Origin: Chloroflexota bacterium
Lineage (GTDB): Bacteria; Chloroflexota; Dehalococcoidia; Lucifugimonadales; UBA3495
NCBI GenBank assembly: GCA_028875055.1
Contig: JAPPGG010000072.1
Location: forward strand, 51,032-115,031
Direction of reading: 5' to 3'
Length of the DNA: 64,000 bases
In this document: piece by piece, positions 1-64,000 of the stretch
How positions within the stretch are numbered: the first letter of the stretch is position 1
Layout: each line of letters begins with the position of its first letter
Translations under genes and position numbers: made by a program
Notes under the pieces: model-generated
Database searches by the model: none
What the model saw: the letters and a program-made list of their open reading frames with translations, nothing else
What the model was told of the DNA's origin: nothing

Positions 1-1
1 T

Positions 2-190
2 GTCAACACCCATGGGACGGGATGTACCTTCGCGTCCGCCGCCGCCGCCGGCCTGGCCCAGGGCAAGTCGGTTTTGGACGCCGTGGCCCAGGCCAAGGAA
101 TTCGTAACCGAGGCCATCCGCCACTCATATCCGCTGGGTCAGGGCCACGGACCGGTCCACCACTTCTACCGCTACTGGTCATACCCCTAG
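2..190 (+). CDS. thiD: 3' end of hydroxymethylpyrimidine/phosphomethylpyrimidine kinase (ThiD), 5'-truncated by the window edge
   Basis: Frame 2 reads [62 protein letters not shown], with stop TAG at 188-190. THGTGC plus the GxGxGPVxH tail is the typical ThiD C-terminus. It is absent from the ORF track because there is no start codon in the window. Confidence 0.8.
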
Positions 191-481
191 ACCAAAGCCA
201 GACCGAGTGTTCTGTTGGCGTTGGCAGCCATACTGTCGAGAGCCGACATCGCACTGACAGCCTCCGCGAATCTCCGAAAATGCGGTCTTAACACCGACTT
301 CCGTCCAGGGCGGGTGCGGAAATGTGAGGTTGCCAGAAGGAACGGCCGGCCTGCTGTTTGCCGGTCTTTGGAATTCTTTCCTGGGCTCTTCGGCATGTTC
401 TCGGTGACCCCATTCTTACTGTCCACTCCGGCCTGACTTGAGCTGAAGCTATGGCGCCACTGCCCGAGCGTCTTCTGCTCC

Positions 482-512
482 TTGCCCTGCTTTTCCGCCT
501 ATGGGCTATAAT
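482..512 (+). promoter_or_regulatory. Candidate sigma70-type promoter for ileS
   Basis: TTGCCC (482-487) and a perfect TATAAT (507-512), with a long 19-nt spacer. A GAGG Shine-Dalgarno lies 8 nt before the ileS ATG. Confidence 0.35.
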
Positions 513-553
513 ACCTTTTCGAAACCAAACCCCTCGTCCGAGGTAATTCAGCT

Positions 554-3500
554 ATGTTCACTCCCGTTCCCAGCCGGGTCAGTATGCCCGAGCTTGATGC
601 CCGCATCCTCCAATATTGGAAGGACAACGACGTCTTCCGCCGCAGCGAGTCGGAACGCCCAGATGCCCCCCTGTTCATGCTTTACGAAGGCCCTCCCACC
701 GCCAATGGCAGTCCCGGCATACACCACGTACTGGCCCGGGTGTTCAAGGACGTTATCTGCCGGTACCGCACCATGAAGGGCTACCGCTGTCTTCGCAAGG
801 GCGGCTGGGACACCCACGGGTTGCCCGTCGAGCTGGAAATTGAAAAGGAACTGGGCCTGAGTTCCAAGCGGGAAATCGAAGAGTACGGCATCGAAAAATT
901 CAACCAGAAATGCCGCGAGAGCGTCTTCCGCTACGTCAAGGAATGGGAGGTGATGACCGACCGCATCGGTTTCTGGGTGGACATGGACGATCCCTACGTT
1001 ACCCTGCACAACGACTTCATCGAGACCGGTTGGTGGATTCTCAAGAAGCTCTGGGACGACGGCCTGCTGTACGAGGGACTGCGGGGCACCCCCCATTGTC
1101 CCCGTTGCGAAACCAGCCTCAGTTCCCACGAGGTCGCGCTGGGTTACCAGGAAAACACCCCGGACCCCTCCGTGTTCGTCAAGTTCCGAATCACCGAACC
1201 GGCCGCCACCCTAACTATTGACGGTAGCGTTCCCACCTACTTCCTGGCCTGGACCACGACTCCCTGGACTTTGCCAGGCAACACGGCGCTTGCCGTGGAT
1301 GCCAATGCCCAGTACTCCCTCGTTGAACTGGAGGATGACGGAAACACGGAACGGCTGATCCTGGCTTCCGAGCTTCTGGAAACCAATGTCGAGCAGCCAT
1401 ACAACATCGTCGCAACCTTCAGCGGCGCGGACCTGGTGGATTCCGGTTACGAACCGCTGTACCACCCCGGCGTTTATGGCACTGATATCCGCCGCTTTGA
1501 GCACAAGGCAGGTCCGGGCGGCTCCCAAATAACGGAACTGGTTTCCACCAGTGATTTCGCTCCCAGAGTAGTCGCTGGCGATTTCGTCTCCATGGAAGAC
1601 GGCACCGGCATCGTCCACATCGCCCCAGCCTTCGGTGACGAGGACCTGGGCCTGGGTCGAGACAAGGAACTGGCATTTGTCCAGCCCGTCAACCTGACCG
1701 GCCTCATAACCGGCAATTATTCCTTCGCCGGCAAGTTCGTCAAGGACGCCGACGAAGACATAATGAAGGACCTCTCGGAGCGGGGTCTGCTGCATCGCCG
1801 GGACATTTATCGCCATACCTACCCCTTCTGCTGGCGCTGCGACACTCCCCTCCTTTACTATGCCAAGTCCTCCTGGTACATCCGTACAACCGCGCAGAAG
1901 GACCGTCTCGTGGAGGGCAACAGTTCCATCAACTGGTATCCCGATTACATCCGCGAAGGCCGGTTCGGCGAGTGGTTGAGGAACAACGTGGACTGGGCTA
2001 TTTCCCGTGAAAGGTACTGGGGCACCCCCATACCCATCTGGCAGTGCCCGGTGTGCAGCAACCGCGTTTGCGTGGGCGGTGTGGCGGAACTGAAGGACCT
2101 GGCCAACGGCAGCGTCGCCGAGCTGGACGAACTGGATTTGCATCGCCCTTACGTGGACGACGTGGTCTTGTCCTGCACCAAGTCGGGTTGTGGCGGGCAG
2201 ATGCGGCGGATTCCGGAAGTTATGGACGCCTGGTTTGATTCAGGGGCCATGCCCTTCGCCCAGTGGCACTATCCTTTTGACAATTCAGAAATCGAGGCCG
2301 ACGGCCGCTTCCCCGCCGACTATATCTGCGAGGCCGTGGACCAGACCCGGGGCTGGTTCTATAGCCTTCACGCCCTGGCCACCCTGCTGAAGGGTGAGCC
2401 CTCCTACAAGAACGTCATTTGCCTCGGTCTGATTCTGGACAGTCGCGGCCACAAGATGAGCAAACACGTGGGCAATGTGGTGCAGCCGGACACCATACTG
2501 GACGTCCAGGGCGCGGACGCCCTTCGCTGGTATCTCTTCACGGCCTCTCACCCCGGCGAACCCCGTCGCTTCTCCGACAAGCTGGTCAACGAGACCCTCC
2601 GGCGGGTGCTGCTGACGTTGTGGAACGTCTATTCCTTCTTCACGAATTACGCCAGCATTGACCAGTTCCATCCCGACCAGGTACCAGCGGACTGGAAGCC
2701 CGAAAATGAACTGGACCGCTGGATTCTTTCCGAGTTGAATGTCCTGGTTGAGCAGGTGGACGGCTACATGGATTCCTATAACCCCACCGACTCTGGTCGC
2801 CGGTTGCAGGAGTTTATCGACCAGCTTTCCAACTGGTACGTGCGCCGCAGTCGCCGTCGCTTCTGGAAGAGCGAGAACGACACTGACAAGCTCTCGGCCT
2901 ACGCTACCCTGTACCGGTGCCTGGTGACCGTTTCAAAGCTGATGGCGCCCCTGGCCCCCTTCATGGCCGAGGAAATCTACCGGAACCTGGTCTGCGTCGT
3001 GGATTCGGCCGCCCCGGACAGCGTACATCTGGCCAGCTATCCCGAACCCGATGCCACGCTTATCGACCGGGATTTGATGGAAGCCACCCGGCTGGCCATG
3101 CAGGTTTCCAGCATGGGGCGCGCAGCCCGTTCCCGCGCCGGCGTAAAGGTGCGGCAGCCCCTGGCCGAGGTCCGGGTCTGGGGCCACGCCGGCCATCTGC
3201 GCCAGGTGCAGGGTCAAATCCTGGAGGAGTTGAATATCAAGCAGCTGACGGTTCTCGACAAATTCGAGGGCGAGGCGCAGGCCTACTTCGACACCGTCCG
3301 GGACGCGACCCAGGCCAGCAACAAGGGCGAATTTGATGGTCGCGGTCTGCAGCAGGTTGACGACTACTGGGTTTCGGTGGAACCGGGCTGCCTGGTAGCT
3401 CTCGATACCAGGGTCTCTCCCGACCTTGCCGACGAGGGACTGGCCCGGGAGATCGCTCACCGCATCCAGGGTTTGCGCCGGACTGCCCAGTTCGACCTGA

Positions 3501-3688
3501 CCGACCGCATCGTAACCTACTACCAGGGGCCCGACGACGTGGCCAGGGTAATGGCAACCCACGCGGACTACATCAGCCAGGAGACCCTGAGCGAGGAACT
3601 GGTGGCCGGCTCCCTGGGTGACGCGGAAGGCAGCGAGACCCAGCAGTTCGAGGGCATGGAAGTCACCCTGGCCGTAAAACGGGTGTAA
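554..3688 (+). CDS. ileS: Isoleucine--tRNA ligase
   Basis: 1044-aa ORF with class I aaRS signatures: PPTANGSPGIHH (HIGH-type) and KMSKH (KMSKS-type). Overall IleS layout including the CP1 editing region. Confidence 0.97.
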   Translation: MFTPVPSRVSMPELDARILQYWKDNDVFRRSESERPDAPLFMLYEGPPTANGSPGIHHVLARVFKDVICRYRTMKGYRCLRKGGWDTHGLPVELEIEKELGLSSKREIEEYGIEKFNQKCRESVFRYVKEWEVMTDRIGFWVDMDDPYVTLHNDFIETGWWILKKLWDDGLLYEGLRGTPHCPRCETSLSSHEVALGYQENTPDPSVFVKFRITEPAATLTIDGSVPTYFLAWTTTPWTLPGNTALAVDANAQYSLVELEDDGNTERLILASELLETNVEQPYNIVATFSGADLVDSGYEPLYHPGVYGTDIRRFEHKAGPGGSQITELVSTSDFAPRVVAGDFVSMEDGTGIVHIAPAFGDEDLGLGRDKELAFVQPVNLTGLITGNYSFAGKFVKDADEDIMKDLSERGLLHRRDIYRHTYPFCWRCDTPLLYYAKSSWYIRTTAQKDRLVEGNSSINWYPDYIREGRFGEWLRNNVDWAISRERYWGTPIPIWQCPVCSNRVCVGGVAELKDLANGSVAELDELDLHRPYVDDVVLSCTKSGCGGQMRRIPEVMDAWFDSGAMPFAQWHYPFDNSEIEADGRFPADYICEAVDQTRGWFYSLHALATLLKGEPSYKNVICLGLILDSRGHKMSKHVGNVVQPDTILDVQGADALRWYLFTASHPGEPRRFSDKLVNETLRRVLLTLWNVYSFFTNYASIDQFHPDQVPADWKPENELDRWILSELNVLVEQVDGYMDSYNPTDSGRRLQEFIDQLSNWYVRRSRRRFWKSENDTDKLSAYATLYRCLVTVSKLMAPLAPFMAEEIYRNLVCVVDSAAPDSVHLASYPEPDATLIDRDLMEATRLAMQVSSMGRAARSRAGVKVRQPLAEVRVWGHAGHLRQVQGQILEELNIKQLTVLDKFEGEAQAYFDTVRDATQASNKGEFDGRGLQQVDDYWVSVEPGCLVALDTRVSPDLADEGLAREIAHRIQGLRRTAQFDLTDRIVTYYQGPDDVARVMATHADYISQETLSEELVAGSLGDAEGSETQQFEGMEVTLAVKRV

Positions 3689-3748
3689 GGCATTGACTGT
3701 TCCCAGCGGAATCGGGCAATTCATCTGCCCTTTTTCCCGTGAGTCCTG

Positions 3749-4567
3749 ATGCCTGAACTTCCTGAGGTAGAGAATGCCCGGCGGATTCTGCTGCGCGCGG
3801 AACTGCCGGGCAGTACCATTACCAGGGCCCACGTAAGCTGGGCGCCCACCGTCAAGTTCCCCTCCCTGGAAGACTTCGTGCTGGGCCTGCCCGTCAAGCG
3901 GGTAGAGACGGTTGAGCGCCGTGGCAAATACCTCCTGCTGCCCCTGGACACCGGGGAAACCTTCATAATTCACCTGGGTATGACGGGCGGCCTCACCATT
4001 CAACCTGCCGCTCGCGAGCTGGAACCCATGGTCCGCCACCATTTCGACCTGGACGACGGCCGCAGCCTCTGGTTCCGGGATCCCCGCAAGTTCGGCCACC
4101 TGTGGCTGACCGAAGAGCCCCACTCGGTATTGCCAGCCCTGGGTCCTGAACCCCTGTCCCAGGAATTCACGGCGGACGTCCTGCGGGAAAGGCTGGGACA
4201 GCGGGTTGCCCCGGTAAAGGCGCTGATGCTGGAACAGTCCGTCATTGCCGGGCTGGGCAATCTCTACGTGGACGAGTCCCTTTTTCTCGCGGGAATCCAT
4301 CCCGCCCGGAGCGCCTCAGACCTGACCCCATCAGAGTTTGCAACCCTGAGAGACTGCATTGTCCAGGCGCTGAATGCTGCTCTTGCCTTCTACGACCGGG
4401 CCCGGGAAGAACACTGGCCCGACCCTCCTTCGGCCCTCCATACCTGGACTGTTCCCCGCAAGGAAGGTAAACCCTGCCCTCGCTGCGGCAACCCCATCGC
4501 GACCATGCGTATCAGGGCGCGCGGCACCTTCTTCTGCCCCCACTGCCAGCCCCCTGCACAAGATTAA
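3749..4567 (+). CDS. mutM: Formamidopyrimidine-DNA glycosylase (Fpg/MutM)
   Basis: Starts MPELPEVE, with the catalytic N-terminal Pro after Met removal. C-terminal zinc finger CPRCGNPI...CPHCQ. Confidence 0.95.
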   Translation: MPELPEVENARRILLRAELPGSTITRAHVSWAPTVKFPSLEDFVLGLPVKRVETVERRGKYLLLPLDTGETFIIHLGMTGGLTIQPAARELEPMVRHHFDLDDGRSLWFRDPRKFGHLWLTEEPHSVLPALGPEPLSQEFTADVLRERLGQRVAPVKALMLEQSVIAGLGNLYVDESLFLAGIHPARSASDLTPSEFATLRDCIVQALNAALAFYDRAREEHWPDPPSALHTWTVPRKEGKPCPRCGNPIATMRIRARGTFFCPHCQPPAQD

Positions 4568-4674
4568 GCAGGCCCAGACATCCCTTACTCAATCGAGGGG
4601 TAGGGTCAGGATGGAGCTCACTCTCGCCAATTGCTACCCCACTGCAACCGAAATCGGCTTGAGCTCCCCCGCAG

Positions 4675-4703
4675 TTGACGCTAACAATGGCCTTGCATAC
4701 AAT
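4675..4703 (+). promoter_or_regulatory. Candidate promoter for the fusion gene at 4846
   Basis: TTGACG (4675-4680), 17-nt spacer, TACAAT (4698-4703). This leaves a leader of about 140 nt. Confidence 0.4.
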
Positions 4704-4845
4704 TGATTCGATGTCTGGCAAGCGCCCTTCTTGGCCCCATATCCGGGGCAGGGAATGCCAATGTGACAAGAATGTGGAGGCCTGAAAAGGCTCTAATCGG
4801 TTGCGGGTCTCATATCCGCCAACCATCAGCGGAAGGTGATTGTTA

Positions 4846-6906
4846 ATGGCTGACTACAGAAAGCATGAGGCGCAGGAGTGGGCGTGGGGGTTCCTCAAAG
4901 ACCAGTGGACCACCATCATGACTCCTTTTACTCCCGATAACCGCATTGACGAGGACGGTCTCCGGCGAAATATGCGGTACATTCAGAGCCTTGGCACCAG
5001 GGGCGGTGGCTGCACCTGGGGCATGGGCGAATTCTGGAGTCTCACCTTTGAGGAGCGCACTCGGGTGATGGATGTGGTCGCGGAGGAAGGCGCCGGACGC
5101 TGGGGAATCGCCGCCCACGTTACCCACACTTCCGTCAAGGATATGCTGGCCCTGGCCGACCGGGCCGAGGCCGACGGATTCGACCTCCTGGTGGTTGCGC
5201 CTCCCTACATGGTCGCCAAGACCGAGGAAGTCGTCTATGACTACGTCAAGACCCTGGCCGACCACACCAACCTGGCCATTATGTTCTATAACTCCCCCCA
5301 GTTTGGCATCGTGATGAGCCCCCAGGGACTGAAGCGTCTCTGCCAGATCCCCAACGTGGTGGGCGTCAAGGAAGCCAGCTTTAATCAGCAGACTTCCATC
5401 GAGACCCACCTGCTGGTGGGCAAGCAATCCATCATCAGCACGCCTGACGAGTGGATATACCCCAAGGCGAAGGAGCTGGGTTTCCACCAGCAGGTGATGT
5501 TCGCCAACACTTCCGACTGGCGCTTCGACACCCCCGAATGCAACAACTACGTCCAGTTCATCAACCGCGCCAGCCGGGGCGACCTGGACCTGGACTTCTA
5601 CAACGAGCACCTCAAGGACCTAAAGGCCCTTTCCGACAAATGGTGGGGGGGCACCGTCAAGAAATCCGGCGGCGTTCTTCCCGCTCCCATGTGCAAGTAC
5701 TGGGGCGAGCTTATGGGCATGGCCGGCGGCCACGTCCGTCCCCCGCTGATGCCGCTGACCGAGGACGAGAAAGCTGAACTCAAGCGCGAGCTAATGCCCC
5801 TGATTCCCCGCCCCCGGACTGCCAGCGTTCCCGCCCAGGCCAGGACTCACGCGCCCTGGTTGAACGAGAGCGTCGGCAGCGGCGCTGAAGGGTCCGGCAT
5901 GATGCTCCTGGTAAGCGTTCAGGACATGCCCGAGGCCCTGGAAGCGGACCGGGGGGGCGCAGACATTATTGACGTAAAGAACCTGCAGGAAGCCCTGGTA
6001 GGGTCCGGCCACCCAAACCTGGTGGAGGAAGTCCGACGGCGCATCCCCGCCCACAAACACGTCAGCGTTACCCTGGGTGTCGTACCGGATCAGGCGGGCA
6101 CGGTCGCCATGGCCGTCAAGGCGGCCGGTATGCTGAACGCCACTTCCGTCAAGGTAGGCTTCTGCGAGGCCACCTACGAGTCCGCCGTTGAAATTCTCCA
6201 GGGCGCCAGGGAAGCGCTGAGGGGCTACGACACCAAGCTCATCGGCTCCCTCTTTGCCGACAACCATCTCTTCAAGGGCGGCCTTGACCCGGACCTGATG
6301 GTCAAGCTGGCCATTGAAGGTCAGTGCGACGGCTTCCTGATTGACACCCTGACCAAGGACGGCCGCAACCTCTTCGACTTCATCCCCGAGACCCGCCTGC
6401 GGGAAATGGTGATGGAGGCCAAGCAGGCCGGCCTCAGCACCGCCCTTTCCGGCCACCTGAAACTCGACAATCTGGACGAGCTGGCCCGCGTGAACCCCGA
6501 CATCGTTGGCGTGCGCGGCGCCGTCTGCTCCAGCGGTGAACGCGACCGGGCCGTGGCCTGGGAAGCGGTGGCCCACTTCAAGGAACAGCTCGATCTACGC
6601 AAGTCCGGCCAAATAGACGTTCGCAGGCAGCCCGTGGGCGGCAACGGGCACAGCAACGGCAATGGCCACCACGACGGCTGGGCCGTGGTTGACGGTCGGG
6701 GCAAGAACTGCGCCGGCGTAATCGCCGCCCTCAGCCGCCAGATGGACGATGACCGGGGCTCCTTCGTTGAGGCCATTCTCCACGACGCCCTCAACATCTA
6801 CGACGTCATCTACTGGGCGGAACAGGCCGGCCACAAGCTGCTTACCCAGCGCAAGGAGGACGATGGCACCCTCCGGGTGCTGATCCAGCCCTTCGGCAGC
6901 AAATAG
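4846..6906 (+). CDS. Three-domain fusion: DapA-family class I aldolase (N) / MfnB-like DUF556 4-HFC-P synthase-like domain (middle) / TusA-SirA-like domain (C)
   Basis: ATG at 4846 is preceded by GGAAGGTGA; the track's TTG at 4840 is less likely. The N domain has APPY and GVKEAS (Schiff-base Lys) DapA motifs. From about 5899 the protein reads MMLLVSVQD...GGADIIDVKN...DIVGVRGAVCS, collinear with archaeal MfnB. After a G/N/H-rich linker it reads VDGRGKNCAGV...LRVLIQP, a TusA-like fold with CPxP degenerated to CAGV (Cys codon 6709-6711). Confidence 0.85.
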   Translation: MADYRKHEAQEWAWGFLKDQWTTIMTPFTPDNRIDEDGLRRNMRYIQSLGTRGGGCTWGMGEFWSLTFEERTRVMDVVAEEGAGRWGIAAHVTHTSVKDMLALADRAEADGFDLLVVAPPYMVAKTEEVVYDYVKTLADHTNLAIMFYNSPQFGIVMSPQGLKRLCQIPNVVGVKEASFNQQTSIETHLLVGKQSIISTPDEWIYPKAKELGFHQQVMFANTSDWRFDTPECNNYVQFINRASRGDLDLDFYNEHLKDLKALSDKWWGGTVKKSGGVLPAPMCKYWGELMGMAGGHVRPPLMPLTEDEKAELKRELMPLIPRPRTASVPAQARTHAPWLNESVGSGAEGSGMMLLVSVQDMPEALEADRGGADIIDVKNLQEALVGSGHPNLVEEVRRRIPAHKHVSVTLGVVPDQAGTVAMAVKAAGMLNATSVKVGFCEATYESAVEILQGAREALRGYDTKLIGSLFADNHLFKGGLDPDLMVKLAIEGQCDGFLIDTLTKDGRNLFDFIPETRLREMVMEAKQAGLSTALSGHLKLDNLDELARVNPDIVGVRGAVCSSGERDRAVAWEAVAHFKEQLDLRKSGQIDVRRQPVGGNGHSNGNGHHDGWAVVDGRGKNCAGVIAALSRQMDDDRGSFVEAILHDALNIYDVIYWAEQAGHKLLTQRKEDDGTLRVLIQPFGSK

Positions 6907-6943
6907 TTCCTGTACCGGTTCTCTCAGTTAACCAATCAGAGCA

Positions 6944-6977
6944 TTCACCCCTGCTTCCCACCGGGCGCAGGGGTGAA
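6944..6977 (+). terminator. Stem-loop downstream of the fusion gene
   Basis: TTCACCCCTGC (6944-6954) pairs with GCAGGGGTGAA (6967-6977), giving an 11-bp stem and 12-nt loop. The following T-tract (CACTTT) is weak. Confidence 0.45.
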
Positions 6978-7016
6978 CACTTTCAGGCCGCTACGCCGGC
7001 AGGGTGGTGAAGAGTA

Positions 7017-7637
7017 ATGGCTACCGAAGAACGCTGGAGCATGAAGGGCGACTACTTCGAGAACTGCAACTGCGAAATTCTTTGCCCCTGCATCGTGGGA
7101 GGCGGCCCCGCTGTCCCGACGGAGGGTCACTGCGACGTCGCCTTTGCCTTCCACATCCAGGAGGGCGAGTACCAGGGAGTTGCCCTGGACGACCTCAATT
7201 TCATCGTGGTGGCCTACACTCCAGGCATCATGGGCGACGGCGACTGGACCCTGGCCAACTACCTGGACGAGCGGGCCGACCAGTTCCAGCGCGCCGCCTT
7301 CGGGCGCCTGATGTCCGGTGAAATCGGCGGCCCCTTCGAACGCTGGATGCGCCTGACATCCAACTATCTGGGAATCAGCTACTGCCCCATCTCCTTTACC
7401 GCCGACGGTCACCAGCGCAGCGTCAGGATTCCCGGCATCATTGACTTCAACGTCAAGGGACTGGTCGTCGGTCGCCGTACTGAAGCCATGACCCTTATCA
7501 ACACCGGCCACCCGGTCAGTTCATCCCTGGCCCTGGCCGAAGGCGCCAGCAGTGTCTATACCGACCACGGAATGACCTGGGACAACACGGGAAAGAACGG
7601 CCACTACTCAACCTTTGAGTGGAGCTGGCCCCGATAG
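7017..7637 (+). CDS. DUF1326 family protein
   Basis: The N-terminus W.MKGDYFENCNCEILCPCIV matches the Cys-rich DUF1326 signature as I recall it. Length is about 206 aa. Confidence 0.75.
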   Translation: MATEERWSMKGDYFENCNCEILCPCIVGGGPAVPTEGHCDVAFAFHIQEGEYQGVALDDLNFIVVAYTPGIMGDGDWTLANYLDERADQFQRAAFGRLMSGEIGGPFERWMRLTSNYLGISYCPISFTADGHQRSVRIPGIIDFNVKGLVVGRRTEAMTLINTGHPVSSSLALAEGASSVYTDHGMTWDNTGKNGHYSTFEWSWPR

Positions 7638-7679
7638 AAGCGGGGAAAAGCAGGCAGGAAAAGGGAGGTATTACCCCGA

Positions 7680-7880
7680 ATGTGCCGGAGCATAAAGAAA
7701 CTGCGAGCTCAGGAGCCCTCCGCCATGCCTGAGGATGTGAGCGCCGCTGCCCTGCAGTTTGTCCGCAAGATCAGCGGCTATCGGACACCTTCACGCGCCA
7801 ACGAGGCCGCCTTTAATCTGGCCGTCGCCGAAATCTCGGTTGCCTCGGAGAAGTTGCTGGCCTCCCTCGAGAGCCGTTAA
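7680..7880 (+). CDS. DUF2277 family small protein
   Basis: MCRSIKKLR...AAALQFVRKISGYRTPSRANEAAFNLAV matches the conserved MCRNIK...AALQFVRK(I/L)SG pattern. 66 aa. Confidence 0.75.
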   Translation: MCRSIKKLRAQEPSAMPEDVSAAALQFVRKISGYRTPSRANEAAFNLAVAEISVASEKLLASLESR

Positions 7881-7899
7881 ACGCGCCCTGACCCGCGGG

Positions 7900-8322
7900 T
7901 CAGGAGACATTCCCCCCGTAGAGGTGGTCCGGTACCACAATAATCGCCGAGCGCCGTTGCTCCACCATGGCCCGGTCGTATTCTTCCCAGTCCGGGTGTT
8001 CCGTGGCGGCGGCCGTGCGGAACACGTCCCTCAGGGCCAGGCGCAGTTCATCGGCGTCGGTGTTATCGGCCGACAGCAGTCGCGCCGAACCCTGCAGCAC
8101 GATATACGCCGACCAGTTCTCCCGCGCCACCAGCAGTGTGCACTGAGGGTTGCGGCGCAGGTTCTTCAGCTTGGCCCGGTCTTCCGTGGTAGTGAATGCC
8201 ACCCCGTCCTGCAGCGGCCCGCAGGTGATGATGCTCATCTGCGCCGAACCGTCTCTCCGGAAGGTGGTCAGAACGCCCCTCCGGTTGTCAGCCACGAATT
8301 TCTTCAGGTTGTCGTCCAGCAT
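7900..8322 (-). CDS. PPOX-class (pyridoxamine 5'-phosphate oxidase-like), probably F420/FMN-dependent, oxidoreductase
   Basis: 140 aa. GVLTTFRRDGSAQMSII...AKLKNLRRNPQCTLLV is typical of split-barrel PPOX family proteins. Confidence 0.7.
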   Translation of the reverse strand: MLDDNLKKFVADNRRGVLTTFRRDGSAQMSIITCGPLQDGVAFTTTEDRAKLKNLRRNPQCTLLVARENWSAYIVLQGSARLLSADNTDADELRLALRDVFRTAAATEHPDWEEYDRAMVEQRRSAIIVVPDHLYGGNVS

Positions 8323-8359
8323 AACCTCTCCGCTTGTTCCTGTTTTTTCCGGCAGCGAC

Positions 8360-10951
8360 TCAACTCAGCCAGAAGGTGGAACCGTTGATGTCCTTCTGCA
8401 CTTCAATGCGCACCGGGAACATATCCTTTAAATCGTCCAGGTGGGTAATGACAATAATCTTGTCAAAGTCGTCCTCGATGGCGCTGATGACATCCAGGAT
8501 TCTCTCCCGCCCGGAAGCGTCCTGGGTACCAAATCCCTCGTCAATGAACAGCGTTGGCAGGGGTGCGCCCGTGCGCTGGGACAATACCCGGGACAGCGCG
8601 ATGCGCAGCGCCAGGTTAACCCGGAAGGCTTCTCCCCCGCTGTACATTTCGTAGGCGCGCGACCCCAGTTCGTCGCTCACATTGATTTCCAGGGTCTCGA
8701 TGGGTTCGCCAGCCCCGGAGCGGCGTTCCCGCTGGGTCTCCAGCTTTACGTGCATGCGGTTATCGGTCATCCGACCCAGCAGCAGGTTGGTCTCCTCTTC
8801 CAGGCGGGGCACCACAGTCTCAATCAACATGGCCTGGACTCCCTGGCGGCCAAAGGCCCCCACCAGTTCCTGGTAGATGCCCTGCGCTTCCTGGGCCTGC
8901 TTCTGCTCCCCCTCGGCCCTTTCTATTTCGTTCCCCAGGTTCCTCGCCTGCTCCAGCCGGCCCTCCAGCAGGCCCTTGTTGGCCAGGGCCGCCCGCTGCT
9001 GGTTATCCATAACCTCCATGGCCTGGGAAGTCTGTGCCAGTCGGGCCTCAACGCCGGGCAGTCCGGCAATGGACTCTTCCGCTTCGGCAATTGTCCGGTT
9101 CAACTCCTCCAGGTCCTTGCTCACCCTCTCGAGCAACTCCGAGCCCTGCTTCTGGGCGTTCCTGTCCAGCGCCAGCTGCCTTTGGGCCGAATCTAACCTG
9201 ACCTTCAGCTCCCCAAAGGGCTGAAGCTTCCTGACCGCTTCCACAGTCTCGCGGTAGGTGGCCTCATCGTAGCTTAACCTCTTCAGCTCTTGTTCAATTG
9301 TCTCCAGCTGAGACCGTTCGCTCTGGGCAAACGTTCCGTCATTCAGGCGAGCGGCCATCGCGCCAAGCTGGGTTTCCGCAGTTGCCAGTTCTTCCCCGGC
9401 TGCCCGCGCCGCCAGCAGCTGGGTCTCGGCTCGGGCCGCCTCTTCCCGCCACCGGTTCGACTCCGCGGCGAGCGCCCGTTCCCGGTTGTCCAGCTCTCGT
9501 TCCAGCTCCTTTTTTTCCTTTTCCAGGCCCTGCAGATTGCTGCGATTGGCCCGGTACAGCTCTCGTTTCTCCGCGATTTCCTTCTCGTAATTGCGGGCCA
9601 GGCGGGAGCAACCATCCTCGCTGAGTGGCGACAGGCAAAGGGGACATACCACGCTGTCGGGGTCGGCGCCGCTCAGGAGGCCCAGTTTCTCCTTGATTTG
9701 CTCCCCCTCCGCCTGGTAGCGGGCTGCCACTGATTGTGCTTCCCCCACTCCCGTGGCCAGCCCTTGGATTCTGTGCCGCAACTCGGCCAGTCCCGGCTCT
9801 GCGGATGTCACCTCTTCAAGCCTTTCCCGACACTCATTCAGCAAAGCGTCCAGAGCCGCCTCGGACGCTGCCACCGGCGACAGGCGCTCCTTTATTCGTC
9901 TCCGCAGTTGGCGGGCCTCGGTTTCCAGCCGGGTTTTTTCCACCTCGATGACTCGGCTCAGCTCCCCCTGCTCCCGGCGGAGGCTTTCGAACTCCTGCCG
10001 GGTCGCTTCCATGCTGGCAAAGCGATTCTGCCCCGCCTCAAGCTCAAGCGCGCCCGCTTCAATCTGCGGAGCCTTTGCAATCAATGCCTCGTGGTCCCTG
10101 ACCCGGAGTTCTGCGGCCTCGATTTCCGACTGTATTCTTCCCGACTCCGCGGTTGCCTGCTTCAGGCGGCTGCGGCGTTCACCCAGTTCCGATTCCTGCT
10201 GACGCAAAAGCGTAAGGTTGTTTCTCAGGTCCTGGGCGTCCCTTCGCAAGGGTTCCAGGCCTGCCTCCAGCTCCGCCAGTTGGCGGTTAACCGCTGCCAG
10301 TTCCGCCGCCGGGTCGCCGATGGCTTCCAGGTCCGCCTGCATCTGCTGGACCCGGCCCAGGAGGCGGTCTGCGTTGCTTCGCGACTCTACCAGCCGTTCC
10401 CTCGCCCGGGCCTGGAAACGGTCATAGGCCTCCAGGCCAAGGATGGAAGCCAAAAGGGCCTTCCTTTCCGCCGGGGTCTTGCTGGTAAATTCGTCGGCCC
10501 GGCCCTGCATCAGAAAGGCGGAATTGATGAAGGTCTCGTACTCCATCCCCACCAGTTGCTCTATCCTGGCCTGGGTTTCCCGCACCGAATTGCCGGAAAC
10601 AACCTGGGTGGCATTCCCGTCTTCGGACACCACCATCAGCTGCAGGTCCGTGGCCCCCTGGCGCCGCCGACCACCACCCCGCCGCCGGCTGCGAATGGCG
10701 CGGAATCGGCCATCCCTGGTCAGGAATTCCAGCTCCACCCTCGCGTCATCGGCGCCGTAGGACACCAGGTCATCCTGCACCTGTCCTCGCGCCTGTCCCC
10801 ACAGGCACCAGGTAATGGCGTCGAGCAGGGCGGACTTGCCGTGGCCGTTGTCGCCGCACAAGCAGGCGACGTGAAGACCGGTAAAGTCCAGGACCGGCAC
10901 ATTTTCCCGGTAGGAGAGGAAGTTCCTGATGTTGAGCTTGATGGGGATCAA
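8360..10951 (-). CDS. sbcC: SbcC/Rad50-family SMC-like ATPase
   Basis: N-terminal Walker A (GDNGHGKSALLDAI), long coiled coil and a central CPLC zinc hook. C-terminal signature YSGGEAF, Walker B LFIDEGFG and ITH. Confidence 0.9.
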   Translation of the reverse strand: MIPIKLNIRNFLSYRENVPVLDFTGLHVACLCGDNGHGKSALLDAITWCLWGQARGQVQDDLVSYGADDARVELEFLTRDGRFRAIRSRRRGGGRRRQGATDLQLMVVSEDGNATQVVSGNSVRETQARIEQLVGMEYETFINSAFLMQGRADEFTSKTPAERKALLASILGLEAYDRFQARARERLVESRSNADRLLGRVQQMQADLEAIGDPAAELAAVNRQLAELEAGLEPLRRDAQDLRNNLTLLRQQESELGERRSRLKQATAESGRIQSEIEAAELRVRDHEALIAKAPQIEAGALELEAGQNRFASMEATRQEFESLRREQGELSRVIEVEKTRLETEARQLRRRIKERLSPVAASEAALDALLNECRERLEEVTSAEPGLAELRHRIQGLATGVGEAQSVAARYQAEGEQIKEKLGLLSGADPDSVVCPLCLSPLSEDGCSRLARNYEKEIAEKRELYRANRSNLQGLEKEKKELERELDNRERALAAESNRWREEAARAETQLLAARAAGEELATAETQLGAMAARLNDGTFAQSERSQLETIEQELKRLSYDEATYRETVEAVRKLQPFGELKVRLDSAQRQLALDRNAQKQGSELLERVSKDLEELNRTIAEAEESIAGLPGVEARLAQTSQAMEVMDNQQRAALANKGLLEGRLEQARNLGNEIERAEGEQKQAQEAQGIYQELVGAFGRQGVQAMLIETVVPRLEEETNLLLGRMTDNRMHVKLETQRERRSGAGEPIETLEINVSDELGSRAYEMYSGGEAFRVNLALRIALSRVLSQRTGAPLPTLFIDEGFGTQDASGRERILDVISAIEDDFDKIIVITHLDDLKDMFPVRIEVQKDINGSTFWLS

Positions 10952-11204
10952 CTGAGAAGAACACCTGTAGCTGGCTTGAAGGAGAGACTCCTGGCAGGCA
11001 TTCTAGCACAGCGCCACTTGTCATAATGCGGACAGGGACTTGCAAACCTGGCATCGTTGGCTGGGGTTGGCGCAGCCGGCCCGGGAGAACTCTCGCCATG
11101 CAACTGCGCAGGCCTGAACCAGCCGAAGGAGGCAAATTTTCGGCTCGGCGGTGGGTTATGAGTCCCGATGCCAGGGTGGGAGGGACGGACTTGGCCGCTC
11201 CGGG

Positions 11205-11245
11205 TTCGCTCAGCATGATGTTTAATTGGAGCGCGGTTGCGCGGG
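11205..11245 (+). repeat. Partial copy (3' part) of the family-A intergenic element
   Basis: TTCGCTCAGCATGATGTTTAATTGGAGCGCGGTTGCGCGGG parallels TTCGCTCAGCATGACATTCAATTAAAACGCGATTGCCCTGG at 46178-46218. Confidence 0.5.
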
Positions 11246-11316
11246 TACTTCCTATCTCTAGCTGTAATACGGGGGAACCGTCTGATAATATGGACTGCGA
11301 AATGTGGACTGAATTA

Positions 11317-11364
11317 GGCGCCGGGTCTCCCCTGCCAGCAAGCTCCTGTTGAGACCCGGACGCC
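11317..11364 (+). promoter_or_regulatory. Strong stem-loop abutting the ffh ribosome-binding site
   Basis: GGCGCCGGGTCTC (11317-11329) pairs with GAGACCCGGACGCC (11351-11364). That gives 13 bp with one bulged A and a 21-nt loop. GGAG lies at 11366-11369 and the ATG at 11376. Confidence 0.4.
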
Positions 11365-11375
11365 TGGAGTAGCAA

Positions 11376-12707
11376 ATGTTTGAGAGTCTGACCGACAAAC
11401 TGACCGGAATATTCAATCGCCTGTCCAGCAAGGGCCGCCTGACCGAAAAGGACATCGACGATGCCCTGGCCCAGGTGCGCCGTTCCCTGCTGGAGGCCGA
11501 CGTGAATTTCCGGGTCGCCCGCGACTTTGTCGCCCGGGTCAAGGAAAGGTCCATGGGCGCCGACGTCCTGGAAAGCCTGACCCCCGGGCAGCAGGTGGTG
11601 AAAATTGTCCACGAGGAGCTGATCGAGATTCTCAGTGGCGGCGACCACCGTCTCACCCCCGCCAGCCAGCTCCCCTCAGTGCTCATGCTGGTGGGGCTGC
11701 AGGGTTCCGGCAAGACTACCACCGCAGCCAAGCTCGCCCTGCAATTGAGGAGGCAGGGCCACACCTCCATGCTCATTGCGGCGGACCTGCGGCGTCCGGC
11801 GGCGATTTCCCAGTTGGAAACCCTGGGCCGCCAGCTTGATGTTCCCGTTTACTCTGAAGAGCCCAACAAATCGAGCGTCCCCCAGGTCGTCAGGAATGGC
11901 GTGGAGCGGGCCAGGCAGCAGGGCATGACCTGGGCCATCATTGACACCGGTGGCCGCCTGCACATAGACGACGAACTAATGGAGGAGCTGGAGCAGGCCA
12001 GGAGCGTGGCCCAGCCTCACGAGACCCTGCTGGTGGTGGACGCCATGACCGGCCAGGACGCCGTCAATGCCGCCCAGGAGTTTCATGACCGTATCGGCCT
12101 GTCCGGGTTGGTGATGACCAAGATGGACGGCGACGCCCGGGGTGGCGCCGCCCTTTCCGTCACGCGCGTTACCGGGGTTCCCATCAAGTTTATGGGCGTG
12201 GGCGAGAGGCCCGACGGGCTGGAACAGTACCATCCCGACCGCCTGGCCTCCCGAATCCTGGCCATGGGTGACGTGCTTACCCTGATTGAAAAGGCCCAGG
12301 AGGCGGTTGACGAAAACCAGGCCAAGGAACTGGAACGCAAGTTCCGGGAGGCGACCTTCGACCTGGAAGACTTCCTTCAGCAGATTCAGAGCGTCAAGAA
12401 GATGGGTTCCCTGAGCCAGATAATGGAAATGATTCCCGGCATGAGCAACATGAACCGCAAGATGCCCACCGATCTCGACGATGACCAGATCAAGCGAGTG
12501 GAGGCCATCATTCAGTCCATGACGCCGGCAGAACGGCGGCGGCCGGAAATCCTCAACGGTAGCCGACGACGGCGCATCGCCCGGGGCAGCGGAACAACCC
12601 CCGCCGACATCAACCGTCTGATGAATCAGTTCAAGCAGACCCAGAAACTGGTCCGCCAGTTCTCCCGCACCCGCAATCCCCGCAGCCTTATGCGCATGTT
12701 CCAGTAG
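11376..12707 (+). CDS. ffh: Signal recognition particle protein Ffh
   Basis: MFESLTDKL start, GLQGSGKTTT G1 motif, DTGGR, and a Met-rich M domain at the C-terminus. Confidence 0.97.
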   Translation: MFESLTDKLTGIFNRLSSKGRLTEKDIDDALAQVRRSLLEADVNFRVARDFVARVKERSMGADVLESLTPGQQVVKIVHEELIEILSGGDHRLTPASQLPSVLMLVGLQGSGKTTTAAKLALQLRRQGHTSMLIAADLRRPAAISQLETLGRQLDVPVYSEEPNKSSVPQVVRNGVERARQQGMTWAIIDTGGRLHIDDELMEELEQARSVAQPHETLLVVDAMTGQDAVNAAQEFHDRIGLSGLVMTKMDGDARGGAALSVTRVTGVPIKFMGVGERPDGLEQYHPDRLASRILAMGDVLTLIEKAQEAVDENQAKELERKFREATFDLEDFLQQIQSVKKMGSLSQIMEMIPGMSNMNRKMPTDLDDDQIKRVEAIIQSMTPAERRRPEILNGSRRRRIARGSGTTPADINRLMNQFKQTQKLVRQFSRTRNPRSLMRMFQ

Positions 12708-12860
12708 GGGTCCCGTAGGCTGCGGAGTCCCCGGCTGACATCAACCTGGACGGCGCTTCCCCGTGTTAGCGGCCATTCCCTGCGCCCGGACCTTGCAGGG
12801 TAGTCCCGCCGAAGAAGCGGGAAGCCGTTACCTGCCCATCGGACCTGGTCCGGGAGCAGA

Positions 12861-13814
12861 CTAACCCGGCGTGCAGGCGCTGCTTCCCGAAACTGTCACC
12901 TCCTGCCCCTTTCCGGTCCTCAGGGCGGCAAAAAGGTATGAGGTGGCCAGCGAGCGGAAGGGCGCCCACCGCAGGGAATAGTCAGCCAGCTCGGCATCCG
13001 TCAGCGCCTCTCCCCCAAAGTACAGCTGGGACACTATGCGTCTCAGTGCCAGGTCTCCAATCGGGAATGCGTCCGGCCGTCCCAGGGCCCGTGACATCAC
13101 CCATTGGGCCGACCACATGCCCACGCCTCTCAGCGATGTGACCTCCTTAATAACTTCCTCGTCCGGAAGCACCGCGACCCGGTCCAGCCCGCCGGGCGTT
13201 TCCAGCTCCGCCAGGGCCAGCCCATGCAGATACTCCGCCTTCCGCTGGCTGAGCTTCATCCCGCGTAACTCGGCAACTCCGGCCTCGGCTATCTCCCTGG
13301 GCCTCGGAAAGGCGTAGTGGGTCTCGCCCTGCACCGTCAGGCGCGGTCCGTAGGTCTCAATCATCAACGCCCGTATGACCCTGGCCACGCTGGCCGAAAG
13401 CTGCTGCCCCAGAATCGCCTGGGCAATGGTCTCAAATACCGACAGGGACAGGGTCTGGTGCATCCCGTAGAAGGTCTCCACGAGGTTCGCCATCACCGGG
13501 TCTTCGCTGGCAGACTCGTAGAAGGGCCGCAGGTCCTGGCCTGTCCCCAACAGTTTCTCGATTTGCGCCCGGGCCAGCGACACCTCCGGCTTCGTCAGCT
13601 CGTTGCCCGCCAGCTCGACCCGCAGCTCCGGAGAGGAAGCGTCACCGTTGAATTGCACCGTGGCCAGGGCCAGTGTCCCCTCCAGGTCCAGCAGGCGCCG
13701 GTAAGAGTCGCTTCCATCCTCCTGGCCCTTCCGGAAGTAAGGCTGGTTCTCCGACGTGGCTTCAAAGTCGAAAGGCGCGGCAGGCTGGACCAGGAAGCTA
13801 TGGGCAGTCATCAT
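12861..13814 (-). CDS. alkA: DNA-3-methyladenine glycosylase II (AlkA-like, HhH-GPD)
   Basis: HhH motif LRGVGMWSAQWVM and PIGDLAL (catalytic Asp region). I place the start at ATG 13814 because it forms an ATGATGA overlap with the upstream stop. The 104 extra N-terminal codons of the track ORF are G/R/P-rich and overlap thpR. Confidence 0.85.
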   Translation of the reverse strand: MMTAHSFLVQPAAPFDFEATSENQPYFRKGQEDGSDSYRRLLDLEGTLALATVQFNGDASSPELRVELAGNELTKPEVSLARAQIEKLLGTGQDLRPFYESASEDPVMANLVETFYGMHQTLSLSVFETIAQAILGQQLSASVARVIRALMIETYGPRLTVQGETHYAFPRPREIAEAGVAELRGMKLSQRKAEYLHGLALAELETPGGLDRVAVLPDEEVIKEVTSLRGVGMWSAQWVMSRALGRPDAFPIGDLALRRIVSQLYFGGEALTDAELADYSLRWAPFRSLATSYLFAALRTGKGQEVTVSGSSACTPG

Positions 13815-14425
13815 GCCGCTCCTCCTTTTCCCTTCAGCGAGGCAGACCCTATGGAATCGTAAATAGCCCCGCCGGGAGTCAGTGTGCTGCGAATGAGATG
13901 GACTTCCCCCACCTGCCACTCCACTCTCTGTGGAGGAGTGGCTTGTTGAATCGCCTGACCTATCCTGCGGCGCTGCTCCGGGGCAACCTGGTCTCGGACG
14001 CGCCCCAGGGTGAGGTGCGGTCTGAAGGGCCGCCGCTCCCGGGCAAAGCCCGCGTCTTCCAGGCACCCGTCCGTCAGTCCCTGCAAATGTTCCAGCGCCT
14101 CCATGTCCCCGCTGACGCCAGCCCAAAGCACCCGGGGCTCGCGCGGGTTTGGAAACACGCCAAGGCCCGACAGGGCCAGCCGAAAGTTGGCCGGTTCAAA
14201 CTCCCGGGCGGCCTTATCCATTGCCGCCTGTATGTCTCCAACCCTTGCAGTTGACACGTCGCCCAGGAACTTCAGGGTAAGGTGGATCCCCTCCGGCCTC
14301 ACCCAGTGTATTCCCTGCTGCAGGTTGTCCTGGAGGTCCGCCACTGCCTGCCGCAGTGTTTCCTTGGCTGCCTCCGGCAGATCTATAGCAACAAAGACGC
14401 GGACGGTGTCGTCGTTGCGGTTCAT
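13811..14425 (-). CDS. thpR: RNA 2',3'-cyclic phosphodiesterase (ThpR/LigT, 2H phosphoesterase)
   Basis: Two HxT motifs, HLTLKFLG and PHLTLGRV. I place the start at 14425 because of an ATGA overlap with the mug stop. Confidence 0.85.
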   Translation of the reverse strand: MNRNDDTVRVFVAIDLPEAAKETLRQAVADLQDNLQQGIHWVRPEGIHLTLKFLGDVSTARVGDIQAAMDKAAREFEPANFRLALSGLGVFPNPREPRVLWAGVSGDMEALEHLQGLTDGCLEDAGFARERRPFRPHLTLGRVRDQVAPEQRRRIGQAIQQATPPQRVEWQVGEVHLIRSTLTPGGAIYDSIGSASLKGKGGAA

Positions 14426-15003
14426 TTTGGCAACTCGTCCCGGTACTTGGCCAGCCTTCTGTACCACTCCGCCAGATCATCCAGGGAATACTGAGCATTG
14501 GCGGGACTGGGATTCGGAATCAAGTAAATTCGGGTGCCGCCGATAGTGCGTTCCTGTGGTCCCAGTTCCGGACGTTCAATGGCGCCCTCTGCGTACTTCA
14601 AATACGCCTTGTAGCCCGTCATGCCGTGGAAGCAGGCGATTCGCGGCTGGAAATGTTCGAGCTTCTGCTTCAGCGCCGGCGCCCACTGCCGGTAGTCCGC
14701 CGCTCTCAGTCCCGAGGCCTGGGGGGTGGGCCGTTTCACGACGTCGGTGAACCCGATTCCATAGTTGCCTAGCTCCCCGTCCCGCTCAGGACCCAGTTCT
14801 TCTCCCACCAGTCCCGACCGGTTCAGAGCGGGCCAGAACCGGTTTCGCGGGTTGGCGAAATAGTGCCCCACCCGGACCGAGTAGCTGGAAGGGTTCAGCC
14901 CGACGAAGACTATATCCAGCCCCGGTCGCAGGTAGTCGGTGAGGGTTTCAAAATCCTGCTGTTGCACCGAATCGCCTGCGTCCTGATGCTCGCCGTTCTG
15001 CAA
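14422..15003 (-). CDS. mug: G/U mismatch-specific DNA glycosylase (Mug, UDG family 2)
   Basis: GLNPSSYSVRVGHYFANPRNRFW parallels E. coli Mug GINPG...HPANRFW. NPSPAN lies near the C-terminus. Confidence 0.85.
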   Translation of the reverse strand: MQNGEHQDAGDSVQQQDFETLTDYLRPGLDIVFVGLNPSSYSVRVGHYFANPRNRFWPALNRSGLVGEELGPERDGELGNYGIGFTDVVKRPTPQASGLRAADYRQWAPALKQKLEHFQPRIACFHGMTGYKAYLKYAEGAIERPELGPQERTIGGTRIYLIPNPSPANAQYSLDDLAEWYRRLAKYRDELPK

Positions 15004-15008
15004 TTTGG

Positions 15009-15857
15009 CTACTCTCCTAGACCCAGCAGCCTTGCAGCGTTTCTGCCCAGAACGGCCCTCTTGTCAGCCTCGCTCATTTCCGATTCTTCCACCTGCCGGA
15101 TCAGCCGGCGGTGCTCCAACAGGGGGTAATCGGTCCCCAGGAGAATCTTGCCCGCGCCAATCGTCCTCGCGGCAATGTCGAAGACCTCCTTCCGGTACAG
15201 GAAAGGCGAGGCCGCCGAATCGAAATACACGTTCTCCAGTTCCCCAGGCACTTCGGGCATCAGGCCGTAGAAGGGCAGTCCTCCCCCCCAGTGGGCGCCG
15301 ATTATCGTATTGTCCGGAAAATTCTGCGCCAGCCGGTAGAGCAGGTCGGGTGTAGTATGCCCTTTCCCGGGGTACTCGTGCCCCACCGGTTCGGAGGTAT
15401 GCAGCAGCAGCGGCAAGCCTAGACTCCGGGCCAGGTCCATCACCGGCGACATAACCTCAAACTCAGATATGTCGAAGCCCTGGCAATCGGGATGAAGTTC
15501 GCCAATGCCCTTCAGGCCGGCGCGGGCGAAACGCTCAACTTCCGCTGTTGCCGCGTCCTTCCCCCAGCATGGGTTGACGGAACCAAAACAGGACAGCCGG
15601 TCTTTGAATCTCTCTGCGGTGTCAATCAGGTAATCGTTGACCTCGCGGGTTATTTCAAGGCTGCACCACCCGAAACCGCAGGCAACCGCGTGGTCCACGC
15701 CTGCCTTGTCCATAGCAGTCAGCAATGACTCGGCAGTCGCCATCTTGCCGCCGCCCCTGGGAAACAGGGCAGCGTATGTGGGATCTTGCGCCGACAGTTC
15801 ATCGTGGCGGTCAGGGAAAGAGGGGGGCAGAATGTGGCAGTGAAAATCGACAATCAT
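15009..15857 (-). CDS. Amidohydrolase-2 (ACMSD-like TIM-barrel metal hydrolase) family protein
   Basis: MIVDFHCHI gives an HxH metal motif at the N-terminus, followed by a TIM-barrel hydrolase-like sequence. The internal ATG at 15857 is preferred over the track start at 15914. Confidence 0.75.
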   Translation of the reverse strand: MIVDFHCHILPPSFPDRHDELSAQDPTYAALFPRGGGKMATAESLLTAMDKAGVDHAVACGFGWCSLEITREVNDYLIDTAERFKDRLSCFGSVNPCWGKDAATAEVERFARAGLKGIGELHPDCQGFDISEFEVMSPVMDLARSLGLPLLLHTSEPVGHEYPGKGHTTPDLLYRLAQNFPDNTIIGAHWGGGLPFYGLMPEVPGELENVYFDSAASPFLYRKEVFDIAARTIGAGKILLGTDYPLLEHRRLIRQVEESEMSEADKRAVLGRNAARLLGLGE

Positions 15858-15941
15858 GAGAAACCAGGGCCGAAAACTCGCGGATGACCGCCCTGAACGG
15901 GACGGTAGTTGCACTCTAAACTATATATGAAATCGCTTGCC

Positions 15942-15970
15942 TAGACACCTTCAACCTGTAGAATTATAAT
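15942..15970 (+). promoter_or_regulatory. Candidate promoter for the split transketolase operon
   Basis: TAGACA (15942-15947), 17-nt spacer, perfect TATAAT (15965-15970), in an AT-rich divergent intergenic region. Confidence 0.4.
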
Positions 15971-16053
15971 CTTGGCGGTCAACTGCATGGAGTCGAAGGA
16001 AATGAAGCGGCAAGGTCGCTTGTAGCGAGTTTAGGGAGTAAAACGGCAGCACT

Positions 16054-16896
16054 ATGATTGGCGGCAGGGCCCCCACAGCGGGGCACACTTACAGCGTCCC
16101 CGAGTTGCAGGCTATGGCCAAGGAACTTCGGCGGGACATAATCCAGACCATCTATACCGCCGGCAGTGGACATCCCGGCGGTTCTCTTTCGGAATTGGAA
16201 ATACTGATTTCCCTGTATTTCCGGGTTATGCGGTACGACCCCGAAAACCCCGGCTGGGCCGACCGCGACAGGTTCATCCTCAGCAAGGGTCACGCCTCCC
16301 CCGGCTTTTATGCCGTTCTTTCTCGTGCCGGTTACTTTCCCAGGGAGGAACTGGCTACCTATCGTCAGCTGAACAGCCGGATCCAGGGCCATGCGCACCC
16401 AATGACACCCGGCGTGGAAATGAACTCGGGTTCTCTTGGCATGGGTCTGTCCTTCGCCCTGGGTTGCGCCCTCGCTGCGCGCTTGGACGGCAAGGACTAC
16501 ATGGTTTACGCCCTTCTTGGCGACGGCGAGTGCGACGAGGGCGAAATCTGGGAGGCCGCCATGTCCGCTGCCCACCACAAGGCTACCAACCTGGTGGCCA
16601 TTGTGGACCGCAACCGCATTCAAAACGACCGGTTCACCGACGACGTTATGACTCTCGACCCCCTGGACAGGAAATGGCGAGATTTTGGCTGGCGTGTTTT
16701 TGAGACCGATGGCCACGACCTGCCGGCGCTGCTGGACACATTTGAGAAGACCCAGCGTCGCCGCACCAGGCCGACGGTAATCATCGCCCACACGGTCAAG
16801 GGCAAGGGGGTCAGCTTCATGGAAAACAACCCCGGCTTCCACGGCCGGGCTCCCAACGCCGACGAATATCAGAAAGCACTGGAGGAACTGGCCTGA
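16054..16896 (+). CDS. tkt: Transketolase, N-terminal (TPP-binding) subunit
   Basis: SGHPGGSLS, GHASP and GDGECDEGEIWEA motifs. 280 aa, typical of split transketolase. Confidence 0.92.
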   Translation: MIGGRAPTAGHTYSVPELQAMAKELRRDIIQTIYTAGSGHPGGSLSELEILISLYFRVMRYDPENPGWADRDRFILSKGHASPGFYAVLSRAGYFPREELATYRQLNSRIQGHAHPMTPGVEMNSGSLGMGLSFALGCALAARLDGKDYMVYALLGDGECDEGEIWEAAMSAAHHKATNLVAIVDRNRIQNDRFTDDVMTLDPLDRKWRDFGWRVFETDGHDLPALLDTFEKTQRRRTRPTVIIAHTVKGKGVSFMENNPGFHGRAPNADEYQKALEELA

Positions 16897-17843
16897 TGGT
16901 GGCGCAACGGAAAATGGCCTCAACCCGCCAAACCTATGGCGAAACCCTGCTGGATATGGCCGATTCCTTTCCTGACATTGTGGTGCTGGGTGGCGACCTG
17001 AACGTCTCTGTCTTTACCCACCTTTGGCGTGACAAGTACCCCGAGCGGTTCTTCGATTTCGGACCGGCTGAGCAGAACCTGGTCGGAGTCGGCGCCGGCC
17101 TGGCCGCCAATGGCAAAATTCCCTTCGTAAGCACCTTCAGCGTGTTTGGCGTAGGGCGCCCGTTTGACCAACTGCGTGTTCTGGTCTCCCAGGGCAACCT
17201 GAACATGAAGCTGGTCTGCACCCACGCCGGCATTCTTACCGGGGAGGACGGCATGTCCGCCCACGGCATCGAAGACCTGTCCCTTATTTGTTCCCTTCCC
17301 GCTTTCACCGTAGTTTCGCCGGCCGACTCCGTTGAGACCGTACAAGCCATCAAGACTGCCGCCAGCACTGAGGGTCCCTTTTACATCCGGCTCTCCCGGG
17401 CGGCTACCCCCGTGGTGCACGAGGAGGATTACCGGTTCCAACTGGGGAAAGCGGAGGTAATGCGCGAAGGTTCCGACGTAACCATCTTTGCCACGGGCGT
17501 AATGGTTTCGGTAAGCCTGGACGCCGCCGATATGCTGGCCGCCCAGGGTGTGGAGGCGCGAGTGGTGAACATTCACACCCTGAAGCCGGTGGACGAAGAG
17601 GCAATAGTTGCCGGGGCCAGGGAGACCGGCGCGGTGGTTTCCGCTGAGGAGCATTACTTTCACGGCGGGCTGGGCAGCATAGTGGCCCAGGTGGTGGGTC
17701 AGAACCAACCGGTACCGGTGGAAATGGTTGCCCTGCAGGGTTACAGCGAGTCGGCCAGGGCCGAAGAACTTATGGTCAAGTGCGGCCTTACCCCCGAGAA
17801 GGTCAAGGACGCTGCCCTCAAGGCAGTGGCCCGCAAGAAATAG
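16896..17843 (+). CDS. tkt: Transketolase, C-terminal (pyrimidine-binding) subunit
   Basis: Start overlaps the upstream stop (TGATG). FDFGPAEQNLVGVGAGLA and HAGILTGEDGMSAHGIEDL motifs. Confidence 0.92.
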   Translation: MVAQRKMASTRQTYGETLLDMADSFPDIVVLGGDLNVSVFTHLWRDKYPERFFDFGPAEQNLVGVGAGLAANGKIPFVSTFSVFGVGRPFDQLRVLVSQGNLNMKLVCTHAGILTGEDGMSAHGIEDLSLICSLPAFTVVSPADSVETVQAIKTAASTEGPFYIRLSRAATPVVHEEDYRFQLGKAEVMREGSDVTIFATGVMVSVSLDAADMLAAQGVEARVVNIHTLKPVDEEAIVAGARETGAVVSAEEHYFHGGLGSIVAQVVGQNQPVPVEMVALQGYSESARAEELMVKCGLTPEKVKDAALKAVARKK

Positions 17844-17878
17844 TCGCCGGCCAGGGCTGATGCCCGCAGAATCTCTCA

Positions 17879-17901
17879 GGGGCAGCCACTTCGGCTGCCC
17901 C
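17879..17901 (+). terminator. Stem-loop after the transketolase operon
   Basis: GGGGCAGCC-ACTTC-GGCTGCCCC gives a 9-bp GC stem. The T-tract (TACCATTT) is weak. Confidence 0.45.
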
Positions 17902-18071
17902 TACCATTTGCCCATTACCCTCAATTGCGTCGATTCACGCTTCAGGGAATGGGTCCACAAAAGAACCGGAGCAGGTCAATTACCTGCCCCGGTCTTGTGC
18001 TCTCGTGCAAATGGCGCCATCTGATGCAAAGGCAGCCGGACCCGCCTTCTCGTACAACTCTTCGGCCCCGC

Positions 18072-19352
18072 TTACTCTCGCACCTGCCCGTCCCCGATAA
18101 TTACCCACTTGTAAGAGGTCAACTCGGCCAGGCCGAGAGGGCCCCGCGCGTGGAACTTTTGAGTGCTGATTCCCACTTCCGCGCCCAGCCCCAGCTGGCC
18201 TCCGTCGGTAAACCTGGAACTGGCGTTTACGATTACCGCCGCCGCGTCCACGTCGCGCTGAAAGCGGCTGGACGCATCCGCATCGCTGGTAATGATGGCC
18301 TCCGTGTGCCCCGAGCCGTACGTGTCAATGTGCTCCAGGGCCTCATCCAGCGAGTCCACAATCTTGATGGCTGCCGTCAGCGACAGGAACTCCTTGCCCC
18401 AGTCCTCTTCCGTGGCCGGCTGGGTGTTCAGGCCAGGTTCCGGTCCCAGGATACTCAGGGCCCGGTGGTCGCAGTGCAACTCCACGCCGGCATTCGACAG
18501 GTTGCGCGCTATGTCAGGCAGGCAGCCGGGCGCAACCTCGGAATGGACCAGAACCGTGTCAAGGGCGTTGCAGACCGTGGGTCGCTGGACCTTTGCGTTG
18601 AACACTATCCTGGCAGCCTTTTCCAGGTCAGCGGTCCGGTCAACGTAGGTATGGCAAACGCCCACGCCGCCGGCCACGACGGGCATGGCCGCGCTGGCGG
18701 CGACGAAGTTGATCAAGCCTGCCCCGCCCCTCGGTACCAGCAGGTTGATGTATTCCTTCATCTGAAGCATGGTGTCAACCAGTTCACGGTCAGGGTTATC
18801 CACGTATTGAACGACATCCGGGTTGATACCGGCTTCGCCGATGGCGCGGCGCAGCAGGCCAACCAGGGCGAGGTTGGAGTGCAGGCTTTCCCGTCCGCCC
18901 CGCAGCAGGCAGGCGTTTCCCGACTTCAAGGTCAGGGCCGCAATATCCACGGTGATATTCGGGCGGCTCTCGTAAATGCTTCCAATGACGCCCAGGGGTA
19001 CGCGCCGGCGCTCCACTTCCAGGCCGTTTGCCAGGGTCTTCCGCTCAATGACTTCTTCCACCGGGTCGGGCAGCTCCGCGATGGCCCTGACATCCCTTGC
19101 CATGCCCAGGAGACGGTCAGGAGTAAGCAGCAGGCGGTCCAGCATGGCATCGTCCATTCCGCCGGCCTTGGCCGTGTCGTAGTCCTTGCGGTTGCCCGCG
19201 AGGATCGGTTCCTGCTCCGTCTCCAGCCCGTTGGCCACGTTGAGGAGGGCCTGATTCTTCATCTCGGTGGACGTTCGGGCCAGTTGTTTTGCTGCCGCCT
19301 GGGCCGTTTTGCCCTGTGCCAGCAGCGCGTCTTTGTCTGTGGTGGTTGCCAT
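18072..19352 (-). CDS. proA: Glutamate-5-semialdehyde dehydrogenase (gamma-glutamyl phosphate reductase)
   Basis: 426 aa. ALDH-fold ProA sequence (YESRPNITVD, CNALDTVLVH, HTEAIIT). Confidence 0.95.
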   Translation of the reverse strand: MATTTDKDALLAQGKTAQAAAKQLARTSTEMKNQALLNVANGLETEQEPILAGNRKDYDTAKAGGMDDAMLDRLLLTPDRLLGMARDVRAIAELPDPVEEVIERKTLANGLEVERRRVPLGVIGSIYESRPNITVDIAALTLKSGNACLLRGGRESLHSNLALVGLLRRAIGEAGINPDVVQYVDNPDRELVDTMLQMKEYINLLVPRGGAGLINFVAASAAMPVVAGGVGVCHTYVDRTADLEKAARIVFNAKVQRPTVCNALDTVLVHSEVAPGCLPDIARNLSNAGVELHCDHRALSILGPEPGLNTQPATEEDWGKEFLSLTAAIKIVDSLDEALEHIDTYGSGHTEAIITSDADASSRFQRDVDAAAVIVNASSRFTDGGQLGLGAEVGISTQKFHARGPLGLAELTSYKWVIIGDGQVRE

Positions 19353-19402
19353 GTGCCCTCCTGGGGTTCTGTCAAGAGCGTTCAGCGGACCGGCCGCCGG
19401 GG

Positions 19403-20596
19403 TCAGATGAGAACCAGGTTGTTCCGGTGCACCACTTCCTGCCCGTAATGGTACCCAAGAATGGAGGTAATTCCATCCGACCGGAATCCACGAATCCGGG
19501 AAATATCCTCGGCGTCGTAGTTGGCTATGCCGCAGGCGATGTGCCTGCCCGGTTCATCAACTATATAGACAATGTCGCCCCGGTGAAAGTCTCCCCGAAC
19601 TCCCCTTACACCGGCGGGCAGCAGGCTTACGTGACGATTCAGCAGGGCATCCGCCGCCCCGCCGTCAACTTCGATCTCACCCCACTGCGAGTCCTTGACC
19701 CGGCTCAGCATCCAGCGTTTCCGGGCCTCCAATTTCCCCCCAGCCGGCTGGAAAAATGTGCCGATTCCTTCCCCTTTGGCCGCCCGTATAAGGGCGTCCT
19801 CTTCCCGCCCGCTGCAGAGCACCATGGCAATGCCGGCGGAGGTAACCAGCCTGGCTGCGTCAATCTTGGTCGGCATTCCTCCCCGCGCCCAGGGGTTCTG
19901 ATGCTCTCCTACCATGGCCTGAATACGGTCGTCCACCACATCCACTATGGACACCAACTTCGCGTCCGGGTTGCGCCGGGGATCGGAGGTATAAAGCCCG
20001 TCGATGTCGCTCAAAATCACCAGGAGATCGGCGTCCACCAGGTTTGCTACCAGGGCAGAGAGGCGGTCATTGTCGCCGAATACCTCCCCTATTTCGTCCA
20101 CGGCCACCACGTCATTTTCGTTTAGTATGGGGACAACGCCGATATCGAGCAGGGCGGTCAGGGTGTTTCGAACGTTGAGGTAGGGCTGCCGCTCCGCCAG
20201 GTCATCGATGGTAAGCAGGGCCTGGGCTACGTGCACTCCGTGGGCGCCGAACATTTGCTGGTAGGCATGGATGAGCCGACCCTGGCCTATGGCTGCCAGG
20301 GCCTGTCTCAGGGGAATGTCCCGGTCTGCCAGCTGAAGGCCGGCCTGCGTCAACTCGTCGCGGCCGGCCGCAATTGCTCCCGAAGTGACAAACAGGACCT
20401 CCACACCTTCGTGCTGGCGCAGCTGGCAGATCTGGCGGACCAGGTCCTCCATCACCGGCAGGTTCAACCCGCCGTTGCCCTGGATGTCGGTGAGCACTCC
20501 GGTGCCCACTTTCACCACTATCCGCCGATAAGACAGGCCTTCCGCGCCATTCACGTCGGGGGCTTGCGCGTCTTGAAATTTGTGGGGATTGTTCAT
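19403..20596 (-). CDS. proB: Glutamate 5-kinase with C-terminal PUA domain
   Basis: RIVVKVGTGVLT, the amino-acid kinase fold, and a PUA-like C-terminus. Lies upstream of proA in the same orientation. Confidence 0.95.
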   Translation of the reverse strand: MNNPHKFQDAQAPDVNGAEGLSYRRIVVKVGTGVLTDIQGNGGLNLPVMEDLVRQICQLRQHEGVEVLFVTSGAIAAGRDELTQAGLQLADRDIPLRQALAAIGQGRLIHAYQQMFGAHGVHVAQALLTIDDLAERQPYLNVRNTLTALLDIGVVPILNENDVVAVDEIGEVFGDNDRLSALVANLVDADLLVILSDIDGLYTSDPRRNPDAKLVSIVDVVDDRIQAMVGEHQNPWARGGMPTKIDAARLVTSAGIAMVLCSGREEDALIRAAKGEGIGTFFQPAGGKLEARKRWMLSRVKDSQWGEIEVDGGAADALLNRHVSLLPAGVRGVRGDFHRGDIVYIVDEPGRHIACGIANYDAEDISRIRGFRSDGITSILGYHYGQEVVHRNNLVLI

Positions 20597-20927
20597 TTTG
20601 GTGGGAACGACAGCGGCGAATTTGTAACCGCCCTGGCGTCTGCAGAGTCCTGTTTGAATGGGATTTGGAACCGCCCAATTATAGCATGGTCACATAGGAG
20701 CCCTGCTTTGACATCGGATGCCGCAAGGTGATTCCCGCCTGGAACTTGTCGACGGCGATGGGGCCAAAGCCATTCCCTCTTTCCACTCTCTGCCCTTGTT
20801 TATGCGTTCCCCGCGTCATAAAATTGTAGCCTGTTCGGGGCTGACGCAGGCCGTTAGCCCTTTTGTCTGTTGCAATTCAGTTGTTCGGAACAACCCGTAG
20901 AACTGGTTCCGATGGGAGTCTCTCCAA

Positions 20928-23900
20928 ATGTCCCTGGCTGGTCTGTTGCCCCTCTTCGATGACGAATTCGCCGGCTGGACCGAAGGCGCCGGAGTCTCTG
21001 CCGGCGACGACGCCAACGCGTACGCCGCATGGCGAGGCGTTCGCCCCTTGTACCTGGCATCCCTCTGGCGGAAGGCCCAGGCGCCGGTACTGGTTCTCAC
21101 TCCGCGGCCGGACGACTCCCGTCGCCTCTTCGATCAGTTGCTGACCTACCTGGGTGAGTCCGCGCCCGTCCACCTGCTGCCGGAACCCGAAGTGCTTCCC
21201 TTTGAGCGCCTGGCTGTCGACGCCCGCACGGTGAACCAGAGGCTGGTAAGCCTGTCCGCGCTGACCTCCTGGCGTAATAGCGATTCTGGCGCCCCTATTG
21301 TATTGGCCTCGGTGGCGGCTGCTCTGCGCTACACCTTATCTCCGGCGGCCTTTGAGGGTCCGGAAGGGACTGCCGATTCTCAAGCGACTGTAAGGCTGGG
21401 CCAAAGAGTTCCCAGCACGGAGCGCCTTCTGAACACCTGGGTAAATCTCGGGTACCGGCACGAACCGGTGGTTGAACACCCCGGCTCCTTCAGCCTGCGC
21501 GGCGGCATTATCGACGTATTCCCGCCCCAGGCGGAGTACCCCTTCCGGCTGGAACTGTGGGACGACGAGGTGGACACCATCCGGCTGTTCGATCCCTACA
21601 GCCAGCGGTCCATTCCCCCTGCGGAGAACGCCGGCCCCATCCAGTCCGTCAACGTTATTCCCGCCAGGGAGCAGCTGCCTGAACTGGCTGACCGGGCGGC
21701 CATCGAAGAGCGCGTGGCAGGGATGGACTTTTCCCGCTGCTCGGCTTACACCAGGGAGCGCTTTGAAGAAGAGCTGGTCGAGTTGTTTGCCACCCCCAAC
21801 ATAGAGACCCTGTCCTTCTATAACGGGCTGCTGAATCGCTATAACCTGCTGGACTACCTTCAGCCGGAGTGTGTCCTGGTCCTGGACCGTCAAAGCCAGA
21901 TTGAGACGGAAGCCAACGACCTGGAGGAAAAATTCTTCCGTATGCGCGAGAGCCGGGAGTCCAGGGGGGACCTCCCGCGAAACTTTCCGTCGCCTTATCT
22001 CTCCTGGGATCAACTGGCGGGCCGCCTCCGGGAACACCCCCGAAAGGCGCGGCTGGAAAGCTGGCTTGCCGAGGTTACCGATCCGACCTTCCGGCTCCCC
22101 AAGTCCTATTTCGGGCAACTGGGCCAGTTCATAGACGACCTGCAGGACCAGAGGTCTGCCGGCCGCGCCGTAGTGGCCGTCAGCCAGCACACGATGCGCC
22201 TTTCGGAGGTCCTGGCAGAGGTGGGCATTCCCTCGACCGTAACCGACAGCCTGGCGTCTCCCCCGCTCTCCGGCCAGGTATCCCTGGTACCCGGCTACCT
22301 CAGTGAAGGGTGGGAGACCGGCGGGAATCAGAGTCATCCTCCCGTCAGCCTGTACACAGATGCCGAGCTGTTCGGGACCTCCAAGGAGCGGCGTTATCGT
22401 CCTCAACGGCAGCGAGAGCAGTTGGGCGACGAAATCGTCCTGTCCGACCTCATTCCCGGCAGCTATGTCGTTCACGTGGACCACGGCGTTGCCCGCTTTG
22501 CCGGAACCACCCAGATGGATGACAACGGCGAGGAGAAGGAATTCCTGGTCCTGGAGTACGCGGAGAATGACCGGCTCTACGTTCCCACCGACCACCTTGA
22601 CCGCGTGGGGGCCTACATCGGGGCCCAGGACCAGCCTCCGACGCTGACCCGGCTGGGCACCGCCGAATGGGCCCGAATCAAGGAACGGGTAAAGGGTTCC
22701 GCCCGGGAAATGGCGGAGGAACTCCTGAAGTTGTACGCCTCCCGCAAGGCTGCCGAGGGTCATGAATTCAGCCAGGACTCCGTGTGGCAGCGGGAATTGG
22801 AAGACTCCTTCCCTTACGTGGAAACCCCGGATCAAATCCAGGCCATTGAGGAAGTAAAGGCCGACATGGAGCAGACCAAGCCCATGGACCGCCTCATTTG
22901 CGGAGACGTGGGCTACGGCAAGACGGAGGTGGCCCTTCGCGCCGCCTTCAAAACCGTATCCGATGGAATGCAGGTGGGTCTGCTGGTGCCAACCACGGTC
23001 CTGGCCCAGCAGCATTACGCCACCTTCAGCGAACGTCTCAGCCCATACCCGCTCCAGGTGGAGGTGCTCAGCCGCTTCCGCACCCCCAGGGAACAGCAGG
23101 AGGTCCTGGAAGGCCTCGAGCATGGAACGGTGGACATCGTCATTGGCACCCACCGCCTGTTGCAAAAGGACGTCAAGTTCAAGAACCTGGGGCTGGTTGT
23201 CGTGGACGAAGAGCAGCGCTTCGGTGTCGGCCACAAGGAAACCCTTAAACGCCTGCGAAACCAGATGGACGTGCTGACCCTCAGCGCCACTCCCATTCCC
23301 CGCACCCTGCACATGGCCCTCACCGGCATCCGGGATATGAGCGTGATGAACACCCCCCCGGAGGCCCGGCTGCCCGTTAAGACCTTCGTTTCCGAGTACA
23401 ACGAGGAGACCATCAGGGAGGCCATCCTGCGCGAGATTGAGCGGGGAGGACAGGTGTTTTTCCTGCACAACCGGGTGCGCACCATCCAGCAGACCGCAGT
23501 GGACCTGGCCCAGCTGGTACCCGAAGCCAGGTTCATGATTGGCCACGGGCAAATGCCGGAAACCGAGCTTGAAGAGGTAATGGAGGCCTTCGCCGACGGG
23601 GAAGCCGACGTGCTGGTCTGCACCACCATCATCGAGTCCGGCCTGGATATGCCCAATGTCAACACGCTCATCCTCGACCGTTCCGATCGCTTCGGGCTGT
23701 CCCAGCTCTACCAGCTGCGAGGCCGCGTGGGTCGGGGTGAGCACCGGGCCTACGCCTACCTGCTGTTGCCCCGAGGGCAGCGCATAACCGAGGCCGCGGA
23801 GCAGCGAGTCCAGGTAATTCTGGAGGCTTCGGAGTTGGGTTCAGGATTCCGCATCGCCATGCGCGATCTGGAAATTCGCGGGGCCGGCAACCTCCTTGGC

Positions 23901-24485
23901 GCGGCCCAGAGCGGCCAGATTCATGCCGTTGGCCTGGAACTCTACGGCCAGCTGCTGGAGGAGGCCGTGTCGGAGCTGATGTCCGGCGCCGACGGTGAAA
24001 GCGTTGAGGAATCACCCGCCGGTCCCGTCGAGTTGCCCCGCATTGAGCTGCCCATGGCCGCCAGCATCCCCGAGAGTTACATTCCCCACACGCCCACCAG
24101 GCTGGCTCTATATCAACGCCTGGCCCGGGCCAGGGATCGTCAGGAAGTTCCCGGATTTCGAGAAGAGATGCGCGACAGATTTGGTCCCGTTCCCCCTGCC
24201 GTGGAAAACCTGCTGGGCCTGGTGGAGCTGCGCATCCTCGCTATGGCGGCGGGGGTGGAGTCGGTGTTGCAGTCAAGTGGGGGAATCACCCTTGGCCTCA
24301 CCCAGGATGTAGGCAGCGCGCGGGTGCCCTTGCAGCGGGCCCTGGGTTCGTCGGCCAGCGTTGGCAACCGCCAGATCAGGCTGTCCAATCGTATTCTGGG
24401 CGATCAGTGGCTCAGGCGACTTACCCAGACTCTTGAACGGCTGATGGTCTTCCGTGACCGGCTTAGCGCGCTGGTCCCCCAGTAG
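20928..24485 (+). CDS. mfd: Transcription-repair coupling factor Mfd
   Basis: 1185 aa. UvrB-homology N-terminus, CarD/TRCF RNAP-interaction region, and a superfamily-2 translocase (GDVGYGKTEVA, DEEQRFG, QLRGRVGR). Confidence 0.97.
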   Translation: MSLAGLLPLFDDEFAGWTEGAGVSAGDDANAYAAWRGVRPLYLASLWRKAQAPVLVLTPRPDDSRRLFDQLLTYLGESAPVHLLPEPEVLPFERLAVDARTVNQRLVSLSALTSWRNSDSGAPIVLASVAAALRYTLSPAAFEGPEGTADSQATVRLGQRVPSTERLLNTWVNLGYRHEPVVEHPGSFSLRGGIIDVFPPQAEYPFRLELWDDEVDTIRLFDPYSQRSIPPAENAGPIQSVNVIPAREQLPELADRAAIEERVAGMDFSRCSAYTRERFEEELVELFATPNIETLSFYNGLLNRYNLLDYLQPECVLVLDRQSQIETEANDLEEKFFRMRESRESRGDLPRNFPSPYLSWDQLAGRLREHPRKARLESWLAEVTDPTFRLPKSYFGQLGQFIDDLQDQRSAGRAVVAVSQHTMRLSEVLAEVGIPSTVTDSLASPPLSGQVSLVPGYLSEGWETGGNQSHPPVSLYTDAELFGTSKERRYRPQRQREQLGDEIVLSDLIPGSYVVHVDHGVARFAGTTQMDDNGEEKEFLVLEYAENDRLYVPTDHLDRVGAYIGAQDQPPTLTRLGTAEWARIKERVKGSAREMAEELLKLYASRKAAEGHEFSQDSVWQRELEDSFPYVETPDQIQAIEEVKADMEQTKPMDRLICGDVGYGKTEVALRAAFKTVSDGMQVGLLVPTTVLAQQHYATFSERLSPYPLQVEVLSRFRTPREQQEVLEGLEHGTVDIVIGTHRLLQKDVKFKNLGLVVVDEEQRFGVGHKETLKRLRNQMDVLTLSATPIPRTLHMALTGIRDMSVMNTPPEARLPVKTFVSEYNEETIREAILREIERGGQVFFLHNRVRTIQQTAVDLAQLVPEARFMIGHGQMPETELEEVMEAFADGEADVLVCTTIIESGLDMPNVNTLILDRSDRFGLSQLYQLRGRVGRGEHRAYAYLLLPRGQRITEAAEQRVQVILEASELGSGFRIAMRDLEIRGAGNLLGAAQSGQIHAVGLELYGQLLEEAVSELMSGADGESVEESPAGPVELPRIELPMAASIPESYIPHTPTRLALYQRLARARDRQEVPGFREEMRDRFGPVPPAVENLLGLVELRILAMAAGVESVLQSSGGITLGLTQDVGSARVPLQRALGSSASVGNRQIRLSNRILGDQWLRRLTQTLERLMVFRDRLSALVPQ

Positions 24486-24588
24486 TCGGTCGGTCAAGTG
24501 CGAGGCAGCTTGCGCACGTGCCCTTCCAGAACCGCCGGCCACGCCGCAGCGTAATATTTATCAGACAGAAACTCACAGGGGATTTCCA

Positions 24589-25233
24589 ATGGCCCGTACC
24601 AACCGGCAATACCGCCGGCCAATGCTTTCGCTCCGGAATGCCATCGCTATCTCGCCCGGGACACTCCAATTGCAACGGGTTGTAATACTCATTGCGCTGG
24701 CCGGTCTTTTGCTCCTGGTCGGCGGGGCAGCCTGTTCCAGGCCCGTTTCCGACCTGGAACCGGGCCCTTCCGGAGAAACATCGGAAAAGGTGGCCGACTT
24801 CGAAATCAGCCTCTACCAGGGTGAGGATGCCCTGGGAACTGATGCCCTGTCCCTGTCGGACCTGGAGGGGCGGCCGGTAGTTTTGAATTATTGGGCCGGC
24901 CTGTGCCCACCGTGCCGTGCCGAAATGCCTGAGTTCCAGGAATTTGGAGACGAATACGAGGGCAGGGTAGTCTTGGTCGGCGTGGATATGGGCCAGTTTC
25001 TTGGCCTGGGTTCCAAAGAAGACGCTCTAAAGCTGCTGGCCGAATTGGGCGTATCCTACCCGGCCGGTTTTACTGATGATGGCGGGGTGGTGGAGGCCCA
25101 AAGGGTGTTGGGCCTCCCTACCACGGTGTTCATCAATGCTGACGGTACGCTGCACCGCAAGTGGGACGGGGTGCTGAACAAGGCCAAGCTGTCCGAGCTG
25201 GCCGACGAAATGCTCGCCGGAGCGGGAGGTTAA
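24589..25233 (+). CDS. TlpA/ResA-like membrane-anchored thiol:disulfide oxidoreductase
   Basis: Thioredoxin motif WAGLCPPCRAEMPEF and an N-terminal hydrophobic anchor. The start ATG at 24589 is preceded by AGGGGA. The track start at 24454 overlaps the mfd 3' end. Confidence 0.8.
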   Translation: MARTNRQYRRPMLSLRNAIAISPGTLQLQRVVILIALAGLLLLVGGAACSRPVSDLEPGPSGETSEKVADFEISLYQGEDALGTDALSLSDLEGRPVVLNYWAGLCPPCRAEMPEFQEFGDEYEGRVVLVGVDMGQFLGLGSKEDALKLLAELGVSYPAGFTDDGGVVEAQRVLGLPTTVFINADGTLHRKWDGVLNKAKLSELADEMLAGAGG

Positions 25234-25272
25234 GGTACTTTCCGGTAGCTTGGCCAACGGTTGCCGGCTTGC

Positions 25273-25393
25273 GGGGGCAATCGTGTTATAGATTTGGGAA
25301 AGAGGCGGTACAAATTCGGCAGGGAGAAGCCATGTCTCCCTGAGCCAGGCCGAAGGGTTCAGAGTGACAGGCAGTTAACGCGCGATTGCCCTG
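25273..25393 (+). repeat. Family-A intergenic element, short (about 120 bp) version
   Basis: Ends GGGGGCAATCG / CGATTGCCCTG are mutually complementary. Internal hairpin CAGGGAGA-N7-TCTCCCTG and a CCCTGAGC...CGAAGGG unit. Collinear with the 5' and 3' parts of the 196-bp copies at 46022 and 48979. Confidence 0.6.
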
Positions 25394-25528
25394 CCGGCAT
25401 GCGGAATCTTCGCACTGTATCTGACCCGATTGTTGTATAATGGGTTTCGCCTTTTCTTCGGCAACCATTTCAAGGGGAAACGGCGCCAGTCCTTACTGGG
25501 ACTGCTCCCGGGCCCGGGATTCAATAAT

Positions 25529-25604
<76 letters not shown>

Positions 25605-25821
25605 CCAGTTACCAGCAGTCCCCTTTTCGCCCTTACTCACTTGGCAGGACCTCCGCGCCGGCAATCCGGCGTGGCAATGGCTTTTGCCCTGGTCCGCCCG
25701 CCGGTGCGGGCAGGATTGAATCTGCGGCCTGCGCCAATGCGGGATTACTTCGAGCCTGCAGTCTCCTTCAGAAGCCCTTCAGGCCGCGCCATATTTTCCT
25801 CTCTACCCTCCGGGAGCCGGC

Positions 25822-27207
25822 ATGAGTGACTTGCCCCATATCCTCAGGCTTTCCGACTCTTTCTCCCAGCGTTCGGTTGCCCTGCGGCTCTCTGCAGAGG
25901 ACGCGTCCCTGCCGCTCAGCCATCTGATTGTCCGGTACCTGAAATGTCCTGACGGGCCCGACCTGCTGGCCAGGGAAGCAATTGCCCAGGAATCCCTCGT
26001 CACTCTTCAGTCGCTGCAGGACCTGGTTTACGCTTGCGATGACCTGGGTAGATTAACTGAGCCCTACTCGGGAGTCTCTTTCCGGCAGGATGACGCCCGA
26101 ATCGAAGTGAGTGAAATCCCGGGGTATTCCGAGATAGTAGTTGACGGGTCCAGCGCCAAGCTGACTGAGATTGTAATTGACCGCACCGATGCCGGTTACG
26201 ACAGGAACTGGGCCGGGTTTCATAGCCGTCGGTGGAACAATGCTCCCGGATTCTTTGAAGAGTTCGTGCTTGATTCGCTGGAGGAGGTCTTTGGTCCCCG
26301 GGAGGCTGGGCAGATTCTTCAACTCGAGAGCCAGGCGAGCATATTGGCCCTGGTGGAGACGCTTGCCAGGAAAATATGGGACAGCGAATTCGAAAATTAC
26401 TCCCGCTTTACCGGCCGGAAGCTGCTGTTCAAGACCGGCGACGAGACCGTCAGTAACATAGCTGCCGGCGCCGGCGGCATCTGCACCGAGAAAGTCCAGG
26501 CCCTCAGATTCCTCACCGACCACTACGGAATCCAGTCCGAGTACGTGATTGGCGGCGACGGCGCCCGTGACCCGGTCCCCGTCGAAAGGCTGAGGGAGAT
26601 GCTTCGGACCGGCGATTTCAGGTTTGCCCGGCGTCATATGCGCTACTGGCGGCACGCGGCCCTGCTTTACCAGATCGACGGGCTGCCCCTTCTCGTGGAC
26701 GCCACCAACGGCAACATCCCGTTCCTTTTCCTTAAGGGACCCGAGGCGGAGAGGCTCCTGGGGTATGAGCGCAAGCCATCCGTCCCCGTCAGGATGGTGG
26801 AAGCTGAGGAACAGTACTTCTACCACCGAGTCCCCCAGGACATTCCGCAGAACCTTTTCTTCGCCATGGAAAGCTGGATAACCGATACCGATATGGTCCA
26901 GGTTTTCGAGAATGAACTGGGCCTGTTTCTTTCCAGCGACTACTACGTCACTCCCCTACCCTATCGGACCCAGGCCGAATACCAGCGGCTGGCCGACGAA
27001 TACCAGGTCATCGCCGCCAGGGCAGGTTACCGGTGCCAGGCAAGCCCGCGGTGGACCCTGGACGGCGAGCCAGGTGAGGCCTTCTGCAAGTCCCACCCGG
27101 AAACTGCATCCCGGATATTGGACGCCAGGGAACATTTGCTGCTCAGGTATAATGGTTGGGACATTCCCGGTCACGACGCCGGCCTGGTTGTCATGGAAAT
27201 GGCCTGA
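25822..27207 (+). CDS. Hypothetical protein (461 aa) with possible transglutaminase-/papain-like Cys-His-Asp arrangement; first gene of the SecA-paralogue operon
   Basis: GGGAG RBS 6 nt upstream. GGICTEKVQALRFL (Cys221), RHAALLYQIDG (His278) and LLVDATNG (Asp293) have spacings of 57 and 15 aa, as in transglutaminase-core proteins. I recognise no other family. Confidence 0.7.
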   Translation: MSDLPHILRLSDSFSQRSVALRLSAEDASLPLSHLIVRYLKCPDGPDLLAREAIAQESLVTLQSLQDLVYACDDLGRLTEPYSGVSFRQDDARIEVSEIPGYSEIVVDGSSAKLTEIVIDRTDAGYDRNWAGFHSRRWNNAPGFFEEFVLDSLEEVFGPREAGQILQLESQASILALVETLARKIWDSEFENYSRFTGRKLLFKTGDETVSNIAAGAGGICTEKVQALRFLTDHYGIQSEYVIGGDGARDPVPVERLREMLRTGDFRFARRHMRYWRHAALLYQIDGLPLLVDATNGNIPFLFLKGPEAERLLGYERKPSVPVRMVEAEEQYFYHRVPQDIPQNLFFAMESWITDTDMVQVFENELGLFLSSDYYVTPLPYRTQAEYQRLADEYQVIAARAGYRCQASPRWTLDGEPGEAFCKSHPETASRILDAREHLLLRYNGWDIPGHDAGLVVMEMA

Positions 27208-27236
27208 ATCGACACCGGCGTCGCTGATTTCAGCCC

Positions 27237-30200
27237 ATGATTGCCAGCGACACTAAGCCACTCTACGCCCCGGCAAGACCAGGCGCCCTTACGCCTGGGG
27301 CCCTGCTGCGGCAGTGGCTGAGTGGTGTTGTTCATCCGGCTGCCAATTTGGTGTCACACCTTCGCGGGCAATCGCGGCAAGAGCTAGTGAAGAAAGTTCG
27401 CCAGGTTCGCCTGGATATGGCCCTGGAAGACTGGTCCGACTCGGACCTTCGCCGGCAAATGGACGACCTTCGGGCCGCCTTTTCTGAAACTCCAGGCCCC
27501 TCTGCCCGCGTCAATCGCCTTGTAGTCGCCTTCGCCATTGTCGATGAAAGTATTCGCCGGCGCGTGGGCTTCGGGCGTTTATTCAGCGACTCGGGCCGGT
27601 CCCCCGCTTTTGAGGCCTGTTTCGAGGCCTCGCAGGGACGTCGGAGCCTCAATGAGCTTTCGCCAGATGAAAAGACCGTCGCCGAAGCGATGATGCGGGC
27701 GGGCGCAGCAGGGAATGGTCGTTACGGTATTGACCTGATGTTCCCCGCCGGCCTCTACCGGGCGCTGGCTTCGGTGGACACCTCCGGTTCACTGCGCTTT
27801 CAGCCCACCGACGAGCAGCTGCTGGCGGGTATGTACCTGCTGGACAACCGGGTTGTAGAAATGCAGGCCGGCGAGGGAAAGACCGTTGCCATTGCTTTCG
27901 CCGCCATAGCCCACGCGCTTGGCGGACGGCATGTTCACATAATCACCGCCAATGATTACCTCGCCGACCGGGACTGCCGGCTACTGGCCCCGGTGTACAG
28001 GTCCCTTGGATTCTCTGCCGGCGCCATTCTGGAAGCCCTGGATGGCGCGGAGCGCAAGGCCGCCTACCAGAGCGATATTGTTTACGGCACCCTGAGGGAA
28101 CTGGGTTTCGATTTTCTTCGCGACCGACTGGCTGCCAGGGTCGAAGACGTGGTGCAGACCCCCCTTGGGGTGGCCATAGTGGACGAAGCGGACCAGGCGC
28201 TGGTGGATGAAGCGGACACTCCCCTCATTGTTTCCGGCCCACCGCTGCCCCAGTACCGTCCCTGGGCCCGCGTTCAAAAGGCGATCGGCGAAGTTGTCCA
28301 GGAGCAGCACAGAATCGCCGGGCAATATCTGCAACAGCTCAACGGCCTGGCCCCCGACGACAGAGCGTATGGCCGGTTGCTTTGCCTGGGGCTGCTTGCC
28401 AACCCCCACAGCAAGGACCTGCAGCGTCTTGCCCGCAACAATCCAGGTTCCTGCCGGCGGGGCCTTGGGGAACTCTACCCCGACGGCGGGGACAGTCCCG
28501 ACATGGCCCTCATCGCGAATCTGCTCTATGTCGTTGACCTCCACGAGCGATTCGTTACCCTCACCGAGAAGGGCGTGGACTTCCTTTCAAGTCGCCTGGG
28601 CGAATTCTGTCCCGCTTCCAACCACGGAGGCAAAGGTGGCGGGGACTCTGACCAGCTTACGAGGAGAGCGTCCCGGCAGCTGGCCCTGGCCAACCAGGTT
28701 TACCAGTCCCTCCGGGCCAACCTGCTCTTCGAAAGGGACGTCGATTACATCGTTTTCGATGACGCCGTCATACTGCTCGACCGGAACACCGGGCGTACCA
28801 GGCCCGATAACACTTACCGGTTCGGCCTGCAGCAGGCGGTGGAAGCCCGCGAAGGCGTAACCGTCCATCCCGAGAGTGAAACCGTGGCCCAGATTTCAGT
28901 CCAGGACTTTGCCGGGCGCTATCAGTTTCTTGCCGGCATTACCGGCACGGCCACCGCTGCCGCCAATGAGTTCAGGCGCCGCCACTCCCTGGACACCAAC
29001 GCAGTTCAACCCACTCAACCGTCCCAGCGTGTGGACTTGCCTTCCAGGATATTTGCTTCAGAAAGGCTGAAAATCGAGGCCATAGTGGAGGAAGTATCCT
29101 GGTGCCGGCGCATGGGCCGCCCGGTACTGGTGGGGACCGGTTCGGTCGGTTACTCCCTCGAAATCAGCCGGGCCCTCCGCGACGCCGGAATACACCACCG
29201 GGTCCTCAATGCAGTCCAGTCCCACCAGGAAGCGGACATTGTGCGCACTGCCGGCGCCCCGGGTGCGGTCACCGTGGCCACCAATATGGCTGGCCGGGGA
29301 ACCGATATCGTCCTCGATTCGGACGTGAACGATGTAATACTTGCCCGATGGGCTGACTTCGTTCTGGAAGCGGCCGCCGAGCAGCGGTTGCCCCTGGCAA
29401 TAAAGTGTTGCTCCAGGGCGGAGGCCGACCTTCTTGAGTCGGCCCTGGCAGATTCGCCTCTTATTTCAGTCTCTAGAGTCGGCGCACCCGGGGCGGAAGC
29501 CCTCCTGGTAACTGACCCACCCAGCCGGCTAGCCTGCAACCTGGACTCTGGCTTGTTCCATTGGGAATTTGGCCTGGGTCTCCACGTCATAAGCGCCGAG
29601 TTCAACCGGTTTCCCAGGGTTGCGCTGCAGCTCAGGGGACGCAGCGGACGCCAGGGTCTGTTTGGTTCAACCCGCTCAGTACTTTCCTGGGAAGATCCCG
29701 CTCTCCTCTCCCTGGGCCAAAGCCGCCCGGCCTTCCGGCGCTGCCAATATGAAGATGCCAGCGGCCGAGCCTGCTGGGAAGGTCAGGCTGTGGAAAGATA
29801 CATCGCCCGGCGGCAGGAGAACGCCGAGCAAGAGGCGGCTCAGCGCAGAAGCGTTGCCGGCGACTTTGCCTCCCTGATTGACGCCCAGAGTTCCGCCTAT
29901 TACGAGCTGCGCCAGGAACTCCTTTCCGGTCCTCGGGTCCTTGAGCGGTTGCCGGGCATTCTTTCAGACCGGGGTTCCCGCCTGGTACTGGAACATTTTC
30001 CCAACCTTGATACCGCCAGCTATCGTCAGCGCTATGAAGCCCTGATAAATGACGCCCGGCAGCGTTACGGGATAGTACTGGAAGAATTGTATGGGCTGTC
30101 ACTGGCCGCACTGCCTGCCGAAGTAGCCGCCAGAATGCGGCAGGCCGTGGACGAATTGGAACAGAGTCGCGGCCCCAGGGAGTTCAACTCACTGGTCCGG

Positions 30201-30479
30201 GGCTTGTGCGTCGAAACCTGCGATGAGTTGTGGCGCCGACACCTGGCCGACCTGCACCAGTCCGTTTTCAGTTCCCTCCTGAATGGCTATGGCCACAAGT
30301 CCGCGGTAGCCGACTACATTATCCACGCGGCGCAGTTGTGGGACCGTTTCAGCGACGACCTGTGGGACACGGTTTGTTCCAGATTGCTGACCCTTCCCTC
30401 TCCGCTGGATGAACCCGCAATCGGAAATCCCGTGGAGTGCGAAGAAATCCGAAGGGACCTGCTTTCCCTGATCCAGTGA
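27237..30479 (+). CDS. Divergent SecA-family ATPase (SecA paralogue, 1080 aa)
   Basis: Collinear with SecA. Walker A MQAGEGKT (27870-27884), ITANDYLADRD and DEADQALVDEADTPLIVSG. PPXD-flanking LFERDVDYIV, GLQQAVEAREGV and TGTA. NBD2 has PVLVGTGSV, ATNMAGRGTDI and QLRGRSGRQG. HSD/HWD-like tail (DELWRRHL). It differs from canonical SecA in several places (see findings). Confidence 0.9.
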   Translation: MIASDTKPLYAPARPGALTPGALLRQWLSGVVHPAANLVSHLRGQSRQELVKKVRQVRLDMALEDWSDSDLRRQMDDLRAAFSETPGPSARVNRLVVAFAIVDESIRRRVGFGRLFSDSGRSPAFEACFEASQGRRSLNELSPDEKTVAEAMMRAGAAGNGRYGIDLMFPAGLYRALASVDTSGSLRFQPTDEQLLAGMYLLDNRVVEMQAGEGKTVAIAFAAIAHALGGRHVHIITANDYLADRDCRLLAPVYRSLGFSAGAILEALDGAERKAAYQSDIVYGTLRELGFDFLRDRLAARVEDVVQTPLGVAIVDEADQALVDEADTPLIVSGPPLPQYRPWARVQKAIGEVVQEQHRIAGQYLQQLNGLAPDDRAYGRLLCLGLLANPHSKDLQRLARNNPGSCRRGLGELYPDGGDSPDMALIANLLYVVDLHERFVTLTEKGVDFLSSRLGEFCPASNHGGKGGGDSDQLTRRASRQLALANQVYQSLRANLLFERDVDYIVFDDAVILLDRNTGRTRPDNTYRFGLQQAVEAREGVTVHPESETVAQISVQDFAGRYQFLAGITGTATAAANEFRRRHSLDTNAVQPTQPSQRVDLPSRIFASERLKIEAIVEEVSWCRRMGRPVLVGTGSVGYSLEISRALRDAGIHHRVLNAVQSHQEADIVRTAGAPGAVTVATNMAGRGTDIVLDSDVNDVILARWADFVLEAAAEQRLPLAIKCCSRAEADLLESALADSPLISVSRVGAPGAEALLVTDPPSRLACNLDSGLFHWEFGLGLHVISAEFNRFPRVALQLRGRSGRQGLFGSTRSVLSWEDPALLSLGQSRPAFRRCQYEDASGRACWEGQAVERYIARRQENAEQEAAQRRSVAGDFASLIDAQSSAYYELRQELLSGPRVLERLPGILSDRGSRLVLEHFPNLDTASYRQRYEALINDARQRYGIVLEELYGLSLAALPAEVAARMRQAVDELEQSRGPREFNSLVRGLCVETCDELWRRHLADLHQSVFSSLLNGYGHKSAVADYIIHAAQLWDRFSDDLWDTVCSRLLTLPSPLDEPAIGNPVECEEIRRDLLSLIQ

Positions 30480-30566
30480 AAATCACGCTGCGCCGCGCCG
30501 GAAAGTCTCTTCCCGGCAGGGCGTCCGATTCCAGGAGCATTAGTCTTCCACCGGCAAGGAGTTGAA

Positions 30567-31391
30567 ATGGCCATAAGAATCAGAAGAATGAGCTCCGCGC
30601 TGTTTGCCGGCGCCATGCTGGCGGGGTCTCCGTTGATATCCGCGTGCAGCGCCGGCCCCACCTACGACACCTGGGCTGCCACCGACGGCGCCGCCGGCAG
30701 GATTAACCTGGACGACGTTCAGGAGGCATTCAAGGATTCCAGCAGCGCCACTGAGTTCGAGAATCGCGTCAACGAAATTTACGAGGGAGACGGCATAATC
30801 ATCATTCGGGCTCTCCAGGACGGAGACCGCCTGACCCTGGAAGGCTGGGAGGACCTGAACAATGACACCCAGATTGACGACTCCAGGGATGACCTGCTCT
30901 TCACCATCGTCAATCAGAATGACCAGAACGAGCTTCGCGGCCACCACGCCAACAGCTATTACCACAGCAGCTTCGGCGGCGGCGGCTTTTTGTTCGGCTA
31001 TATGCTGGCCACCGCCTTTATGCCCGGTCCATACTTCTACTCAACGCCGGTGACCCGCGGCTCTTCCATCCGCCAGACCCGCTCCTCCTATCGCCAGTCC
31101 GGCCGATACGGCACCCAGGTAGCCCGCAACAGCCGGTACGCGACCCAGCAGCAGGGTTTTGCCGGCTCCCGCTACCAGGATTCCGGCCGCAATCTCAGCT
31201 CCAACCGGCAGACTTACCAGCAGACGCAGCGAACTTCCGGCGCCTTTCGTTCCAGCAGCGCCGTTTCCAGGTCCAGGGGAACCTCCGGCTTTGGTTCCTC
31301 CGGATTCCGCTCCAGGAGCGGCAGCTTCAGCGGCGGCGGTGGCCACCAGAATCTGACTGGCAGGCGAGGCTCCACCCCGGATGCCCCCTGA
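30567..31391 (+). CDS. Predicted lipoprotein with R/S/G/Q-rich low-complexity C-terminal tail
   Basis: AAGGAG RBS 5 nt upstream. Signal peptide ending in the lipobox-like LISAC. A small acidic globular region, then the hydrophobic/Gly patch GGGGFLFGYMLATAF. The last 100 aa or so are dominated by R, S, G and Q. Confidence 0.75.
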   Translation: MAIRIRRMSSALFAGAMLAGSPLISACSAGPTYDTWAATDGAAGRINLDDVQEAFKDSSSATEFENRVNEIYEGDGIIIIRALQDGDRLTLEGWEDLNNDTQIDDSRDDLLFTIVNQNDQNELRGHHANSYYHSSFGGGGFLFGYMLATAFMPGPYFYSTPVTRGSSIRQTRSSYRQSGRYGTQVARNSRYATQQQGFAGSRYQDSGRNLSSNRQTYQQTQRTSGAFRSSSAVSRSRGTSGFGSSGFRSRSGSFSGGGGHQNLTGRRGSTPDAP

Positions 31392-32409
31392 CCGCCTGCA
31401 TATCGAACTGGCGCTGGAGGGTTTGCCGCCGGACGCCGTTCTTGAGTTTGAACTGCAGGAGGGCGCCACCGGCCTTTCCCTGGCCTCGCTTCTGGAAGAG
31501 GTTTTTCCTCGCGACGAGGCCGCCAGGATGGAGGTGGAAGAGTCCTTCGACTTGCGGTTAAATCCCGACGTGCCTGAAATCTACGGAGAATTCCTGGCGG
31601 TGGTCCGGCAATACCGGGCGGGCTTGTGCTCGCTCTCGGTCAGCTCCACCACTGGCCAGGACCTGTCCCCCACGGACCTGGTGGATGACCTGGTGGCCCC
31701 GGGTCCTCCCGGGAGCTTTTCGGTCCTGTCTCTGTCCCTGGCCGCCCAATACGATCCCCTGGAATATGCCGGGGACCAGGGTTACGATGCCGGCGAGCCG
31801 GACCTCCTGCACTGGTTGCTGGTGTGCTTAACGATGTACTTTATTGACAAGCACGAGTCATCCCTGCCAGCGCAGGAAAGCCTTGACCAGTGCCCGCCAT
31901 TGGCCTCGGCGGTGGATGAAATCCTCTCCCGAAACCTTGTAGAAACAGGGGACAACCCTCCAGCGGCTGCCATTACCCCCGAGGGCCGCAGGTTCATCGG
32001 AGACCTCCTGGCCGAAACCGAGCAGTTGATCGACTCTTATGACCTCTTCAAGGATGCCTGTTGGGATAAGGATACCGGCCAGGCCCTCTTTGGGACCGGA
32101 CAGGGGGAAGACTTGAGGGTCGAAGTGTTCATAGCAGATTCCATCGACCCGGTACGCGCCGTTTTTCTGCTTCGCCTCTACGACGGCTCGCTGGACCTTC
32201 TGGCTGACCGCTGGCCCGAGGCAGCCGCCGACATCGACCTCTTCAACAACTTGCTCTTGCCGGTAGTGGACCGGAGCGTCACTGAAAGTGAGTTGCTTGA
32301 GGAAATCATCGAGCAGGGCATGGAGTTGCTGGAGTCCCAGCAAGAAAGGATAAGGGAGGAAACCATATACAGAAGGGCTGCCCGCAGCGCGCTGGCCGAT
32401 GGATGCTAG
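31381..32409 (+). CDS. Hypothetical acidic protein (342 aa)
   Basis: ATG overlaps the 3' end of the lipoprotein gene by 11 nt (ATGCCCCCTGA). Strongly acidic, with no motif I recognise. The segment ITPEGRRFIGDLL is vaguely wHTH-like. Confidence 0.65.
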   Translation: MPPDRLHIELALEGLPPDAVLEFELQEGATGLSLASLLEEVFPRDEAARMEVEESFDLRLNPDVPEIYGEFLAVVRQYRAGLCSLSVSSTTGQDLSPTDLVDDLVAPGPPGSFSVLSLSLAAQYDPLEYAGDQGYDAGEPDLLHWLLVCLTMYFIDKHESSLPAQESLDQCPPLASAVDEILSRNLVETGDNPPAAAITPEGRRFIGDLLAETEQLIDSYDLFKDACWDKDTGQALFGTGQGEDLRVEVFIADSIDPVRAVFLLRLYDGSLDLLADRWPEAAADIDLFNNLLLPVVDRSVTESELLEEIIEQGMELLESQQERIREETIYRRAARSALADGC

Positions 32410-32462
32410 GAAATTGCACCGCACTCGACACCATTCTGTTGGTGGTGCAGTCTTTAGGGTCT

Positions 32463-32584
32463 GTCGTCAAATTGAAAATGGAAGCTCCCCAACCCACCAT
32501 TTCGTCGTTCCCGCGAAGGCGGGAACCTCGCCAGCTGCAGTCAGGATTCCTCCTGTTTCAAGAACGGCGAGCCGTTTTGACGAT
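32463..32584 (+). repeat. Family-B 122-bp intergenic element, copy 1
   Basis: GTCGTCAAA...TTTGACGAT terminal inverted repeats. Central perfect hairpin GTTCCCGC-GAAG-GCGGGAAC (32507-32526). Near-identical core to the copies at 52042 and 62793. Confidence 0.8.
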
Positions 32585-32669
32585 ACCCCCTGGTCTTTAA
32601 GGCTGAAGCTGTGGTGGGTTAAGACCGTCCCAAATGGCGCCACATTAAATTGTCGCCCGCTCCAAAACG

Positions 32670-32695
32670 TCTCGCCTGAGCGACGTCAGGCGAGA
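32670..32695. terminator. Bidirectional intrinsic terminator between convergent genes
   Basis: TCTCGCCTGA-GCGACG-TCAGGCGAGA gives a 10-bp stem. Flanked by CCAAAACG on the left (T-run on the minus strand) and AACCTTTTTCC on the right. Confidence 0.6.
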
Positions 32696-32760
32696 AACCT
32701 TTTTCCTATCCCCGGGGCTCACCGGCTAGACTGGAGTGGCGAACCCCCCTCGCAGCCAGC

Positions 32761-33663
32761 CTAAATGGCAAAAAACAGTATCAGGGAAGAACTGATCACC
32801 ACCGTGCTCTCCAGTAGCGCCACCCCGAGGTTGCGGCCCTCACTCATCTGCTGTGCGACCTTTACCCCGGGTAGCAGCAGCAGGTCCACAATCAGGCGAA
32901 GAATATAGAGCAGCACAAATCCTATGATAGCGAAAACCACGAATTCCGTGATGCTGGCCTGCCAGCTTACGAAATCGCCGGACAGGGCCTTCAGCATTAC
33001 CAGGCCGATGGCAATAAGGTTGCCGCCGAAGGCCACCCCTACGGCCGCGTTATCCTTCTCGATCTCATCGTGTACGTCGAACGAGGTGGTCAATTCATAG
33101 AACAGGGCAAACAATACCAGCACTACCAGGCCAAGCCCCAGGAAGACCAGCGTGGACACGGCTTCAAGGACCTCGCTCCCGCCCCCGCTTCCCGTGAGGG
33201 AGCCGGCAATCATCAAGCCTGTGGCTACGCTGATTCCGAACTCGGCGGCGCCGGTTCCCACGTTCCGGTCCTCAACGATTTCCTTCTCTACGTTGAACTT
33301 GTACAGCACCAGCTTGTCCATCACCAGTCGCAGAATGTTCAGCGCGACAATGCCGCCCAGGGAATACAGGAACACCCTGAGAACATCTACGCCAAACTCG
33401 GCGTCGAACCCCAGCCCCGGGTCCAGCAATGCCAGGTGCGCCGGCTGATAGACTGCCCCCACGAATACCAGCACAACCCCCAGCAGGTACCCCGACAGGC
33501 GCAGGGATTCCGCCAGGTTCTGCTTCTGGACTACTTCCTCATCCTCCTTGAGGGTGGTGATAGCGCTTCTGACCAGCTTGGCCAGCAGTACCACCACTAC
33601 GCCCAGGACCACATAAACCAGCCCCCGGGGGAAGAACGTCAGTGAATCGATCAGTGCTTCCAT
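32761..33663 (-). CDS. DUF350-repeat integral membrane protein (YjfL-like)
   Basis: Multiple hydrophobic helices with repeated DUF350-like segments (AAEFGISVATGLMIAGSL; NAAVGVAFGGNLIAIGLV). The start ATG at 33663 lies 17 nt after the DUF4178 stop, with AAGGAG overlapping that stop. The track's longer N-terminus is R/G-rich. Confidence 0.75.
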   Translation of the reverse strand: MEALIDSLTFFPRGLVYVVLGVVVVLLAKLVRSAITTLKEDEEVVQKQNLAESLRLSGYLLGVVLVFVGAVYQPAHLALLDPGLGFDAEFGVDVLRVFLYSLGGIVALNILRLVMDKLVLYKFNVEKEIVEDRNVGTGAAEFGISVATGLMIAGSLTGSGGGSEVLEAVSTLVFLGLGLVVLVLFALFYELTTSFDVHDEIEKDNAAVGVAFGGNLIAIGLVMLKALSGDFVSWQASITEFVVFAIIGFVLLYILRLIVDLLLLPGVKVAQQMSEGRNLGVALLESTVVISSSLILFFAI

Positions 33664-33680
33664 AAAATCTGCCGGCTCCT

Positions 33681-34271
33681 TTACCCGGGCCGTTCCCCCG
33701 GATAGAGCTGTATGTTTTCTTCCGAGATAATGTCCGCGAAGTGAGCTTCGAAGGGCGTGCCCTCGAATTTCGTGATTGACAGTATTCTGCTCTCGTCCTC
33801 GGCCAGGAACTCCCACATGTAGAACCCTTCCCCGTCCGTGGGCCGGTTGTCCTTGAAGTAAAAGGCCTCGAAACTGTTGCGGTACATGAAACGCAGCCCG
33901 TCAAACTCAATGGACCGGTCGATCGACCTGCGTTCATCCATCTCCAGCAGGGCGGACTCAGGCAGGCCTATGGCTTCCAGGCCCACAGGGCGTCGGTTGT
34001 CGGTGGCAGTAACGAACAGGGTTGGGCCATCCTCCGACCACTCCAGCCATATGCGATTCTCCGCGTCCGCCACCACCAGTTCGTACCAGACGGCCCCGTT
34101 GCCACCGTAACGATGCAGGCTTTCAACCACAAAATAACATTCTTCGTAGTCCAGGGCCCAACCCTGTATGGTGACCACGTCCCCCACCCGGGCCTCCCTC
34201 AAGCTGTTATCGGCCCGAAAGCCCGTAGGGGCCGGCCGCTTCTTCCCCCTGCCAAAAAGTCCCCGAAGCAT
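33681..34271 (-). CDS. DUF4178 domain protein (YjfK-like)
   Basis: 196 aa, beta-rich. ARVGDVVTIQG...WYELVVAD...IWLEWSED resembles DUF4178 as I recall it. Operonic with the DUF350 gene, a pairing I recall as recurrent. Confidence 0.7.
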   Translation of the reverse strand: MLRGLFGRGKKRPAPTGFRADNSLREARVGDVVTIQGWALDYEECYFVVESLHRYGGNGAVWYELVVADAENRIWLEWSEDGPTLFVTATDNRRPVGLEAIGLPESALLEMDERRSIDRSIEFDGLRFMYRNSFEAFYFKDNRPTDGEGFYMWEFLAEDESRILSITKFEGTPFEAHFADIISEENIQLYPGERPG

Positions 34272-34628
34272 GTTGTCTGTTCCTTCTCTCTCGAATTAGC
34301 TGGTTTTGGGAGAGGACGGCCTTCAACGTCCCTGGCTTCTACCGTAGGCGGCTGCAGCCTCCCTTCCCTGCTCAAAAGCAACAATAACTGGACAACATCA
34401 TAGCACGGGGCCGGTTGGTCGAGGGTTTGCAACGGCGGCCCTGTTGCCCAGCTTTGCGATTGTCGCCAGGCAGGCAGCCAACCCGGTTAGCCCGCGGGTT
34501 GCCCTCGCGGCAAAACCGGTTCTGAAACCCTGCCAAGGAACTTCGCCCCCTTCCGGTTCCGGGGGTCCGATCACCTGATCAAGAAGGGTGCTTGCCAGGC
34601 AGTCCCCCTGATTTGCATTGCCCTGCCC

Positions 34629-34657
34629 TTGACCCCTAATGGCGGGAAATGTATTGT
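34629..34657 (+). promoter_or_regulatory. Candidate promoter for the small-TM/pspA operon
   Basis: TTGACC (34629-34634), 17-nt spacer, TATTGT (34652-34657). Confidence 0.4.
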
Positions 34658-34733
34658 GGAGTTGAGCAACTCAGATACGGTGCTCACTTTTTTCGCATTT
34701 CATCCTTTCAAATCCATGTAGGCGGTGAACCTG

Positions 34734-34904
34734 ATGGGCTCATTCGGCGGCATCCTCGCTGCTATTTTTCTGCTGATTCTCGGGGTGCTCCTGATAACCG
34801 GTATTCTCGATTTCATCCTGTGGATACTTGGCGCCGTCTGCATCGTGCTTGGCATAATTGTAGGCGCCATGGCAGTTTTCGGAGGCAAGAGAAACAGCTT
34901 CTGA
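34734..34904 (+). CDS. Small hydrophobic two-TM protein (56 aa), not in the ORF track
   Basis: MGSFGGILAAIFLLILGVLLITGILDFILWILGAVCIVLGIIVGAMAVFGGKRNSF*. Clean hydrophobic periodicity and a basic C-terminus. It lies 100 nt upstream of pspA on the same strand. The competing track ORFs here are R/H/W-rich. Confidence 0.5.
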   Translation: MGSFGGILAAIFLLILGVLLITGILDFILWILGAVCIVLGIIVGAMAVFGGKRNSF

Positions 34905-35004
34905 ATTCGGACCCCCAGGTTTCCGGCCATTCGGTTTCAACCCGATTCCACGAAAGAATAAATCGAACAGGCTCCCCATCCTATCCAGTCTGGAGGTCCC
35001 CAGC

Positions 35005-35775
35005 ATGGGAATGTTCTCAAGAATGTCCACAATCGTTAAGTCAAAAATGAACCGAATCCTGGACTCAGCGGAAGACCCCAGGGAAACCCTCGATTACTCC
35101 TACGAGAAACAGCTGGAAATGCTCCAGAACGTGAAGCGGGGCGTGGTGGAAATGGTTACCGCCAAACGCCGCATCCAGCAGCAGGCAGCCAAGGTGCGCG
35201 AGAACGTTACCCGCCTCGAGCGCCAGGCCAGGCAGGCCCTGGACGCCGACCGGGAAGACCTCGCCCGTCTGGCCCTGCAACGCAAGCAGAACGCTCTCAT
35301 CGAACTTCAGGGTCTGGATGAGCAGATCGAAGGAATGGAGCAGGAACAGCAGAAACTCACCATCGCCGAGCAGAGGCTGCAGGCCAAGGTTGACGCCTTC
35401 CGCAACAAGAAGGAAATCATCAAGGCCCAGTACACCGCAGCCCAGGCCCAGGTGAGGATCGGCTCGGCCCTGGGAGGAATCTCCGAGGAAATGAGCGACG
35501 TTTCCCTGGCTGTGCAGCGCGCGGAAAACAAGACTGACCAGATGCGGGCCAAGGCCGGCGCCATCGATGAGCTCGTGGAAACCGGCGTTCTGGACGACAT
35601 CACCGGACCCCAGGACGACATTGAAAGGGAGCTCTCCCAGATCTCCATTTCCCAGGGCGTCGAGGAAGAACTTGCCGCCCTCAAGGGTGGTGGCTCCGGC
35701 GCCAGGGCGTTGCCAGCCTCTCAGTCTGCCGTGGACGCCGAACTGGACGCTCTCAGAAACCAGGGTTCCAGCTAA
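35005..35775 (+). CDS. pspA: PspA/IM30 (Vipp1) family protein
   Basis: MGMFSRMSTIVKSKMNRILDSAEDPRETLDYSYEKQ parallels the PspA N-terminus [25 protein letters not shown]. Long coiled coil. GGAGGT RBS. Confidence 0.9.
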   Translation: MGMFSRMSTIVKSKMNRILDSAEDPRETLDYSYEKQLEMLQNVKRGVVEMVTAKRRIQQQAAKVRENVTRLERQARQALDADREDLARLALQRKQNALIELQGLDEQIEGMEQEQQKLTIAEQRLQAKVDAFRNKKEIIKAQYTAAQAQVRIGSALGGISEEMSDVSLAVQRAENKTDQMRAKAGAIDELVETGVLDDITGPQDDIERELSQISISQGVEEELAALKGGGSGARALPASQSAVDAELDALRNQGSS

Positions 35776-35796
35776 TCTAGGGGCAGGTGGACAAAG

Positions 35797-36075
35797 ATGA
35801 TCGTAAGAATTCTGGGTGAAGGCCAGTTCAATCTGCCCGGCGCGGCAATCGACGAGCTGAACGAAATTGACAACCGCATGGTGGAAGCCGTGGAGGCGGA
35901 AGACCGCTCCACGCTGACTGCTCTGCTTCAGGAAATGGAAACCCTAGTCCGCGAAAAGGGAGAGCCGGTACCTATCGATGAGCTGGTGGAGTCAGACCTG
36001 ATTCTGCCCGAAACCGACCTCACCCTGGAAGAAGCCGAAAGCATATTTGTGGGCGAAGGGCTCCTGCCAGGTTAG
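35797..36075 (+). CDS. Small acidic PspA-associated protein (PspAA-like)
   Basis: 92 aa and very acidic, 21 nt downstream of pspA. Its size, position and MIVRILGEGQF... start fit the PspA-associated small protein family as I recall it. Confidence 0.6.
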   Translation: MIVRILGEGQFNLPGAAIDELNEIDNRMVEAVEAEDRSTLTALLQEMETLVREKGEPVPIDELVESDLILPETDLTLEEAESIFVGEGLLPG

Positions 36076-36098
36076 TTTCCGTATCGCACCAATCCAGC

Positions 36099-36126
36099 AG
36101 GGGGGACGCGCCGACGTCCCCTCTTT
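36099..36126 (+). terminator. Intrinsic terminator of the pspA operon
   Basis: GGGGGGACG-CGCCGA-CGTCCCCTC stem of 9-10 bp, followed by TTT. Confidence 0.55.
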
Positions 36127-36152
36127 CTGCCTCAATCCCCGTCCTTGAACCC

Positions 36153-37469
36153 TTACCCTTGCGTCTCCACCACCGGCGCCGGACGAATCGGTCGCCGGAC
36201 CGATGCGGGATCAATGCCGGCGCGCATGGCCGACATCACCCCTGCAGCCTCCCAGTAATTCTCCACCACGTAGAACTGTCCCGTTTGCCAGGGAAGCATT
36301 TCCAGGTCGTTCCGCATCAGGTTCCGGTTCTCTCTTACGGCGATCACCTTGATCCCCTGTTCCAGCGCCGCAAGCACCGGCAGCCCCAGGCAACCCTCCG
36401 GAATCACCAGGCAGGAAATGTTCGACGCGCCAATGACGCCCGGATGGGCCATGGCGGCAGCATCGGTAGTCAGGGCAGGGCTCTGCTGCAACCCCTTCAG
36501 AATGCATTGAATCAGCGCCAGGGAAACTCCCTCCGCTGCCATGCGAGGGTCAATAATCCCCGGGTCGGCGTTGGCAATGGCCTGGGTCTCCAGCATGGGC
36601 GCGTGGGCCGACGGCACGTCCAGCATTGCGGAAACGGCATGCGTCAGCATGGCTTCCACCCCGCCCCAGGGATTTACCATCTCCCCGTTGCTGTCAAAGT
36701 ACTCGGCGTGGAAGCCTTCTGGGACATTTATCTGGGAGGATATGGCGACGGCATCAAACTGCCCCCTGTACTCTTCCAGGGCGTCCAGAACGCGTTCCAG
36801 GCCCCTGACTTTGCCCGCTGCCCTCCCCGACCCCACATAGGCTGATGCCATCTCGAACTCCGGGCCCAGCCTGACCATCCCCGGGACAGCCAGTCCATAT
36901 GTGGCGCGGGCCGCGTTAACCGAGTTTATGGCGGCGTTCAGGAACAGCTCGTCATTGTGGTGACCCAGCAGAACCAGGACCCGGTTGCTGCGGGTTCGCT
37001 GCAGTCCCACCGCTCCCATCAGGAGCCGCGAGATTATGCTCCCTTCCACGTAAAGCGCATTCCCCGGAATGTCGATGATGTCCGATGCATTGACTACGTT
37101 GGGGTGGGTGATCAGGGTGTCGCAGGCGGCAGACAGCAGCTTTGCCACCGGCGTGGCATCCCCCGCATGCCCCCCAATTTCGGCCCCAATTCCCGTGGGA
37201 ACCAACAACACGCAGGTAAAATTCCCCACGTTCTCAAAGGAGCGGCGATGAAACTGGAATATGGAAGAGGGAGGCGCTCCTTCCCACTCCGACAGTATGC
37301 TTACTTCGCAGTTGAACGCTTCGCCGGAGGACGAAGTCACCGCCAGCCTGACGGGCCATTCACCCGCAACAAGCTGCCGCCCAACGCCATCTCCCAGATC
37401 CGCCAAAGCGGCTCCGGACCGGACGTCCACGGGGACGGTCAATTCCCTTTCATGAAGGATGGCTGGCAT
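36153..37469 (-). CDS. DUF3326 family protein
   Basis: LLVPTGIGAEIGGHAGDATPVAKLL...THPNVVNASD is the conserved DUF3326 core as I recall it. The start ATG at 37469 overlaps the nspC 3' end by 20 nt. Confidence 0.75.
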   Translation of the reverse strand: MPAILHERELTVPVDVRSGAALADLGDGVGRQLVAGEWPVRLAVTSSSGEAFNCEVSILSEWEGAPPSSIFQFHRRSFENVGNFTCVLLVPTGIGAEIGGHAGDATPVAKLLSAACDTLITHPNVVNASDIIDIPGNALYVEGSIISRLLMGAVGLQRTRSNRVLVLLGHHNDELFLNAAINSVNAARATYGLAVPGMVRLGPEFEMASAYVGSGRAAGKVRGLERVLDALEEYRGQFDAVAISSQINVPEGFHAEYFDSNGEMVNPWGGVEAMLTHAVSAMLDVPSAHAPMLETQAIANADPGIIDPRMAAEGVSLALIQCILKGLQQSPALTTDAAAMAHPGVIGASNISCLVIPEGCLGLPVLAALEQGIKVIAVRENRNLMRNDLEMLPWQTGQFYVVENYWEAAGVMSAMRAGIDPASVRRPIRPAPVVETQG

Positions 37470-38622
37470 TAGTTTTCCATCGTCCGGCGTAGTCCTCGTA
37501 GTCAAACTCCCTCAGCAGCCTGAGCCGCCCTTCCGGGCTGACCGCGTAAAGAGTTGGCAGATTGACACCGTTGAAGGTGTGGGCCTTGGCCAGGGTATAG
37601 GAACCGGCATTCTTGAATACCACCCGGTCTCCCACCTCTAGCGGACGCTCAAATCTGTACTCTCCGAATACATCGCCGGCCAGGCAGGTGCACCCGGCCA
37701 GCAGGTACTCCCATTTCCCGTCGTCCTGGTGACCATCCACGTCCGGCCCAAAGTCGAACTCCAGCAGTTCCGGCATGTGGTTGACTGTGGTGTCCAGCAC
37801 TGCGACCATCTTCCCGCCGCTGTCGAAAATGTCCAGCGCCGTGCTGACCATGTGCCCCGCGGAACGGGCAAAGGCCGTGCCGGGTTCAAGAAAAACCATC
37901 AGGTCGTATTCCCCGCGCAGGTGTTCGATGGTCGCACGCAGGGGGGCCAGGTCAACCCCCTCCGGCAACAGGTAGCCTCCGCCCAGGTTTATCCACGACG
38001 CCTGCTCCAGCAGATGGGGCAGCCGCTGCTCGAGGCAGTCCACCGTCTGTTGCAGCTCAAGGAAATCGGTAGATTCGCAGTTTGTATGCACCAGCAATCC
38101 CTCGGGCTTCCCGACGCCCAGTCCCTCCAGGCTGTCCATGCCGGCCAGGACGTCAATGGGAATGCCCAGCTTCGAGTGTTCGCGGCACGGGTCATACCGT
38201 TCGTCGTCAAGAAAGGACATTCCCGGATTGACCCTCAGTCCCGGGCTGGCCCGGCCATCAAAATAAGCCCCGGTGTTGCGCCATTGCCCCAGGCTGTTGA
38301 AGGAGACATAATCGCACAGGCCCGCCAGCTCCGAAGCGTCTCGAAGCCTGATTCCGGGGCTGGTGAAATGGATGGAACTGGGCTCTCCCACGACCGAGCG
38401 CGCCAGCCTGGCTTCAAACACCGAACTCGCTGCGAAGCCGCTCAGCCTCGGCGCCATCAGCTCCAGCATTGGCGGGAGGGGCAGGGGTTTGAGGGAATAG
38501 AGCATCCTGCAGCCTGTCTCCCTCTGCAGGGACTCGGCAACCTCCAGAACCCGCAGAATCTCTCCCTCATCGTAAACGAGGGCCGGGGTATTCACGGCAT
38601 CAAGCAGGCTGCTTAACTGCAT
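37450..38622 (-). CDS. nspC: Carboxynorspermidine/carboxyspermidine decarboxylase
   Basis: 390 aa. PALVYDE...LYSLKPLP (PLP-Lys region), GGGY and CLAGD(V/I)FGEY are characteristic of the CANSDC branch of alanine-racemase-fold decarboxylases. Confidence 0.8.
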   Translation of the reverse strand: MQLSSLLDAVNTPALVYDEGEILRVLEVAESLQRETGCRMLYSLKPLPLPPMLELMAPRLSGFAASSVFEARLARSVVGEPSSIHFTSPGIRLRDASELAGLCDYVSFNSLGQWRNTGAYFDGRASPGLRVNPGMSFLDDERYDPCREHSKLGIPIDVLAGMDSLEGLGVGKPEGLLVHTNCESTDFLELQQTVDCLEQRLPHLLEQASWINLGGGYLLPEGVDLAPLRATIEHLRGEYDLMVFLEPGTAFARSAGHMVSTALDIFDSGGKMVAVLDTTVNHMPELLEFDFGPDVDGHQDDGKWEYLLAGCTCLAGDVFGEYRFERPLEVGDRVVFKNAGSYTLAKAHTFNGVNLPTLYAVSPEGRLRLLREFDYEDYAGRWKTNASHPS

Positions 38623-38700
38623 CGGGCGTATAGCCGGAACGGTCCGGGCTTCCCACCCAGGTTGCCCTGAATCGAGAAGCCCGAGACCGAAAATCAGTGG

Positions 38701-39315
38701 CTAACGCATGGGGGAGAAGGAGGCGGGAATCAGGACCTTGTTCTCCTGGCGAATGCGGCCCGGCGCGCCCGAGGGCCAGTTGGGAGTGCCGCTGGAGGCC
38801 TTCCGGATTTCGTCCCGGTGGTTCAGGTCCTTGTAGGGCCAGACGTGCATCCACCGATTAAGCCCGCCCAGCTCGGAGTGCATGGCGGCCACGCAGGGTG
38901 AGAACTGCTCCCTCCAGGGAAGGGCCTTTTCCCACCGGTTGAGCAATTCGGGAATTGAGCCGGGCTTGTAGGTGTAAATGCGCATTTCGTACACGTTGCC
39001 CAGTTCCTGTCCGCCGCCCAGGGGTCGCATGAAGGATGCCGGGTTCCAGATTTCCGACTCCATCGTCATGATCATGCTGGTGTCGCGGGGCGGCCAGTTG
39101 GGGTCCTTGGCGGCCTCGGCGCGAATCTTCTCCCGTTCCAGCAGGTCTTCGTATCCCCAGACATGGACGACCTGGTTCAGGGTGCCGATGTCCGTGTGCC
39201 AGAATGCTGCCAGCGGGGAGTATTTCTCCCGGTGGGGCAGCGCTTCGGCAAAGCTCTCCTCGAACTGGGGCACCGTGCCGGGTTCCAGGGTGTAGGTCCG
39301 AACTTCGTAAATCAT
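38701..39315 (-). CDS. NIPSNAP family protein (two tandem NIPSNAP domains)
   Basis: MIYEVRTYTL...VVHVWGYEDL and YEMRIYTYKPG...WMHVWPYKDL are two repeats of the NIPSNAP pattern. Confidence 0.8.
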   Translation of the reverse strand: MIYEVRTYTLEPGTVPQFEESFAEALPHREKYSPLAAFWHTDIGTLNQVVHVWGYEDLLEREKIRAEAAKDPNWPPRDTSMIMTMESEIWNPASFMRPLGGGQELGNVYEMRIYTYKPGSIPELLNRWEKALPWREQFSPCVAAMHSELGGLNRWMHVWPYKDLNHRDEIRKASSGTPNWPSGAPGRIRQENKVLIPASFSPMR

Positions 39316-39407
39316 AGCTTCTCCTGGTTTATTGGAACTTGTTGGCCATTGGGGCCGTTTCCCTGCCTGGGCCCTCCGACCGGCGATTCAGCCTGCCGCC
39401 TCCGCGC

Positions 39408-40217
39408 TCAGGGAATCTCCACGCCTCGCCACTGCCTCCGGTCGCCCACCCTGACGAAGTGGCCGAATCCCGGGTCCGGAAAGTGTCCCGCTGAGACCAG
39501 TATGCCTTCGGCCTCCAGCATATCCAGCACCGCGTGACGGGTACTGCGGGATGTCTCCGGCTGGACGTCAAAGATGGGGTTCCAGTCGGTGTAGTGGGCC
39601 TGGGCCGGCGTATGGGCCACGTCTCCAAGAATATAACCCCGATGGCCCTGGGATGCAATCACGATGGAAACGTGGCCGGGGGTGTGTCCCGGCGTCGAAA
39701 CCGTCGCAAGCTCCTCCGTAATGTGGTAATCGTCATCAATGAGGTCCATGATCTTCAGTTCAGCCAGGGGGAGCACCTGGCTGGAAATATGAGGCGCGTT
39801 GGATGCCACCGACTCCTGCGTCCAGTGGTCCCAGTCCCGCCGGGGAATCAGGTAGCGGGCGTTGGGAAAGGTGGGCTGACCGTCCGTCAGGTTCCAGCCC
39901 ACGTGGTCCGGATGCAGGTGCGTGAAGACCACCAGGTCCACCGCATTGCGGTCCACACCCTTCCTCTCCATATCCGTCAGCAGGGCGCCGTCGGGAGCCT
40001 GCAGGCCGGTATCGACAATTATCAGCTTGCCGCCGGAACGGACCGCCGTGGTTCCGTATCGGCTGCGAATCTGTTCCTCGGGGTCCAGCAACTCGGGAAA
40101 CTCCCTCCACTGCTCAATGGTGGTTTCGGGAAAGGGCATAAAGGGCGAGCGTATGGGTTCGCCGTCGTTCAGGGAAATCAGTTCCACATTGCCAACGCTT
40201 ATCGAATAACCGGGCAT
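39408..40217 (-). CDS. MBL-fold metallo-hydrolase
   Basis: THLHPDHVGW (HxHxDH), a later TPGHTPGH, and a C-terminal His. Confidence 0.85.
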   Translation of the reverse strand: MPGYSISVGNVELISLNDGEPIRSPFMPFPETTIEQWREFPELLDPEEQIRSRYGTTAVRSGGKLIIVDTGLQAPDGALLTDMERKGVDRNAVDLVVFTHLHPDHVGWNLTDGQPTFPNARYLIPRRDWDHWTQESVASNAPHISSQVLPLAELKIMDLIDDDYHITEELATVSTPGHTPGHVSIVIASQGHRGYILGDVAHTPAQAHYTDWNPIFDVQPETSRSTRHAVLDMLEAEGILVSAGHFPDPGFGHFVRVGDRRQWRGVEIP

Positions 40218-40503
40218 GAATTGCCTCCTTCCTGATGCTCTGATTGACCATGCTCGATTCGGGGGACCTGTCGAGTGGGCTGACCGCCGGACTGCGTGGT
40301 ACCGCAGGCTTTTTGGCCAGGGAGCCGGGCGAATTGCCGCCTATACTACCCCGGCTGCCAGCGGCGGGCAACGGCGACGGCAGCCAGTTAGCAATTGAGG
40401 GCCGGCGACCCGCCAGAAAACGGTTAGCCCTGATGAGAGAACTTCGTCGTCTTTGCCAGCTGGCTGATATACTGGAACAAAGGCAACTTGGAGGTCCAGC
40501 GCG

Positions 40504-41964
40504 ATGCCGGTGCGGACTGGTGCGGAATATCTGCAGGGGTTGAGGGACCGTCCTCCCGAGGTGTGGGTGGGCGGAGAACGGGTAAAGGATGTCACGGTCC
40601 ATCCTGGATTTGCCAACGGCGCCAGGTCCGTCGCCGCCCTCTATGACATGCAGAATGAGCCCGGCCTTCGCGAGGAAATGACCTATCTTTCCCCGGCATC
40701 GGGCGAACGTGTAGGCCTGTCCTTCATCGCGCCGGAAAATCTCGAAGACCTGGAACGGCGGCGCGGGATGTTCTACAGGTGGGCCAGCTGGCACGGCGGC
40801 ATGATGGGACGGACTCCCGACTATATGAACGCCGCCTTCGTGGCAATGGCCTCCGCCGCTCCTTATTTCGACCAGGACCGGAAGGGCTTTGGCGACAATG
40901 TCAGGAACTACTATGAGCTGATCCGCGAGCAGGACCTGTGCCTCACCCACACCCTCGTTAATCCCCAGCGCAGCCGCTCTCCCCAGCGTTACATTACCGA
41001 TTCCCTGGCCGAGGACGTAGCCCTGAAGGTTATCCGGGAGACTGATGCCGGCATAGTGGTGCGCGGCGCGCGGGTGCTGGCCACCCTGGGTCCGCTCTCC
41101 GACGAGATCGCGGTCTATCCTTCCCGCTCGCACCACACCGCCGACAACGCCGAGCAATATGCCGTGTCCTTCTCCATCCCCAGTAGCACCCCCGGTCTGC
41201 GCTACATTTGCCGGGAGAGTTTTGACTACGGCCGTTCTCCCTTTGACCATCCCCTGGGCTCCCGCTTCGAGGAAATGGACGCGGTTGCCATTTTCGATAA
41301 CGTCCTGGTTCCCTGGGAGCGGGTTTTCCTGCTGGGCAGCGTGGAAAGCTGCAACAATATGACCAACCGGACGGGCTGGATCTTCCACAGTTTCCACCAG
41401 GTGGTCACCCGCATCCTCGCCAAGACCGAGTTCCTCCTGGGCACCGCCTCGCTGATGGTGGAAACCCTGGGCTCCGGGGAACAACCCCACGTTCAGGAAC
41501 GCATCGCCGAGATGATAATGCAGCTGGAAATCATCAAGGCTTTGCTGCGGACGGCCGAGGTGGACGCCGCCCCGGACGAATGGGGTCTCCTGACGCCGGC
41601 CCGGTTTCCCCTGACCGTCGCGGAGAATATGTACGCCCGGAGCTTCTACCCCCGGATGGTGGAGATTATGCAGCTGCTGGGCTCCAGCAGCCTGATGGCC
41701 CTTCCCAGCGAAGCCGATTTCGACTCTGAGATTGGCCCGGACCTTCAGCACTACCTGGCCACCGACACCGCTACTGCCATAGACCGTACCAGGCTTTTCC
41801 ACCTGGCCTGGGATATTTCCTGCAGCGCTTTTGGTTCCCGCAGCCTGCACTACGAGCGTTTCTTTGCCGGCGACCTGGTACGCAACGCCCAGATAATGTA
41901 CGCCACCTACGACCGCTCACCCATGATGGACGCCGTCCGCCGGTTCCTGGAACGGGAGGGCTGA
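40504..41964 (+). CDS. HpaB-family flavin-dependent monooxygenase oxygenase component (4-hydroxyphenylacetate 3-monooxygenase-like)
   Basis: MPVRTGAEYLQGLRDRPPEVWVGGERVKDV is the typical HpaB N-terminus. 486 aa with an acyl-CoA-dehydrogenase-like fold. Confidence 0.85.
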   Translation: MPVRTGAEYLQGLRDRPPEVWVGGERVKDVTVHPGFANGARSVAALYDMQNEPGLREEMTYLSPASGERVGLSFIAPENLEDLERRRGMFYRWASWHGGMMGRTPDYMNAAFVAMASAAPYFDQDRKGFGDNVRNYYELIREQDLCLTHTLVNPQRSRSPQRYITDSLAEDVALKVIRETDAGIVVRGARVLATLGPLSDEIAVYPSRSHHTADNAEQYAVSFSIPSSTPGLRYICRESFDYGRSPFDHPLGSRFEEMDAVAIFDNVLVPWERVFLLGSVESCNNMTNRTGWIFHSFHQVVTRILAKTEFLLGTASLMVETLGSGEQPHVQERIAEMIMQLEIIKALLRTAEVDAAPDEWGLLTPARFPLTVAENMYARSFYPRMVEIMQLLGSSSLMALPSEADFDSEIGPDLQHYLATDTATAIDRTRLFHLAWDISCSAFGSRSLHYERFFAGDLVRNAQIMYATYDRSPMMDAVRRFLEREG

Positions 41965-42129
41965 CAACGCCGCCTTCCCACGACCACAGCCTGCGTCCCC
42001 GCACCCGGCGCTTGCCCTTTGACCGGCCACTCTTCTTAACTTGCCCCTGCCGGCGGCCGTGATCCTCGTCATCCGATGCTGGCGGGCCACAATTCGGCCT
42101 GTGCATTGCCGGCAATTGCTGAAGGGGCC

Positions 42130-42303
42130 CTACCGCCATTCCTTCATAGAATCCGCAATCCTCTCTGGGTAGTCCGGCCCCGCCAGCAGCAGCGCCGACC
42201 GCTCCGGGTTTTCCGAAAGGCGCGAGGTCAGCACGCAGCCCGATGAACCCGCTTCCGCCACGATTACGCCGTACTTCAGGGCTAAGTCTCCAGTCCCGGC
42301 ATT
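42130..42303 (-). pseudogene. Remnant of the N-terminus of a GMC-family oxidoreductase
   Basis: The minus strand reads ...LKYGVIVAEAGSSGCVLTSRLSENPERSALLLAGPDYPERIADSMKEWR*. Compare [41 protein letters not shown] of the intact GMC gene at 47349. There is no start codon, the GxGxxG motif is degraded, and a stop follows after about 50 codons. Confidence 0.55.
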
Positions 42304-42395
42304 GTATTCAGGGGAATTATCGCGGGCGGGGTGGCCAGGGACGGACCGCGCCTCTCCAGGAACCAGCGCTCAATAGCCGCAGTGACCTTTGACCC

Positions 42396-43109
42396 TCAGG
42401 CGGATGCGCCCTCCAGCGCTTCCCGGGCCTGGTGGAAAATGGTGTCAAACATTTCCGTAGTAAGCTTACCCGTCTGGGTGTTCTGGCGGCTGGGATGGTA
42501 GGAAGAGATCAAGGTCACGCCACCTTCCATCTCCCTAGTTGCGCCATGCCCGAATTTCGGCAAAGGCCGGGGATTGGCCAGGCCGGCCGCAGCGCGGGTT
42601 TGCAGGTAAGCATCGAAGGCAAACTTGCCCAGCGCCACCACTACCTCGACCCGCTGCAGCAGTTCCAGTTCCAGGACCAGGAAGGGCTGGCATTCCGACT
42701 TCTCCGCAGGTAACGGCTTGTTTTCCGGCGGGGCGCAACGCACGGCATTGGTAATGTAGGCATCCGTCAAAGCCAGCCCGTCATCCAGGGACAGGGAAGA
42801 GGGCTGGTTGGCGAACCCGGCTCGGTACAACGCCCCGTAGAGCCAGTCCCCGCTGGGGTCTCCCGTGAAGGAACGACCGGTCCGGTTGCCGCCATGGGCC
42901 GCCGGCGCCAAGCCCAATACCAGCAGCCGCGCGTTGCAGTCGCCAAATGGTGGCACAGGTCTTCCCCAGTACTCCTGGTCACGGAATCTGGCCACCTTTT
43001 CCCTGGCAACCTTCTCCCGGTGGGCCACCAGCCGTGGACACCGGCTGCATTCGACTATTTGCCCATGAAGGGCTGAAAGAGATTGAGCTTGACCCAAGTT
43101 CATCTGCAC
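42396..43109 (-). CDS. Uracil-DNA glycosylase superfamily protein (family 5 / UdgB-like)
   Basis: CSRCPRL (Fe-S Cys), GLAPAAHGGNRTGRSFTGD motif A and SSYHPSRQN motif B. Confidence 0.8.
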   Translation of the reverse strand: MQMNLGQAQSLSALHGQIVECSRCPRLVAHREKVAREKVARFRDQEYWGRPVPPFGDCNARLLVLGLAPAAHGGNRTGRSFTGDPSGDWLYGALYRAGFANQPSSLSLDDGLALTDAYITNAVRCAPPENKPLPAEKSECQPFLVLELELLQRVEVVVALGKFAFDAYLQTRAAAGLANPRPLPKFGHGATREMEGGVTLISSYHPSRQNTQTGKLTTEMFDTIFHQAREALEGASA

Positions 43110-43142
43110 CCGGGGGCGACACCCCTGCCAGGCCCTGGCTTT

Positions 43143-44228
43143 CTAAGCCGTCTTCGCCACGTTGAAGTGGGGCATCACCTCTTCAGCGAAGAGCTGGAGG
43201 GAATGAAGAGTTTGCTCGGTGGTCAGCGAGCCAAAGAAAAAAGAACCCACGAAGTAGTTGGACCCGGTGATGTCCAGGTGTTCCTTCAGAGTCCGGGTTA
43301 CCGTCTCAGGCGAACCGACTATGTGCAGCCCGTCAGCCAGCCTTCCGTCGAAATCCGCCAGGTACGCGGTCCTGCCGGTGTCATCCCCGTTGAGTATGCG
43401 CAGGTGGTTGAAGTTGGCAATAAAATCGGCAAAAGCATCCCTGGCTTCTTTCAAGGCCCTCTCATCCGTGTCAGCCAGGTAAATGTGCCGGGTAATGCCG
43501 AACTTCGGTTCCTCCTCGTGACCGTTCAGGCGGTCAGACCTGGCCACGTTGTCCTGGTAAACTCCCTTGTAGAGTTCTATGTGCTCCCGCATCACTTCCA
43601 TCGGAGGGTAATGGGTGACGGTACTGATGCCCTCGGCGGCAATCCAGCGTATCGAGTCCGGGTTCGCCGTGGGATACCAGAGGGGCGGATAGGGCTGCTG
43701 CCATGGCCGGACGGGAAGCGTCACGTCCTTGAAGGTATAGTGCTGTCCCTCATAGTTGACCTTTCCCGTCTTGAGTCCCATCAGGAGAATGTCCAGGGAT
43801 TCCTGGAACATGCTCCGCGACTCATCCACAGAGATGTCGAAGAAGTCCAGCTCATAAGCCGAGATGCCCCGGCCCAGGCCAACTTCCAGCCGGCCCCGGC
43901 TCAGGTTGTCCAGCATGCAGATTTCCTCTGCCAGCCGCAGGGGATTGTAGAAAGGTAGCGGATACACCAGCGGACCCATGCGCAGGTTCCTGGTGCGCTG
44001 GAACGCCGCCGAAAGAAAAACGCTGGGAGACGGCGCCATCCCCAGGGGCGTCCCCTGGTGCTCTGCCATGTGGTAGCAGTAGAAGCCGGCCCGGTCAGCG
44101 TACTCCAGAAACTTCAGCCGTTGTTCGTACAGATCGGCTGCATCGCCCCCATTGGAATCAATCCAGTCGAAAATTCCGAACCTGACGGGTGCGGCTCTCC
44201 CTTCGGCAGCCAGTCTTTCCACCATCAC
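43143..44228 (-). CDS. LLM-class (luciferase-like) flavin-dependent oxidoreductase
   Basis: 361 aa. VRFGIFD...YHMAEHQGTPLGM and an overall luciferase-like TIM barrel pattern. Confidence 0.85.
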   Translation of the reverse strand: MMVERLAAEGRAAPVRFGIFDWIDSNGGDAADLYEQRLKFLEYADRAGFYCYHMAEHQGTPLGMAPSPSVFLSAAFQRTRNLRMGPLVYPLPFYNPLRLAEEICMLDNLSRGRLEVGLGRGISAYELDFFDISVDESRSMFQESLDILLMGLKTGKVNYEGQHYTFKDVTLPVRPWQQPYPPLWYPTANPDSIRWIAAEGISTVTHYPPMEVMREHIELYKGVYQDNVARSDRLNGHEEEPKFGITRHIYLADTDERALKEARDAFADFIANFNHLRILNGDDTGRTAYLADFDGRLADGLHIVGSPETVTRTLKEHLDITGSNYFVGSFFFGSLTTEQTLHSLQLFAEEVMPHFNVAKTA

Positions 44229-44267
44229 CTATTCTCCGCTGCGAATTCCGACACCGGTCGCCGGTCC

Positions 44268-45866
44268 CTACTCGAAGGGTGTGGGCATGGCTTGAACCGG
44301 GACCTCGATCAAAGTCGGAGCTTCAATCGCCAGGGCTTCCTGCAGGGCCGGCCCCAGCTTGTCGGGCTCCACCCGCACTCCCCGCGCTCCGTAAGCCTCC
44401 GCCAGCTTCACGAAATCGGGATTGTGCAGCGCGGCCCCATATACCCGTCCTTCAAACCGATTGACCTGGTCTCGCAGCACGTTGCCGTAGGCGTTGTCGT
44501 TGAAGACCACCACCACCGCATTGATGCCGTATTGCACCGCCGTGGCCAGTTCCTGGGAATTGAACAGGAACCCCCCGTCTCCCGACACTGCCACCACCGC
44601 CTTGTCCGGCTGCGCTACCTTGGCGCCCAGGGCCACCGGATAAGCGTAGCCCAGGTTTCCGGCGTATGAAGACGTCAAGAAGGTGCGAGGCTCATAGACC
44701 GGGTAAAAAGCCCGGCAGTAATAGCCTATCTGCGTCATGCCGGAAATCAGTATGCCGTCATCGGGCATGACTTCCCGGATAGTGGCGGTAAGGGACTCCT
44801 GCGGCTCCACCCGGATTGCGGAATTGGCCCGACGCTGGCGAAGGGCATCGAACTCGGCTGCCCTGCTCTCCCGGGCCGGCGTCAGCTGTGAGACCTGCGC
44901 GTAGAGGTCCTCCAGGGCCAGTCGGGCGTCACCCTGGATGCCAAAGGTGTTGTCGTAGTTGCGTCCCAGTTCCTCCGGGTCTATGTCGATCTGCACAATG
45001 CGCTGACCGCCCAGCCACGCCGGGTTGGCCATGCGGGTTCCCACCGCCAGTATGGCGTCAAAATTGGGCTCCTCCCTGGCCACGGGGTCATTCCGAAGGC
45101 GGTGGGCGCCCAGGGACAGGGGATGACGGTCGGAAATCGCACCCTTGCCCTCGGGCGAGGTAATGACGGGCGCCTGCAGATGTTCGGCCACGCGAAGCAG
45201 CGCCTCTTGGGCCCCCGAGGAAATTACGCCCCCTCCGGCCCATATCAAGGGATTGTCGGCTTCCGCCATGATCCGGGCGCCGGTGCGGATAGCCTCACTC
45301 TCCGCCGCGGGGCGAGGGTATTCTTCGGGCTCCCGCAGTTCAACATCGGCCATGTCGGCCAGCGTCTCCGGCGGAATCTCAATCTCCACAGGACGGGGGC
45401 GCCCCGTCTTCAGGTGGTAGAAAGCCTCGTGGACGGCGTCGGGAATCTCTGCGGGATCCAGTATCCGTTTCGCCCACTTGGTGACCGGCCGGATGGTGTC
45501 AAGCTGATCGTTCACCTCGTGGAGAATTCCCCGGTCGGCCCCAATCAGGTCGCGCTCAATCTGTCCCGACACCACCAGTATCGGTGAAGAGGCGGCGAAG
45601 GCGGTGCCAATTCCGGCGGAGGCGTTCTGCAGCCCGGGCCCGGGAACCATCATCGCCGTACCCGTGCCGCCGCCGGCCCGCGTGTACCCGTCGGCCATGT
45701 AGGTCGTTGCCTGCTCGTGGCGGGCGGTAATGAACCGGATTCCTGGCTCCCCCTGCAGCCCGTCCAGCGCGTGATAAAGCTGTACCCCCGGGAGCCCGAA
45801 AATTACCCGTACTCCCTCCAGGTACAGCGACCTGGCCAGGGCTTGTCCCCCCGTCATTTTTGGCAT
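44268..45866 (-). CDS. Thiamine-pyrophosphate-dependent enzyme (acetolactate synthase large-subunit-like)
   Basis: MTGGQALARSLYLEGVRVIFGLPG N-terminus and the TPP-binding motif GDGGFLFNSQELATAV...NN. Confidence 0.85.
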   Translation of the reverse strand: MPKMTGGQALARSLYLEGVRVIFGLPGVQLYHALDGLQGEPGIRFITARHEQATTYMADGYTRAGGGTGTAMMVPGPGLQNASAGIGTAFAASSPILVVSGQIERDLIGADRGILHEVNDQLDTIRPVTKWAKRILDPAEIPDAVHEAFYHLKTGRPRPVEIEIPPETLADMADVELREPEEYPRPAAESEAIRTGARIMAEADNPLIWAGGGVISSGAQEALLRVAEHLQAPVITSPEGKGAISDRHPLSLGAHRLRNDPVAREEPNFDAILAVGTRMANPAWLGGQRIVQIDIDPEELGRNYDNTFGIQGDARLALEDLYAQVSQLTPARESRAAEFDALRQRRANSAIRVEPQESLTATIREVMPDDGILISGMTQIGYYCRAFYPVYEPRTFLTSSYAGNLGYAYPVALGAKVAQPDKAVVAVSGDGGFLFNSQELATAVQYGINAVVVVFNDNAYGNVLRDQVNRFEGRVYGAALHNPDFVKLAEAYGARGVRVEPDKLGPALQEALAIEAPTLIEVPVQAMPTPFE

Positions 45867-46021
45867 GTCATTCCCCTTGATGAACAGCAGGTCGCCAGCT
45901 TCGGATTTGCTCCCCGAGAGCGTGGCGCCTTTCTGCGATGTTGAGCCGGATTGTAGTTGGGGTTATCTGGAGCGTCAAGTTGACTCATATCTGTATCAAG
46001 CTGTTGGAGCGGGGCGAAAGC

Positions 46022-46217
46022 CAGGGCAACTGCACTATAGAATCAGGCTACAGGGGGCACAATTCGGTAGGCAGAAGTCATGCCGCCCTGAGCTTGCCGA
46101 AGGGCCTGAAGTCCTCATCCTCAGCCCGGCTGCGGGTAGTGAAGGTGGTTCCAGGGATAGATCTTAGATGCTTCGGCTTCGCTCAGCATGACATTCAATT
46201 AAAACGCGATTGCCCTG
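46022..46217 (+). repeat. Family-A intergenic element, full-length (196 bp) copy
   Basis: Ends CAGGGCAACTGC / GCGATTGCCCTG are complementary. Contains TATAGAAT, the hairpin unit GCCCT-GAGCTTGCCGA-AGGGC, and the oppositely oriented unit ATGCT-TCGGCTTCGCTC-AGCAT. High but imperfect identity, with a few scattered mismatches by eye, to the reverse complement of 48979-49175. Confidence 0.85.
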
Positions 46218-46320
46218 GGAGGAAGGCGCTATGTTGGACGGCTGTCATACCTTTTGCTAAACTTGCCGGCGAAAGAAATCCCACTCAGGCTAATTCCCCG
46301 GCTGGTGGAGGAACAGACCT

Positions 46321-47241
46321 ATGAAGAAAGTGGTCAGCGAAATCAATGGAGCCATTTTCAGTTTGCCCTGGTTGGTCGCCCGGGACGAGGGGCTGTTTGA
46401 GGCGGAAGGCATTGAAATGGAGTTCGTCACCGCCGTCAGCAGCGGCCAGGTGACCCACACGGAGAATCCCGAGGAAGTCAACCCGGTCCTGGGCCACGTG
46501 GCCTTTGAGGATGCCAAGGTCTCCATCTACCGCGCTTGAGAGGAGGGCCAGGTCCGTCGGGCCTACGAAAGCAAGCAGGGCGCCAGGATTATTGCCCTCC
46601 GTTCCGCAGTTGCCAGCCAGGCCATCCTGGTGCGCGGCGACTCGCCCCACTATTATCCGGGAACCCTGGGCAACCGTCCCGTGGCCGTCCAGTTCCACGC
46701 CGGATCCCATTACGTGGCCCTCAGGCTGCTTTCCGGGTACTTGCCCGAGGAAAAGCTCAAGCTGGTCCACTATGGCTCTCCCCAGTACCGGTTCGAAGCC
46801 CTGATGAATGGCGAGGTTGACGCCGCCGCCCTGATGGAACCCTGGATAACCCTGGCGGAAAAGCTGGGTTGCCGTCCCGTCTGTGAAGGCCATTACCTGG
46901 GCGCCGAAAACGCCAGCGACAACATGGATGAGGAGACCTTCGCGGCCATCAACCGGGCAGTGGTGAAGGCCGTGGATATTATTAATGCCGACAAGCGCAA
47001 GTACCTCCACTACCTGATTGACGAACCCAGGTTTGCATCGGTGGCAATCAAGTACGGAAGCATCACGCCTGAAGACTTCCACCTGTCCAGGATCCGCTAC
47101 TCGTACAACACTCCTTACAACGATGAAATCATCGAGGACACCTATCACTGGATGGTTAAGTGGGGTCTGCTGACCGACGCGGCCTGCGCTACCGACCTGG
47201 TGGACAATCGTATTGCTGAGCCCGCGCCTGCTGACGATTAG
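46321..47241 (+). pseudogene. NMT1/THI5-/SsuA-like periplasmic-binding-fold protein without signal peptide, one reading frame interrupted by a single in-frame TGA (46537-46539)
   Basis: Track ORFs 46321-46539 and 46630-47241 are in the same frame. The 90 nt between them also read as sensible protein (EEGQVRRAYESKQGARIIALRSAVASQAILVRGDSP). This is either a recent nonsense mutation or recoding (see finding). Confidence 0.6.
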
Positions 47242-47268
47242 TCCTTTCCGCCCCCGCGCAATTAAATT

Positions 47269-47296
47269 GCCGGCCATAGGAAGCTCCGTGGCCGGC
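47269..47296 (+). terminator. Stem-loop after the NMT1-like gene
   Basis: GCCGGCCA-N12-TGGCCGGC, an 8-bp stem, followed by CTTCTTT. Confidence 0.5.
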
Positions 47297-47348
47297 CTTC
47301 TTTAGCCCCGTCTGACTGCCGCTGTTCCACTCTTTCTCCCGCTGGCAG

Positions 47349-48956
47349 GTGGAAATGAAATACGACGTAGTTATCGTGGGCGCCGGTTCCGCCGGGTGTG
47401 TCCTGGCGGCGCGCCTTTCCGAAGATGCCCGAAAGTCCGTCTTGCTGCTGGAGGCCGGCCCCGACTATCCGGACTTCCAACGGCTTCCCGACGGTCTCAA
47501 GTATGGCTTCGCCTCGTCTCCCAATGCGCCATCCTTCCGGACACCCAGCGGACACCCGAGCTGGCTTACCTCCGACTTCCACAACTGGCAGTTCACCGCC
47601 ACCAGCACAGAACTGGCTCCGCCCATGCTGGTCCCGAGGGGCCGGGTCACGGGCGGGTCCAGCGCCATCAACTCCTCGGCCTTCTATCGCGGCGTCCCCG
47701 AGGACTTCGACGCCTGGGCCGCCCGGGGCAACAGCGCCTGGAGCTACCAGCAGGTCCTGCCCTTCTTCCGAAAGCTGGAGAACGATGCCGACCAGCGGGA
47801 CGACTTTCACGGAATGGACGGCCCCATCTTTGTCCACCACTCCAATCCCGAAAGCTGGCACGCCACCCAGAACGCCTTCTATGAGGCCTGCGTCGCCAGC
47901 GGCCATCCCACCACCGTCGACCACAACAACCCCGACTCCTCGGGAATAGGTCCCGGTATCTCCAACAACCACCAGGGTGTGCGTTACAGCACGGCTTTGG
48001 GCTACCTCGACGAGGCCCGCCACCGCCTGAACCTCACCATCAAGGCCGGTTGTCACGTGAGGCGCATCCTCTTCGACGACAGGCGCGCCGTTGGCCTGGA
48101 GGTCGAGTCCGGTGGCCAGACCTTCACGGTGGAGGGTGAGGACATAGTACTTTCCGCTGGCGCGGTCGGGTCCGCCCACTTGATGCTCCTGTCGGGCGTG
48201 GGACCGGAAGCCCAGCTTGCCGAACAGGGCATTCCCCTGGTGCATGACCTGCCGGGCGTTGGCCGAAACCTGAAGGATCACCCCAAAGTCTACATAACCT
48301 GGGCAGTCCCGGACGACTATCCGCCGCAGAGCCGCGCGGCTCCAGGGGGTACGGCGCTGCGCCTGACCGCCCCCGGCTCGGATTTCAGGAACGACCTCAG
48401 CATCAGCCTGGCCTGCTTCGTGCCGCCCCGTATCCACGACATCAACCCGGCGCTCCGTGAAGGACAGGAAGCGCCCCGTTACGTAGAGATGATGGTGGCC
48501 CTCCTGATGCCGTTGAGCCAGGGTGAACTGCGTTTATCTTCGCCGGACTACCGGGTGCAGCCACGGATGCATTACAACTACCTGGCCGAGCCCTTCGACC
48601 GGGAACGCCTTCGCGCCGGCGTCGGACTTGCCCTCGACTTGGCCCAGCGGCCTGAAATCTCGGAATACGTGGGTGACTTGCTCGACCCCAAGCCTGAAGA
48701 CCTGGCCACTGACGAAGCCCTGGACCGCTGGCTGCGGCGGGAAGCCACCACCTATTCCCACATTTCCTGCACCTGCCGCATGGGACCCGCCGACGACGAA
48801 ATGGCGGTGGTGGACCAGTTTGGCCGGGTCCGAGGCGTTGAGGGATTGCGTATCGTGGATGCCTCCATTATGCCCGACCTGGTTCGCGCCCCCATCAACC
48901 CGGCGGTAATTATGCTGGCGGAAAAAATCGCCGACGCCATGCGTTCGGACCGATGA
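47349..48956 (+). CDS. GMC-family FAD oxidoreductase (choline dehydrogenase-like)
   Basis: [22 protein letters not shown] (FAD GxGxxG), GGSSAINS, and the C-terminal HISCTCRMG active-site region. Confidence 0.9.
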   Translation: [535 protein letters not shown]

Positions 48957-48978
48957 CGTTCCCCCCTTCCACCCGTGG

Positions 48979-49175
48979 CAGGGCAACCGCCCGCCAATTG
49001 CATGTCATGCTGAGCGAAGCCGAAGCATCTAAGATCTATCCCTGGAGCCACCTCCACAGCCCGAAGCCGGGCTGAAGATGAGGACTTCAGGCCCTTCGGC
49101 AAGCTCAGGACGACATGACTCTTGCCAACCGAACTGGCGCCCACTGTCGCCTGAATCTATTACCCGATTACCCTG
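48979..49175 (-). repeat. Family-A intergenic element, full-length copy in inverted orientation
   Basis: The reverse complement aligns end-to-end with 46022-46217, from ...TAGATTCAGGCGACAGTGGGC... to ...GCGGTTGCCCTG. The spurious track peptides VVLSLPKGLKSSSSARLR(A/V)V(E/K)V(A/V)PGIDLRCFGFAQHD occur at both loci. Confidence 0.85.
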
Positions 49176-49293
49176 TCCCCTTCGTGGGCGCCTGCCTCAT
49201 AACCTGCCGTTATCCTGCTATAATTGGGATGTTTTACTTCTTCCCCTTGCCATGACCTGGCCCACTCCAAATCTCTGAGAGGAGGAACACGGA

Positions 49294-50247
49294 ATGGCCG
49301 ATGAATTGCTGGTCCTCCACGAAAAACCTGAAGCGAAATACATGATCGCCGGCTGGCGTCGCCAGTGGTCCAACGGCGGCAGGATATCCAGCGGTCTGCC
49401 CCGCTACCTGATAGAAAAACTGGGCGCGCGCCGCATTGGCCGGCTGGGCGACCAGGTTTCCACCCTCTGCTATCCCTTCCAGGTTGCCGGCACCCACGAC
49501 ACCTTTCGCCCCGGCGCCGCCTTTCAGGATGGCCTGCCCTCCACCCGGATGGCCCGCGAGAACGAGTTTTTCGACGCGGGTAACGGACTTATCATCTTCC
49601 TGGGCGAGGAACCCTGGAGCCGCATCGATATTTACGGCCAGGGCTTCTTCCAGGCCGTCCGCGAGCTGGGAATTGAACAGACGGTGGCGGTGGAAGGCGT
49701 CAACGGCCCGGCTCCCCCCGAATTGGAGCGGCGCATTAACTGCGTTTACAGCCGTTCCGATATGAAAGAAACGCTGGACAGGTACAGCGTCATAATGTCC
49801 AGCCGGGGGTCGGAGGGTCGGCGCGGCCCCACCATTGGCATGGCCATGGTATCCCTGGCCCACTTCGACTATCCGGAAGTGCAGATGTTCCGCCTTGGAG
49901 CCATGGCCCCTATGTATCCCTTCGTCGTCTCCAACAACGAGCAGCTGGGCATCTTCCGCGACCATCGTTCCTTCTACGACATAATGCGGCGGCTCAAGTC
50001 GCTATTCAAGCTGGACATTGACCTGAGCGAGCTGCTGGCCCTGGCGGAAACCGAGTCCAGGGAACTGCAGACCAACCTGGACCGCATCGCGGAAAACAAC
50101 GCCGAAGCCAAGCGCATAATCGAGCAGGTCCGCGCGGACTACGACGTTACACCCTATGTGGAACCGGTGGACCTGGATCCCGCCCTTGACCGCACCCTGG
50201 AGGACATCCTGATGGGCATGTCCGATCCTCCGGAAGAACAGCAATAG
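49294..50247 (+). CDS. PAC2 (proteasome assembly chaperone 2-like) family protein with acidic coiled-coil C-terminus
   Basis: KYMIAGWRRQWSNGGRISSGLPRYLIEKLGA...LIIFLGEEP resembles PAC2-family N-terminal patterns. This is a moderate-confidence recollection. Confidence 0.6.
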   Translation: MADELLVLHEKPEAKYMIAGWRRQWSNGGRISSGLPRYLIEKLGARRIGRLGDQVSTLCYPFQVAGTHDTFRPGAAFQDGLPSTRMARENEFFDAGNGLIIFLGEEPWSRIDIYGQGFFQAVRELGIEQTVAVEGVNGPAPPELERRINCVYSRSDMKETLDRYSVIMSSRGSEGRRGPTIGMAMVSLAHFDYPEVQMFRLGAMAPMYPFVVSNNEQLGIFRDHRSFYDIMRRLKSLFKLDIDLSELLALAETESRELQTNLDRIAENNAEAKRIIEQVRADYDVTPYVEPVDLDPALDRTLEDILMGMSDPPEEQQ

Positions 50248-50312
50248 CTCCCGCAGTATTCAGGGAACCGGAAAACTTGGTAGCGTTGCGATTTAGGTGG
50301 TCTATAGGAGAA

Positions 50313-50335
50313 GGGGCGGGTTTCAAACCCGCCCC
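50313..50335. repeat. Family-C GC hairpin (GGGGCGGG-TTTCAAA-CCCGCCCC)
   Basis: Perfect 8-bp stem. A related hairpin GGGCTGG-CTTCAACC-CCAGCCC lies at 52768-52789. Both sit just 3' of + strand genes. Confidence 0.5.
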
Positions 50336-50401
50336 TACCTGCATTTCAACCCTCCTGCCTGCGCCTTACCATCCAAAATGGAACCCTTCCGAAAAACTTT
50401 C

Positions 50402-50424
50402 GGGGCGGGTGATTCACCCGCCCC
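50402..50424 (-). terminator. Intrinsic terminator of the M24 peptidase gene
   Basis: GGGGCGGGTGA/TCACCCGCCCC palindromic hairpin. On the minus strand it is followed by AAAGTTTTTCGG. Confidence 0.6.
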
Positions 50425-50461
50425 GTTCCAGTTCTGTGCAGCGCTCCGGCCGCAGCCCGGG

Positions 50462-51787
50462 TCAGGCGTGCGCTGCCGGCATGGCCGGGCGATTTCGGTG
50501 CGACTGGCTGTCCCGGGTCGTGTTCAGCGGCCCGTTCGCCGAATAGTACTTTACTCCGGCCACCATCAGTTCCTCCGCCGGGAAGCGGGTAATCACCTGC
50601 GGCCCGTCTGCGGTCACCACCACTTCTTCCTCAATGCGCGCCGCCGACCATCCGTCCGCTGCCGGCCAAAAGGCCTCCAGGGCAAACACCATCCCCTCCT
50701 CAATGGGCTGCGGATGCTCCAGCGAGAACAGGCGGCTGAATATGGGCGCCTCCCAGATATTTAAGCCCACGCCGTGACCGTACTGCAGGGCGAAGGCTGC
50801 CTCCTCGTTGGCGAATCCGAACTCCTCCGCCTTTGGCCAGTCCTTTACAATGTCGGCCGTCGTAATGCCGGGCTTCACTGCTTCGATGGAAATGTCCAGA
50901 ATTTCCCGGCACTTCTTGTATGCGTCAATCTGCGCCTGGGACGCGCTGCCGATGGCCAGCGTGCGGTAGTAGCAGGTCCGGTAGCCCATGTAGCTGTGCA
51001 GAATGTCGAAATATACCTGGTCGCCGGGCCGCAGTATCCGGTCGGCGAAAAGGTGAGGATGGGGACTCGTCCGCTCTCCCCCGATGGCGTTCACCCCCTC
51101 AACGAACTCCGACCCCAGTTCGTACAGCACTTTGTTCACCAGGGCCACCCCGTCGTTCTCCCGCACCCCGGCCCGCAGTTCCTGGTACAGCACATCATAG
51201 GCCGCGTCCACCATGGCGCATGCCGTATTGAGCAGCGTAATCTCGTCCTGCGTCTTGATGCGGCGCGCCTCCAGCATGATTTGCTGGCCGTCAACCACGT
51301 TGATCCCTTCCTTCTGCAGGGCGAACAGCACTACCGGTTCAACCACGTCCACGCCGATGGGTTCGTTCTGCAGCCCCCTGAGTTCCAGCTCCGCCTTGAT
51401 CTTTTTGGCCACATCCTCGGCCAGGTTGGCGGAGGGCGGTGTTGCCCCCCTCAACGTCGATATGCCCGCCCGCGAGCGTTCCCCCAGCCAAGGACAGTAA
51501 AGCTGGTGATGCCGCGCCGCCGAACCAAAGTCCCACAGAATGGGCTCGTCGTCCTGGGGCAGCAGGCAGAACCTTACCAGCTTGTCCAGGGCCCACGTGC
51601 CAATGATGGTAGCCGTCAGGTACCGGATGTTGTTCATATCGAAGGAGAGGATTGCCCCCAGTTCCGACTCCTTCAGGAGCCCCTTGATTCGGTCCAGTCG
51701 CTGGGTTCGGAGGCGCTCGAAGTCAACACGCTCCTCCCAGTCAACATTCATGGTCCCAAAACTCTTGATCTGCGTCACGGCTATCAC
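50462..51787 (-). CDS. M24-family metallopeptidase-fold protein (creatinase/Xaa-Pro aminopeptidase-like)
   Basis: 441 aa. Creatinase-like N domain plus a pita-bread C domain (DILHSYMGYRTCYYRT, HGVGLNIWE, EEVVVVT). Confidence 0.85.
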   Translation of the reverse strand: MIAVTQIKSFGTMNVDWEERVDFERLRTQRLDRIKGLLKESELGAILSFDMNNIRYLTATIIGTWALDKLVRFCLLPQDDEPILWDFGSAARHHQLYCPWLGERSRAGISTLRGATPPSANLAEDVAKKIKAELELRGLQNEPIGVDVVEPVVLFALQKEGINVVDGQQIMLEARRIKTQDEITLLNTACAMVDAAYDVLYQELRAGVRENDGVALVNKVLYELGSEFVEGVNAIGGERTSPHPHLFADRILRPGDQVYFDILHSYMGYRTCYYRTLAIGSASQAQIDAYKKCREILDISIEAVKPGITTADIVKDWPKAEEFGFANEEAAFALQYGHGVGLNIWEAPIFSRLFSLEHPQPIEEGMVFALEAFWPAADGWSAARIEEEVVVTADGPQVITRFPAEELMVAGVKYYSANGPLNTTRDSQSHRNRPAMPAAHA

Positions 51788-51926
51788 CCGAAATGTAGGT
51801 TAGGTAGGTTGCCAGGCCCCGCAGGCAGGCTTGGGCCAGGGCTTGCGGAAGTGTAGTTGGGCCGCCCCTACCTGTCAACCGAAACCCTGACCCGGTGAGT
51901 TCCGCCGGGCGCTACCCAACCGCCAA

Positions 51927-52220
51927 AAAATTCAGAAGGCAAAAGTCATGTCGCCCTGAGCTTGCCGAAGGGCCTGAAAGTCTTGTCTCCAAACCGGTTT
52001 CGGTTCCGAAAGCACGCTTGTTTGTTGGATTCCAGGGGCTGCCTTCAAATCAAGGGTTCCAGCTTCCCAGAGTACAATCTCGTCGTTCCCGCGAAGGCGG
52101 GAACCTCGCCGGCGGTAGTCAAGATTCCTTCTGTTTCAAGCAAGATTAGCCGATTTGACGACAGCCACAGGACTTCTCGCCTTCCATCAGAGTGGCAATC
52201 AATTAAGGCGCGATTGCCCT
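51927..52220 (+). repeat. Composite repeat: family-A 5' and 3' parts with a family-B element nested between them
   Basis: The 5' part AATTCAGAAGGCAAAAGTCATGTCGCCCTGAGCTTGCCGAAGGGCCTGAA and the 3' part CAATCAATTAAGGCGCGATTGCCCTT match family A. The interior holds family-B copy 2. Confidence 0.65.
52042..52162 (+). repeat. Family-B element, copy 2 (left end degenerate)
   Basis: Core TCGTCGTTCCCGCGAAGGCGGGAACCTCGCCGGCGG...AAGATTCC...TTTGACGAC. The left TIR is reduced to CCTTCAAATCAAG. Confidence 0.7.
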
Positions 52221-52327
52221 TGCCTCCCCTTCCACTATTGAAGCGGGCTATGGACTGCTCAACTATAATGGGACGTTGCACCTCGATTGCGGGTGCACTC
52301 CCACTTTCCAATACTGGAGGAAAAACA

Positions 52328-52756
52328 TTGCCTGACAGAATCGAAGTCATCCACACCTCCGACCGGGACCCCTCCGTCAACCTGCCCTACGCCCCCGCCG
52401 TCAAGGTGACCGGCGGGTCCCTGCTGTTCCTCGCCGGCGTCAACGCCGCCAAGGTGTACCACAGCCACCCCCACATCGAGTCGGAATTCGACGACATTCC
52501 CAGCGACATGGAAGGCCAGACCCGCATGGCCCTCGAGAACGTCCGCAAGGGCCTGGAAGCCTGCGGGGCCACCTTCAGCGACGTAGTCCAGGTAACCAGG
52601 TACATCACCAACGTGGACGAACAGGACCAGATGAACGAAGTCTGGTGGGAATACTTTGGCGACCATCGCCCCGGCACCGCCACCATTGAGGTTACTCGCC
52701 TGGCCACCCACGAAAAACTCAAGGTGGAGCTGGCCGCCATCGCAGTCGTGGACTAG
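52328..52756 (+). CDS. RidA/YjgF/TdcF-family (Rid) protein
   Basis: I infer a TTG start at 52328, 7 nt after a perfect GGAGGA (52315-52320). YAPAVKVTGGSLLFLAG...ATIEVTRLA matches the Rid family. The track's 264-aa version runs through the repeats. Confidence 0.8.
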   Translation: MPDRIEVIHTSDRDPSVNLPYAPAVKVTGGSLLFLAGVNAAKVYHSHPHIESEFDDIPSDMEGQTRMALENVRKGLEACGATFSDVVQVTRYITNVDEQDQMNEVWWEYFGDHRPGTATIEVTRLATHEKLKVELAAIAVVD

Positions 52757-52860
52757 ACGAAAGGCGAGGGCTGGCTTCAACCCCAGCCCCCGCCAAAAGA
52801 CCCCGCTTCAGTTGCCCAGGCGATTGGATTTACTGCAATAGGCGACCTGTCGCTCCCCAC

Positions 52861-54549
52861 TCAGAAATCCACTTCCTGGTGCACAATTCTGCCCCCCAGC
52901 ATGGTCAGCACGGAGTGGACTTCAGGTATCTCTTCTTCCGGCATTTCCAGCAGGTCATGGGAGAGGGCCGCCAGGTCCGCCAGCTTTCCCGGCTCAAGGC
53001 TGCCCCTTTCACCCTCATCGAATGAGTACCGGGCGCCACCTTCCGTAAACGCCCGCAGTGCCTCCGGCCGGCTCAACCGCTGGCCTGGACCCAATACCTG
53101 GTCCGTTACCCTCTCCCGCCGGGCCACTGCCGCCCAAAGCGTGGCAAAGGGATTGTAGGGCTTGTTGTCGGTGCCAAAGCTGAAATCTACGCCCATTTCC
53201 AGGTAGCGGCGATGGGCCACTGCGGTCTCCGCCAGTTTCTGGTTGTCCAGGTATGGCGAGCCCCGCAGCCACAGTTCCGTCAGCGGAATGGTCTCCACCA
53301 GCAGCCCCATATCCCGAATCCTGTTCAACTGCTGGTCCGTGGTTTGAAGCACGTGGGCCAGGGTCCATCGCCGGCCCCGCAAAGGAATTTCCCGGTCAAC
53401 ATCCTCAAAAACCTGCAGTACCTCTTCCAGCGGTTCCCTGACCAGCGTATTCACCCTGATGTTGTTCCGTGCCGCCAGCATCACCGCTTCGGCAAAAAAC
53501 TCGGGCGAATGGTAGCTCTGGATGAAGCCGGCCCAGCCGGTATAGGGCAGCAGCGACGAGCGTTCCCCGGCGGTATAGCGATTACCTCCGTACTGAATGA
53601 AGTATCCGCTCACCCGCAGGTACTCGTCGCCAAACCCGGGGCCGGAAAAGGAGTGCCCCCACGACTCCATCTCTCGGGCGGCGTCCGCCACGCTCTGCCA
53701 GTGAGGGCTAACAGTCAGGTTGGCTCGGACCGTCATTTCTCCGGCGTCCCAGACCGTCTTGTAGGCCTGCAGCACTTCGGGCGCGACCCCATGTCCCTCG
53801 TAGGTCCCCGTTGTGCCCACGGAGTTGTAGAGGCGCATCGACTCTTTCAGCGCTTCAACCCTCTGCTGTGCCGTGAATCTGGGCGCCCCTTGCATCAGCG
53901 TAAATTCCACCGATGGGTAGCGACCCGTATCAACGAATACACCTGTTGGCTCCCCGTCCGTGGCCACCTCTATGGTGACGCTGGAATCCGGGGAGCGGGT
54001 GTGCCGGTCTATCCCCGACAGCTGAAGGGCGGCGCTGTTGGCAATGGACACGGCGGGTGGGACGTTCCACGGAGTCCAGATTCCCTTGATGTAAACCGGA
54101 TTGTCCGGCGCCGCCTCGTCCAGGTCGTGCCTGTTGGGGAAGCGGCCCTCTTCCAGCAATTGGGGCATATCAGCGTAGTTGGGCGGGTCTCCAATTGGCA
54201 TGGTGACCACCCATTCCCCGGGCGCCTTGTCCGCCGCCAGTCCCCTTATCCGCTCCTGAATTTCCCTGATGGACCGGAGGCCTTCCAGCGACGGGTAGAT
54301 CGACTTCAAACCCTCCCGGTCCATGTGCGCGTGAATGTCCACTATCCCCGGAATAACGGTTCGCCCGCCGAGGTCGATTGTCCTGGCGCCCGGTCCCGCC
54401 AGCTGCAGCACATCGGAGTCTCTTCCCACTGCCACAATGCGGCTGCCCCGAATGGCCACCGCCTCCTGGATGGAGTCACGTGCGTCCACTGTCAGGACTT
54501 TCCCGTTGTGGAGGACGCAGTCTGCCGCGCCCGCCATAATGCCGACCAT
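52861..54549 (-). CDS. Amidohydrolase-3 (YtcJ-like) metal-dependent hydrolase
   Basis: GKVLTVD...AVAIRGSRIVAVG, and GIVDIHAHMD (HxH). The start ATG at 54549 is preceded by GGGAGG 6 nt upstream. Confidence 0.85.
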   Translation of the reverse strand: MVGIMAGAADCVLHNGKVLTVDARDSIQEAVAIRGSRIVAVGRDSDVLQLAGPGARTIDLGGRTVIPGIVDIHAHMDREGLKSIYPSLEGLRSIREIQERIRGLAADKAPGEWVVTMPIGDPPNYADMPQLLEEGRFPNRHDLDEAAPDNPVYIKGIWTPWNVPPAVSIANSAALQLSGIDRHTRSPDSSVTIEVATDGEPTGVFVDTGRYPSVEFTLMQGAPRFTAQQRVEALKESMRLYNSVGTTGTYEGHGVAPEVLQAYKTVWDAGEMTVRANLTVSPHWQSVADAAREMESWGHSFSGPGFGDEYLRVSGYFIQYGGNRYTAGERSSLLPYTGWAGFIQSYHSPEFFAEAVMLAARNNIRVNTLVREPLEEVLQVFEDVDREIPLRGRRWTLAHVLQTTDQQLNRIRDMGLLVETIPLTELWLRGSPYLDNQKLAETAVAHRRYLEMGVDFSFGTDNKPYNPFATLWAAVARRERVTDQVLGPGQRLSRPEALRAFTEGGARYSFDEGERGSLEPGKLADLAALSHDLLEMPEEEIPEVHSVLTMLGGRIVHQEVDF

Positions 54550-54739
54550 TGCAGACCTCCCAAGTCTGGTCTGTGACCTTTCGTTCTGGCAGGGCGACAG
54601 CGCCCGTGCTCTGCATCCGGTGCCCTTGGAAATCGTACCGAAACCGGAAAGACTATACACTATCTGCCAAATTGACACCCGTACGGCGCCCAATTAGAAT
54701 CAGGCCAAGGCAGAAGTATCAGAAATCAGGAGAAATAGA

Positions 54740-55816
54740 ATGACTCAGCTATTGGGAAGGGTCAGCCCTGAAGAAGAAGAACAGTTTTACGCGGGAACCG
54801 AGGCGGCCGGCCTGCGGGCTGCCTGGATGGGACGCCGCCTCGAGCGGAAACCCCAGGTTGTTCCCTTTGCCTGGCGCTGGAACGACGCCCAGCCCCTGGT
54901 CCTGCGCAGCGGCGACATCGTAACCCCCGACCGGGACGTGGAGCGGCGCGTGCTGCGCCTGGCCAATCCCGGCCTGGACCACGGCACCACCCACACCATT
55001 TCCGCTGCCTTGCAGCTGCTCCTGCCCGGGGAGAACGCCCCGGCTCACCGGCACACGCCCACGGCCATCCGTTGGGTCCTGCAGGGCACCGGCGCCTATA
55101 CCACCGTGGAAGGTGACAAGTGCTACATGGAGCCCGGCGACCTGGTCTTGACTCCCTCCTGGACCTGGCACGACCACAACAATGAGGGCGACGTGCCCAT
55201 GATCTGGCTGGACGGGCTGGACACTCCCCTGGTGAACAACCTGGAGGCCACCTTCTACGAGCAGTTCCCCGAAGACCAGCAGCCCATAGTTGGCGTGGGT
55301 GAATCGGAGCGCAAGTATGCCTCCGGCGCCCTGAGGCCGGCCTGGGAAGACAACAACACTCCCTACTCTCCCCTTTGGCACTACAAGTGGGAGCGCTCTC
55401 ACGCCGCCCTGCAAAGCCTGGCCGAGACCGACTGCAGTCCCTTTGACGACGTCGCCATGGAGTTCTCCGACCCCGCCACCGGGGGACCGGTCCTGCGGAC
55501 CATGGCCTGCTGGATTCAGATGATCCGTCCCGGCATCAATACCAAGGCCCACCGCCACACCACCAGCGCCGTGTACCAGGTCTTCCGGGGAAAGGGTCAC
55601 AGCGTCATCAACGGCCAGCGCTTCGACTGGGGCGAGGGAGACTTCCTGGTGGTCCCGTCCTGGTCCTGGCACGAACACGCCAACGATTCCGACGAAGAGG
55701 CCATCCTCTTCTCCATCCAGGACATTCCCGTAATGAAAGCCCTTTCCCTGTACCGGGAAGAGCCCTACGCCGAGAACGCGGGGCACCAGCCCATAACCTC
55801 GGTGTTCGAGGGCTAA
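54740..55816 (+). CDS. Gentisate 1,2-dioxygenase-like bicupin
   Basis: PGENAPAHRHTPTAIRWVLQGTGAYTTVEGD...GDLVLTPSWTWHDH, and a second cupin HRHTTSAVYQVFRGKG...GDFLVVPSWSWHEH. Confidence 0.85.
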   Translation: MTQLLGRVSPEEEEQFYAGTEAAGLRAAWMGRRLERKPQVVPFAWRWNDAQPLVLRSGDIVTPDRDVERRVLRLANPGLDHGTTHTISAALQLLLPGENAPAHRHTPTAIRWVLQGTGAYTTVEGDKCYMEPGDLVLTPSWTWHDHNNEGDVPMIWLDGLDTPLVNNLEATFYEQFPEDQQPIVGVGESERKYASGALRPAWEDNNTPYSPLWHYKWERSHAALQSLAETDCSPFDDVAMEFSDPATGGPVLRTMACWIQMIRPGINTKAHRHTTSAVYQVFRGKGHSVINGQRFDWGEGDFLVVPSWSWHEHANDSDEEAILFSIQDIPVMKALSLYREEPYAENAGHQPITSVFEG

Positions 55817-55860
55817 GAGCCAGAGAAAAAACTCCTTCCCCCTCGACGGGGAAATGACTT

Positions 55861-55894
55861 GAGGGGAGGGTCAATCGCCCTTCCCCTCTTTTTT
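55861..55894 (+). terminator. Intrinsic terminator of the dioxygenase gene
   Basis: GAGGGGAGGG-N7-CCCTTCCCCTC followed by TTTTTT. Confidence 0.7.
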
Positions 55895-55916
55895 CAAGAC
55901 TTTGCGGCAAGACAAA

Positions 55917-55939
55917 GGGGCAGGCAATTCGCCTGCCCC
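55917..55939 (-). terminator. Terminator hairpin for the LigB-type gene
   Basis: GGGGCAGGC-AATTC-GCCTGCCCC. On the minus strand it is followed by TTTGTCTTG. Confidence 0.55.
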
Positions 55940-55968
55940 AAAATCTTGTAGTCCCTGTCCCGGAATAC

Positions 55969-57018
55969 CTAAGGCTTGAACAGGGCCACGCACTTGTTGG
56001 AATTGAAAATGTAGGTCTCGACGTAGTCAATGACTTCCGTCTTGTAGTCCAGTTCCTGCATGGCGCCAGCGATGCACATCCAGTTCAGCAACTCCTGCTG
56101 GCCCGCGTCCTCAATCTGTTCCGTGGAAAGCCGACTCCAGGCGGCGAAATCGCTGTCCTTCAATTCCTCAAATCGCGCTCGGTCCGAGGGAACATCGGGA
56201 TAAAGCCTGTGGTTCTTGTCGGTCAGAAACGCGTGGGACCAGCTTGAAGACGCGATCAACGCAACCCGGTATGGGCTGTCCTTCACCACCCGCGCCACCG
56301 CGGCGCCCACTTCCATGCACCGCTTGGGCGAAGGGCCGGGCGGGTCGAATTCCTCCTCGTACTGCACTGCGCCACCCCGGTTGCGGACCACCCGGCTGCC
56401 GTAGCAGTTGACCAGGAAGGGCACCACCGGATAGTCGAAACCCTTGCGATCGTAGTCCAGGTAAAGCAGGGTGTTCAGTATGGCGTGACCCAGGCCGCCC
56501 TTCTCGTGCAGCGGCTTGTAGGAGTAGGACATATCAATGCCCTGCTCAATCAGGCCCCGCACCAGGGAACGGGCGGCGGTGCGGTGTCCCTGGTACTTGA
56601 ATGTAGTTTCCCCCGGTTCGTCCCACACATTGATGCGGGTTCCGCCGTCCCCTGTCCGGAAAGGCTGGCATTCCATCTCGTCATAGGCCAGCACACAGAA
56701 AGGCGGAATAATGTCCTCTTTGAAATTTTCGTACTGGTCATCTCCCCAGATTACGACGAAGTCCGGGTTGAATGCGTCCAGTTCCTCTCGCAGTTTCCGA
56801 AAGCCGTCAACTATCCGCGCTCGCGCCTTCCTGGCTGACTCCAGTCCCTCGTCCTCGCCGTACTCAATGCGCATGGGTTCCGGCCAGTTGGTGGGAATTT
56901 TCAGCTCGGGGGGCAGGTTGGGGTTGCGCAGACTGCGGGTAATGGAAAAATCCTTCTCTTCATCGGGCTTAATGAAGGAAGGGGAGTGCGTAAGCCCAAG
57001 TCCCAGAATCTCTGCCAT
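55969..57018 (-). CDS. Class III extradiol ring-cleavage dioxygenase (LigB/PCA 4,5-dioxygenase-like)
   Basis: GLGLTHSP...VVIWGDDQYENF...SSSWSH pattern of the LigB family. The start ATG at 57018 has GGAGGA 4 nt upstream. Confidence 0.75.
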   Translation of the reverse strand: MAEILGLGLTHSPSFIKPDEEKDFSITRSLRNPNLPPELKIPTNWPEPMRIEYGEDEGLESARKARARIVDGFRKLREELDAFNPDFVVIWGDDQYENFKEDIIPPFCVLAYDEMECQPFRTGDGGTRINVWDEPGETTFKYQGHRTAARSLVRGLIEQGIDMSYSYKPLHEKGGLGHAILNTLLYLDYDRKGFDYPVVPFLVNCYGSRVVRNRGGAVQYEEEFDPPGPSPKRCMEVGAAVARVVKDSPYRVALIASSSWSHAFLTDKNHRLYPDVPSDRARFEELKDSDFAAWSRLSTEQIEDAGQQELLNWMCIAGAMQELDYKTEVIDYVETYIFNSNKCVALFKP

Positions 57019-57211
57019 ATTTCCTCCGGTTCCGGCAATTGTCGGGTCAATTTCCACAGACTATACGCTTTTCGCGTTGAATTGTGTAGCCTTTTTGCTG
57101 TTCGCCGCAGCGTTACGGCCTGGACGGGATGGGTTTGCCCTTGCCAGCCGTACGGGCTAACGCTATTATCCGACGAAGCAGATACGACCGCACTGCCCGG
57201 GAGGTACAGCG

Positions 57212-58888
57212 ATGCCAAGGATGACCGGCGCCCGATTCCTGGTGGAAACCATGAAGGCCTACGGGGTAACCCACGCCTTCTATATGCCTATGATTGTGAC
57301 CCGCGCCCTTGTGGAAATGGAACAGGTGGGCATCGCCCGCATAATGGCCCACAGCGAGAAGGCCGCCGCCTATATGGCCGACGGTTATGCCCGTGCCGCC
57401 AGGCGCCCCGCCGTCTGCATGGCCCAGAACGTGGGCGCCGCCAACCTGGCCGCCGGACTGCAGGACCCCTTCCTGGGCGGTTCTCCGGTTGTGGCCCTGA
57501 CCGGGCGCGGCGGGCCCTCCCAGCAGGACCGCAACTACTACCAGGAAGTGGACCACGTCCAGCCCTTCAATGCCGTCACCAAGTTTAATGCCCTGGTGGA
57601 CAACCCCGACGAGTTTCCCAGGCTCCTTCGCCAGGCCTTCAGGGAAGCCACTGCCGGGGCCCCTGGTCCCACTCACCTGGACCTTCAGGGCTCTTCCGGC
57701 GCGCTGATTATGGACGTGGAAGCCGACTTGGACGTGGTGGTTGAGGCTCCCTTTACCCATGTGCCTCCCTTCCGCGGCGAACCGGAAACCGAAATGGTGC
57801 TCGAGGCGGCACGAGCTCTTACCGAAGCCCGCCGTCCGGTAATCGTGGCCGGTGGCGGCGTCCGCTCCTCCGGCGCCCAGCAGGAGGTGGTGGAACTGGC
57901 CGAAATGCTTGCAATTCCGGTGGCCACCTCCCTCAATGCCAAGGGCTCGATCCCCGACGATCATCCCCTGTCCGTGGGTGTTTGCGGCACCTACTCCCGC
58001 TGGTGCGCCAACCGCGTGGTCTCGGAGGCGGACCTGGTCTTCTTCATCGGCAGCCACACCGGCAGCCAGGTAACCACCGAATGGCAGATTCCCAGGGAGG
58101 GGACCCCAGTAATTCAGCTGGATATCGACCCCAGCGAACTGGGCCGCAGCTATCCCATCCAGGTCGGCCTTCAGGGCGATGCCAGGGCATCCCTGCGCAA
58201 ACTCATCGAGAGCCTGGAACCCATCGGCGGCCGTTCCGAATGGGTGGGCCGGGCCCAGGAACTGGTAGCTGAATGGCGGGAGGAGGTGGCGCCCCTGGCC
58301 AACTCCAGCGCTTCCCCCATTCGCCCGGAACGTTTGTGCAAGGAGATTACCGAGTACCTGCCTGACGACGCCGTACTGCTCTCCGACACCGGCCATTCGG
58401 GCATCTGGACCGGCACAATGATCGACCTCTACAAGCCTACCCAGACCTTCCTGCGCTGCGCCGGTTCCCTGGGCTGGGCCTTCCCGGCCGCCCTCGGCGC
58501 CAAGTGCGCTGTCCCCGACCGGCCGGTGGTCTGCTTTACCGGCGACGGCGGGTTCTGGTATCACCTGAGCGAGATGGAGACCGCCGTGCGTTACGGGATC
58601 AACACCGTCACCGTAATCAACAATAACCACTCCCTGAACCAGGAGAAACGGGGCAACGAGCGGGCCTACGAGAGTGTGGGCGTAACCGGCAACGTGGACG
58701 AGCTCTGGGTATTCCCCGATACGGATTTCGCGAAGCTGGCCGAAGATATGGGCGGCTTTGGCGTTCGTGTTGAGCGCCCCGAAGATTTGCAGGACGCCAT
58801 GACCGAAGCCGCCAACTCCGGCAAACCTTCGGTGGTTGACGTGGTAACCGACATCGAAGGTATCGCCCCCCGCGCCTGGGTGGGTTAG
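57212..58888 (+). CDS. Thiamine-pyrophosphate-dependent enzyme (acetolactate synthase-like), paralogous to 44268-45866
   Basis: MTGARFLVETMKAYGVTHAFYMP N-terminus and the GDGGFWYHLSEMETAVRYGINTVTVINNN TPP motif. Confidence 0.85.
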   Translation: MPRMTGARFLVETMKAYGVTHAFYMPMIVTRALVEMEQVGIARIMAHSEKAAAYMADGYARAARRPAVCMAQNVGAANLAAGLQDPFLGGSPVVALTGRGGPSQQDRNYYQEVDHVQPFNAVTKFNALVDNPDEFPRLLRQAFREATAGAPGPTHLDLQGSSGALIMDVEADLDVVVEAPFTHVPPFRGEPETEMVLEAARALTEARRPVIVAGGGVRSSGAQQEVVELAEMLAIPVATSLNAKGSIPDDHPLSVGVCGTYSRWCANRVVSEADLVFFIGSHTGSQVTTEWQIPREGTPVIQLDIDPSELGRSYPIQVGLQGDARASLRKLIESLEPIGGRSEWVGRAQELVAEWREEVAPLANSSASPIRPERLCKEITEYLPDDAVLLSDTGHSGIWTGTMIDLYKPTQTFLRCAGSLGWAFPAALGAKCAVPDRPVVCFTGDGGFWYHLSEMETAVRYGINTVTVINNNHSLNQEKRGNERAYESVGVTGNVDELWVFPDTDFAKLAEDMGGFGVRVERPEDLQDAMTEAANSGKPSVVDVVTDIEGIAPRAWVG

Positions 58889-58936
58889 GATTTCACGGCC
58901 AGGGAGCAAATCGGAAAAGCGCAAAGGAACATCCAG

Positions 58937-60010
58937 ATGCCTGAAACTCTCATCACCGACGAAGTTCGCGCGCTGATAGGGACCGAAACTCCGCCCGAGC
59001 GAAACCGCTTCCCCATCAGCGACGAGATGGCCTTCGACGTGGCGGATGCCATCGAAGACGGCAACCCCCTCTACCGGGACCCAGACTACGCCCGTAGCTC
59101 CCGGTTTGCCGGGATTCTTTGCCCGCCCCTCGCCACCTGGAAGGACATCGCTCCCCCCATTGGCTACTTTGGCGCCGGCCAGGAATCCCACTTCCAGGTG
59201 CCCCTGCCCTTCAACAGCTACGGACTCAACGGCGGCAGCGACTGGCAGTTCCTGCGCCCCGCCTACTCCGGTTCCTGGGTCACCCGCCAATTCAAGGTTC
59301 TGGACATTTTCGAAAAGCAGGGTCGCTCCGGTCTCCTGGTCTTCGTCGTGCGCCAGGAGACCCAGACCAACCAGTTGGGGCAGGTCCTCAGCCTGGCCAA
59401 GCGCGTCAGCATTCACCGCAGCCTGCCCGACCAGGCGGCTGCCGCTTCAACGCCCTCCGGCGAAGAGCGTCAGTTGGCCGCCGTGCCCGTGGCGCCGCCC
59501 GAAGCCGACGTTATCCTGGCCAAGCCCGAGCGGCCATCATTGGCCCAGCGTTTCTTCGAGGACGTATCGGTGGGTGACCGCCTCCCGCCCGTGGTCAAGG
59601 GCCCCATGACCACTTCTCACCTGGTGCGCTGGGCGGCCGCCAACGGCAACTACGCCCGCATTCACTGGGACCTGCCCTTTGCCCAGCTGGAACAGGGCCT
59701 TCCCAATGTGGTGGTCAACGGCTCCCTCAAGAACCAGTACCTCGGGCAGCTTATGATCGACTTCGCCGGTGAGCAAGGCTGGTTCAAGCGTTTTTTCGTC
59801 CAGCACCGGGGTATGGACTTTCCCGGCGACGTGCTGACCGCCTCCGGGGTAGTTTCGGCCATGCGTGAAGTTGGCGAATTTGGCGTCGTTGACTGCGTGG
59901 TGGAACTGACCAACAGCCGGGGTCACCAGACCGCGGCCGGCGAAGCCTCCGTTATTCTCCCCCGGCGCGGCCAGAGTCTCCCCCTTATCTGGCCCGAGGA
60001 ATCCTGGTAG
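58937..60010 (+). CDS. Double hotdog-fold (MaoC N-terminal-like + MaoC-like) acyl dehydratase/hydratase
   Basis: The N half resembles the FAS1-like/MaoC_dehydrat_N domain. The C half (SHLVRWAAANGNYARIHWD) resembles MaoC-like hydratases. Confidence 0.7.
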   Translation: MPETLITDEVRALIGTETPPERNRFPISDEMAFDVADAIEDGNPLYRDPDYARSSRFAGILCPPLATWKDIAPPIGYFGAGQESHFQVPLPFNSYGLNGGSDWQFLRPAYSGSWVTRQFKVLDIFEKQGRSGLLVFVVRQETQTNQLGQVLSLAKRVSIHRSLPDQAAAASTPSGEERQLAAVPVAPPEADVILAKPERPSLAQRFFEDVSVGDRLPPVVKGPMTTSHLVRWAAANGNYARIHWDLPFAQLEQGLPNVVVNGSLKNQYLGQLMIDFAGEQGWFKRFFVQHRGMDFPGDVLTASGVVSAMREVGEFGVVDCVVELTNSRGHQTAAGEASVILPRRGQSLPLIWPEESW

Positions 60011-60012
60011 CC

Positions 60013-61203
60013 GTGCGTTTGCTGGAAGGCATCCGCGTCCTGGAATTGGGCGGCCACACCTCCGCTCCCTTCTGCGCCCGGCTGCTGGCCGACTGCGGGG
60101 CCGACATCATCAAGGTTGAACCGCCCGGCCTGGGCGATCCCGGGCGCCGCAAGGGCCCCTTTGCCGGCGATGATCCCAATCCCGAAAAAAGCCTCCCTTT
60201 CCTCTACCTGAACACCAACAAGCGGGGAATTACCCTCGATATCGAAAGCCCCACGGGCCGGCTGTTCCTGGACCGCCTGCTGTCCGAAACCGACGTCCTG
60301 GTGGAGAACTTTTCCCCCGCTCAGCGAGACTCCCTGTCCCTCGATTTTGATTCCCTGGCTGCCGTAAACCCCGGCCTGGTCTCGGTATCTATTACTCCCT
60401 TCGGATTGGCGGGACCATACCGGGACCGGCCCGCCGAAGACATCGAGGCATTTGCCTGGAGCGGCCACCTATACCATTCGGGCGACTCCGACCGGGAGCC
60501 CCTGCACAACGCCCTCGACCAGGCCTGGTACGTAGCGGGAGTCAACGCCGCCACCGCTGCCGCCGCCGCCCTGTTCCAACGCCTGTTCACCGGCCGGGGC
60601 CAGCCGGTTGAAGTTTCAGCCTCGGAATGCCTCGCCGCCCACATGGTCCAGGCCGTCCCCTATTTCAACTACATGGGCGCCATAAAGGGCCGCCGCCCCA
60701 TCCGCGGTTCCGGCTTCGAGGAACTGATGCCGGCCAGGGATGGCTACGTGGTCCCCTCCGTCCAGGGTTCGCAACCCTGGTCCGTTGTAGCCGACCTGAT
60801 CGGCCTGGAAGAACTGGAAGACGAGAAGTTTTCCAGCGGTTCCGGCCGGATTGAGCACGGCGAGGAGCTCAAGGAACTGGTTGCCCGGGGCCTGTCCCAG
60901 TGGGACCGCAAACCCCTGTTCGAGGCTTCGGGCCAGCGTCGCCTGGTTTTCGGAATGGCCCAGGATTCCGGCGATCTTTACGCCTGCCCTCACCTTGAGG
61001 AAAGGGGCTATTTTGTCCAGGTGGACCATCCCGTCGCGGGAAGCGCACCATATGCCGGCTTCGGGCCCTGCCTTTCATCTGACCAGTATGAGATTACCCG
61101 GCCCGCGCCTCTCCTGGGCCAGCACAACCAGGAAATTTACGGCGACAGCCTGGGCCTCTCGGACCTGGACCTGGTCTGTTTGAGGGCAGGCGGCATCGTC
61201 TGA
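60013..61203 (+). CDS. Family III CoA-transferase (CaiB/BaiF)
   Basis: LEGIRVLELGGHTSAPFCARLLADCGADIIKVEPP is the typical N-terminus. GTG start 2 nt after the upstream stop. Confidence 0.9.
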   Translation: MRLLEGIRVLELGGHTSAPFCARLLADCGADIIKVEPPGLGDPGRRKGPFAGDDPNPEKSLPFLYLNTNKRGITLDIESPTGRLFLDRLLSETDVLVENFSPAQRDSLSLDFDSLAAVNPGLVSVSITPFGLAGPYRDRPAEDIEAFAWSGHLYHSGDSDREPLHNALDQAWYVAGVNAATAAAAALFQRLFTGRGQPVEVSASECLAAHMVQAVPYFNYMGAIKGRRPIRGSGFEELMPARDGYVVPSVQGSQPWSVVADLIGLEELEDEKFSSGSGRIEHGEELKELVARGLSQWDRKPLFEASGQRRLVFGMAQDSGDLYACPHLEERGYFVQVDHPVAGSAPYAGFGPCLSSDQYEITRPAPLLGQHNQEIYGDSLGLSDLDLVCLRAGGIV

Positions 61204-61273
61204 CGGGTCCTGGTTTTTGCCGGAATTCAAACCCTGGAACATTGTGGAACCGCCGCTCCCGACTGCGAAGAGA

Positions 61274-62653
61274 ATGACTGAAATGCTGCGACAATCTCCC
61301 CTTTCCGGCATACGCGTTGTGGACCTCAGCAGGGTCTTTGCCATGCCCTATGTGGGAGCATACCTGGCCGACATGGGCGCTGAAGTAATCAAGATTGACA
61401 CCCACCATGCAGCTTTCATCGATACCACCCGCACCATTACCGGACCCTATCCCGACAATGACCCCGGCAGGGAATTCTGGAACCGGGCCGGTACCTACCA
61501 GACCCTCAACCGGGGCAAGCGCAGCCTCACCCTGGATTTGCGGTCTGACGAAGGCATGGCTGTTTTGCTGGACCTCATTTCCGTCAGCGACGTGGTCCTT
61601 GAGAACTTTACCCCGCGCGTAACCCGCCGCTTCGGCCTGGACTATCCCAGCCTCCGGAAGGCTCGGCCGGACCTGGTGCTGGTGTCCAACACCGGCTACG
61701 GCCATAGCGGCCCCTGGAGCGATTTTGGCGCAATGGCCTCGGCCCTCGAACCGACCCATGGCACTGGCGCCTTCATGGGCTACCTGGAACTGGATGAGGA
61801 CGGCAGTCTCTCGGCCAGTGCAACCCCCAACAAGATCGGAAACTCCTTTACCGACTTCCTGGCCTGCTGGTCGGCGCAAATGGCTATTATGGCTGCCCTC
61901 TACCGGCGGGCCCTCACCGGGCAGGGAACGTGGGTCGATCTGGCCATGTATCAAAACGGCGTTTCATTCATCGGCGAGGGCCTGCTGGACTTTGCCTTCA
62001 ACGGCCGACCTGCCCGCCGCCAGGGAAACCGCCACGAAAGCCAGTCGCCCCAGGGCTGTTACCCCTGCCTGGGGCAGGACCGCTGGGTTGTGCTGACTGT
62101 CCGCGACGATCGCGACTGGCTTGCCCTCTGCGAAGCCCTGGGCCAGCCGGATCTGGCCTCCGACGACCGGTTTGCCGACCCCATCACCCGCCACCGGAAC
62201 CAGACTGAGCTGGACCGGATTATTGGCGGCTGGACCCGGTCCAGGACCCAGGCCGAAGTGGTTGAAGCTTTGCGGTCCAGCGGCATTCCCGTCGCCCCCG
62301 TTCTGGACGGGGAACAACTGCTGTCCGATCCCCACCTTCGCGGTCGCGGTCTCTTTGAGGTTGTAGAACATCCGGAGAGCAGCGGCATCGGCCGCCGTGA
62401 ATATCTTGGCCGTGGGTGGAAACTCGCCAGCGCGGACGTGGCCATCCGGGGCCCGGCTCCGGACCTGGGAGAGGCCAACGGCTATGTGCTGGAAGAAATA
62501 CTTGGCCTGACTGCCTCACAGGTGAAATCCCTCAGGCGCGACGAGGTCATCGGGGAAGAACTGGCCGGCGGGGCGGCCCCCGGCGTTGTGCCCCTCCAGC
62601 GCCAGGCCGAACTGGGCTGGATTGCCGATTACCGCGAGAATTTCTCCCCCTGA
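61274..62653 (+). CDS. Family III CoA-transferase (CaiB/BaiF), second paralogue
   Basis: LSGIRVVDLSRVFAMPYVGAYLADMGAEVIKID. The ATG at 61274 is preferred over the track's TTG at 61217. Confidence 0.85.
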   Translation: MTEMLRQSPLSGIRVVDLSRVFAMPYVGAYLADMGAEVIKIDTHHAAFIDTTRTITGPYPDNDPGREFWNRAGTYQTLNRGKRSLTLDLRSDEGMAVLLDLISVSDVVLENFTPRVTRRFGLDYPSLRKARPDLVLVSNTGYGHSGPWSDFGAMASALEPTHGTGAFMGYLELDEDGSLSASATPNKIGNSFTDFLACWSAQMAIMAALYRRALTGQGTWVDLAMYQNGVSFIGEGLLDFAFNGRPARRQGNRHESQSPQGCYPCLGQDRWVVLTVRDDRDWLALCEALGQPDLASDDRFADPITRHRNQTELDRIIGGWTRSRTQAEVVEALRSSGIPVAPVLDGEQLLSDPHLRGRGLFEVVEHPESSGIGRREYLGRGWKLASADVAIRGPAPDLGEANGYVLEEILGLTASQVKSLRRDEVIGEELAGGAAPGVVPLQRQAELGWIADYRENFSP

Positions 62654-62792
62654 CCCGTCTTCCCTGACATTCCCCCCTTTCCCAACAGGACTGCAGCCAC
62701 GTAGCATAAGCAAAGGCTTCCTCCCGGGGCTCGGCGCGTAAGCAGTCCGGCAGTAAACTCGGGCTACAGGAGACAATAGTTCCTTAGGGGGC

Positions 62793-62914
62793 GTCGTCAA
62801 ATTGAAGATAGAAGCTTCCCAGCGTACCAATTTGTCGTTCCCGCGAAGGCGGGAACCTCGCCGGCTATGCTCAAGATTCCTCCCCTGTCAAGCATGACGA
62901 GCCGAGTTGACGAC
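62793..62914 (+). repeat. Family-B 122-bp element, copy 3
   Basis: GTCGTCAAATTGAAGATAGAAGCTTCCC...GTCGTTCCCGCGAAGGCGGGAACCTCGCCGG...GTTGACGAC. Same orientation and length as copy 1. Confidence 0.8.
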
Positions 62915-62959
62915 ACCCACCCAAATGTCTCATCTTCCCCCAAGAGGTCGGCAAACTTA

Positions 62960-63034
62960 CTCATTTGACCTCATTCTGGTCTCCTCAACCCAGATCGCCC
63001 CCATTGGAAATGAGTGAAAATGAGGTCAAATGAG
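62960..63034. promoter_or_regulatory. Perfect 16-bp inverted repeat in an AT-rich intergenic region
   Basis: CTCATTTGACCTCATT (62960-62975) and AATGAGGTCAAATGAG (63019-63034), separated by 43 nt. AATGAG is reiterated three times on the right side. Confidence 0.4.
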
Positions 63035-63259
63035 ATCTAATTTGGAAGAGAGCTCCTTTTGCCGGCTGCACTTACCGAATACGTACAAACCCTTGCAAAC
63101 TCCGCCCCGCCGCCATCCCCGCTTCTGCAGCATCCGCTATTCGGATGTTATACTCGGGGACACAGGCGCTCCAGGCAGCGACCCGGCGCTGGTCCCCGCC
63201 ACCGCTTGGCCTTGCTCCTGGTACGGGCAACATAAACAGGACCTGTCGGAGGGCGAAGA

Positions 63260-64000
63260 ATGGCAAGCAAGGAACTGGCTCTAATGGCCCACCTGCTTCG
63301 CAGGGCTGGATTCGGCGCTACCCGCGATGAGTTGGACAGTTTCGTCGCCCAGGGCTATGAGGCCACCGTCGAGCAGCTCCTGCACCCCGAAGCTGCCCCG
63401 GTGATGGAGGAGGACCTGCTCCGCCGCTACCATATTGACCAGAACAGCTTGATGCTCATCGAGAGCTCCCAGGCCTACTGGCTTTACCGCATCATCAACA
63501 CCCGCCGCCCCCTCGAAGAGAAGATGGCCCTGTTCTGGCACGGTCTCTTTGCCACCGCCTATGGCAAGCTGAATCATGCCAAGGCCGTCGTAAATCAGAC
63601 CAACACCTTCCGCCGTTGTGGCCTCGGCGACTTCCGCACCCTCCTGCTCGAGTTGTCCAGGGACCCGGCCATGATCTTCTGGCTGGACAACAAGGACAAC
63701 CACAAAGACGCCCCCAACGAGAACTATGGGCGGGAACTCCTTGAACTGTTCTCCATGGGCATCGGCAATTACACCGAGGACGACGTCAAGGCCTGCGCCA
63801 GGGCCTTCACCGGATGGACCATTGCCAACGCCGACTATATGAGCGTCCGCGCCTCCCGGGACTCCATCTGGCCCCACGGGCGCCTGGACTGGCAGTTCGA
63901 GTACCTCCCCGAGGACCACGACGACAGCGAGAAGACCTTTCTCGGCCACACCGGCCCCTTCAATGGCGAGGACGTCATAGACATCATTTGCCGGCAGCCG
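63260..64000 (+). CDS. DUF1800 family protein, 3'-truncated by the window edge
   Basis: ATG at 63260 with GGAGGG 6 nt upstream. HLLRRAGFGAT...FWHGLFAT...NENYGRELLELFSMG is the DUF1800 pattern. It has no stop in the window, so it is absent from the track. Confidence 0.8.
   Translation, partial: MASKELALMAHLLRRAGFGATRDELDSFVAQGYEATVEQLLHPEAAPVMEEDLLRRYHIDQNSLMLIESSQAYWLYRIINTRRPLEEKMALFWHGLFATAYGKLNHAKAVVNQTNTFRRCGLGDFRTLLLELSRDPAMIFWLDNKDNHKDAPNENYGRELLELFSMGIGNYTEDDVKACARAFTGWTIANADYMSVRASRDSIWPHGRLDWQFEYLPEDHDDSEKTFLGHTGPFNGEDVIDIICRQP

What the first reader, a model, noticed from the sequence alone, without database searches (positions are those of the whole stretch)
36153..38622. Carboxynorspermidine decarboxylase overlapping a DUF3326 gene by 20 nt instead of the usual dehydrogenase partner
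The nspC-like gene overlaps the downstream DUF3326 gene by 20 nt, which suggests translational coupling. In characterised pathways the decarboxylase is normally paired with carboxy(nor)spermidine dehydrogenase, and no such gene is present in this window. DUF3326 (conserved core PTGIGAEIGGHAGDATP...THPNV) has no assigned function to my knowledge. The tight coupling suggests it acts in the same polyamine pathway. It might supply, replace or modify the dehydrogenase step, or process the product.
Basis: partly seen in the sequence, partly recalled or inferred. Interest (0 to 1): 0.55.

Follow-up and report, generated by a model that had tools for sequence, protein, structure and literature searches.

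The report
Decarboxylase plus DUF3326 polyamine gene pair
A decarboxylase that normally finishes spermidine-type polyamines overlaps a gene of unknown function (DUF3326), and across 141 bacterial, archaeal and viral loci DUF3326 almost always sits beside or fused to a decarboxylase, so the pair is probably a two-enzyme polyamine route that needs no known dehydrogenase.

Summary
On the minus strand, a 390-aa nspC-like PLP decarboxylase (37450..38622) ends 20 nt inside a 438-aa DUF3326 gene (36153..37469). None of 48 window ORFs scanned against Pfam is a carboxy(nor)spermidine dehydrogenase.

The linkage is not chance:
- 130 of 141 DUF3326 loci have a decarboxylase next to DUF3326: 63 nspC-like and 67 pyruvoyl AdoMetDC-like.
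- A third type, OKR_DC_1, sits next to DUF3326 in two loci of a distant clade.
- Both main partner types also occur fused to DUF3326.
- The exact 20-nt overlap recurs in 30 loci.

Both partner decarboxylases are divergent. The nspC-like protein scores 272.8 bits against a 409 cut-off, and Glu replaces the specificity Asp in 64 of 64 copies.

A June 2026 preprint shows that PavA (Rieske + nspC-like) and PavB (DUF3326) are both needed to make a C5-N-C5 triamine. It also reports that the B. pseudomallei genes reconstitute the first pathway steps in E. coli.

Best reading: DUF3326 is the C-N bond-forming partner and takes the dehydrogenase's place. Its chemistry is unknown, and two confident AlphaFold models have no relative in the PDB.

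The window's pair sits in a PspA/PspAA/DUF4178/DUF350 membrane-stress cluster of a SAR202-type Chloroflexota genome. I rate it a new variant of a known kind, interest about 0.7.

The parts
37450..38622 (-). nspC-like PLP decarboxylase of the alanine-racemase fold, 390 aa. It is a divergent relative of carboxy(nor)spermidine decarboxylase.
   Evidence: Pfam PF00278. TIGR01047 272.8 bits against a 409.05 cut-off. PDB 9eaf E 2e-74. K45, H179, C182, E246, G248, C313 and Y342 are invariant in 64 copies, and Glu285 occupies the specificity-helix Asp position.
36153..37469 (-). DUF3326 protein, 438 aa, long form. It has a roughly 85-residue N-terminal domain followed by a two-lobed alpha/beta core. 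Proposed C-N bond-forming partner of the decarboxylase.
   Evidence: PF11805 E 1.7e-89. AF2 model pLDDT 84.4, pTM 0.87. No PDB relative by fold or sequence. A decarboxylase is adjacent in 130 of 141 loci.
37450..37469 (-). 20-nt overlap between the stop of the decarboxylase and the start of DUF3326. It is likely a translational-coupling junction.
   Evidence: Sequence read directly. The same -20 junction occurs in 30 other loci, and 60 of 61 nspC-type junctions lie between -23 and +8 nt.
38701..39315 (-). NIPSNAP-domain protein, 204 aa, 78 nt upstream on the same strand. It may be in the same operon.
   Evidence: PF07978 E 1.3e-45. It is present upstream of nspC in 24 SAR202/Dehalococcoidia loci. 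Median identity to the window is 90%, against 57% for nspC.
39408..40217 (-). Metallo-beta-lactamase-fold protein, 269 aa, same strand, upstream of NIPSNAP. Its membership of the unit is uncertain.
   Evidence: PF00753. It is present in only some of the related loci.
35005..35775 (+). PspA/IM30 membrane-stress protein, convergent with the pair.
   Evidence: PF04012. It lies downstream of DUF3326 in 44 loci. A PspA is also in the alphaproteobacterial AdoMetDC-like/DUF3326 operon.
35797..36075 (+). PspA-associated protein PspAA.
   Evidence: PF22743 E 2.3e-33. It is syntenic in 44 loci.
33681..34271 (-). DUF4178 protein. This is a known partner in PspA/polyamine-linked clusters.
   Evidence: PF13785. 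It is present in 47 loci. The cluster type is described in PMC11237479.
32761..33816 (-). Membrane protein with two DUF350 (YjfL-type) domains. The true start is probably downstream of the mechanical GTG, which overlaps DUF4178.
   Evidence: PF03994 E 2e-50, two stretches. It is present in 49 loci.
30567..32409 (+). Two conserved genes with no Pfam match. One is a lipoprotein (30567..31391, with an LISAC lipobox). The other is an acidic 342-aa protein (31381..32409). Both are syntenic with the cluster and with SecA (27237..30479).
   Evidence: No Pfam hit at E<=1. Translations. They form families f4 and f10, found in 47 and 44 loci, including L082, which lacks PspA.

Best explanation
The two overlapping genes form a two-enzyme module that makes a polyamine, most likely a triamine, without carboxy(nor)spermidine dehydrogenase.

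DUF3326 is proposed to be the enzyme that forms the secondary-amine C-N bond. It would join an amine to an amino-acid-derived unit and give an N-omega-(aminoalkyl) alpha-amino acid, a 'carboxy-polyamine'. The nspC-like PLP enzyme then removes the alpha-carboxyl group. In this organism, a sponge-type SAR202 Chloroflexota, the product is probably used in the adjoining PspA/PspAA/DUF4178/DUF350 membrane-stress system.

Shown here:
- the gene pair and its overlap;
- conserved coupling of DUF3326 to decarboxylases of unrelated folds;
- intact catalytic residues in the decarboxylases.

Shown by others: a DUF3326 protein and an nspC-like domain are both genetically required for a triamine.

Inferred: DUF3326 acts first, the kind of bond it makes, its cofactor, and the identity of the substrates and product.
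For: 1. Coupling. All 82 cellular loci first collected have a decarboxylase beside DUF3326: 64 nspC-like and 18 AdoMetDC-like. Over 141 loci the count is 63 nspC-like, 67 AdoMetDC-like and 11 with none adjacent.
2. Partner replacement by unrelated folds.
- The AdoMet_dc fold (PF02675) is the partner in at least six named bacterial phyla, an archaeon and about 47 IMG/VR viral contigs.
- OKR_DC_1 is the partner in two loci of a distant clade.
- In a neighbour-joining ordering, the nspC-linked DUF3326 proteins form a derived clade inside the AdoMetDC-linked diversity.
3. Fusions. AdoMet_dc::DUF3326 occurs in P0123 and P0270. nspC-like::DUF3326 occurs in P0224 and P0255.
4. Both partner decarboxylases look neofunctionalised.
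- nspC-like: 272.8 bits against a 409 cut-off, and Glu replaces the terminal-amine-binding Asp in 64 of 64 copies, whereas 4 of 4 solved CANSDC/CASDC have Asp.
- AdoMetDC-like: 22-31 bits against a 75.65 cut-off. It keeps the equivalents of S63, H68 and C83 but lacks the Pro that marks true AdoMetDC (PMC10407285).
5. Order of steps.
- The closest relatives of the window's decarboxylase are carboxy(nor)spermidine decarboxylases, not Orn/Lys/Arg decarboxylases (E 2e-74 against 1e-8 to 1e-11). All characterised members of that family that I know of act on N-alkylated carboxy-polyamines (my own knowledge).
- In P. caledonica, cadaverine is present in every strain, yet the triamine appears only when both pavA and pavB are present.
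- The preprint reports that the B. pseudomallei genes reconstitute the first and second steps in E. coli. By general knowledge, E. coli has no CANSDH.
- DUF3326 also occurs beside NRPS modules with no decarboxylase, which fits a role in making an amino-acid building block.
6. DUF3326 residues. The family-wide invariant polar residues are mostly acidic or aromatic: D104, D117, E142, E272, E313, E407, Y140 and Y405, plus H289 and R309. That is what a polyamine-binding site would need. A Gly-rich loop (PTGxGxxxGGxxGD) sits between a strand and a helix, as in nucleotide- or phosphate-binding sites.
7. Context. A glutathionylspermidine-synthetase-family gene (PF03738, E 1e-140) lies directly upstream of AdoMetDC-like/DUF3326 in alphaproteobacterial PspA clusters. 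This fits a polyamine product.
Against: - No biochemical assay of any DUF3326 protein exists.
- The fold gives no cofactor or mechanism. The best Foldseek hits have TM 0.2-0.3 and E >= 7e-4, even for a model with pLDDT 91.8.
- The known neofunctionalised AdoMetDC homologues and the OKR_DC_1 enzymes decarboxylate free arginine, ornithine or lysine. That would fit the opposite order, with the decarboxylase acting first.
- The Pav authors themselves read PavA as a lysine decarboxylase, and they allow that the triamine may be a by-product.
- I could not retrieve the PavB sequence to measure how close it is to the window's protein.
- A CANSDH elsewhere in this genome is not excluded.
- Much of the nspC-type sample comes from one phylum, so its synteny is partly inherited.
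- IMG/VR contigs are predictions.
Confidence: 0.55

Rival explanations
1. Same module, opposite order. The decarboxylase first makes a simple amine such as putrescine, cadaverine, agmatine or 1,3-diaminopropane. DUF3326 then converts it. It could join two amines with loss of ammonia, as homospermidine synthase and deoxyhypusine synthase do, or it could trim agmatine.
For: - Characterised neofunctionalised AdoMetDC homologues are arginine or ornithine decarboxylases (PMC10407285 and PMC9992855).
- OKR_DC_1 partners belong to an Orn/Lys/Arg decarboxylase family.
- The decarboxylase gene is usually upstream.
- The Pav authors read the PavA C-terminal domain as a lysine decarboxylase.
Against: - The window's enzyme is far closer to carboxy(nor)spermidine decarboxylases than to Orn/Lys/Arg decarboxylases.
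- A P. caledonica strain with pavBC but no pavA contains cadaverine yet makes no triamine.
- NRPS-linked DUF3326 genes have no decarboxylase nearby.
- Neither model resembles homospermidine synthase, deoxyhypusine synthase or the arginase fold.
Confidence: 0.25
2. The decarboxylase is an ordinary carboxy(nor)spermidine decarboxylase served by a CANSDH encoded elsewhere. DUF3326 acts after it, for example by modifying, conjugating or sensing the polyamine.
For: - There is a full-length match to nspC and all PLP and catalytic residues are intact.
- The rest of the genome could not be searched.
- Polyamine-conjugating genes (GSP_synth) occur in related clusters.
Against: - The score is below the equivalog cut-off, and the specificity Asp is Glu in 64 of 64 copies.
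- In 67 loci DUF3326 keeps a decarboxylase partner even though no nspC-like gene was found within the few kilobases of flank examined.
[quoted passage not shown] E. coli has no CANSDH (general knowledge).
Confidence: 0.1
3. The module does not make a free polyamine. It installs or builds an amine group on another molecule, such as a lipid, a cell-envelope component, a peptide or a signalling compound. That product would serve the PspA membrane-stress system here, and elsewhere Septu defence or non-ribosomal peptides.
For: - The pair is embedded in PspA/DUF350/DUF4178 clusters. PMC11237479 proposes for such clusters that PspA systems monitor polyamines or the 'aminopropylation of other substrates'.
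- PtuA/PtuB (Septu) lies directly upstream in 11 cellular loci.
- NRPS contexts exist.
Against: - The one experimental system yields free triamines.
- Many viral copies carry only the two genes.
- Nothing in the sequence points to a macromolecular substrate.
Confidence: 0.1

Closest known systems
CANSDH/CANSDC (CASDH/CASDC) route to norspermidine and spermidine, and its variants via carboxyaminopropylagmatine and carboxyspermine (PMC10413350, PMC10599626, PMC11999265)
   Same: The last enzyme here is a homologue of CANSDC with the same fold and the same PLP and catalytic residues. The likely logic is also the same: build a carboxylated polyamine, then decarboxylate it.
   Different: - No saccharopine-dehydrogenase-family partner is present in the window.
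- The partner is DUF3326, which is unrelated in sequence and predicted fold.
- The decarboxylase scores below the nspC equivalog cut-off and has Glu where the solved enzymes have the specificity Asp.
pavABC pavettamine cluster of Burkholderia sensu lato (bioRxiv 10.64898/2026.06.12.731819)
   Same: It pairs an nspC-like decarboxylase domain (in PavA) with a DUF3326 protein (PavB). Both are required for a triamine, N-(5-aminopentyl)pentane-1,5-diamine.
   Different: - PavA carries an N-terminal Rieske oxygenase domain, and the cluster has a JmjC-like hydroxylase, PavC. Neither is next to the window's pair, so the product here is not pavettamine.
- The preprint found pavABC only in Burkholderia sensu lato, whereas this pair is in Chloroflexota.
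- I could not measure sequence relatedness to PavB.
AdoMetDC homologues neofunctionalised to pyruvoyl arginine or ornithine decarboxylases (PMC10407285, PMC9992855)
   Same: The alternative partner of DUF3326 is a class 1b AdoMetDC-fold protein. It keeps the processing and catalytic Ser, His and Cys, lacks the Pro diagnostic of true AdoMetDC, and is common in viral contigs.
   Different: - It is only about 27% identical to a phage AdoMetDC that the PNAS paper confirmed as functional.
- The papers read here do not mention DUF3326.
- Its substrate is unknown.
PspA-linked clusters with DUF350, DUF4178, DUF2170, glutathionylspermidine-synthetase-like ligase and AdoMetDC (PMC11237479; Li et al. 2019 Biochem J, cited there)
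   Same: The window carries PspA, PspAA, DUF4178 and a double DUF350 protein right beside the pair. The alphaproteobacterial loci carry a K+ channel, DUF2170, PspA, GSP_synth, the AdoMetDC-like gene and DUF3326 in one row.
   Different: PMC11237479 does not mention DUF3326. The Li et al. 2019 paper was not in the library and was not read. The amine-making genes described for such clusters are AdoMetDC with a spermidine-synthase-like fusion protein.
Homospermidine synthase and deoxyhypusine synthase
   Same: They are possible functional analogues, because they make a secondary amine from two amines using a bound nicotinamide cofactor.
   Different: DUF3326 has no sequence or fold similarity to them, and neither needs a decarboxylase partner.

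Membership tests
Carboxynorspermidine decarboxylase (NCBIfam TIGR01047 nspC, equivalog) | Whole-protein score at or above the curated cut-off of 409.05 bits | tested here: not met
   272.8 bits over model positions 2-378 of 380.
Carboxynorspermidine decarboxylase (NCBIfam TIGR01047 nspC, equivalog) | Alanine-racemase-fold decarboxylase with the PLP lysine and catalytic His, Cys, Glu, Cys and Tyr (ClCASDC Lys43, His170, Cys173, Glu237, Cys306, Tyr335) | tested here: met
   K45, H179, C182, E246, C313 and Y342 align with these residues and are invariant in 64 DUF3326-linked copies.
Carboxynorspermidine decarboxylase (NCBIfam TIGR01047 nspC, equivalog) | Asp on the specificity helix that binds the terminal amine of the substrate (ClCASDC Asp276, in the motif HMPD) | tested here: not met
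   It is Glu285 (HMPE) in the window and in 64 of 64 linked copies. The four solved CANSDC/CASDC structures (9eaf, 36gy, 3n29, 3mt1) have Asp.
Carboxynorspermidine decarboxylase (NCBIfam TIGR01047 nspC, equivalog) | Works with a carboxy(nor)spermidine dehydrogenase encoded in the same genome, often adjacent | tested here: inconclusive
   There is none among 48 window ORFs. None was seen among the neighbours annotated in related loci. Whole genomes could not be searched.
DUF3326 (Pfam PF11805) | Match to the family model above the gathering score of 25 bits | tested here: met
   300.6 bits, model positions 1-336 of 337, residues 85-424.
Carboxy(nor)spermidine dehydrogenase (saccharopine dehydrogenase family), as a possible identity of DUF3326 | Sequence or fold similarity to Sacchrp_dh domains or to solved CASDH structures | tested here: not met
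   There is no other Pfam hit even at E<=10. The PDB sequence search found nothing. Foldseek with two models returned no such match.
S-adenosylmethionine decarboxylase class 1b (for the alternative partner in other loci) | Ser, His and Cys of self-processing and catalysis (T. maritima S63, H68, C83) | tested here: met
   They are aligned and conserved with identical spacing. One archaeal copy has Phe in place of the Cys.
S-adenosylmethionine decarboxylase class 1b (for the alternative partner in other loci) | The Pro after the catalytic His (HTWPE) that marks bona fide AdoMetDC, and a TIGR03330 score at or above 75.65 bits | tested here: not met
   The motif is HTLD or HTLE instead of HTWP (criterion from PMC10407285). 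Scores are 22-31 bits.
pavABC pavettamine cluster | Rieske oxygenase domain fused to the decarboxylase, and an adjacent JmjC-like hydroxylase | tested here: not met
   The decarboxylase is 390 aa with only the decarboxylase domain. Its neighbours are NIPSNAP, an MBL-fold protein and PspAA/PspA.
PspA-associated polyamine-linked membrane-stress cluster (as described in PMC11237479) | PspA together with DUF350, DUF4178 and amine-metabolism genes in one neighbourhood | tested here: met
   PspA, PspAA, DUF4178 and a double DUF350 protein lie within 3.4 kb of the pair. The same arrangement occurs in about 44-49 loci.

The most novel reading that the evidence does not exclude
DUF3326 is a previously unrecognised class of amine-joining (polyamine synthase) enzyme, unrelated to aminopropyltransferases, carboxyspermidine dehydrogenase, homospermidine synthase and deoxyhypusine synthase. 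Together with whichever decarboxylase is at hand, it forms a portable two-gene module. That module has spread through bacteria, archaea and viruses. Its product feeds PspA membrane-stress systems, non-ribosomal peptides and perhaps the Septu defence / phage counter-defence interplay.
Probability: 0.4. Interest if true: 0.85.

Novelty: new variant of a known kind. Interest (0 to 1): 0.7.

Why it matters
Polyamines are needed by nearly all cells and by many viruses. Only a few ways of making their secondary-amine bonds are known: aminopropyl transfer from decarboxylated SAM, reductive condensation with aspartate semialdehyde, and homospermidine- or deoxyhypusine-synthase chemistry.

If DUF3326 is a further, unrelated solution, several things follow:
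- Polyamine pathway predictions are wrong for the genomes that carry it, including abundant marine SAR202 Chloroflexota. DUF3326 is large: each of two searches returned about 7,000 90%-identity clusters while scoring only 8,000 candidates.
- Orphan 'nspC' and 'AdoMetDC' annotations would be explained.
- The unknown step of pavettamine toxin synthesis in Burkholderia pseudomallei relatives would gain a biochemical handle.
- A new auxiliary metabolic module would be identified in uncultured viruses.

The question is directly testable with two small genes.

Tried and rejected
- Fold-based function assignment failed. Two AlphaFold models, long form pLDDT 84.4 and short form pLDDT 91.8, gave only generic two-lobed alpha/beta matches. 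These were lumazine synthase, LacI/PBP, a HAD-like phosphatase and transcarbamylases, with TM 0.13-0.30. I draw no mechanism from them.
- The sequence search of the PDB with a DUF3326 profile found nothing.
- A Pfam scan at E<=10 showed no second family.
- I could not get a PavB sequence. tblastn against plasmids found nothing, and the other collections did not reach Burkholderia.
- INPHARED phages hold no DUF3326, so the viral link rests on IMG/VR predictions.
- True AdoMetDC plus a new aminopropyltransferase was considered and set aside. The partner lacks the diagnostic Pro and scores far below the AdoMetDC cut-off.
- Agmatinase-like or arginase-like hydrolase was considered and set aside. 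There is no fold similarity, and a hydrolase could not explain triamine formation by PavA and PavB.
- PADLOC has no model that matches DUF3326 or either decarboxylase.
- The promoter and terminator scan of the operon was uninformative.
- The papers read on AdoMetDC neofunctionalisation, viral polyamine enzymes and the PSP system do not mention DUF3326. The spermine-routes paper is also absent from the three full-text hits for 'DUF3326'.
- Whole-genome co-occurrence with CANSDH could not be computed with these tools.
Full report
**1. What is in the window**

Two minus-strand ORFs occupy exactly the stated coordinates.

The upstream gene, 37450..38622, encodes 390 aa. It matches Pfam Orn_DAP_Arg_deC. 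It matches NCBIfam TIGR01047 (nspC) end to end at 272.8 bits, which is below that model's equivalog cut-off of 409.05. Its best solved relatives are four carboxy(nor)spermidine decarboxylases: 9eaf at E 2e-74, then 3n29, 36gy and 3mt1. These score far above diaminopimelate decarboxylases and Lys/Orn decarboxylases, which come in at E 1e-8 to 1e-11.

The downstream gene, 36153..37469, encodes 438 aa and is a full-length DUF3326 protein (PF11805, E 1.7e-89).

The decarboxylase's TGA is at 37452..37450 and the DUF3326 ATG is at 37469, so the overlap is 20 nt. A TTG at 37505 is also open. However, 14 homologues at 59-73% identity start at the Met that aligns with the ATG.

The window is about 94% identical in DNA to a Chloroflexota MAG contig (L001). 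It is about 84% identical to a SAR202 cluster MAG (L002).

**2. No dehydrogenase in the window**

Forty-eight window ORFs were scanned against Pfam. They include all the long ones and all those of the size expected for a CANSDH. None belongs to the saccharopine-dehydrogenase family. The rest of the genome could not be searched.

**3. The linkage is conserved and the partner is replaceable**

A scan of one genome per species found 557 confirmed DUF3326 loci, of which the best 80 were kept. Two more came from contig look-ups.

Every one of these 82 loci has a decarboxylase beside DUF3326:
- 64 have the nspC-like gene. These are all the Chloroflexota, plus a Myxococcales MAG, a gammaproteobacterial MAG and loci from unnamed bacteria.
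- 18 have a small gene of the AdoMet_dc fold instead. These come from Planctomycetota, Alphaproteobacteria, Entotheonella, Neomarinimicrobiota, Nitrospinota, Acidobacteriota and Binatia.

The nspC-to-DUF3326 junction is -20 nt in 30 loci, -14 in 12, -4 in 5, -23 in 1, +8 in 12 and +154 in 1. AdoMetDC-like-to-DUF3326 gaps are 14-57 nt.

The short form of DUF3326 is about 335 aa and lacks the N-terminal domain. A search with a short-form query returned 7,592 hits among the 8,000 candidates scored. It follows an AdoMet_dc gene in a Thermoplasmatota archaeon and in contigs with phage-like gene content. It occurs on 54 IMG/VR viral contigs, about 47 of which have the AdoMetDC-like gene directly upstream.

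In a more distant clade, the neighbour is a third kind of decarboxylase, OKR_DC_1. It overlaps DUF3326 by 8 nt in L087 and is also present in Gloeotrichia. In other members of that clade the neighbour is an NRPS module with no decarboxylase: Lysobacter enzymogenes, Thiomargarita and L145. Two further members stand alone.

Over 141 loci the tally is 63 nspC-like, 67 AdoMetDC-like and 11 with none adjacent. In a neighbour-joining ordering of the DUF3326 proteins, the nspC-linked ones form a derived clade, plus one outlier, inside the AdoMetDC-linked diversity.

Single polypeptides that combine DUF3326 with either partner exist. AdoMet_dc::DUF3326 occurs in P0123 and P0270. nspC-like::DUF3326 occurs in P0224 and P0255. 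Some of these could be gene-calling artefacts.

Together, these three lines amount to the classical signature of two enzymes in one pathway: adjacency across phyla, replacement of one partner by unrelated folds, and fusions.

**4. The decarboxylases are functional but not standard**

All 64 DUF3326-linked nspC-like proteins keep the PLP lysine and the catalytic residues. These are K45, H179, C182, E246, G248, C313 and Y342, mapped onto the residues listed for the Clostridium leptum enzyme.

At the specificity-helix position that binds the substrate's terminal amine, all 64 have Glu (motif HMPE). All four solved CANSDC/CASDC have Asp.

The AdoMetDC-like partners keep the equivalents of T. maritima S63, H68 and C83 with identical spacing. 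They have Asp or Glu where true AdoMetDCs have the diagnostic Pro. They score 22-31 bits against a cut-off of 75.65 (criteria from PMC10407285). They are only about 27% identical to a phage AdoMetDC confirmed as functional in PMC9992855.

So both partners look like enzymes re-tuned to a new substrate.

**5. What the literature adds**

Only three papers in the library mention DUF3326. One matters here: a June 2026 preprint on pavettamine (10.64898/2026.06.12.731819).

In Paraburkholderia caledonica, PavA is a Rieske domain fused to a carboxynorspermidine-decarboxylase-like domain. PavB is a DUF3326 protein. PavC is a JmjC-like protein. All three are required for the toxin.

The unhydroxylated triamine N-(5-aminopentyl)pentane-1,5-diamine appears only when both pavA and pavB are present, although cadaverine is present in every strain. 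[quoted passage not shown]

The authors do not assign a reaction to PavB, and they found pavABC only in Burkholderia sensu lato.

Neither a Rieske domain nor a PLP decarboxylase can form the C-N-C bond of a triamine. By general knowledge, E. coli has no CANSDH. PavB is therefore the obvious candidate for the bond-forming step.

**6. What DUF3326 looks like**

AlphaFold models are confident: the long form has pLDDT 84.4 and pTM 0.87, and the short form has pLDDT 91.8.

The protein has two alpha/beta lobes. The long form adds a small N-terminal beta-alpha-beta-beta domain.

Foldseek against the PDB gives nothing better than E 7e-4 and TM 0.29. Sequence searches of the PDB give nothing. No cofactor or mechanism can be read from the fold.

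The family-wide invariant polar residues are T92, D104, D117, N124, Y140, E142, N182, N266, E272, H289, R309, E313, S316, Y405 and E407. This acidic and aromatic set suits polycationic substrates.

The Gly-rich loop PTGxGxxxGGxxGD lies between a strand and a helix, as phosphate- or nucleotide-binding loops do. This is inference only.

**7. Most likely mechanism**

I commit to the following. DUF3326 joins an amine to an amino-acid-derived unit and gives an N-omega-(aminoalkyl) alpha-amino acid. The decarboxylase then removes the alpha-carboxyl group to give a polyamine.

Four arguments favour this order:
- The window's decarboxylase is closest to carboxy(nor)spermidine decarboxylases. All characterised members of that family that I know of act on N-alkylated carboxy-polyamines.
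- Its distal-amine-binding residue is retained as an acid.
- In the Pav system, cadaverine without PavA gives no triamine.
- DUF3326 sits beside NRPS modules with no decarboxylase, where an unusual amino acid would be the useful product.

The opposite order remains a serious rival. In it, the decarboxylase makes a diamine and DUF3326 condenses amines as homospermidine synthase does. It is plausible because AdoMetDC-fold and OKR_DC_1 enzymes are known to act on free Arg, Orn and Lys.

I put the general statement 'DUF3326 and its decarboxylase act together in amine or polyamine synthesis' at about 0.85. I put the specific order and role at about 0.55.

**8. Context in this organism**

The pair lies tail to tail with PspA and PspAA. 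Next come DUF4178, a double-DUF350 membrane protein, two conserved genes with no Pfam match (a lipoprotein and an acidic protein) and SecA. This arrangement recurs in about 44-49 loci.

In three alphaproteobacterial loci the row is K+ channel, DUF2170, PspA, glutathionylspermidine-synthetase-like ligase (PF03738, E 1e-140), AdoMetDC-like gene and DUF3326.

Such PspA clusters linked to polyamine genes have been described (PMC11237479), but without DUF3326. The product is therefore probably used in, or sensed by, a membrane-stress system.

**9. Verdict**

The thing is not a canonical CANSDH/CANSDC pathway, because defining features were tested and not met. It is not the pavettamine cluster either, because it has no Rieske domain and no JmjC protein.

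It is a new variant of carboxy-intermediate polyamine synthesis, in which an uncharacterised enzyme family takes the condensing step. That family turns out to be very widely coupled to decarboxylases, including in viruses.

Noticed in passing
L047, L052, L055, L056, L060, L067, L073, L074, L078, L081, L088 (e.g. L055:5437-7480; L088:3612-5631): A Septu defence pair lies directly upstream of the decarboxylase/DUF3326 pair in 11 cellular loci. PtuA is an AAA_15/21 ATPase and PtuB is an HNH nuclease (PADLOC E 1e-51 and 1e-63). The loci come from at least six phyla and one archaeon, and the pair is present whichever decarboxylase type is used. None of the viral contigs has it. This could mean a defence-linked use of the module, with viral copies acting as a counter-measure.
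   Followed up: partly
L089-L144 (IMG/VR contigs; e.g. L090/L091, a 186,855-bp contig): The short-form DUF3326 plus AdoMetDC-like pair is common on predicted viral contigs: 54 contigs, about 47 with the pair adjacent. It is absent from the 50,697 GenBank phage records. In L090 a GIY-YIG homing-endonuclease gene is inserted between the two genes, and NAPRTase, NUDIX and NAD synthase genes follow.
   Followed up: partly
window 38701..39315 (NIPSNAP) compared with 37450..38622 (nspC-like): Across 23 related loci, median protein identity to the window is 90% for NIPSNAP and 87% for PspA. It is only 69% for DUF3326 and 57% for the nspC-like enzyme. The decarboxylase therefore evolves much faster than its neighbours.
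   Followed up: no
L083 (Lysobacter enzymogenes CP110813.1), L086 (Thiomargarita), L145, and a Gloeotrichia contig: Distant long-form DUF3326 genes sit inside non-ribosomal peptide synthetase clusters. In Lysobacter the gene lies between an A-T-C module and a Lant_dehydr_N protein. In Gloeotrichia it comes with OKR_DC_1, an A-T-C module, a methyltransferase and MatE. This suggests the enzyme also supplies building blocks for natural products.
   Followed up: no
L046, L048-L051, L053, L059, L064, L068, L082 (e.g. L082:11496-12947): A conserved protein of about 480 aa with no Pfam match directly follows DUF3326 and precedes a K+ channel (Ion_trans_2 + RCK) in ten loci. It occupies the position that the glutathionylspermidine-synthetase-like ligase holds relative to the pair in alphaproteobacteria.
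   Followed up: no
window 30567..31391 and 31381..32409; also window 25822..27207: The first two are conserved genes with no Pfam match, syntenic with SecA, DUF350 and DUF4178 in more than 40 loci. One is a lipoprotein with a Ser/Gly/Arg-rich tail and the other is an acidic cytoplasmic protein. The third is a 461-aa ORF that also has no Pfam hit.
   Followed up: no
L058, L061, L070, L071, L072, L075, L077 (e.g. L072:6368-7552): A protein of about 400 aa, apparently membrane-bound and with no Pfam match, lies directly upstream of the AdoMetDC-like/DUF3326 pair in seven loci. L072 also carries a second, shorter AdoMetDC-like copy at 16525-16842 on the opposite strand.
   Followed up: no
L088:5628-5999: The AdoMetDC-like protein of the Thermoplasmatota locus has Phe (NIFSFK) where all other copies have the catalytic Cys (NIFSCK).
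   Followed up: no
window 4840..6906; L047:4679-5446, L055:4697-5434, L073:4543-5280: The window encodes a DHDPS::4-HFC-P-synthase fusion protein of 688 aa. Stand-alone 4HFCP_synth-like genes lie just upstream of PtuA/PtuB in three of the Septu-linked DUF3326 loci.
   Followed up: no
P0122 (739 aa representative): This is a long-form DUF3326 with a C-terminal extension of about 315 residues that has no Pfam match. It contains an 'HEGYHAVHLAV' stretch.
   Followed up: no

Follow-up and report, generated by a model that had tools for sequence, protein, structure and literature searches.

A TGA-interrupted NMT1/SsuA-like gene of SAR202 bacteria is most likely an intact gene of an uncatalogued selenocysteine protein family

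Does an in-frame TGA in an NMT1/THI5-like gene of a Chloroflexota bacterium (GenBank assembly GCA_028875055.1, contig JAPPGG010000072.1) mark a broken gene, or is it decoded? The window, by which we mean the whole 64,000-nucleotide stretch of DNA that was analysed, carries on its forward strand a single reading frame of 307 codons (46321-47241) whose translation contains one internal stop, the TGA of codon 73, in the context VSIYRA-TGA-EEGQVRR. GenBank annotates the gene as two hypothetical proteins, MDE2781146.1 and MDE2781147.1. An earlier note, made from the letters of the DNA, had described the TGA as the single lesion of an otherwise intact gene and had placed the two open reading frames (46321-46539 and 46630-47241) in a common frame, and both descriptions hold. 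It offered four options for the TGA: a very recent nonsense mutation, a sequencing error, selenocysteine (Sec) if homologues carry cysteine, or programmed readthrough. The analysis presented here makes it highly probable that 46321-47241 is one intact selenoprotein gene, in which the UGA is read as Sec by means of a downstream hairpin. The apparently broken gene most likely belongs to a selenocysteine protein family of SAR202 bacteria that has so far gone uncatalogued. The features on which the argument draws are collected in Table 1.

Table 1. Positions of the features of the proposed selenoprotein gene, numbered from the first nucleotide of the window.
Feature	Position	Strand	Basis and remarks
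Shine-Dalgarno sequence GGAGG	46307..46311	+	9 nt 5' of the ATG at 46321; read from the sequence
Complete gene, very probably for a selenoprotein (306 residues, Sec as residue 73, stop TAG 47239-47241)	46321..47241	+	Single frame; same architecture in the orthologues of 80 genomes
UGA codon, codon 73, very probably read as selenocysteine	46537..46539	+	TGA in 80/80 genome loci; aligns with Cys of homologues
30 codons from the UGA to the first downstream start codon, translated as protein	46540..46629	+	Amino acids EEGQVRRAYESKQGARIIALRSAVASQAIL conserved; variation mainly at third positions
Putative bacterial SECIS core hairpin AGGUCC-GUC-GGGCCU, 6 bp, apical GUC closed by C-G	46550..46564	+	Starts 10 nt past the UGA; RNAalifold consensus structure

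The suggestion that the 90 nt between the two open reading frames also encode plausible protein is borne out by the pattern of variation among relatives. The three codon positions (1/2/3) have nucleotide diversities of 0.13/0.10/0.46 in the N-terminal part, 0.08/0.07/0.42 in codons 82-103 and 0.13/0.08/0.44 in the C-terminal part; third positions are thus 3-6 times as diverse as first and second positions in every segment, and coding constraint is continuous across the TGA. As the codons that directly follow it (46540-46629) are conserved as protein, the ribosome must read through the UGA. No site comparable to the GGAGG of the gene start precedes the GTG at 46630, where gene callers begin the 'second' open reading frame, and no internal start is conserved among the relatives, whose called C-terminal fragments span 186 to 219 aa. 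The exact sequences of both halves are found again in several public assemblies. A simple scan for promoters and terminators gave no informative sites on the + strand.

The TGA occupies the same codon in 80 of 80 related GTDB species-representative genomes, which were assembled independently of one another and include long-read chromosomes. The N-terminal part is intact at 79 of these 80 loci, and the codon before the TGA is GCT in 78 of them. Around 93 metagenome contigs carry the TGA too, in the context IYRA-U-EEGQVRRA. Every one of the ~75 database proteins closest to the gene product (64-93% identical) is a 3' fragment within the length range given above, which indicates that gene callers everywhere stop at the TGA. 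Full-length relatives, which are ~50% identical, have Cys exactly at the TGA position, in the motif YRA-C-EWGQVRR. Cys fills this column in all 19 full-length homologues of the alignment. Among 44 distant representatives its conservation stays at or above 90% down to 25-30% identity, which only a few residues of the wider family attain. The earlier note had made selenocysteine depend on Cys in homologues, and this is exactly what they carry at the TGA; Sec is therefore the supported option among the four offered. Neither TGC nor TGT, each one mutation from TGA, is found in any of the 80 genomes.

A second line of evidence is the RNA structure immediately downstream of the UGA. The earlier note had remarked on a GGUC-containing region there, and this proves to form the core of a hairpin of 6 bp. 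Its pairing is complete (100%) over 76 distinct orthologous sequences, and it is contained in a near-invariant block (46549-46564). Five of the six base pairs never vary in these sequences, while the remaining pair varies on one side only, from C-G to U-G, so that pairing is kept; base-pair covariation is absent because the hairpin hardly varies. The structure is backed by invariance, in the form of synonymous-site conservation, without compensatory changes. Codons 77-81, which encode the hairpin, have a normalised synonymous entropy of 0.028, against a gene mean of 0.66, and form the lowest five-codon window of the gene. In six DNA sequences of Cys-type homologues the hairpin is missing, and Q[V/I]RR is encoded there by varied codons.

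The consensus model of bacterial SECIS elements by Zhang and Gladyshev, as summarised in PMC13188914, specifies a loop of 3-9 nt with the pattern N1-G-[G/U]-N-N2 and a G in the first two loop positions, a stem of 4-16 bp, a spacing of 16-37 nt between UGA and loop, and a minimum free energy of -7.5 kcal/mol or below. The window hairpin agrees with this model in every respect, having a GUC loop (CGUCG with the closing pair), a stem of 6 bp, a spacing of 16 nt and an energy of -7.6 kcal/mol, and is at the lower limits of the model in its 3-nt loop, its spacing and its energy. Taken alone, it has no extra stability over shuffled GC-rich sequence (z = -1.1). As in E. coli fdhF, the prototype with an intragenic SECIS, an in-frame UGA aligned with Cys is followed just downstream by a stem-loop within the coding sequence and, as in other bacterial SECIS genes, G-U opens a small apical loop above a C-G closing pair. 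The minimal E. coli SECIS is a 17-nt upper stem-loop located 11 nt past the UGA; the window hairpin measures 15 nt and starts 10 nt past the UGA. Compared with the bacterial prototypes, it is small in every parameter and, where those are variable, hardly changes across 80 species.

Other candidate structures were considered and rejected. Pairing between GGAGGGC (+3 to +9 from the UGA) and GCCCTCC (+55 to +61), to which the earlier note had drawn attention, is indeed present in the window sequence, where it belongs to the 69-nt minimum-energy fold, but it is not a conserved element: over the 76 distinct orthologous sequences it pairs in 75.6% of cells, a level that 415 of 500 shuffles also reach. 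The local GGCC/GGCC pairing in the 33-nt minimum-energy fold of the window was rejected because it needs position +9, a freely varying third position of a Gly codon. No extended lower stem is conserved beneath the hairpin, and a scan of Rfam returned nothing relevant, whether cut at the gathering threshold or extended to an E of 10. Approximately 13 metagenome matches to the hairpin outside the family were dismissed as chance matches; several of them fall in DNA for FAD-binding GAGPSGL motifs, where the TGA is out of frame.

None of the genes selA, selB, selC and selD is located within the 64-kb window, and scans for tRNA-Sec in the window and in 60 loci were negative. A scan for same-frame open reading frame pairs across a TGA gave no convincing candidate for another selenoprotein gene in the window. 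The machinery for Sec insertion is documented only through COG counts of published bins: the near-identical SAR202 bin22 has SelA=2, SelB=1 and SelD=1, and Bin87 (locus L027) has the same SelA/SelB/SelD set (Slaby et al., 2017, Table S4). Bin22 is MPMM01 (locus L001), in which the N-terminal part of the gene is identical to that of the window and the C-terminal part 99% identical. The most selenoprotein-rich bacteria include Dehalococcoidia MAGs (PMC13326102).

Several other explanations of the TGA have to be weighed against Sec insertion. A bare in-frame stop in a single sequence is what one would see if a nonsense mutation had only just arisen (a fresh pseudogene) or if this codon had been wrongly sequenced or assembled; however, the TGA recurs in all 80 independent assemblies, long-read chromosomes among them, and in the metagenome contigs, and purifying selection acts on both halves, each of which reappears exactly in public assemblies. 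Both of these proposals of the earlier note are therefore refuted, and we regard either as hardly credible. The idea that TGA is a sense codon throughout the genome (for Trp or Gly, as in codes 4 and 25) has nothing in its favor apart from the in-frame TGA itself, and its probability is next to nil. TGA terminates the Pfam-verified window genes for HpaB, UDG, GMC oxidoreductase and amidohydrolase, as well as other long genes, from which it follows that the genetic code is standard; an internal TGA occurs in 0 of the 18 other long window open reading frames checked, and the residue that homologues have at the site is Cys, neither Trp nor Gly.

The two proteins reported by gene callers and by GenBank could also be taken at face value, as a true split gene whose products, an N-terminal peptide of 72 residues and a C-terminal protein with its own initiation, would come together once translated. 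Against this, the 30 codons past the TGA stay in frame, are conserved at the protein level and hold the core motif of the family, continuous with YRA; the second protein has no conserved start codon or ribosome-binding site, its called versions differing in length as described above; and, in the model of a Cys homologue (P0074, see below), the TGA position is inside a strand-helix junction of one domain. We therefore consider a split gene highly improbable. Programmed readthrough independent of SelB would have a near-cognate tRNA (Trp, Cys or Arg) decode the UGA, with a hairpin that only slows release, and would yield a selenium-free full-length product. The comparative data prove readthrough and a conserved RNA element and do not themselves identify the inserted residue, which is to the advantage of this explanation. 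On the other hand, homologues carry in this column Cys, the residue that usually stands opposite Sec; the hairpin fits the SECIS loop pattern and spacing; the lineage has Sec machinery and many selenoproteins; and a Cys codon, if Cys were wanted, is a single mutation away and is used by none of the 80 genomes. SelB-independent readthrough thus appears quite improbable.

If the UGA is read as Sec, translation would start at the ATG at 46321, with the GGAGG ribosome-binding site ahead of it. The hairpin 3' of the UGA would make release lose out and, by analogy with characterised bacterial SECIS elements, would be bound by the Sec-specific elongation factor SelB together with Sec-tRNA(Sec). Sec would be inserted and translation would continue to the TAG, giving a cytoplasmic, two-lobed protein of 306 residues in which Sec takes the place of an almost invariant Cys.

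The closest full-length Cys homologue (P0074) stood in for the window protein in structure modelling with AF2 (pLDDT 92.6, pTM 0.90). The model displays a type II periplasmic-binding-protein fold, NMT1/SsuA-like and composed of two alpha/beta lobes; the top Foldseek matches are ThiY, SsuA, Thi5 and TauA (TM 0.6-0.75), and DszB is also found. The Sec position is at the end of a beta-strand, as a helix N-cap, inside YRA-U/C-E-x-G-Q-V-R-R, the best-conserved motif of the family. Scores against the NMT1/THI5-like Pfam families tested (PF09084 and PF13379) are below the gathering threshold (NMT1_2, 18.0 bits with a cut-off of 24.7; NMT1, 14.7 with a cut-off of 20.5), and precomputed Pfam matches on Cys homologues are mostly flagged 'faint'. 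In the P0074 model the first beta-strand of the fold begins as early as residue 3 (residues 3-9), and no ABC permease or ATPase genes are found near the window gene. These observations support the earlier prediction that the protein lacks a signal peptide and is cytoplasmic rather than a transporter binding protein; neither the export signal nor the permease/ATPase linkage of the ABC-transporter substrate-binding class is found here.

The importer proteins SsuA, TauA and ThiY share the two-lobed type II fold of the P0074 model (Foldseek E ~1e-13, TM 0.65-0.75), and sequence similarity to SsuA is weak (2x26, E = 8e-5; TIGR01728, E = 3e-5). Unlike these proteins, the window protein has no signal peptide, lipobox or nearby permease/ATPase and scores under the Pfam and NCBIfam cut-offs, while the Cys/Sec motif conserved in its family is missing from the transport proteins. 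The 2'-hydroxybiphenyl-2-sulfinate desulfinase DszB (PDB 2de2/2de3) is a cytoplasmic enzyme with a binding-protein fold like that of the window family and with a catalytic cysteine; it matches the family with an hhalign probability of 90.8% (E = 1.2e-6) and a Foldseek E of 3e-10, at an identity of only 12-13%. The catalytic Cys27 of DszB is at the first strand-helix junction, whereas the Sec/Cys of the window family is at the third. The DszB active site (Cys27, with His60 and Arg70) was not recovered; the hhalign alignment begins past Cys27, and the YRAC/UE.GQVRR segment is an insertion relative to DszB, with no counterpart in the alignment. The HMP-P synthase Thi5/THI5p (PDB 4h67, 4h6d) is likewise cytoplasmic, with an NMT1 fold and its catalytic residues in lobe I (Foldseek E ~1e-13); its profile match is insignificant, with an hhalign probability of 7%. 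Relative to Thi5, the Cys/Sec motif falls within 8 inserted residues that separate the regions of Lys62 and His66; the alignment has a gap at the motif, and CCCFC is absent from the window protein. Placement of the Sec onto the active site of Thi5 or DszB was rejected because at the motif the alignments have gaps or cannot be relied on, and we accordingly make no residue-level claim.

SaoB, SaoX and BtuF-like proteins are also selenoproteins built on solute-binding-protein rather than thioredoxin folds (Haft and Gwadz, 2023; PMC13188914, Table 1). They are exported components of ABC transporters with the Sec motifs CUxxT and UxP, whereas the window protein is predicted to be cytoplasmic and stand-alone, and its family has RA-U-EEG. 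The SaoB and SaoX models NF040727 and NF040735 gave no match in an NCBIfam scan at E up to 0.1, which returned SsuA subfamily models only. The family is absent from the 2026 catalogue of 119 selenoprotein families, and literature searches on SAR202/Dehalococcoidia with selenoproteins, NMT1 or SsuA found no description of it.

The neighbours of the gene in the window are oxidoreductases and a thiamine pyrophosphate (TPP) enzyme. Over 79 loci the recurrent neighbours comprise TPP-dependent 2-oxo-acid decarboxylase-like enzymes and luciferase-like flavin monooxygenases, with no transporter cluster among them. A luciferase-like monooxygenase is the commonest neighbour (30/79 loci) and is directly upstream in the most divergent Sec forms; such enzymes are so numerous, with 73 in bin22, that some adjacency is expected by chance. 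A conserved operon context was rejected, as synteny is limited to ~17-20 close relatives and the neighbours are otherwise loosely conserved.

From the fold, the residue conservation and these loosely conserved neighbours we infer, as a working view, that the window protein either is an enzyme or carries a ligand covalently, its Sec/Cys serving as the nucleophile towards a small anionic substrate bound between its two lobes. Its probable partners are the neighbouring TPP-dependent decarboxylase-like enzymes and luciferase-like monooxygenases. DszB acts after DszA, which is a luciferase-like monooxygenase. By analogy with DszB, one might tentatively propose that the protein is the founding member of a new selenoenzyme class, cytoplasmic and with a solute-binding-protein scaffold, whose Sec nucleophile cleaves C-S or C-C bonds of small anionic organic acids or organosulfur compounds. 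In SAR202 and its sponge-symbiont relatives it would help, alongside flavin monooxygenases and TPP-dependent decarboxylases, to degrade recalcitrant dissolved organic matter; we think this whole proposal possible, though doubtful. Were it true, part of deep-ocean carbon or sulfur turnover would be selenium-dependent.

The carriers of the gene comprise one of the most abundant deep-ocean bacterial lineages together with sponge symbionts, the latter previously noted for their enrichment in SelA and SelB. Hundreds of public SAR202/Dehalococcoidia genomes and metagenomes split the gene into 'hypothetical proteins' or 'NitT/TauT substrate-binding' fragments, and recognition of the Sec codon mends this one recurrent mis-annotation. 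The selenoproteome would gain a family beyond the dominant thioredoxin-like and metal-centre types, one that is predicted to be cytoplasmic and has a binding-protein fold. The unusually compact and invariant putative SECIS (15 nt, 10 nt past the UGA) offers a test case for the requirements of Chloroflexota SelB and for SECIS predictors. Finally, the Sec/Cys pair marks a likely active-site residue for a family that comprises ~650 clusters at 50% identity.

Translated from the + strand, the gene comprises 307 codons with one internal stop, a TGA at codon 73 lying between VSIYRA and EEGQVRR; the ORFs on either side share a frame, and a ribosome-binding site, GGAGG, is located nine nucleotides upstream of the ATG of the first. 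Since translation confirms both the frame and the TGA context, the earlier note was correct in describing a single in-frame TGA that joins two same-frame ORFs. It is highly probable that this TGA represents selenocysteine recoding of a conserved active-site cysteine. Judged from the sequence, the recoding would be directed by a minimal, extraordinarily conserved SECIS hairpin, and the recoded protein belongs to an uncatalogued family of cytoplasmic proteins that share a binding-protein fold and occur widely in SAR202 and related Chloroflexota.

Positions of the gene, its internal elements and its neighbours in the window
Feature	Position	Remark
Run of catabolic oxidoreductase genes	40504-55816	SAR202-typical; includes the gene
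HpaB-type monooxygenase	40504-41964	
Luciferase-like monooxygenase	43143-44228	
TPP enzyme	44268-45866	uncharacterised family NF006122; immediately upstream, divergent
Gene with internal TGA	46321-47241	+ strand
ORF before the TGA	46321-46539	
Immediate UGA context	46534-46546	GCU before UGA, GAGGAGG after
Internal TGA	46537-46539	codon 73
Hairpin	46550-46564	AGGUCC-GUC-GGGCCU, +11 to +25
ORF after the TGA	46630-47241	
Inverted repeat	47269-47305	GCCGGCCA...TGGCCGGC, then CTTCTTT
GMC oxidoreductase	47349-48956	score slightly below MftG cut-off
RidA, amidohydrolase and cupin (bicupin) genes	within 40504-55816	

A search of ~5.8 billion proteins with the read-through sequence as query returned about 75 closest matches (64-93% identity, 186-219 residues) that cover only the part after the TGA, many of them each representing hundreds of member sequences; full-length homologues of ~300 residues appear only from about 50% identity. 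Every aligned full-length homologue carries Cys exactly in the TGA column, within the motif YRACEWGQVRR, which favours the selenocysteine option that the earlier note had made conditional on Cys at this position. We then compared 80 loci from species-representative genomes, comprising SAR202/Dehalococcoidia MAGs, many of them sponge-derived and several of them closed long-read chromosomes. TGA is the codon before the matched C-terminal part in 80/80, preceded in 79 by an intact, conserved 72-codon N-terminal part starting MKKVVSE. In the remaining locus (L062, upstream of 5998) the N-terminal part is out of frame and the upstream translation is unrelated except for a terminal LYRA, owing to a frameshift or a misassembly. 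At codon positions 1/2/3, nucleotide diversity averaged over sequence pairs is 0.13/0.10/0.46 in the N-terminal part, 0.08/0.07/0.42 in codons 82-103, which lie between the TGA and the first codon where translation could restart, and 0.13/0.08/0.44 in the C-terminal part; thus all three segments are under purifying selection as one protein in one frame.

These data bear directly on the other explanations. A fresh nonsense mutation or a sequencing error, both entertained in the earlier note, is at odds with a TGA present in all 80 loci and with purifying selection on both sides of it. In GenBank the two halves are entered as distinct hypothetical proteins (MDE2781146.1 and MDE2781147.1), as a split gene would be, and the codons between them evolve as part of the same protein. 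As to code reassignment, the window's HpaB, UDG, GMC-oxidoreductase and amidohydrolase genes all end normally in TGA, and an internal TGA is absent from each of 18 further long ORFs examined there. All four explanations are rejected or very unlikely.

The element CAGGTCCGTCGGGCCT, starting 10 nt past the TGA, is almost invariant among 81 distinct sequences, and RNAalifold folds them into a single consensus, a hairpin of 6 bp. Each of the 76 distinct sequences preserves all six pairs; the sole stem change is a C to U in L070, turning C-G into U-G, and the sole loop change is a U to G at three loci. The hairpin codons for Q V R R A (CAG GTC CGT CGG GCC) are used in 80, 79, 77, 80 and 80 of the 80 loci, against a codon entropy of 1-2 bits at other four- and six-fold degenerate codons of the gene. 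Normalised synonymous entropy of this five-codon window is 0.028, the minimum for the gene, whose mean is 0.66; the next independent window is at 0.25. In six Cys-type homologue genes this same peptide, Q[V/I]RR, is specified by varying codons, from which the hairpin cannot form. On every parameter the hairpin agrees with the published bacterial SECIS consensus, lying at its lower limits (PMC13188914, Fig. 2 legend): an apical loop of 3-9 nt (here GUC, closed by C-G), an upper stem of 4-16 bp (6 bp), G in the first two loop positions in the pattern N1-G-[G/U]-N-N2 (C-G-U-C-G), a UGA-to-loop spacing of 16-37 nt (16 nt) and an MFE at or below -7.5 kcal/mol (-7.6 kcal/mol). No base-pair covariation was found among the sequences compared because the helix does not vary, and the isolated hairpin does not exceed shuffled GC-rich sequence in stability (z = -1.1); what supports a SECIS is therefore the element's conservation and position rather than its folding energy. 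The long-range pairing of +3 to +9 with +55 to +61 that had been noted earlier does occur in the 69-nt minimum-energy fold of this sequence but is not conserved, with 75.6% of cells pairing across species, no better than shuffles. The codon preceding the UGA is GCU in 78/80 species, a conservation far above that of other Ala codons, and in the window a Shine-Dalgarno-like GAGGAGG follows directly; both may influence locally how the UGA is decoded. The 15-nt hairpin sequence also occurs by chance in L108, L117, L185 and other metagenome loci, as DNA for the FAD-binding motif G-A-G-P-S-G-L with the upstream TGA out of frame, and such copies give false positives when SECIS elements are searched for by pattern.

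There are no sel genes in the 64-kb window, whose only tRNA is tRNA-Pro. The exact 72-residue N-terminal part is also encoded on MPMM01000001.1, which is SAR202 bin22 of Slaby et al. (2017), where the C-terminal part is 99% identical. Table S4 of that study gives SelA=2, SelB=1 and SelD=1 for bin22 and SelA=3, SelB=1 and SelD=1 for bin87 (locus L027), and most sponge-symbiont bins contain both SelA and SelB (Slaby et al., 2017). Dehalococcoidia MAGs with 46-49 selenoproteins are among the richest bacteria (BSepDB paper, PMC13326102). Sec-type genes at 76-79% identity in bins labelled Nitrospinota and Gemmatimonadetes (L065 and L078) point to horizontal transfer or mis-binning. Two metagenome contigs, L134 (3266-3293, 4239-4266) and L152 (matches 973 nt apart), each hold two tandem Sec-type paralogues, every copy with its own TGA and an identical hairpin. 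The most divergent Sec-type copy examined (L191:4725-5660, contig of P0076) keeps TGA and hairpin, and an additional TAG stands in frame at codon 89 in place of the Lys or Arg of other copies. Decay of this copy or an assembly error is the probable cause.

Pfam NMT1_2 and NMT1 match the protein below threshold only, NCBIfam yields only weak SsuA-subfamily matches, and the top PDB sequence match is E. coli SsuA (E = 8e-5). For P0074, the closest full-length Cys homologue, AlphaFold gives a confident model (pLDDT 92.6, pTM 0.90) that resembles ThiY, SsuA, Thi5, TauA, PqqT and DszB (TM 0.6-0.75, identity 12-18%), so that the protein is predicted to have a type II binding-protein fold. In this model Cys76, the equivalent of Sec73, ends strand 72-76 and caps helix 77-86. 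Among 1.84 billion cluster representatives, 151 matched at E < 1e-30, 653 at E < 1e-10 and 2182 at E < 1e-3; across 44 full-length representatives reaching down to 25-30% identity, only 14 positions are at least 90% conserved, including Cys76, Trp78 and Gly79. Sec forms read UEEG, whereas most Cys forms read CEWG and one, P0154, reads CEEG. IMG names the fragments 'NitT/TauT family transport system substrate-binding protein'. The protein lacks a signal peptide because its N-terminus goes directly into beta-strand 1, and no ABC permease or ATPase genes occur in the window or among recurrent neighbours at 79 loci; the cytoplasmic, non-transport reading proposed earlier is thus supported. Profile comparison supports homology to the cytoplasmic cysteine enzyme DszB (90.8% probability), although Cys27 of DszB occupies another position and the Sec/Cys motif is inserted with respect to DszB; the profile match to Thi5 is not significant. 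A short contig (L082:168-2372) carries three head-to-tail Cys-type paralogues, 52%, 44% and 38% identical to the window protein, and MAG GCA_009377745.1 has at least two on separate contigs.

No NMT1/SsuA-like family is among the 119 prokaryotic selenoprotein families and subfamilies of the 2026 catalogue (PMC13188914, Table 1), which includes the families of Haft and Tolstoy (2025) and in which SaoB, SaoX and a BtuF form are the sole entries of binding-protein type. The BtuF form is listed under CDD model cd01144; against the NCBIfam models for the other two, SaoB and SaoX, the window protein gives no match. Such a family is mentioned neither in the GOS selenoproteome and BSepDB papers nor in the main text and some supplements of the deep-Sep paper, and full-text searches pairing selenoprotein terms with SAR202, Dehalococcoidia, SsuA or NMT1 brought up no relevant paper. 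A residual uncertainty is that this new family of a well-known kind of system could sit unnamed in some database or supplement.

The gene order of the window is kept in only ~17-20 close relatives. Luciferase-like monooxygenases are recurrent neighbours (30/79 loci) and in L191 and L192, the most distant Sec forms, occupy the divergent position directly upstream. A long-form TPP enzyme is near the gene at 18 loci, a split sulfopyruvate/phosphonopyruvate-decarboxylase-like TPP pair lies directly downstream at ~13, and TPP enzymes are near two of six Cys forms; Family III CoA-transferases are neighbours at 16 loci and also adjoin the Cys form L081. These associations are weak evidence for metabolism of small organic acids or organosulfur compounds, since these genomes hold very many paralogues of this kind; bin22 alone has 73 COG2141 genes (Slaby et al., 2017). 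Our confidence in any specific biochemical function for the protein is accordingly low. The 8-bp GC-rich inverted repeat 28 nt past the TAG stop, missed by the terminator scan because its loop is 12 nt, may be a terminator.
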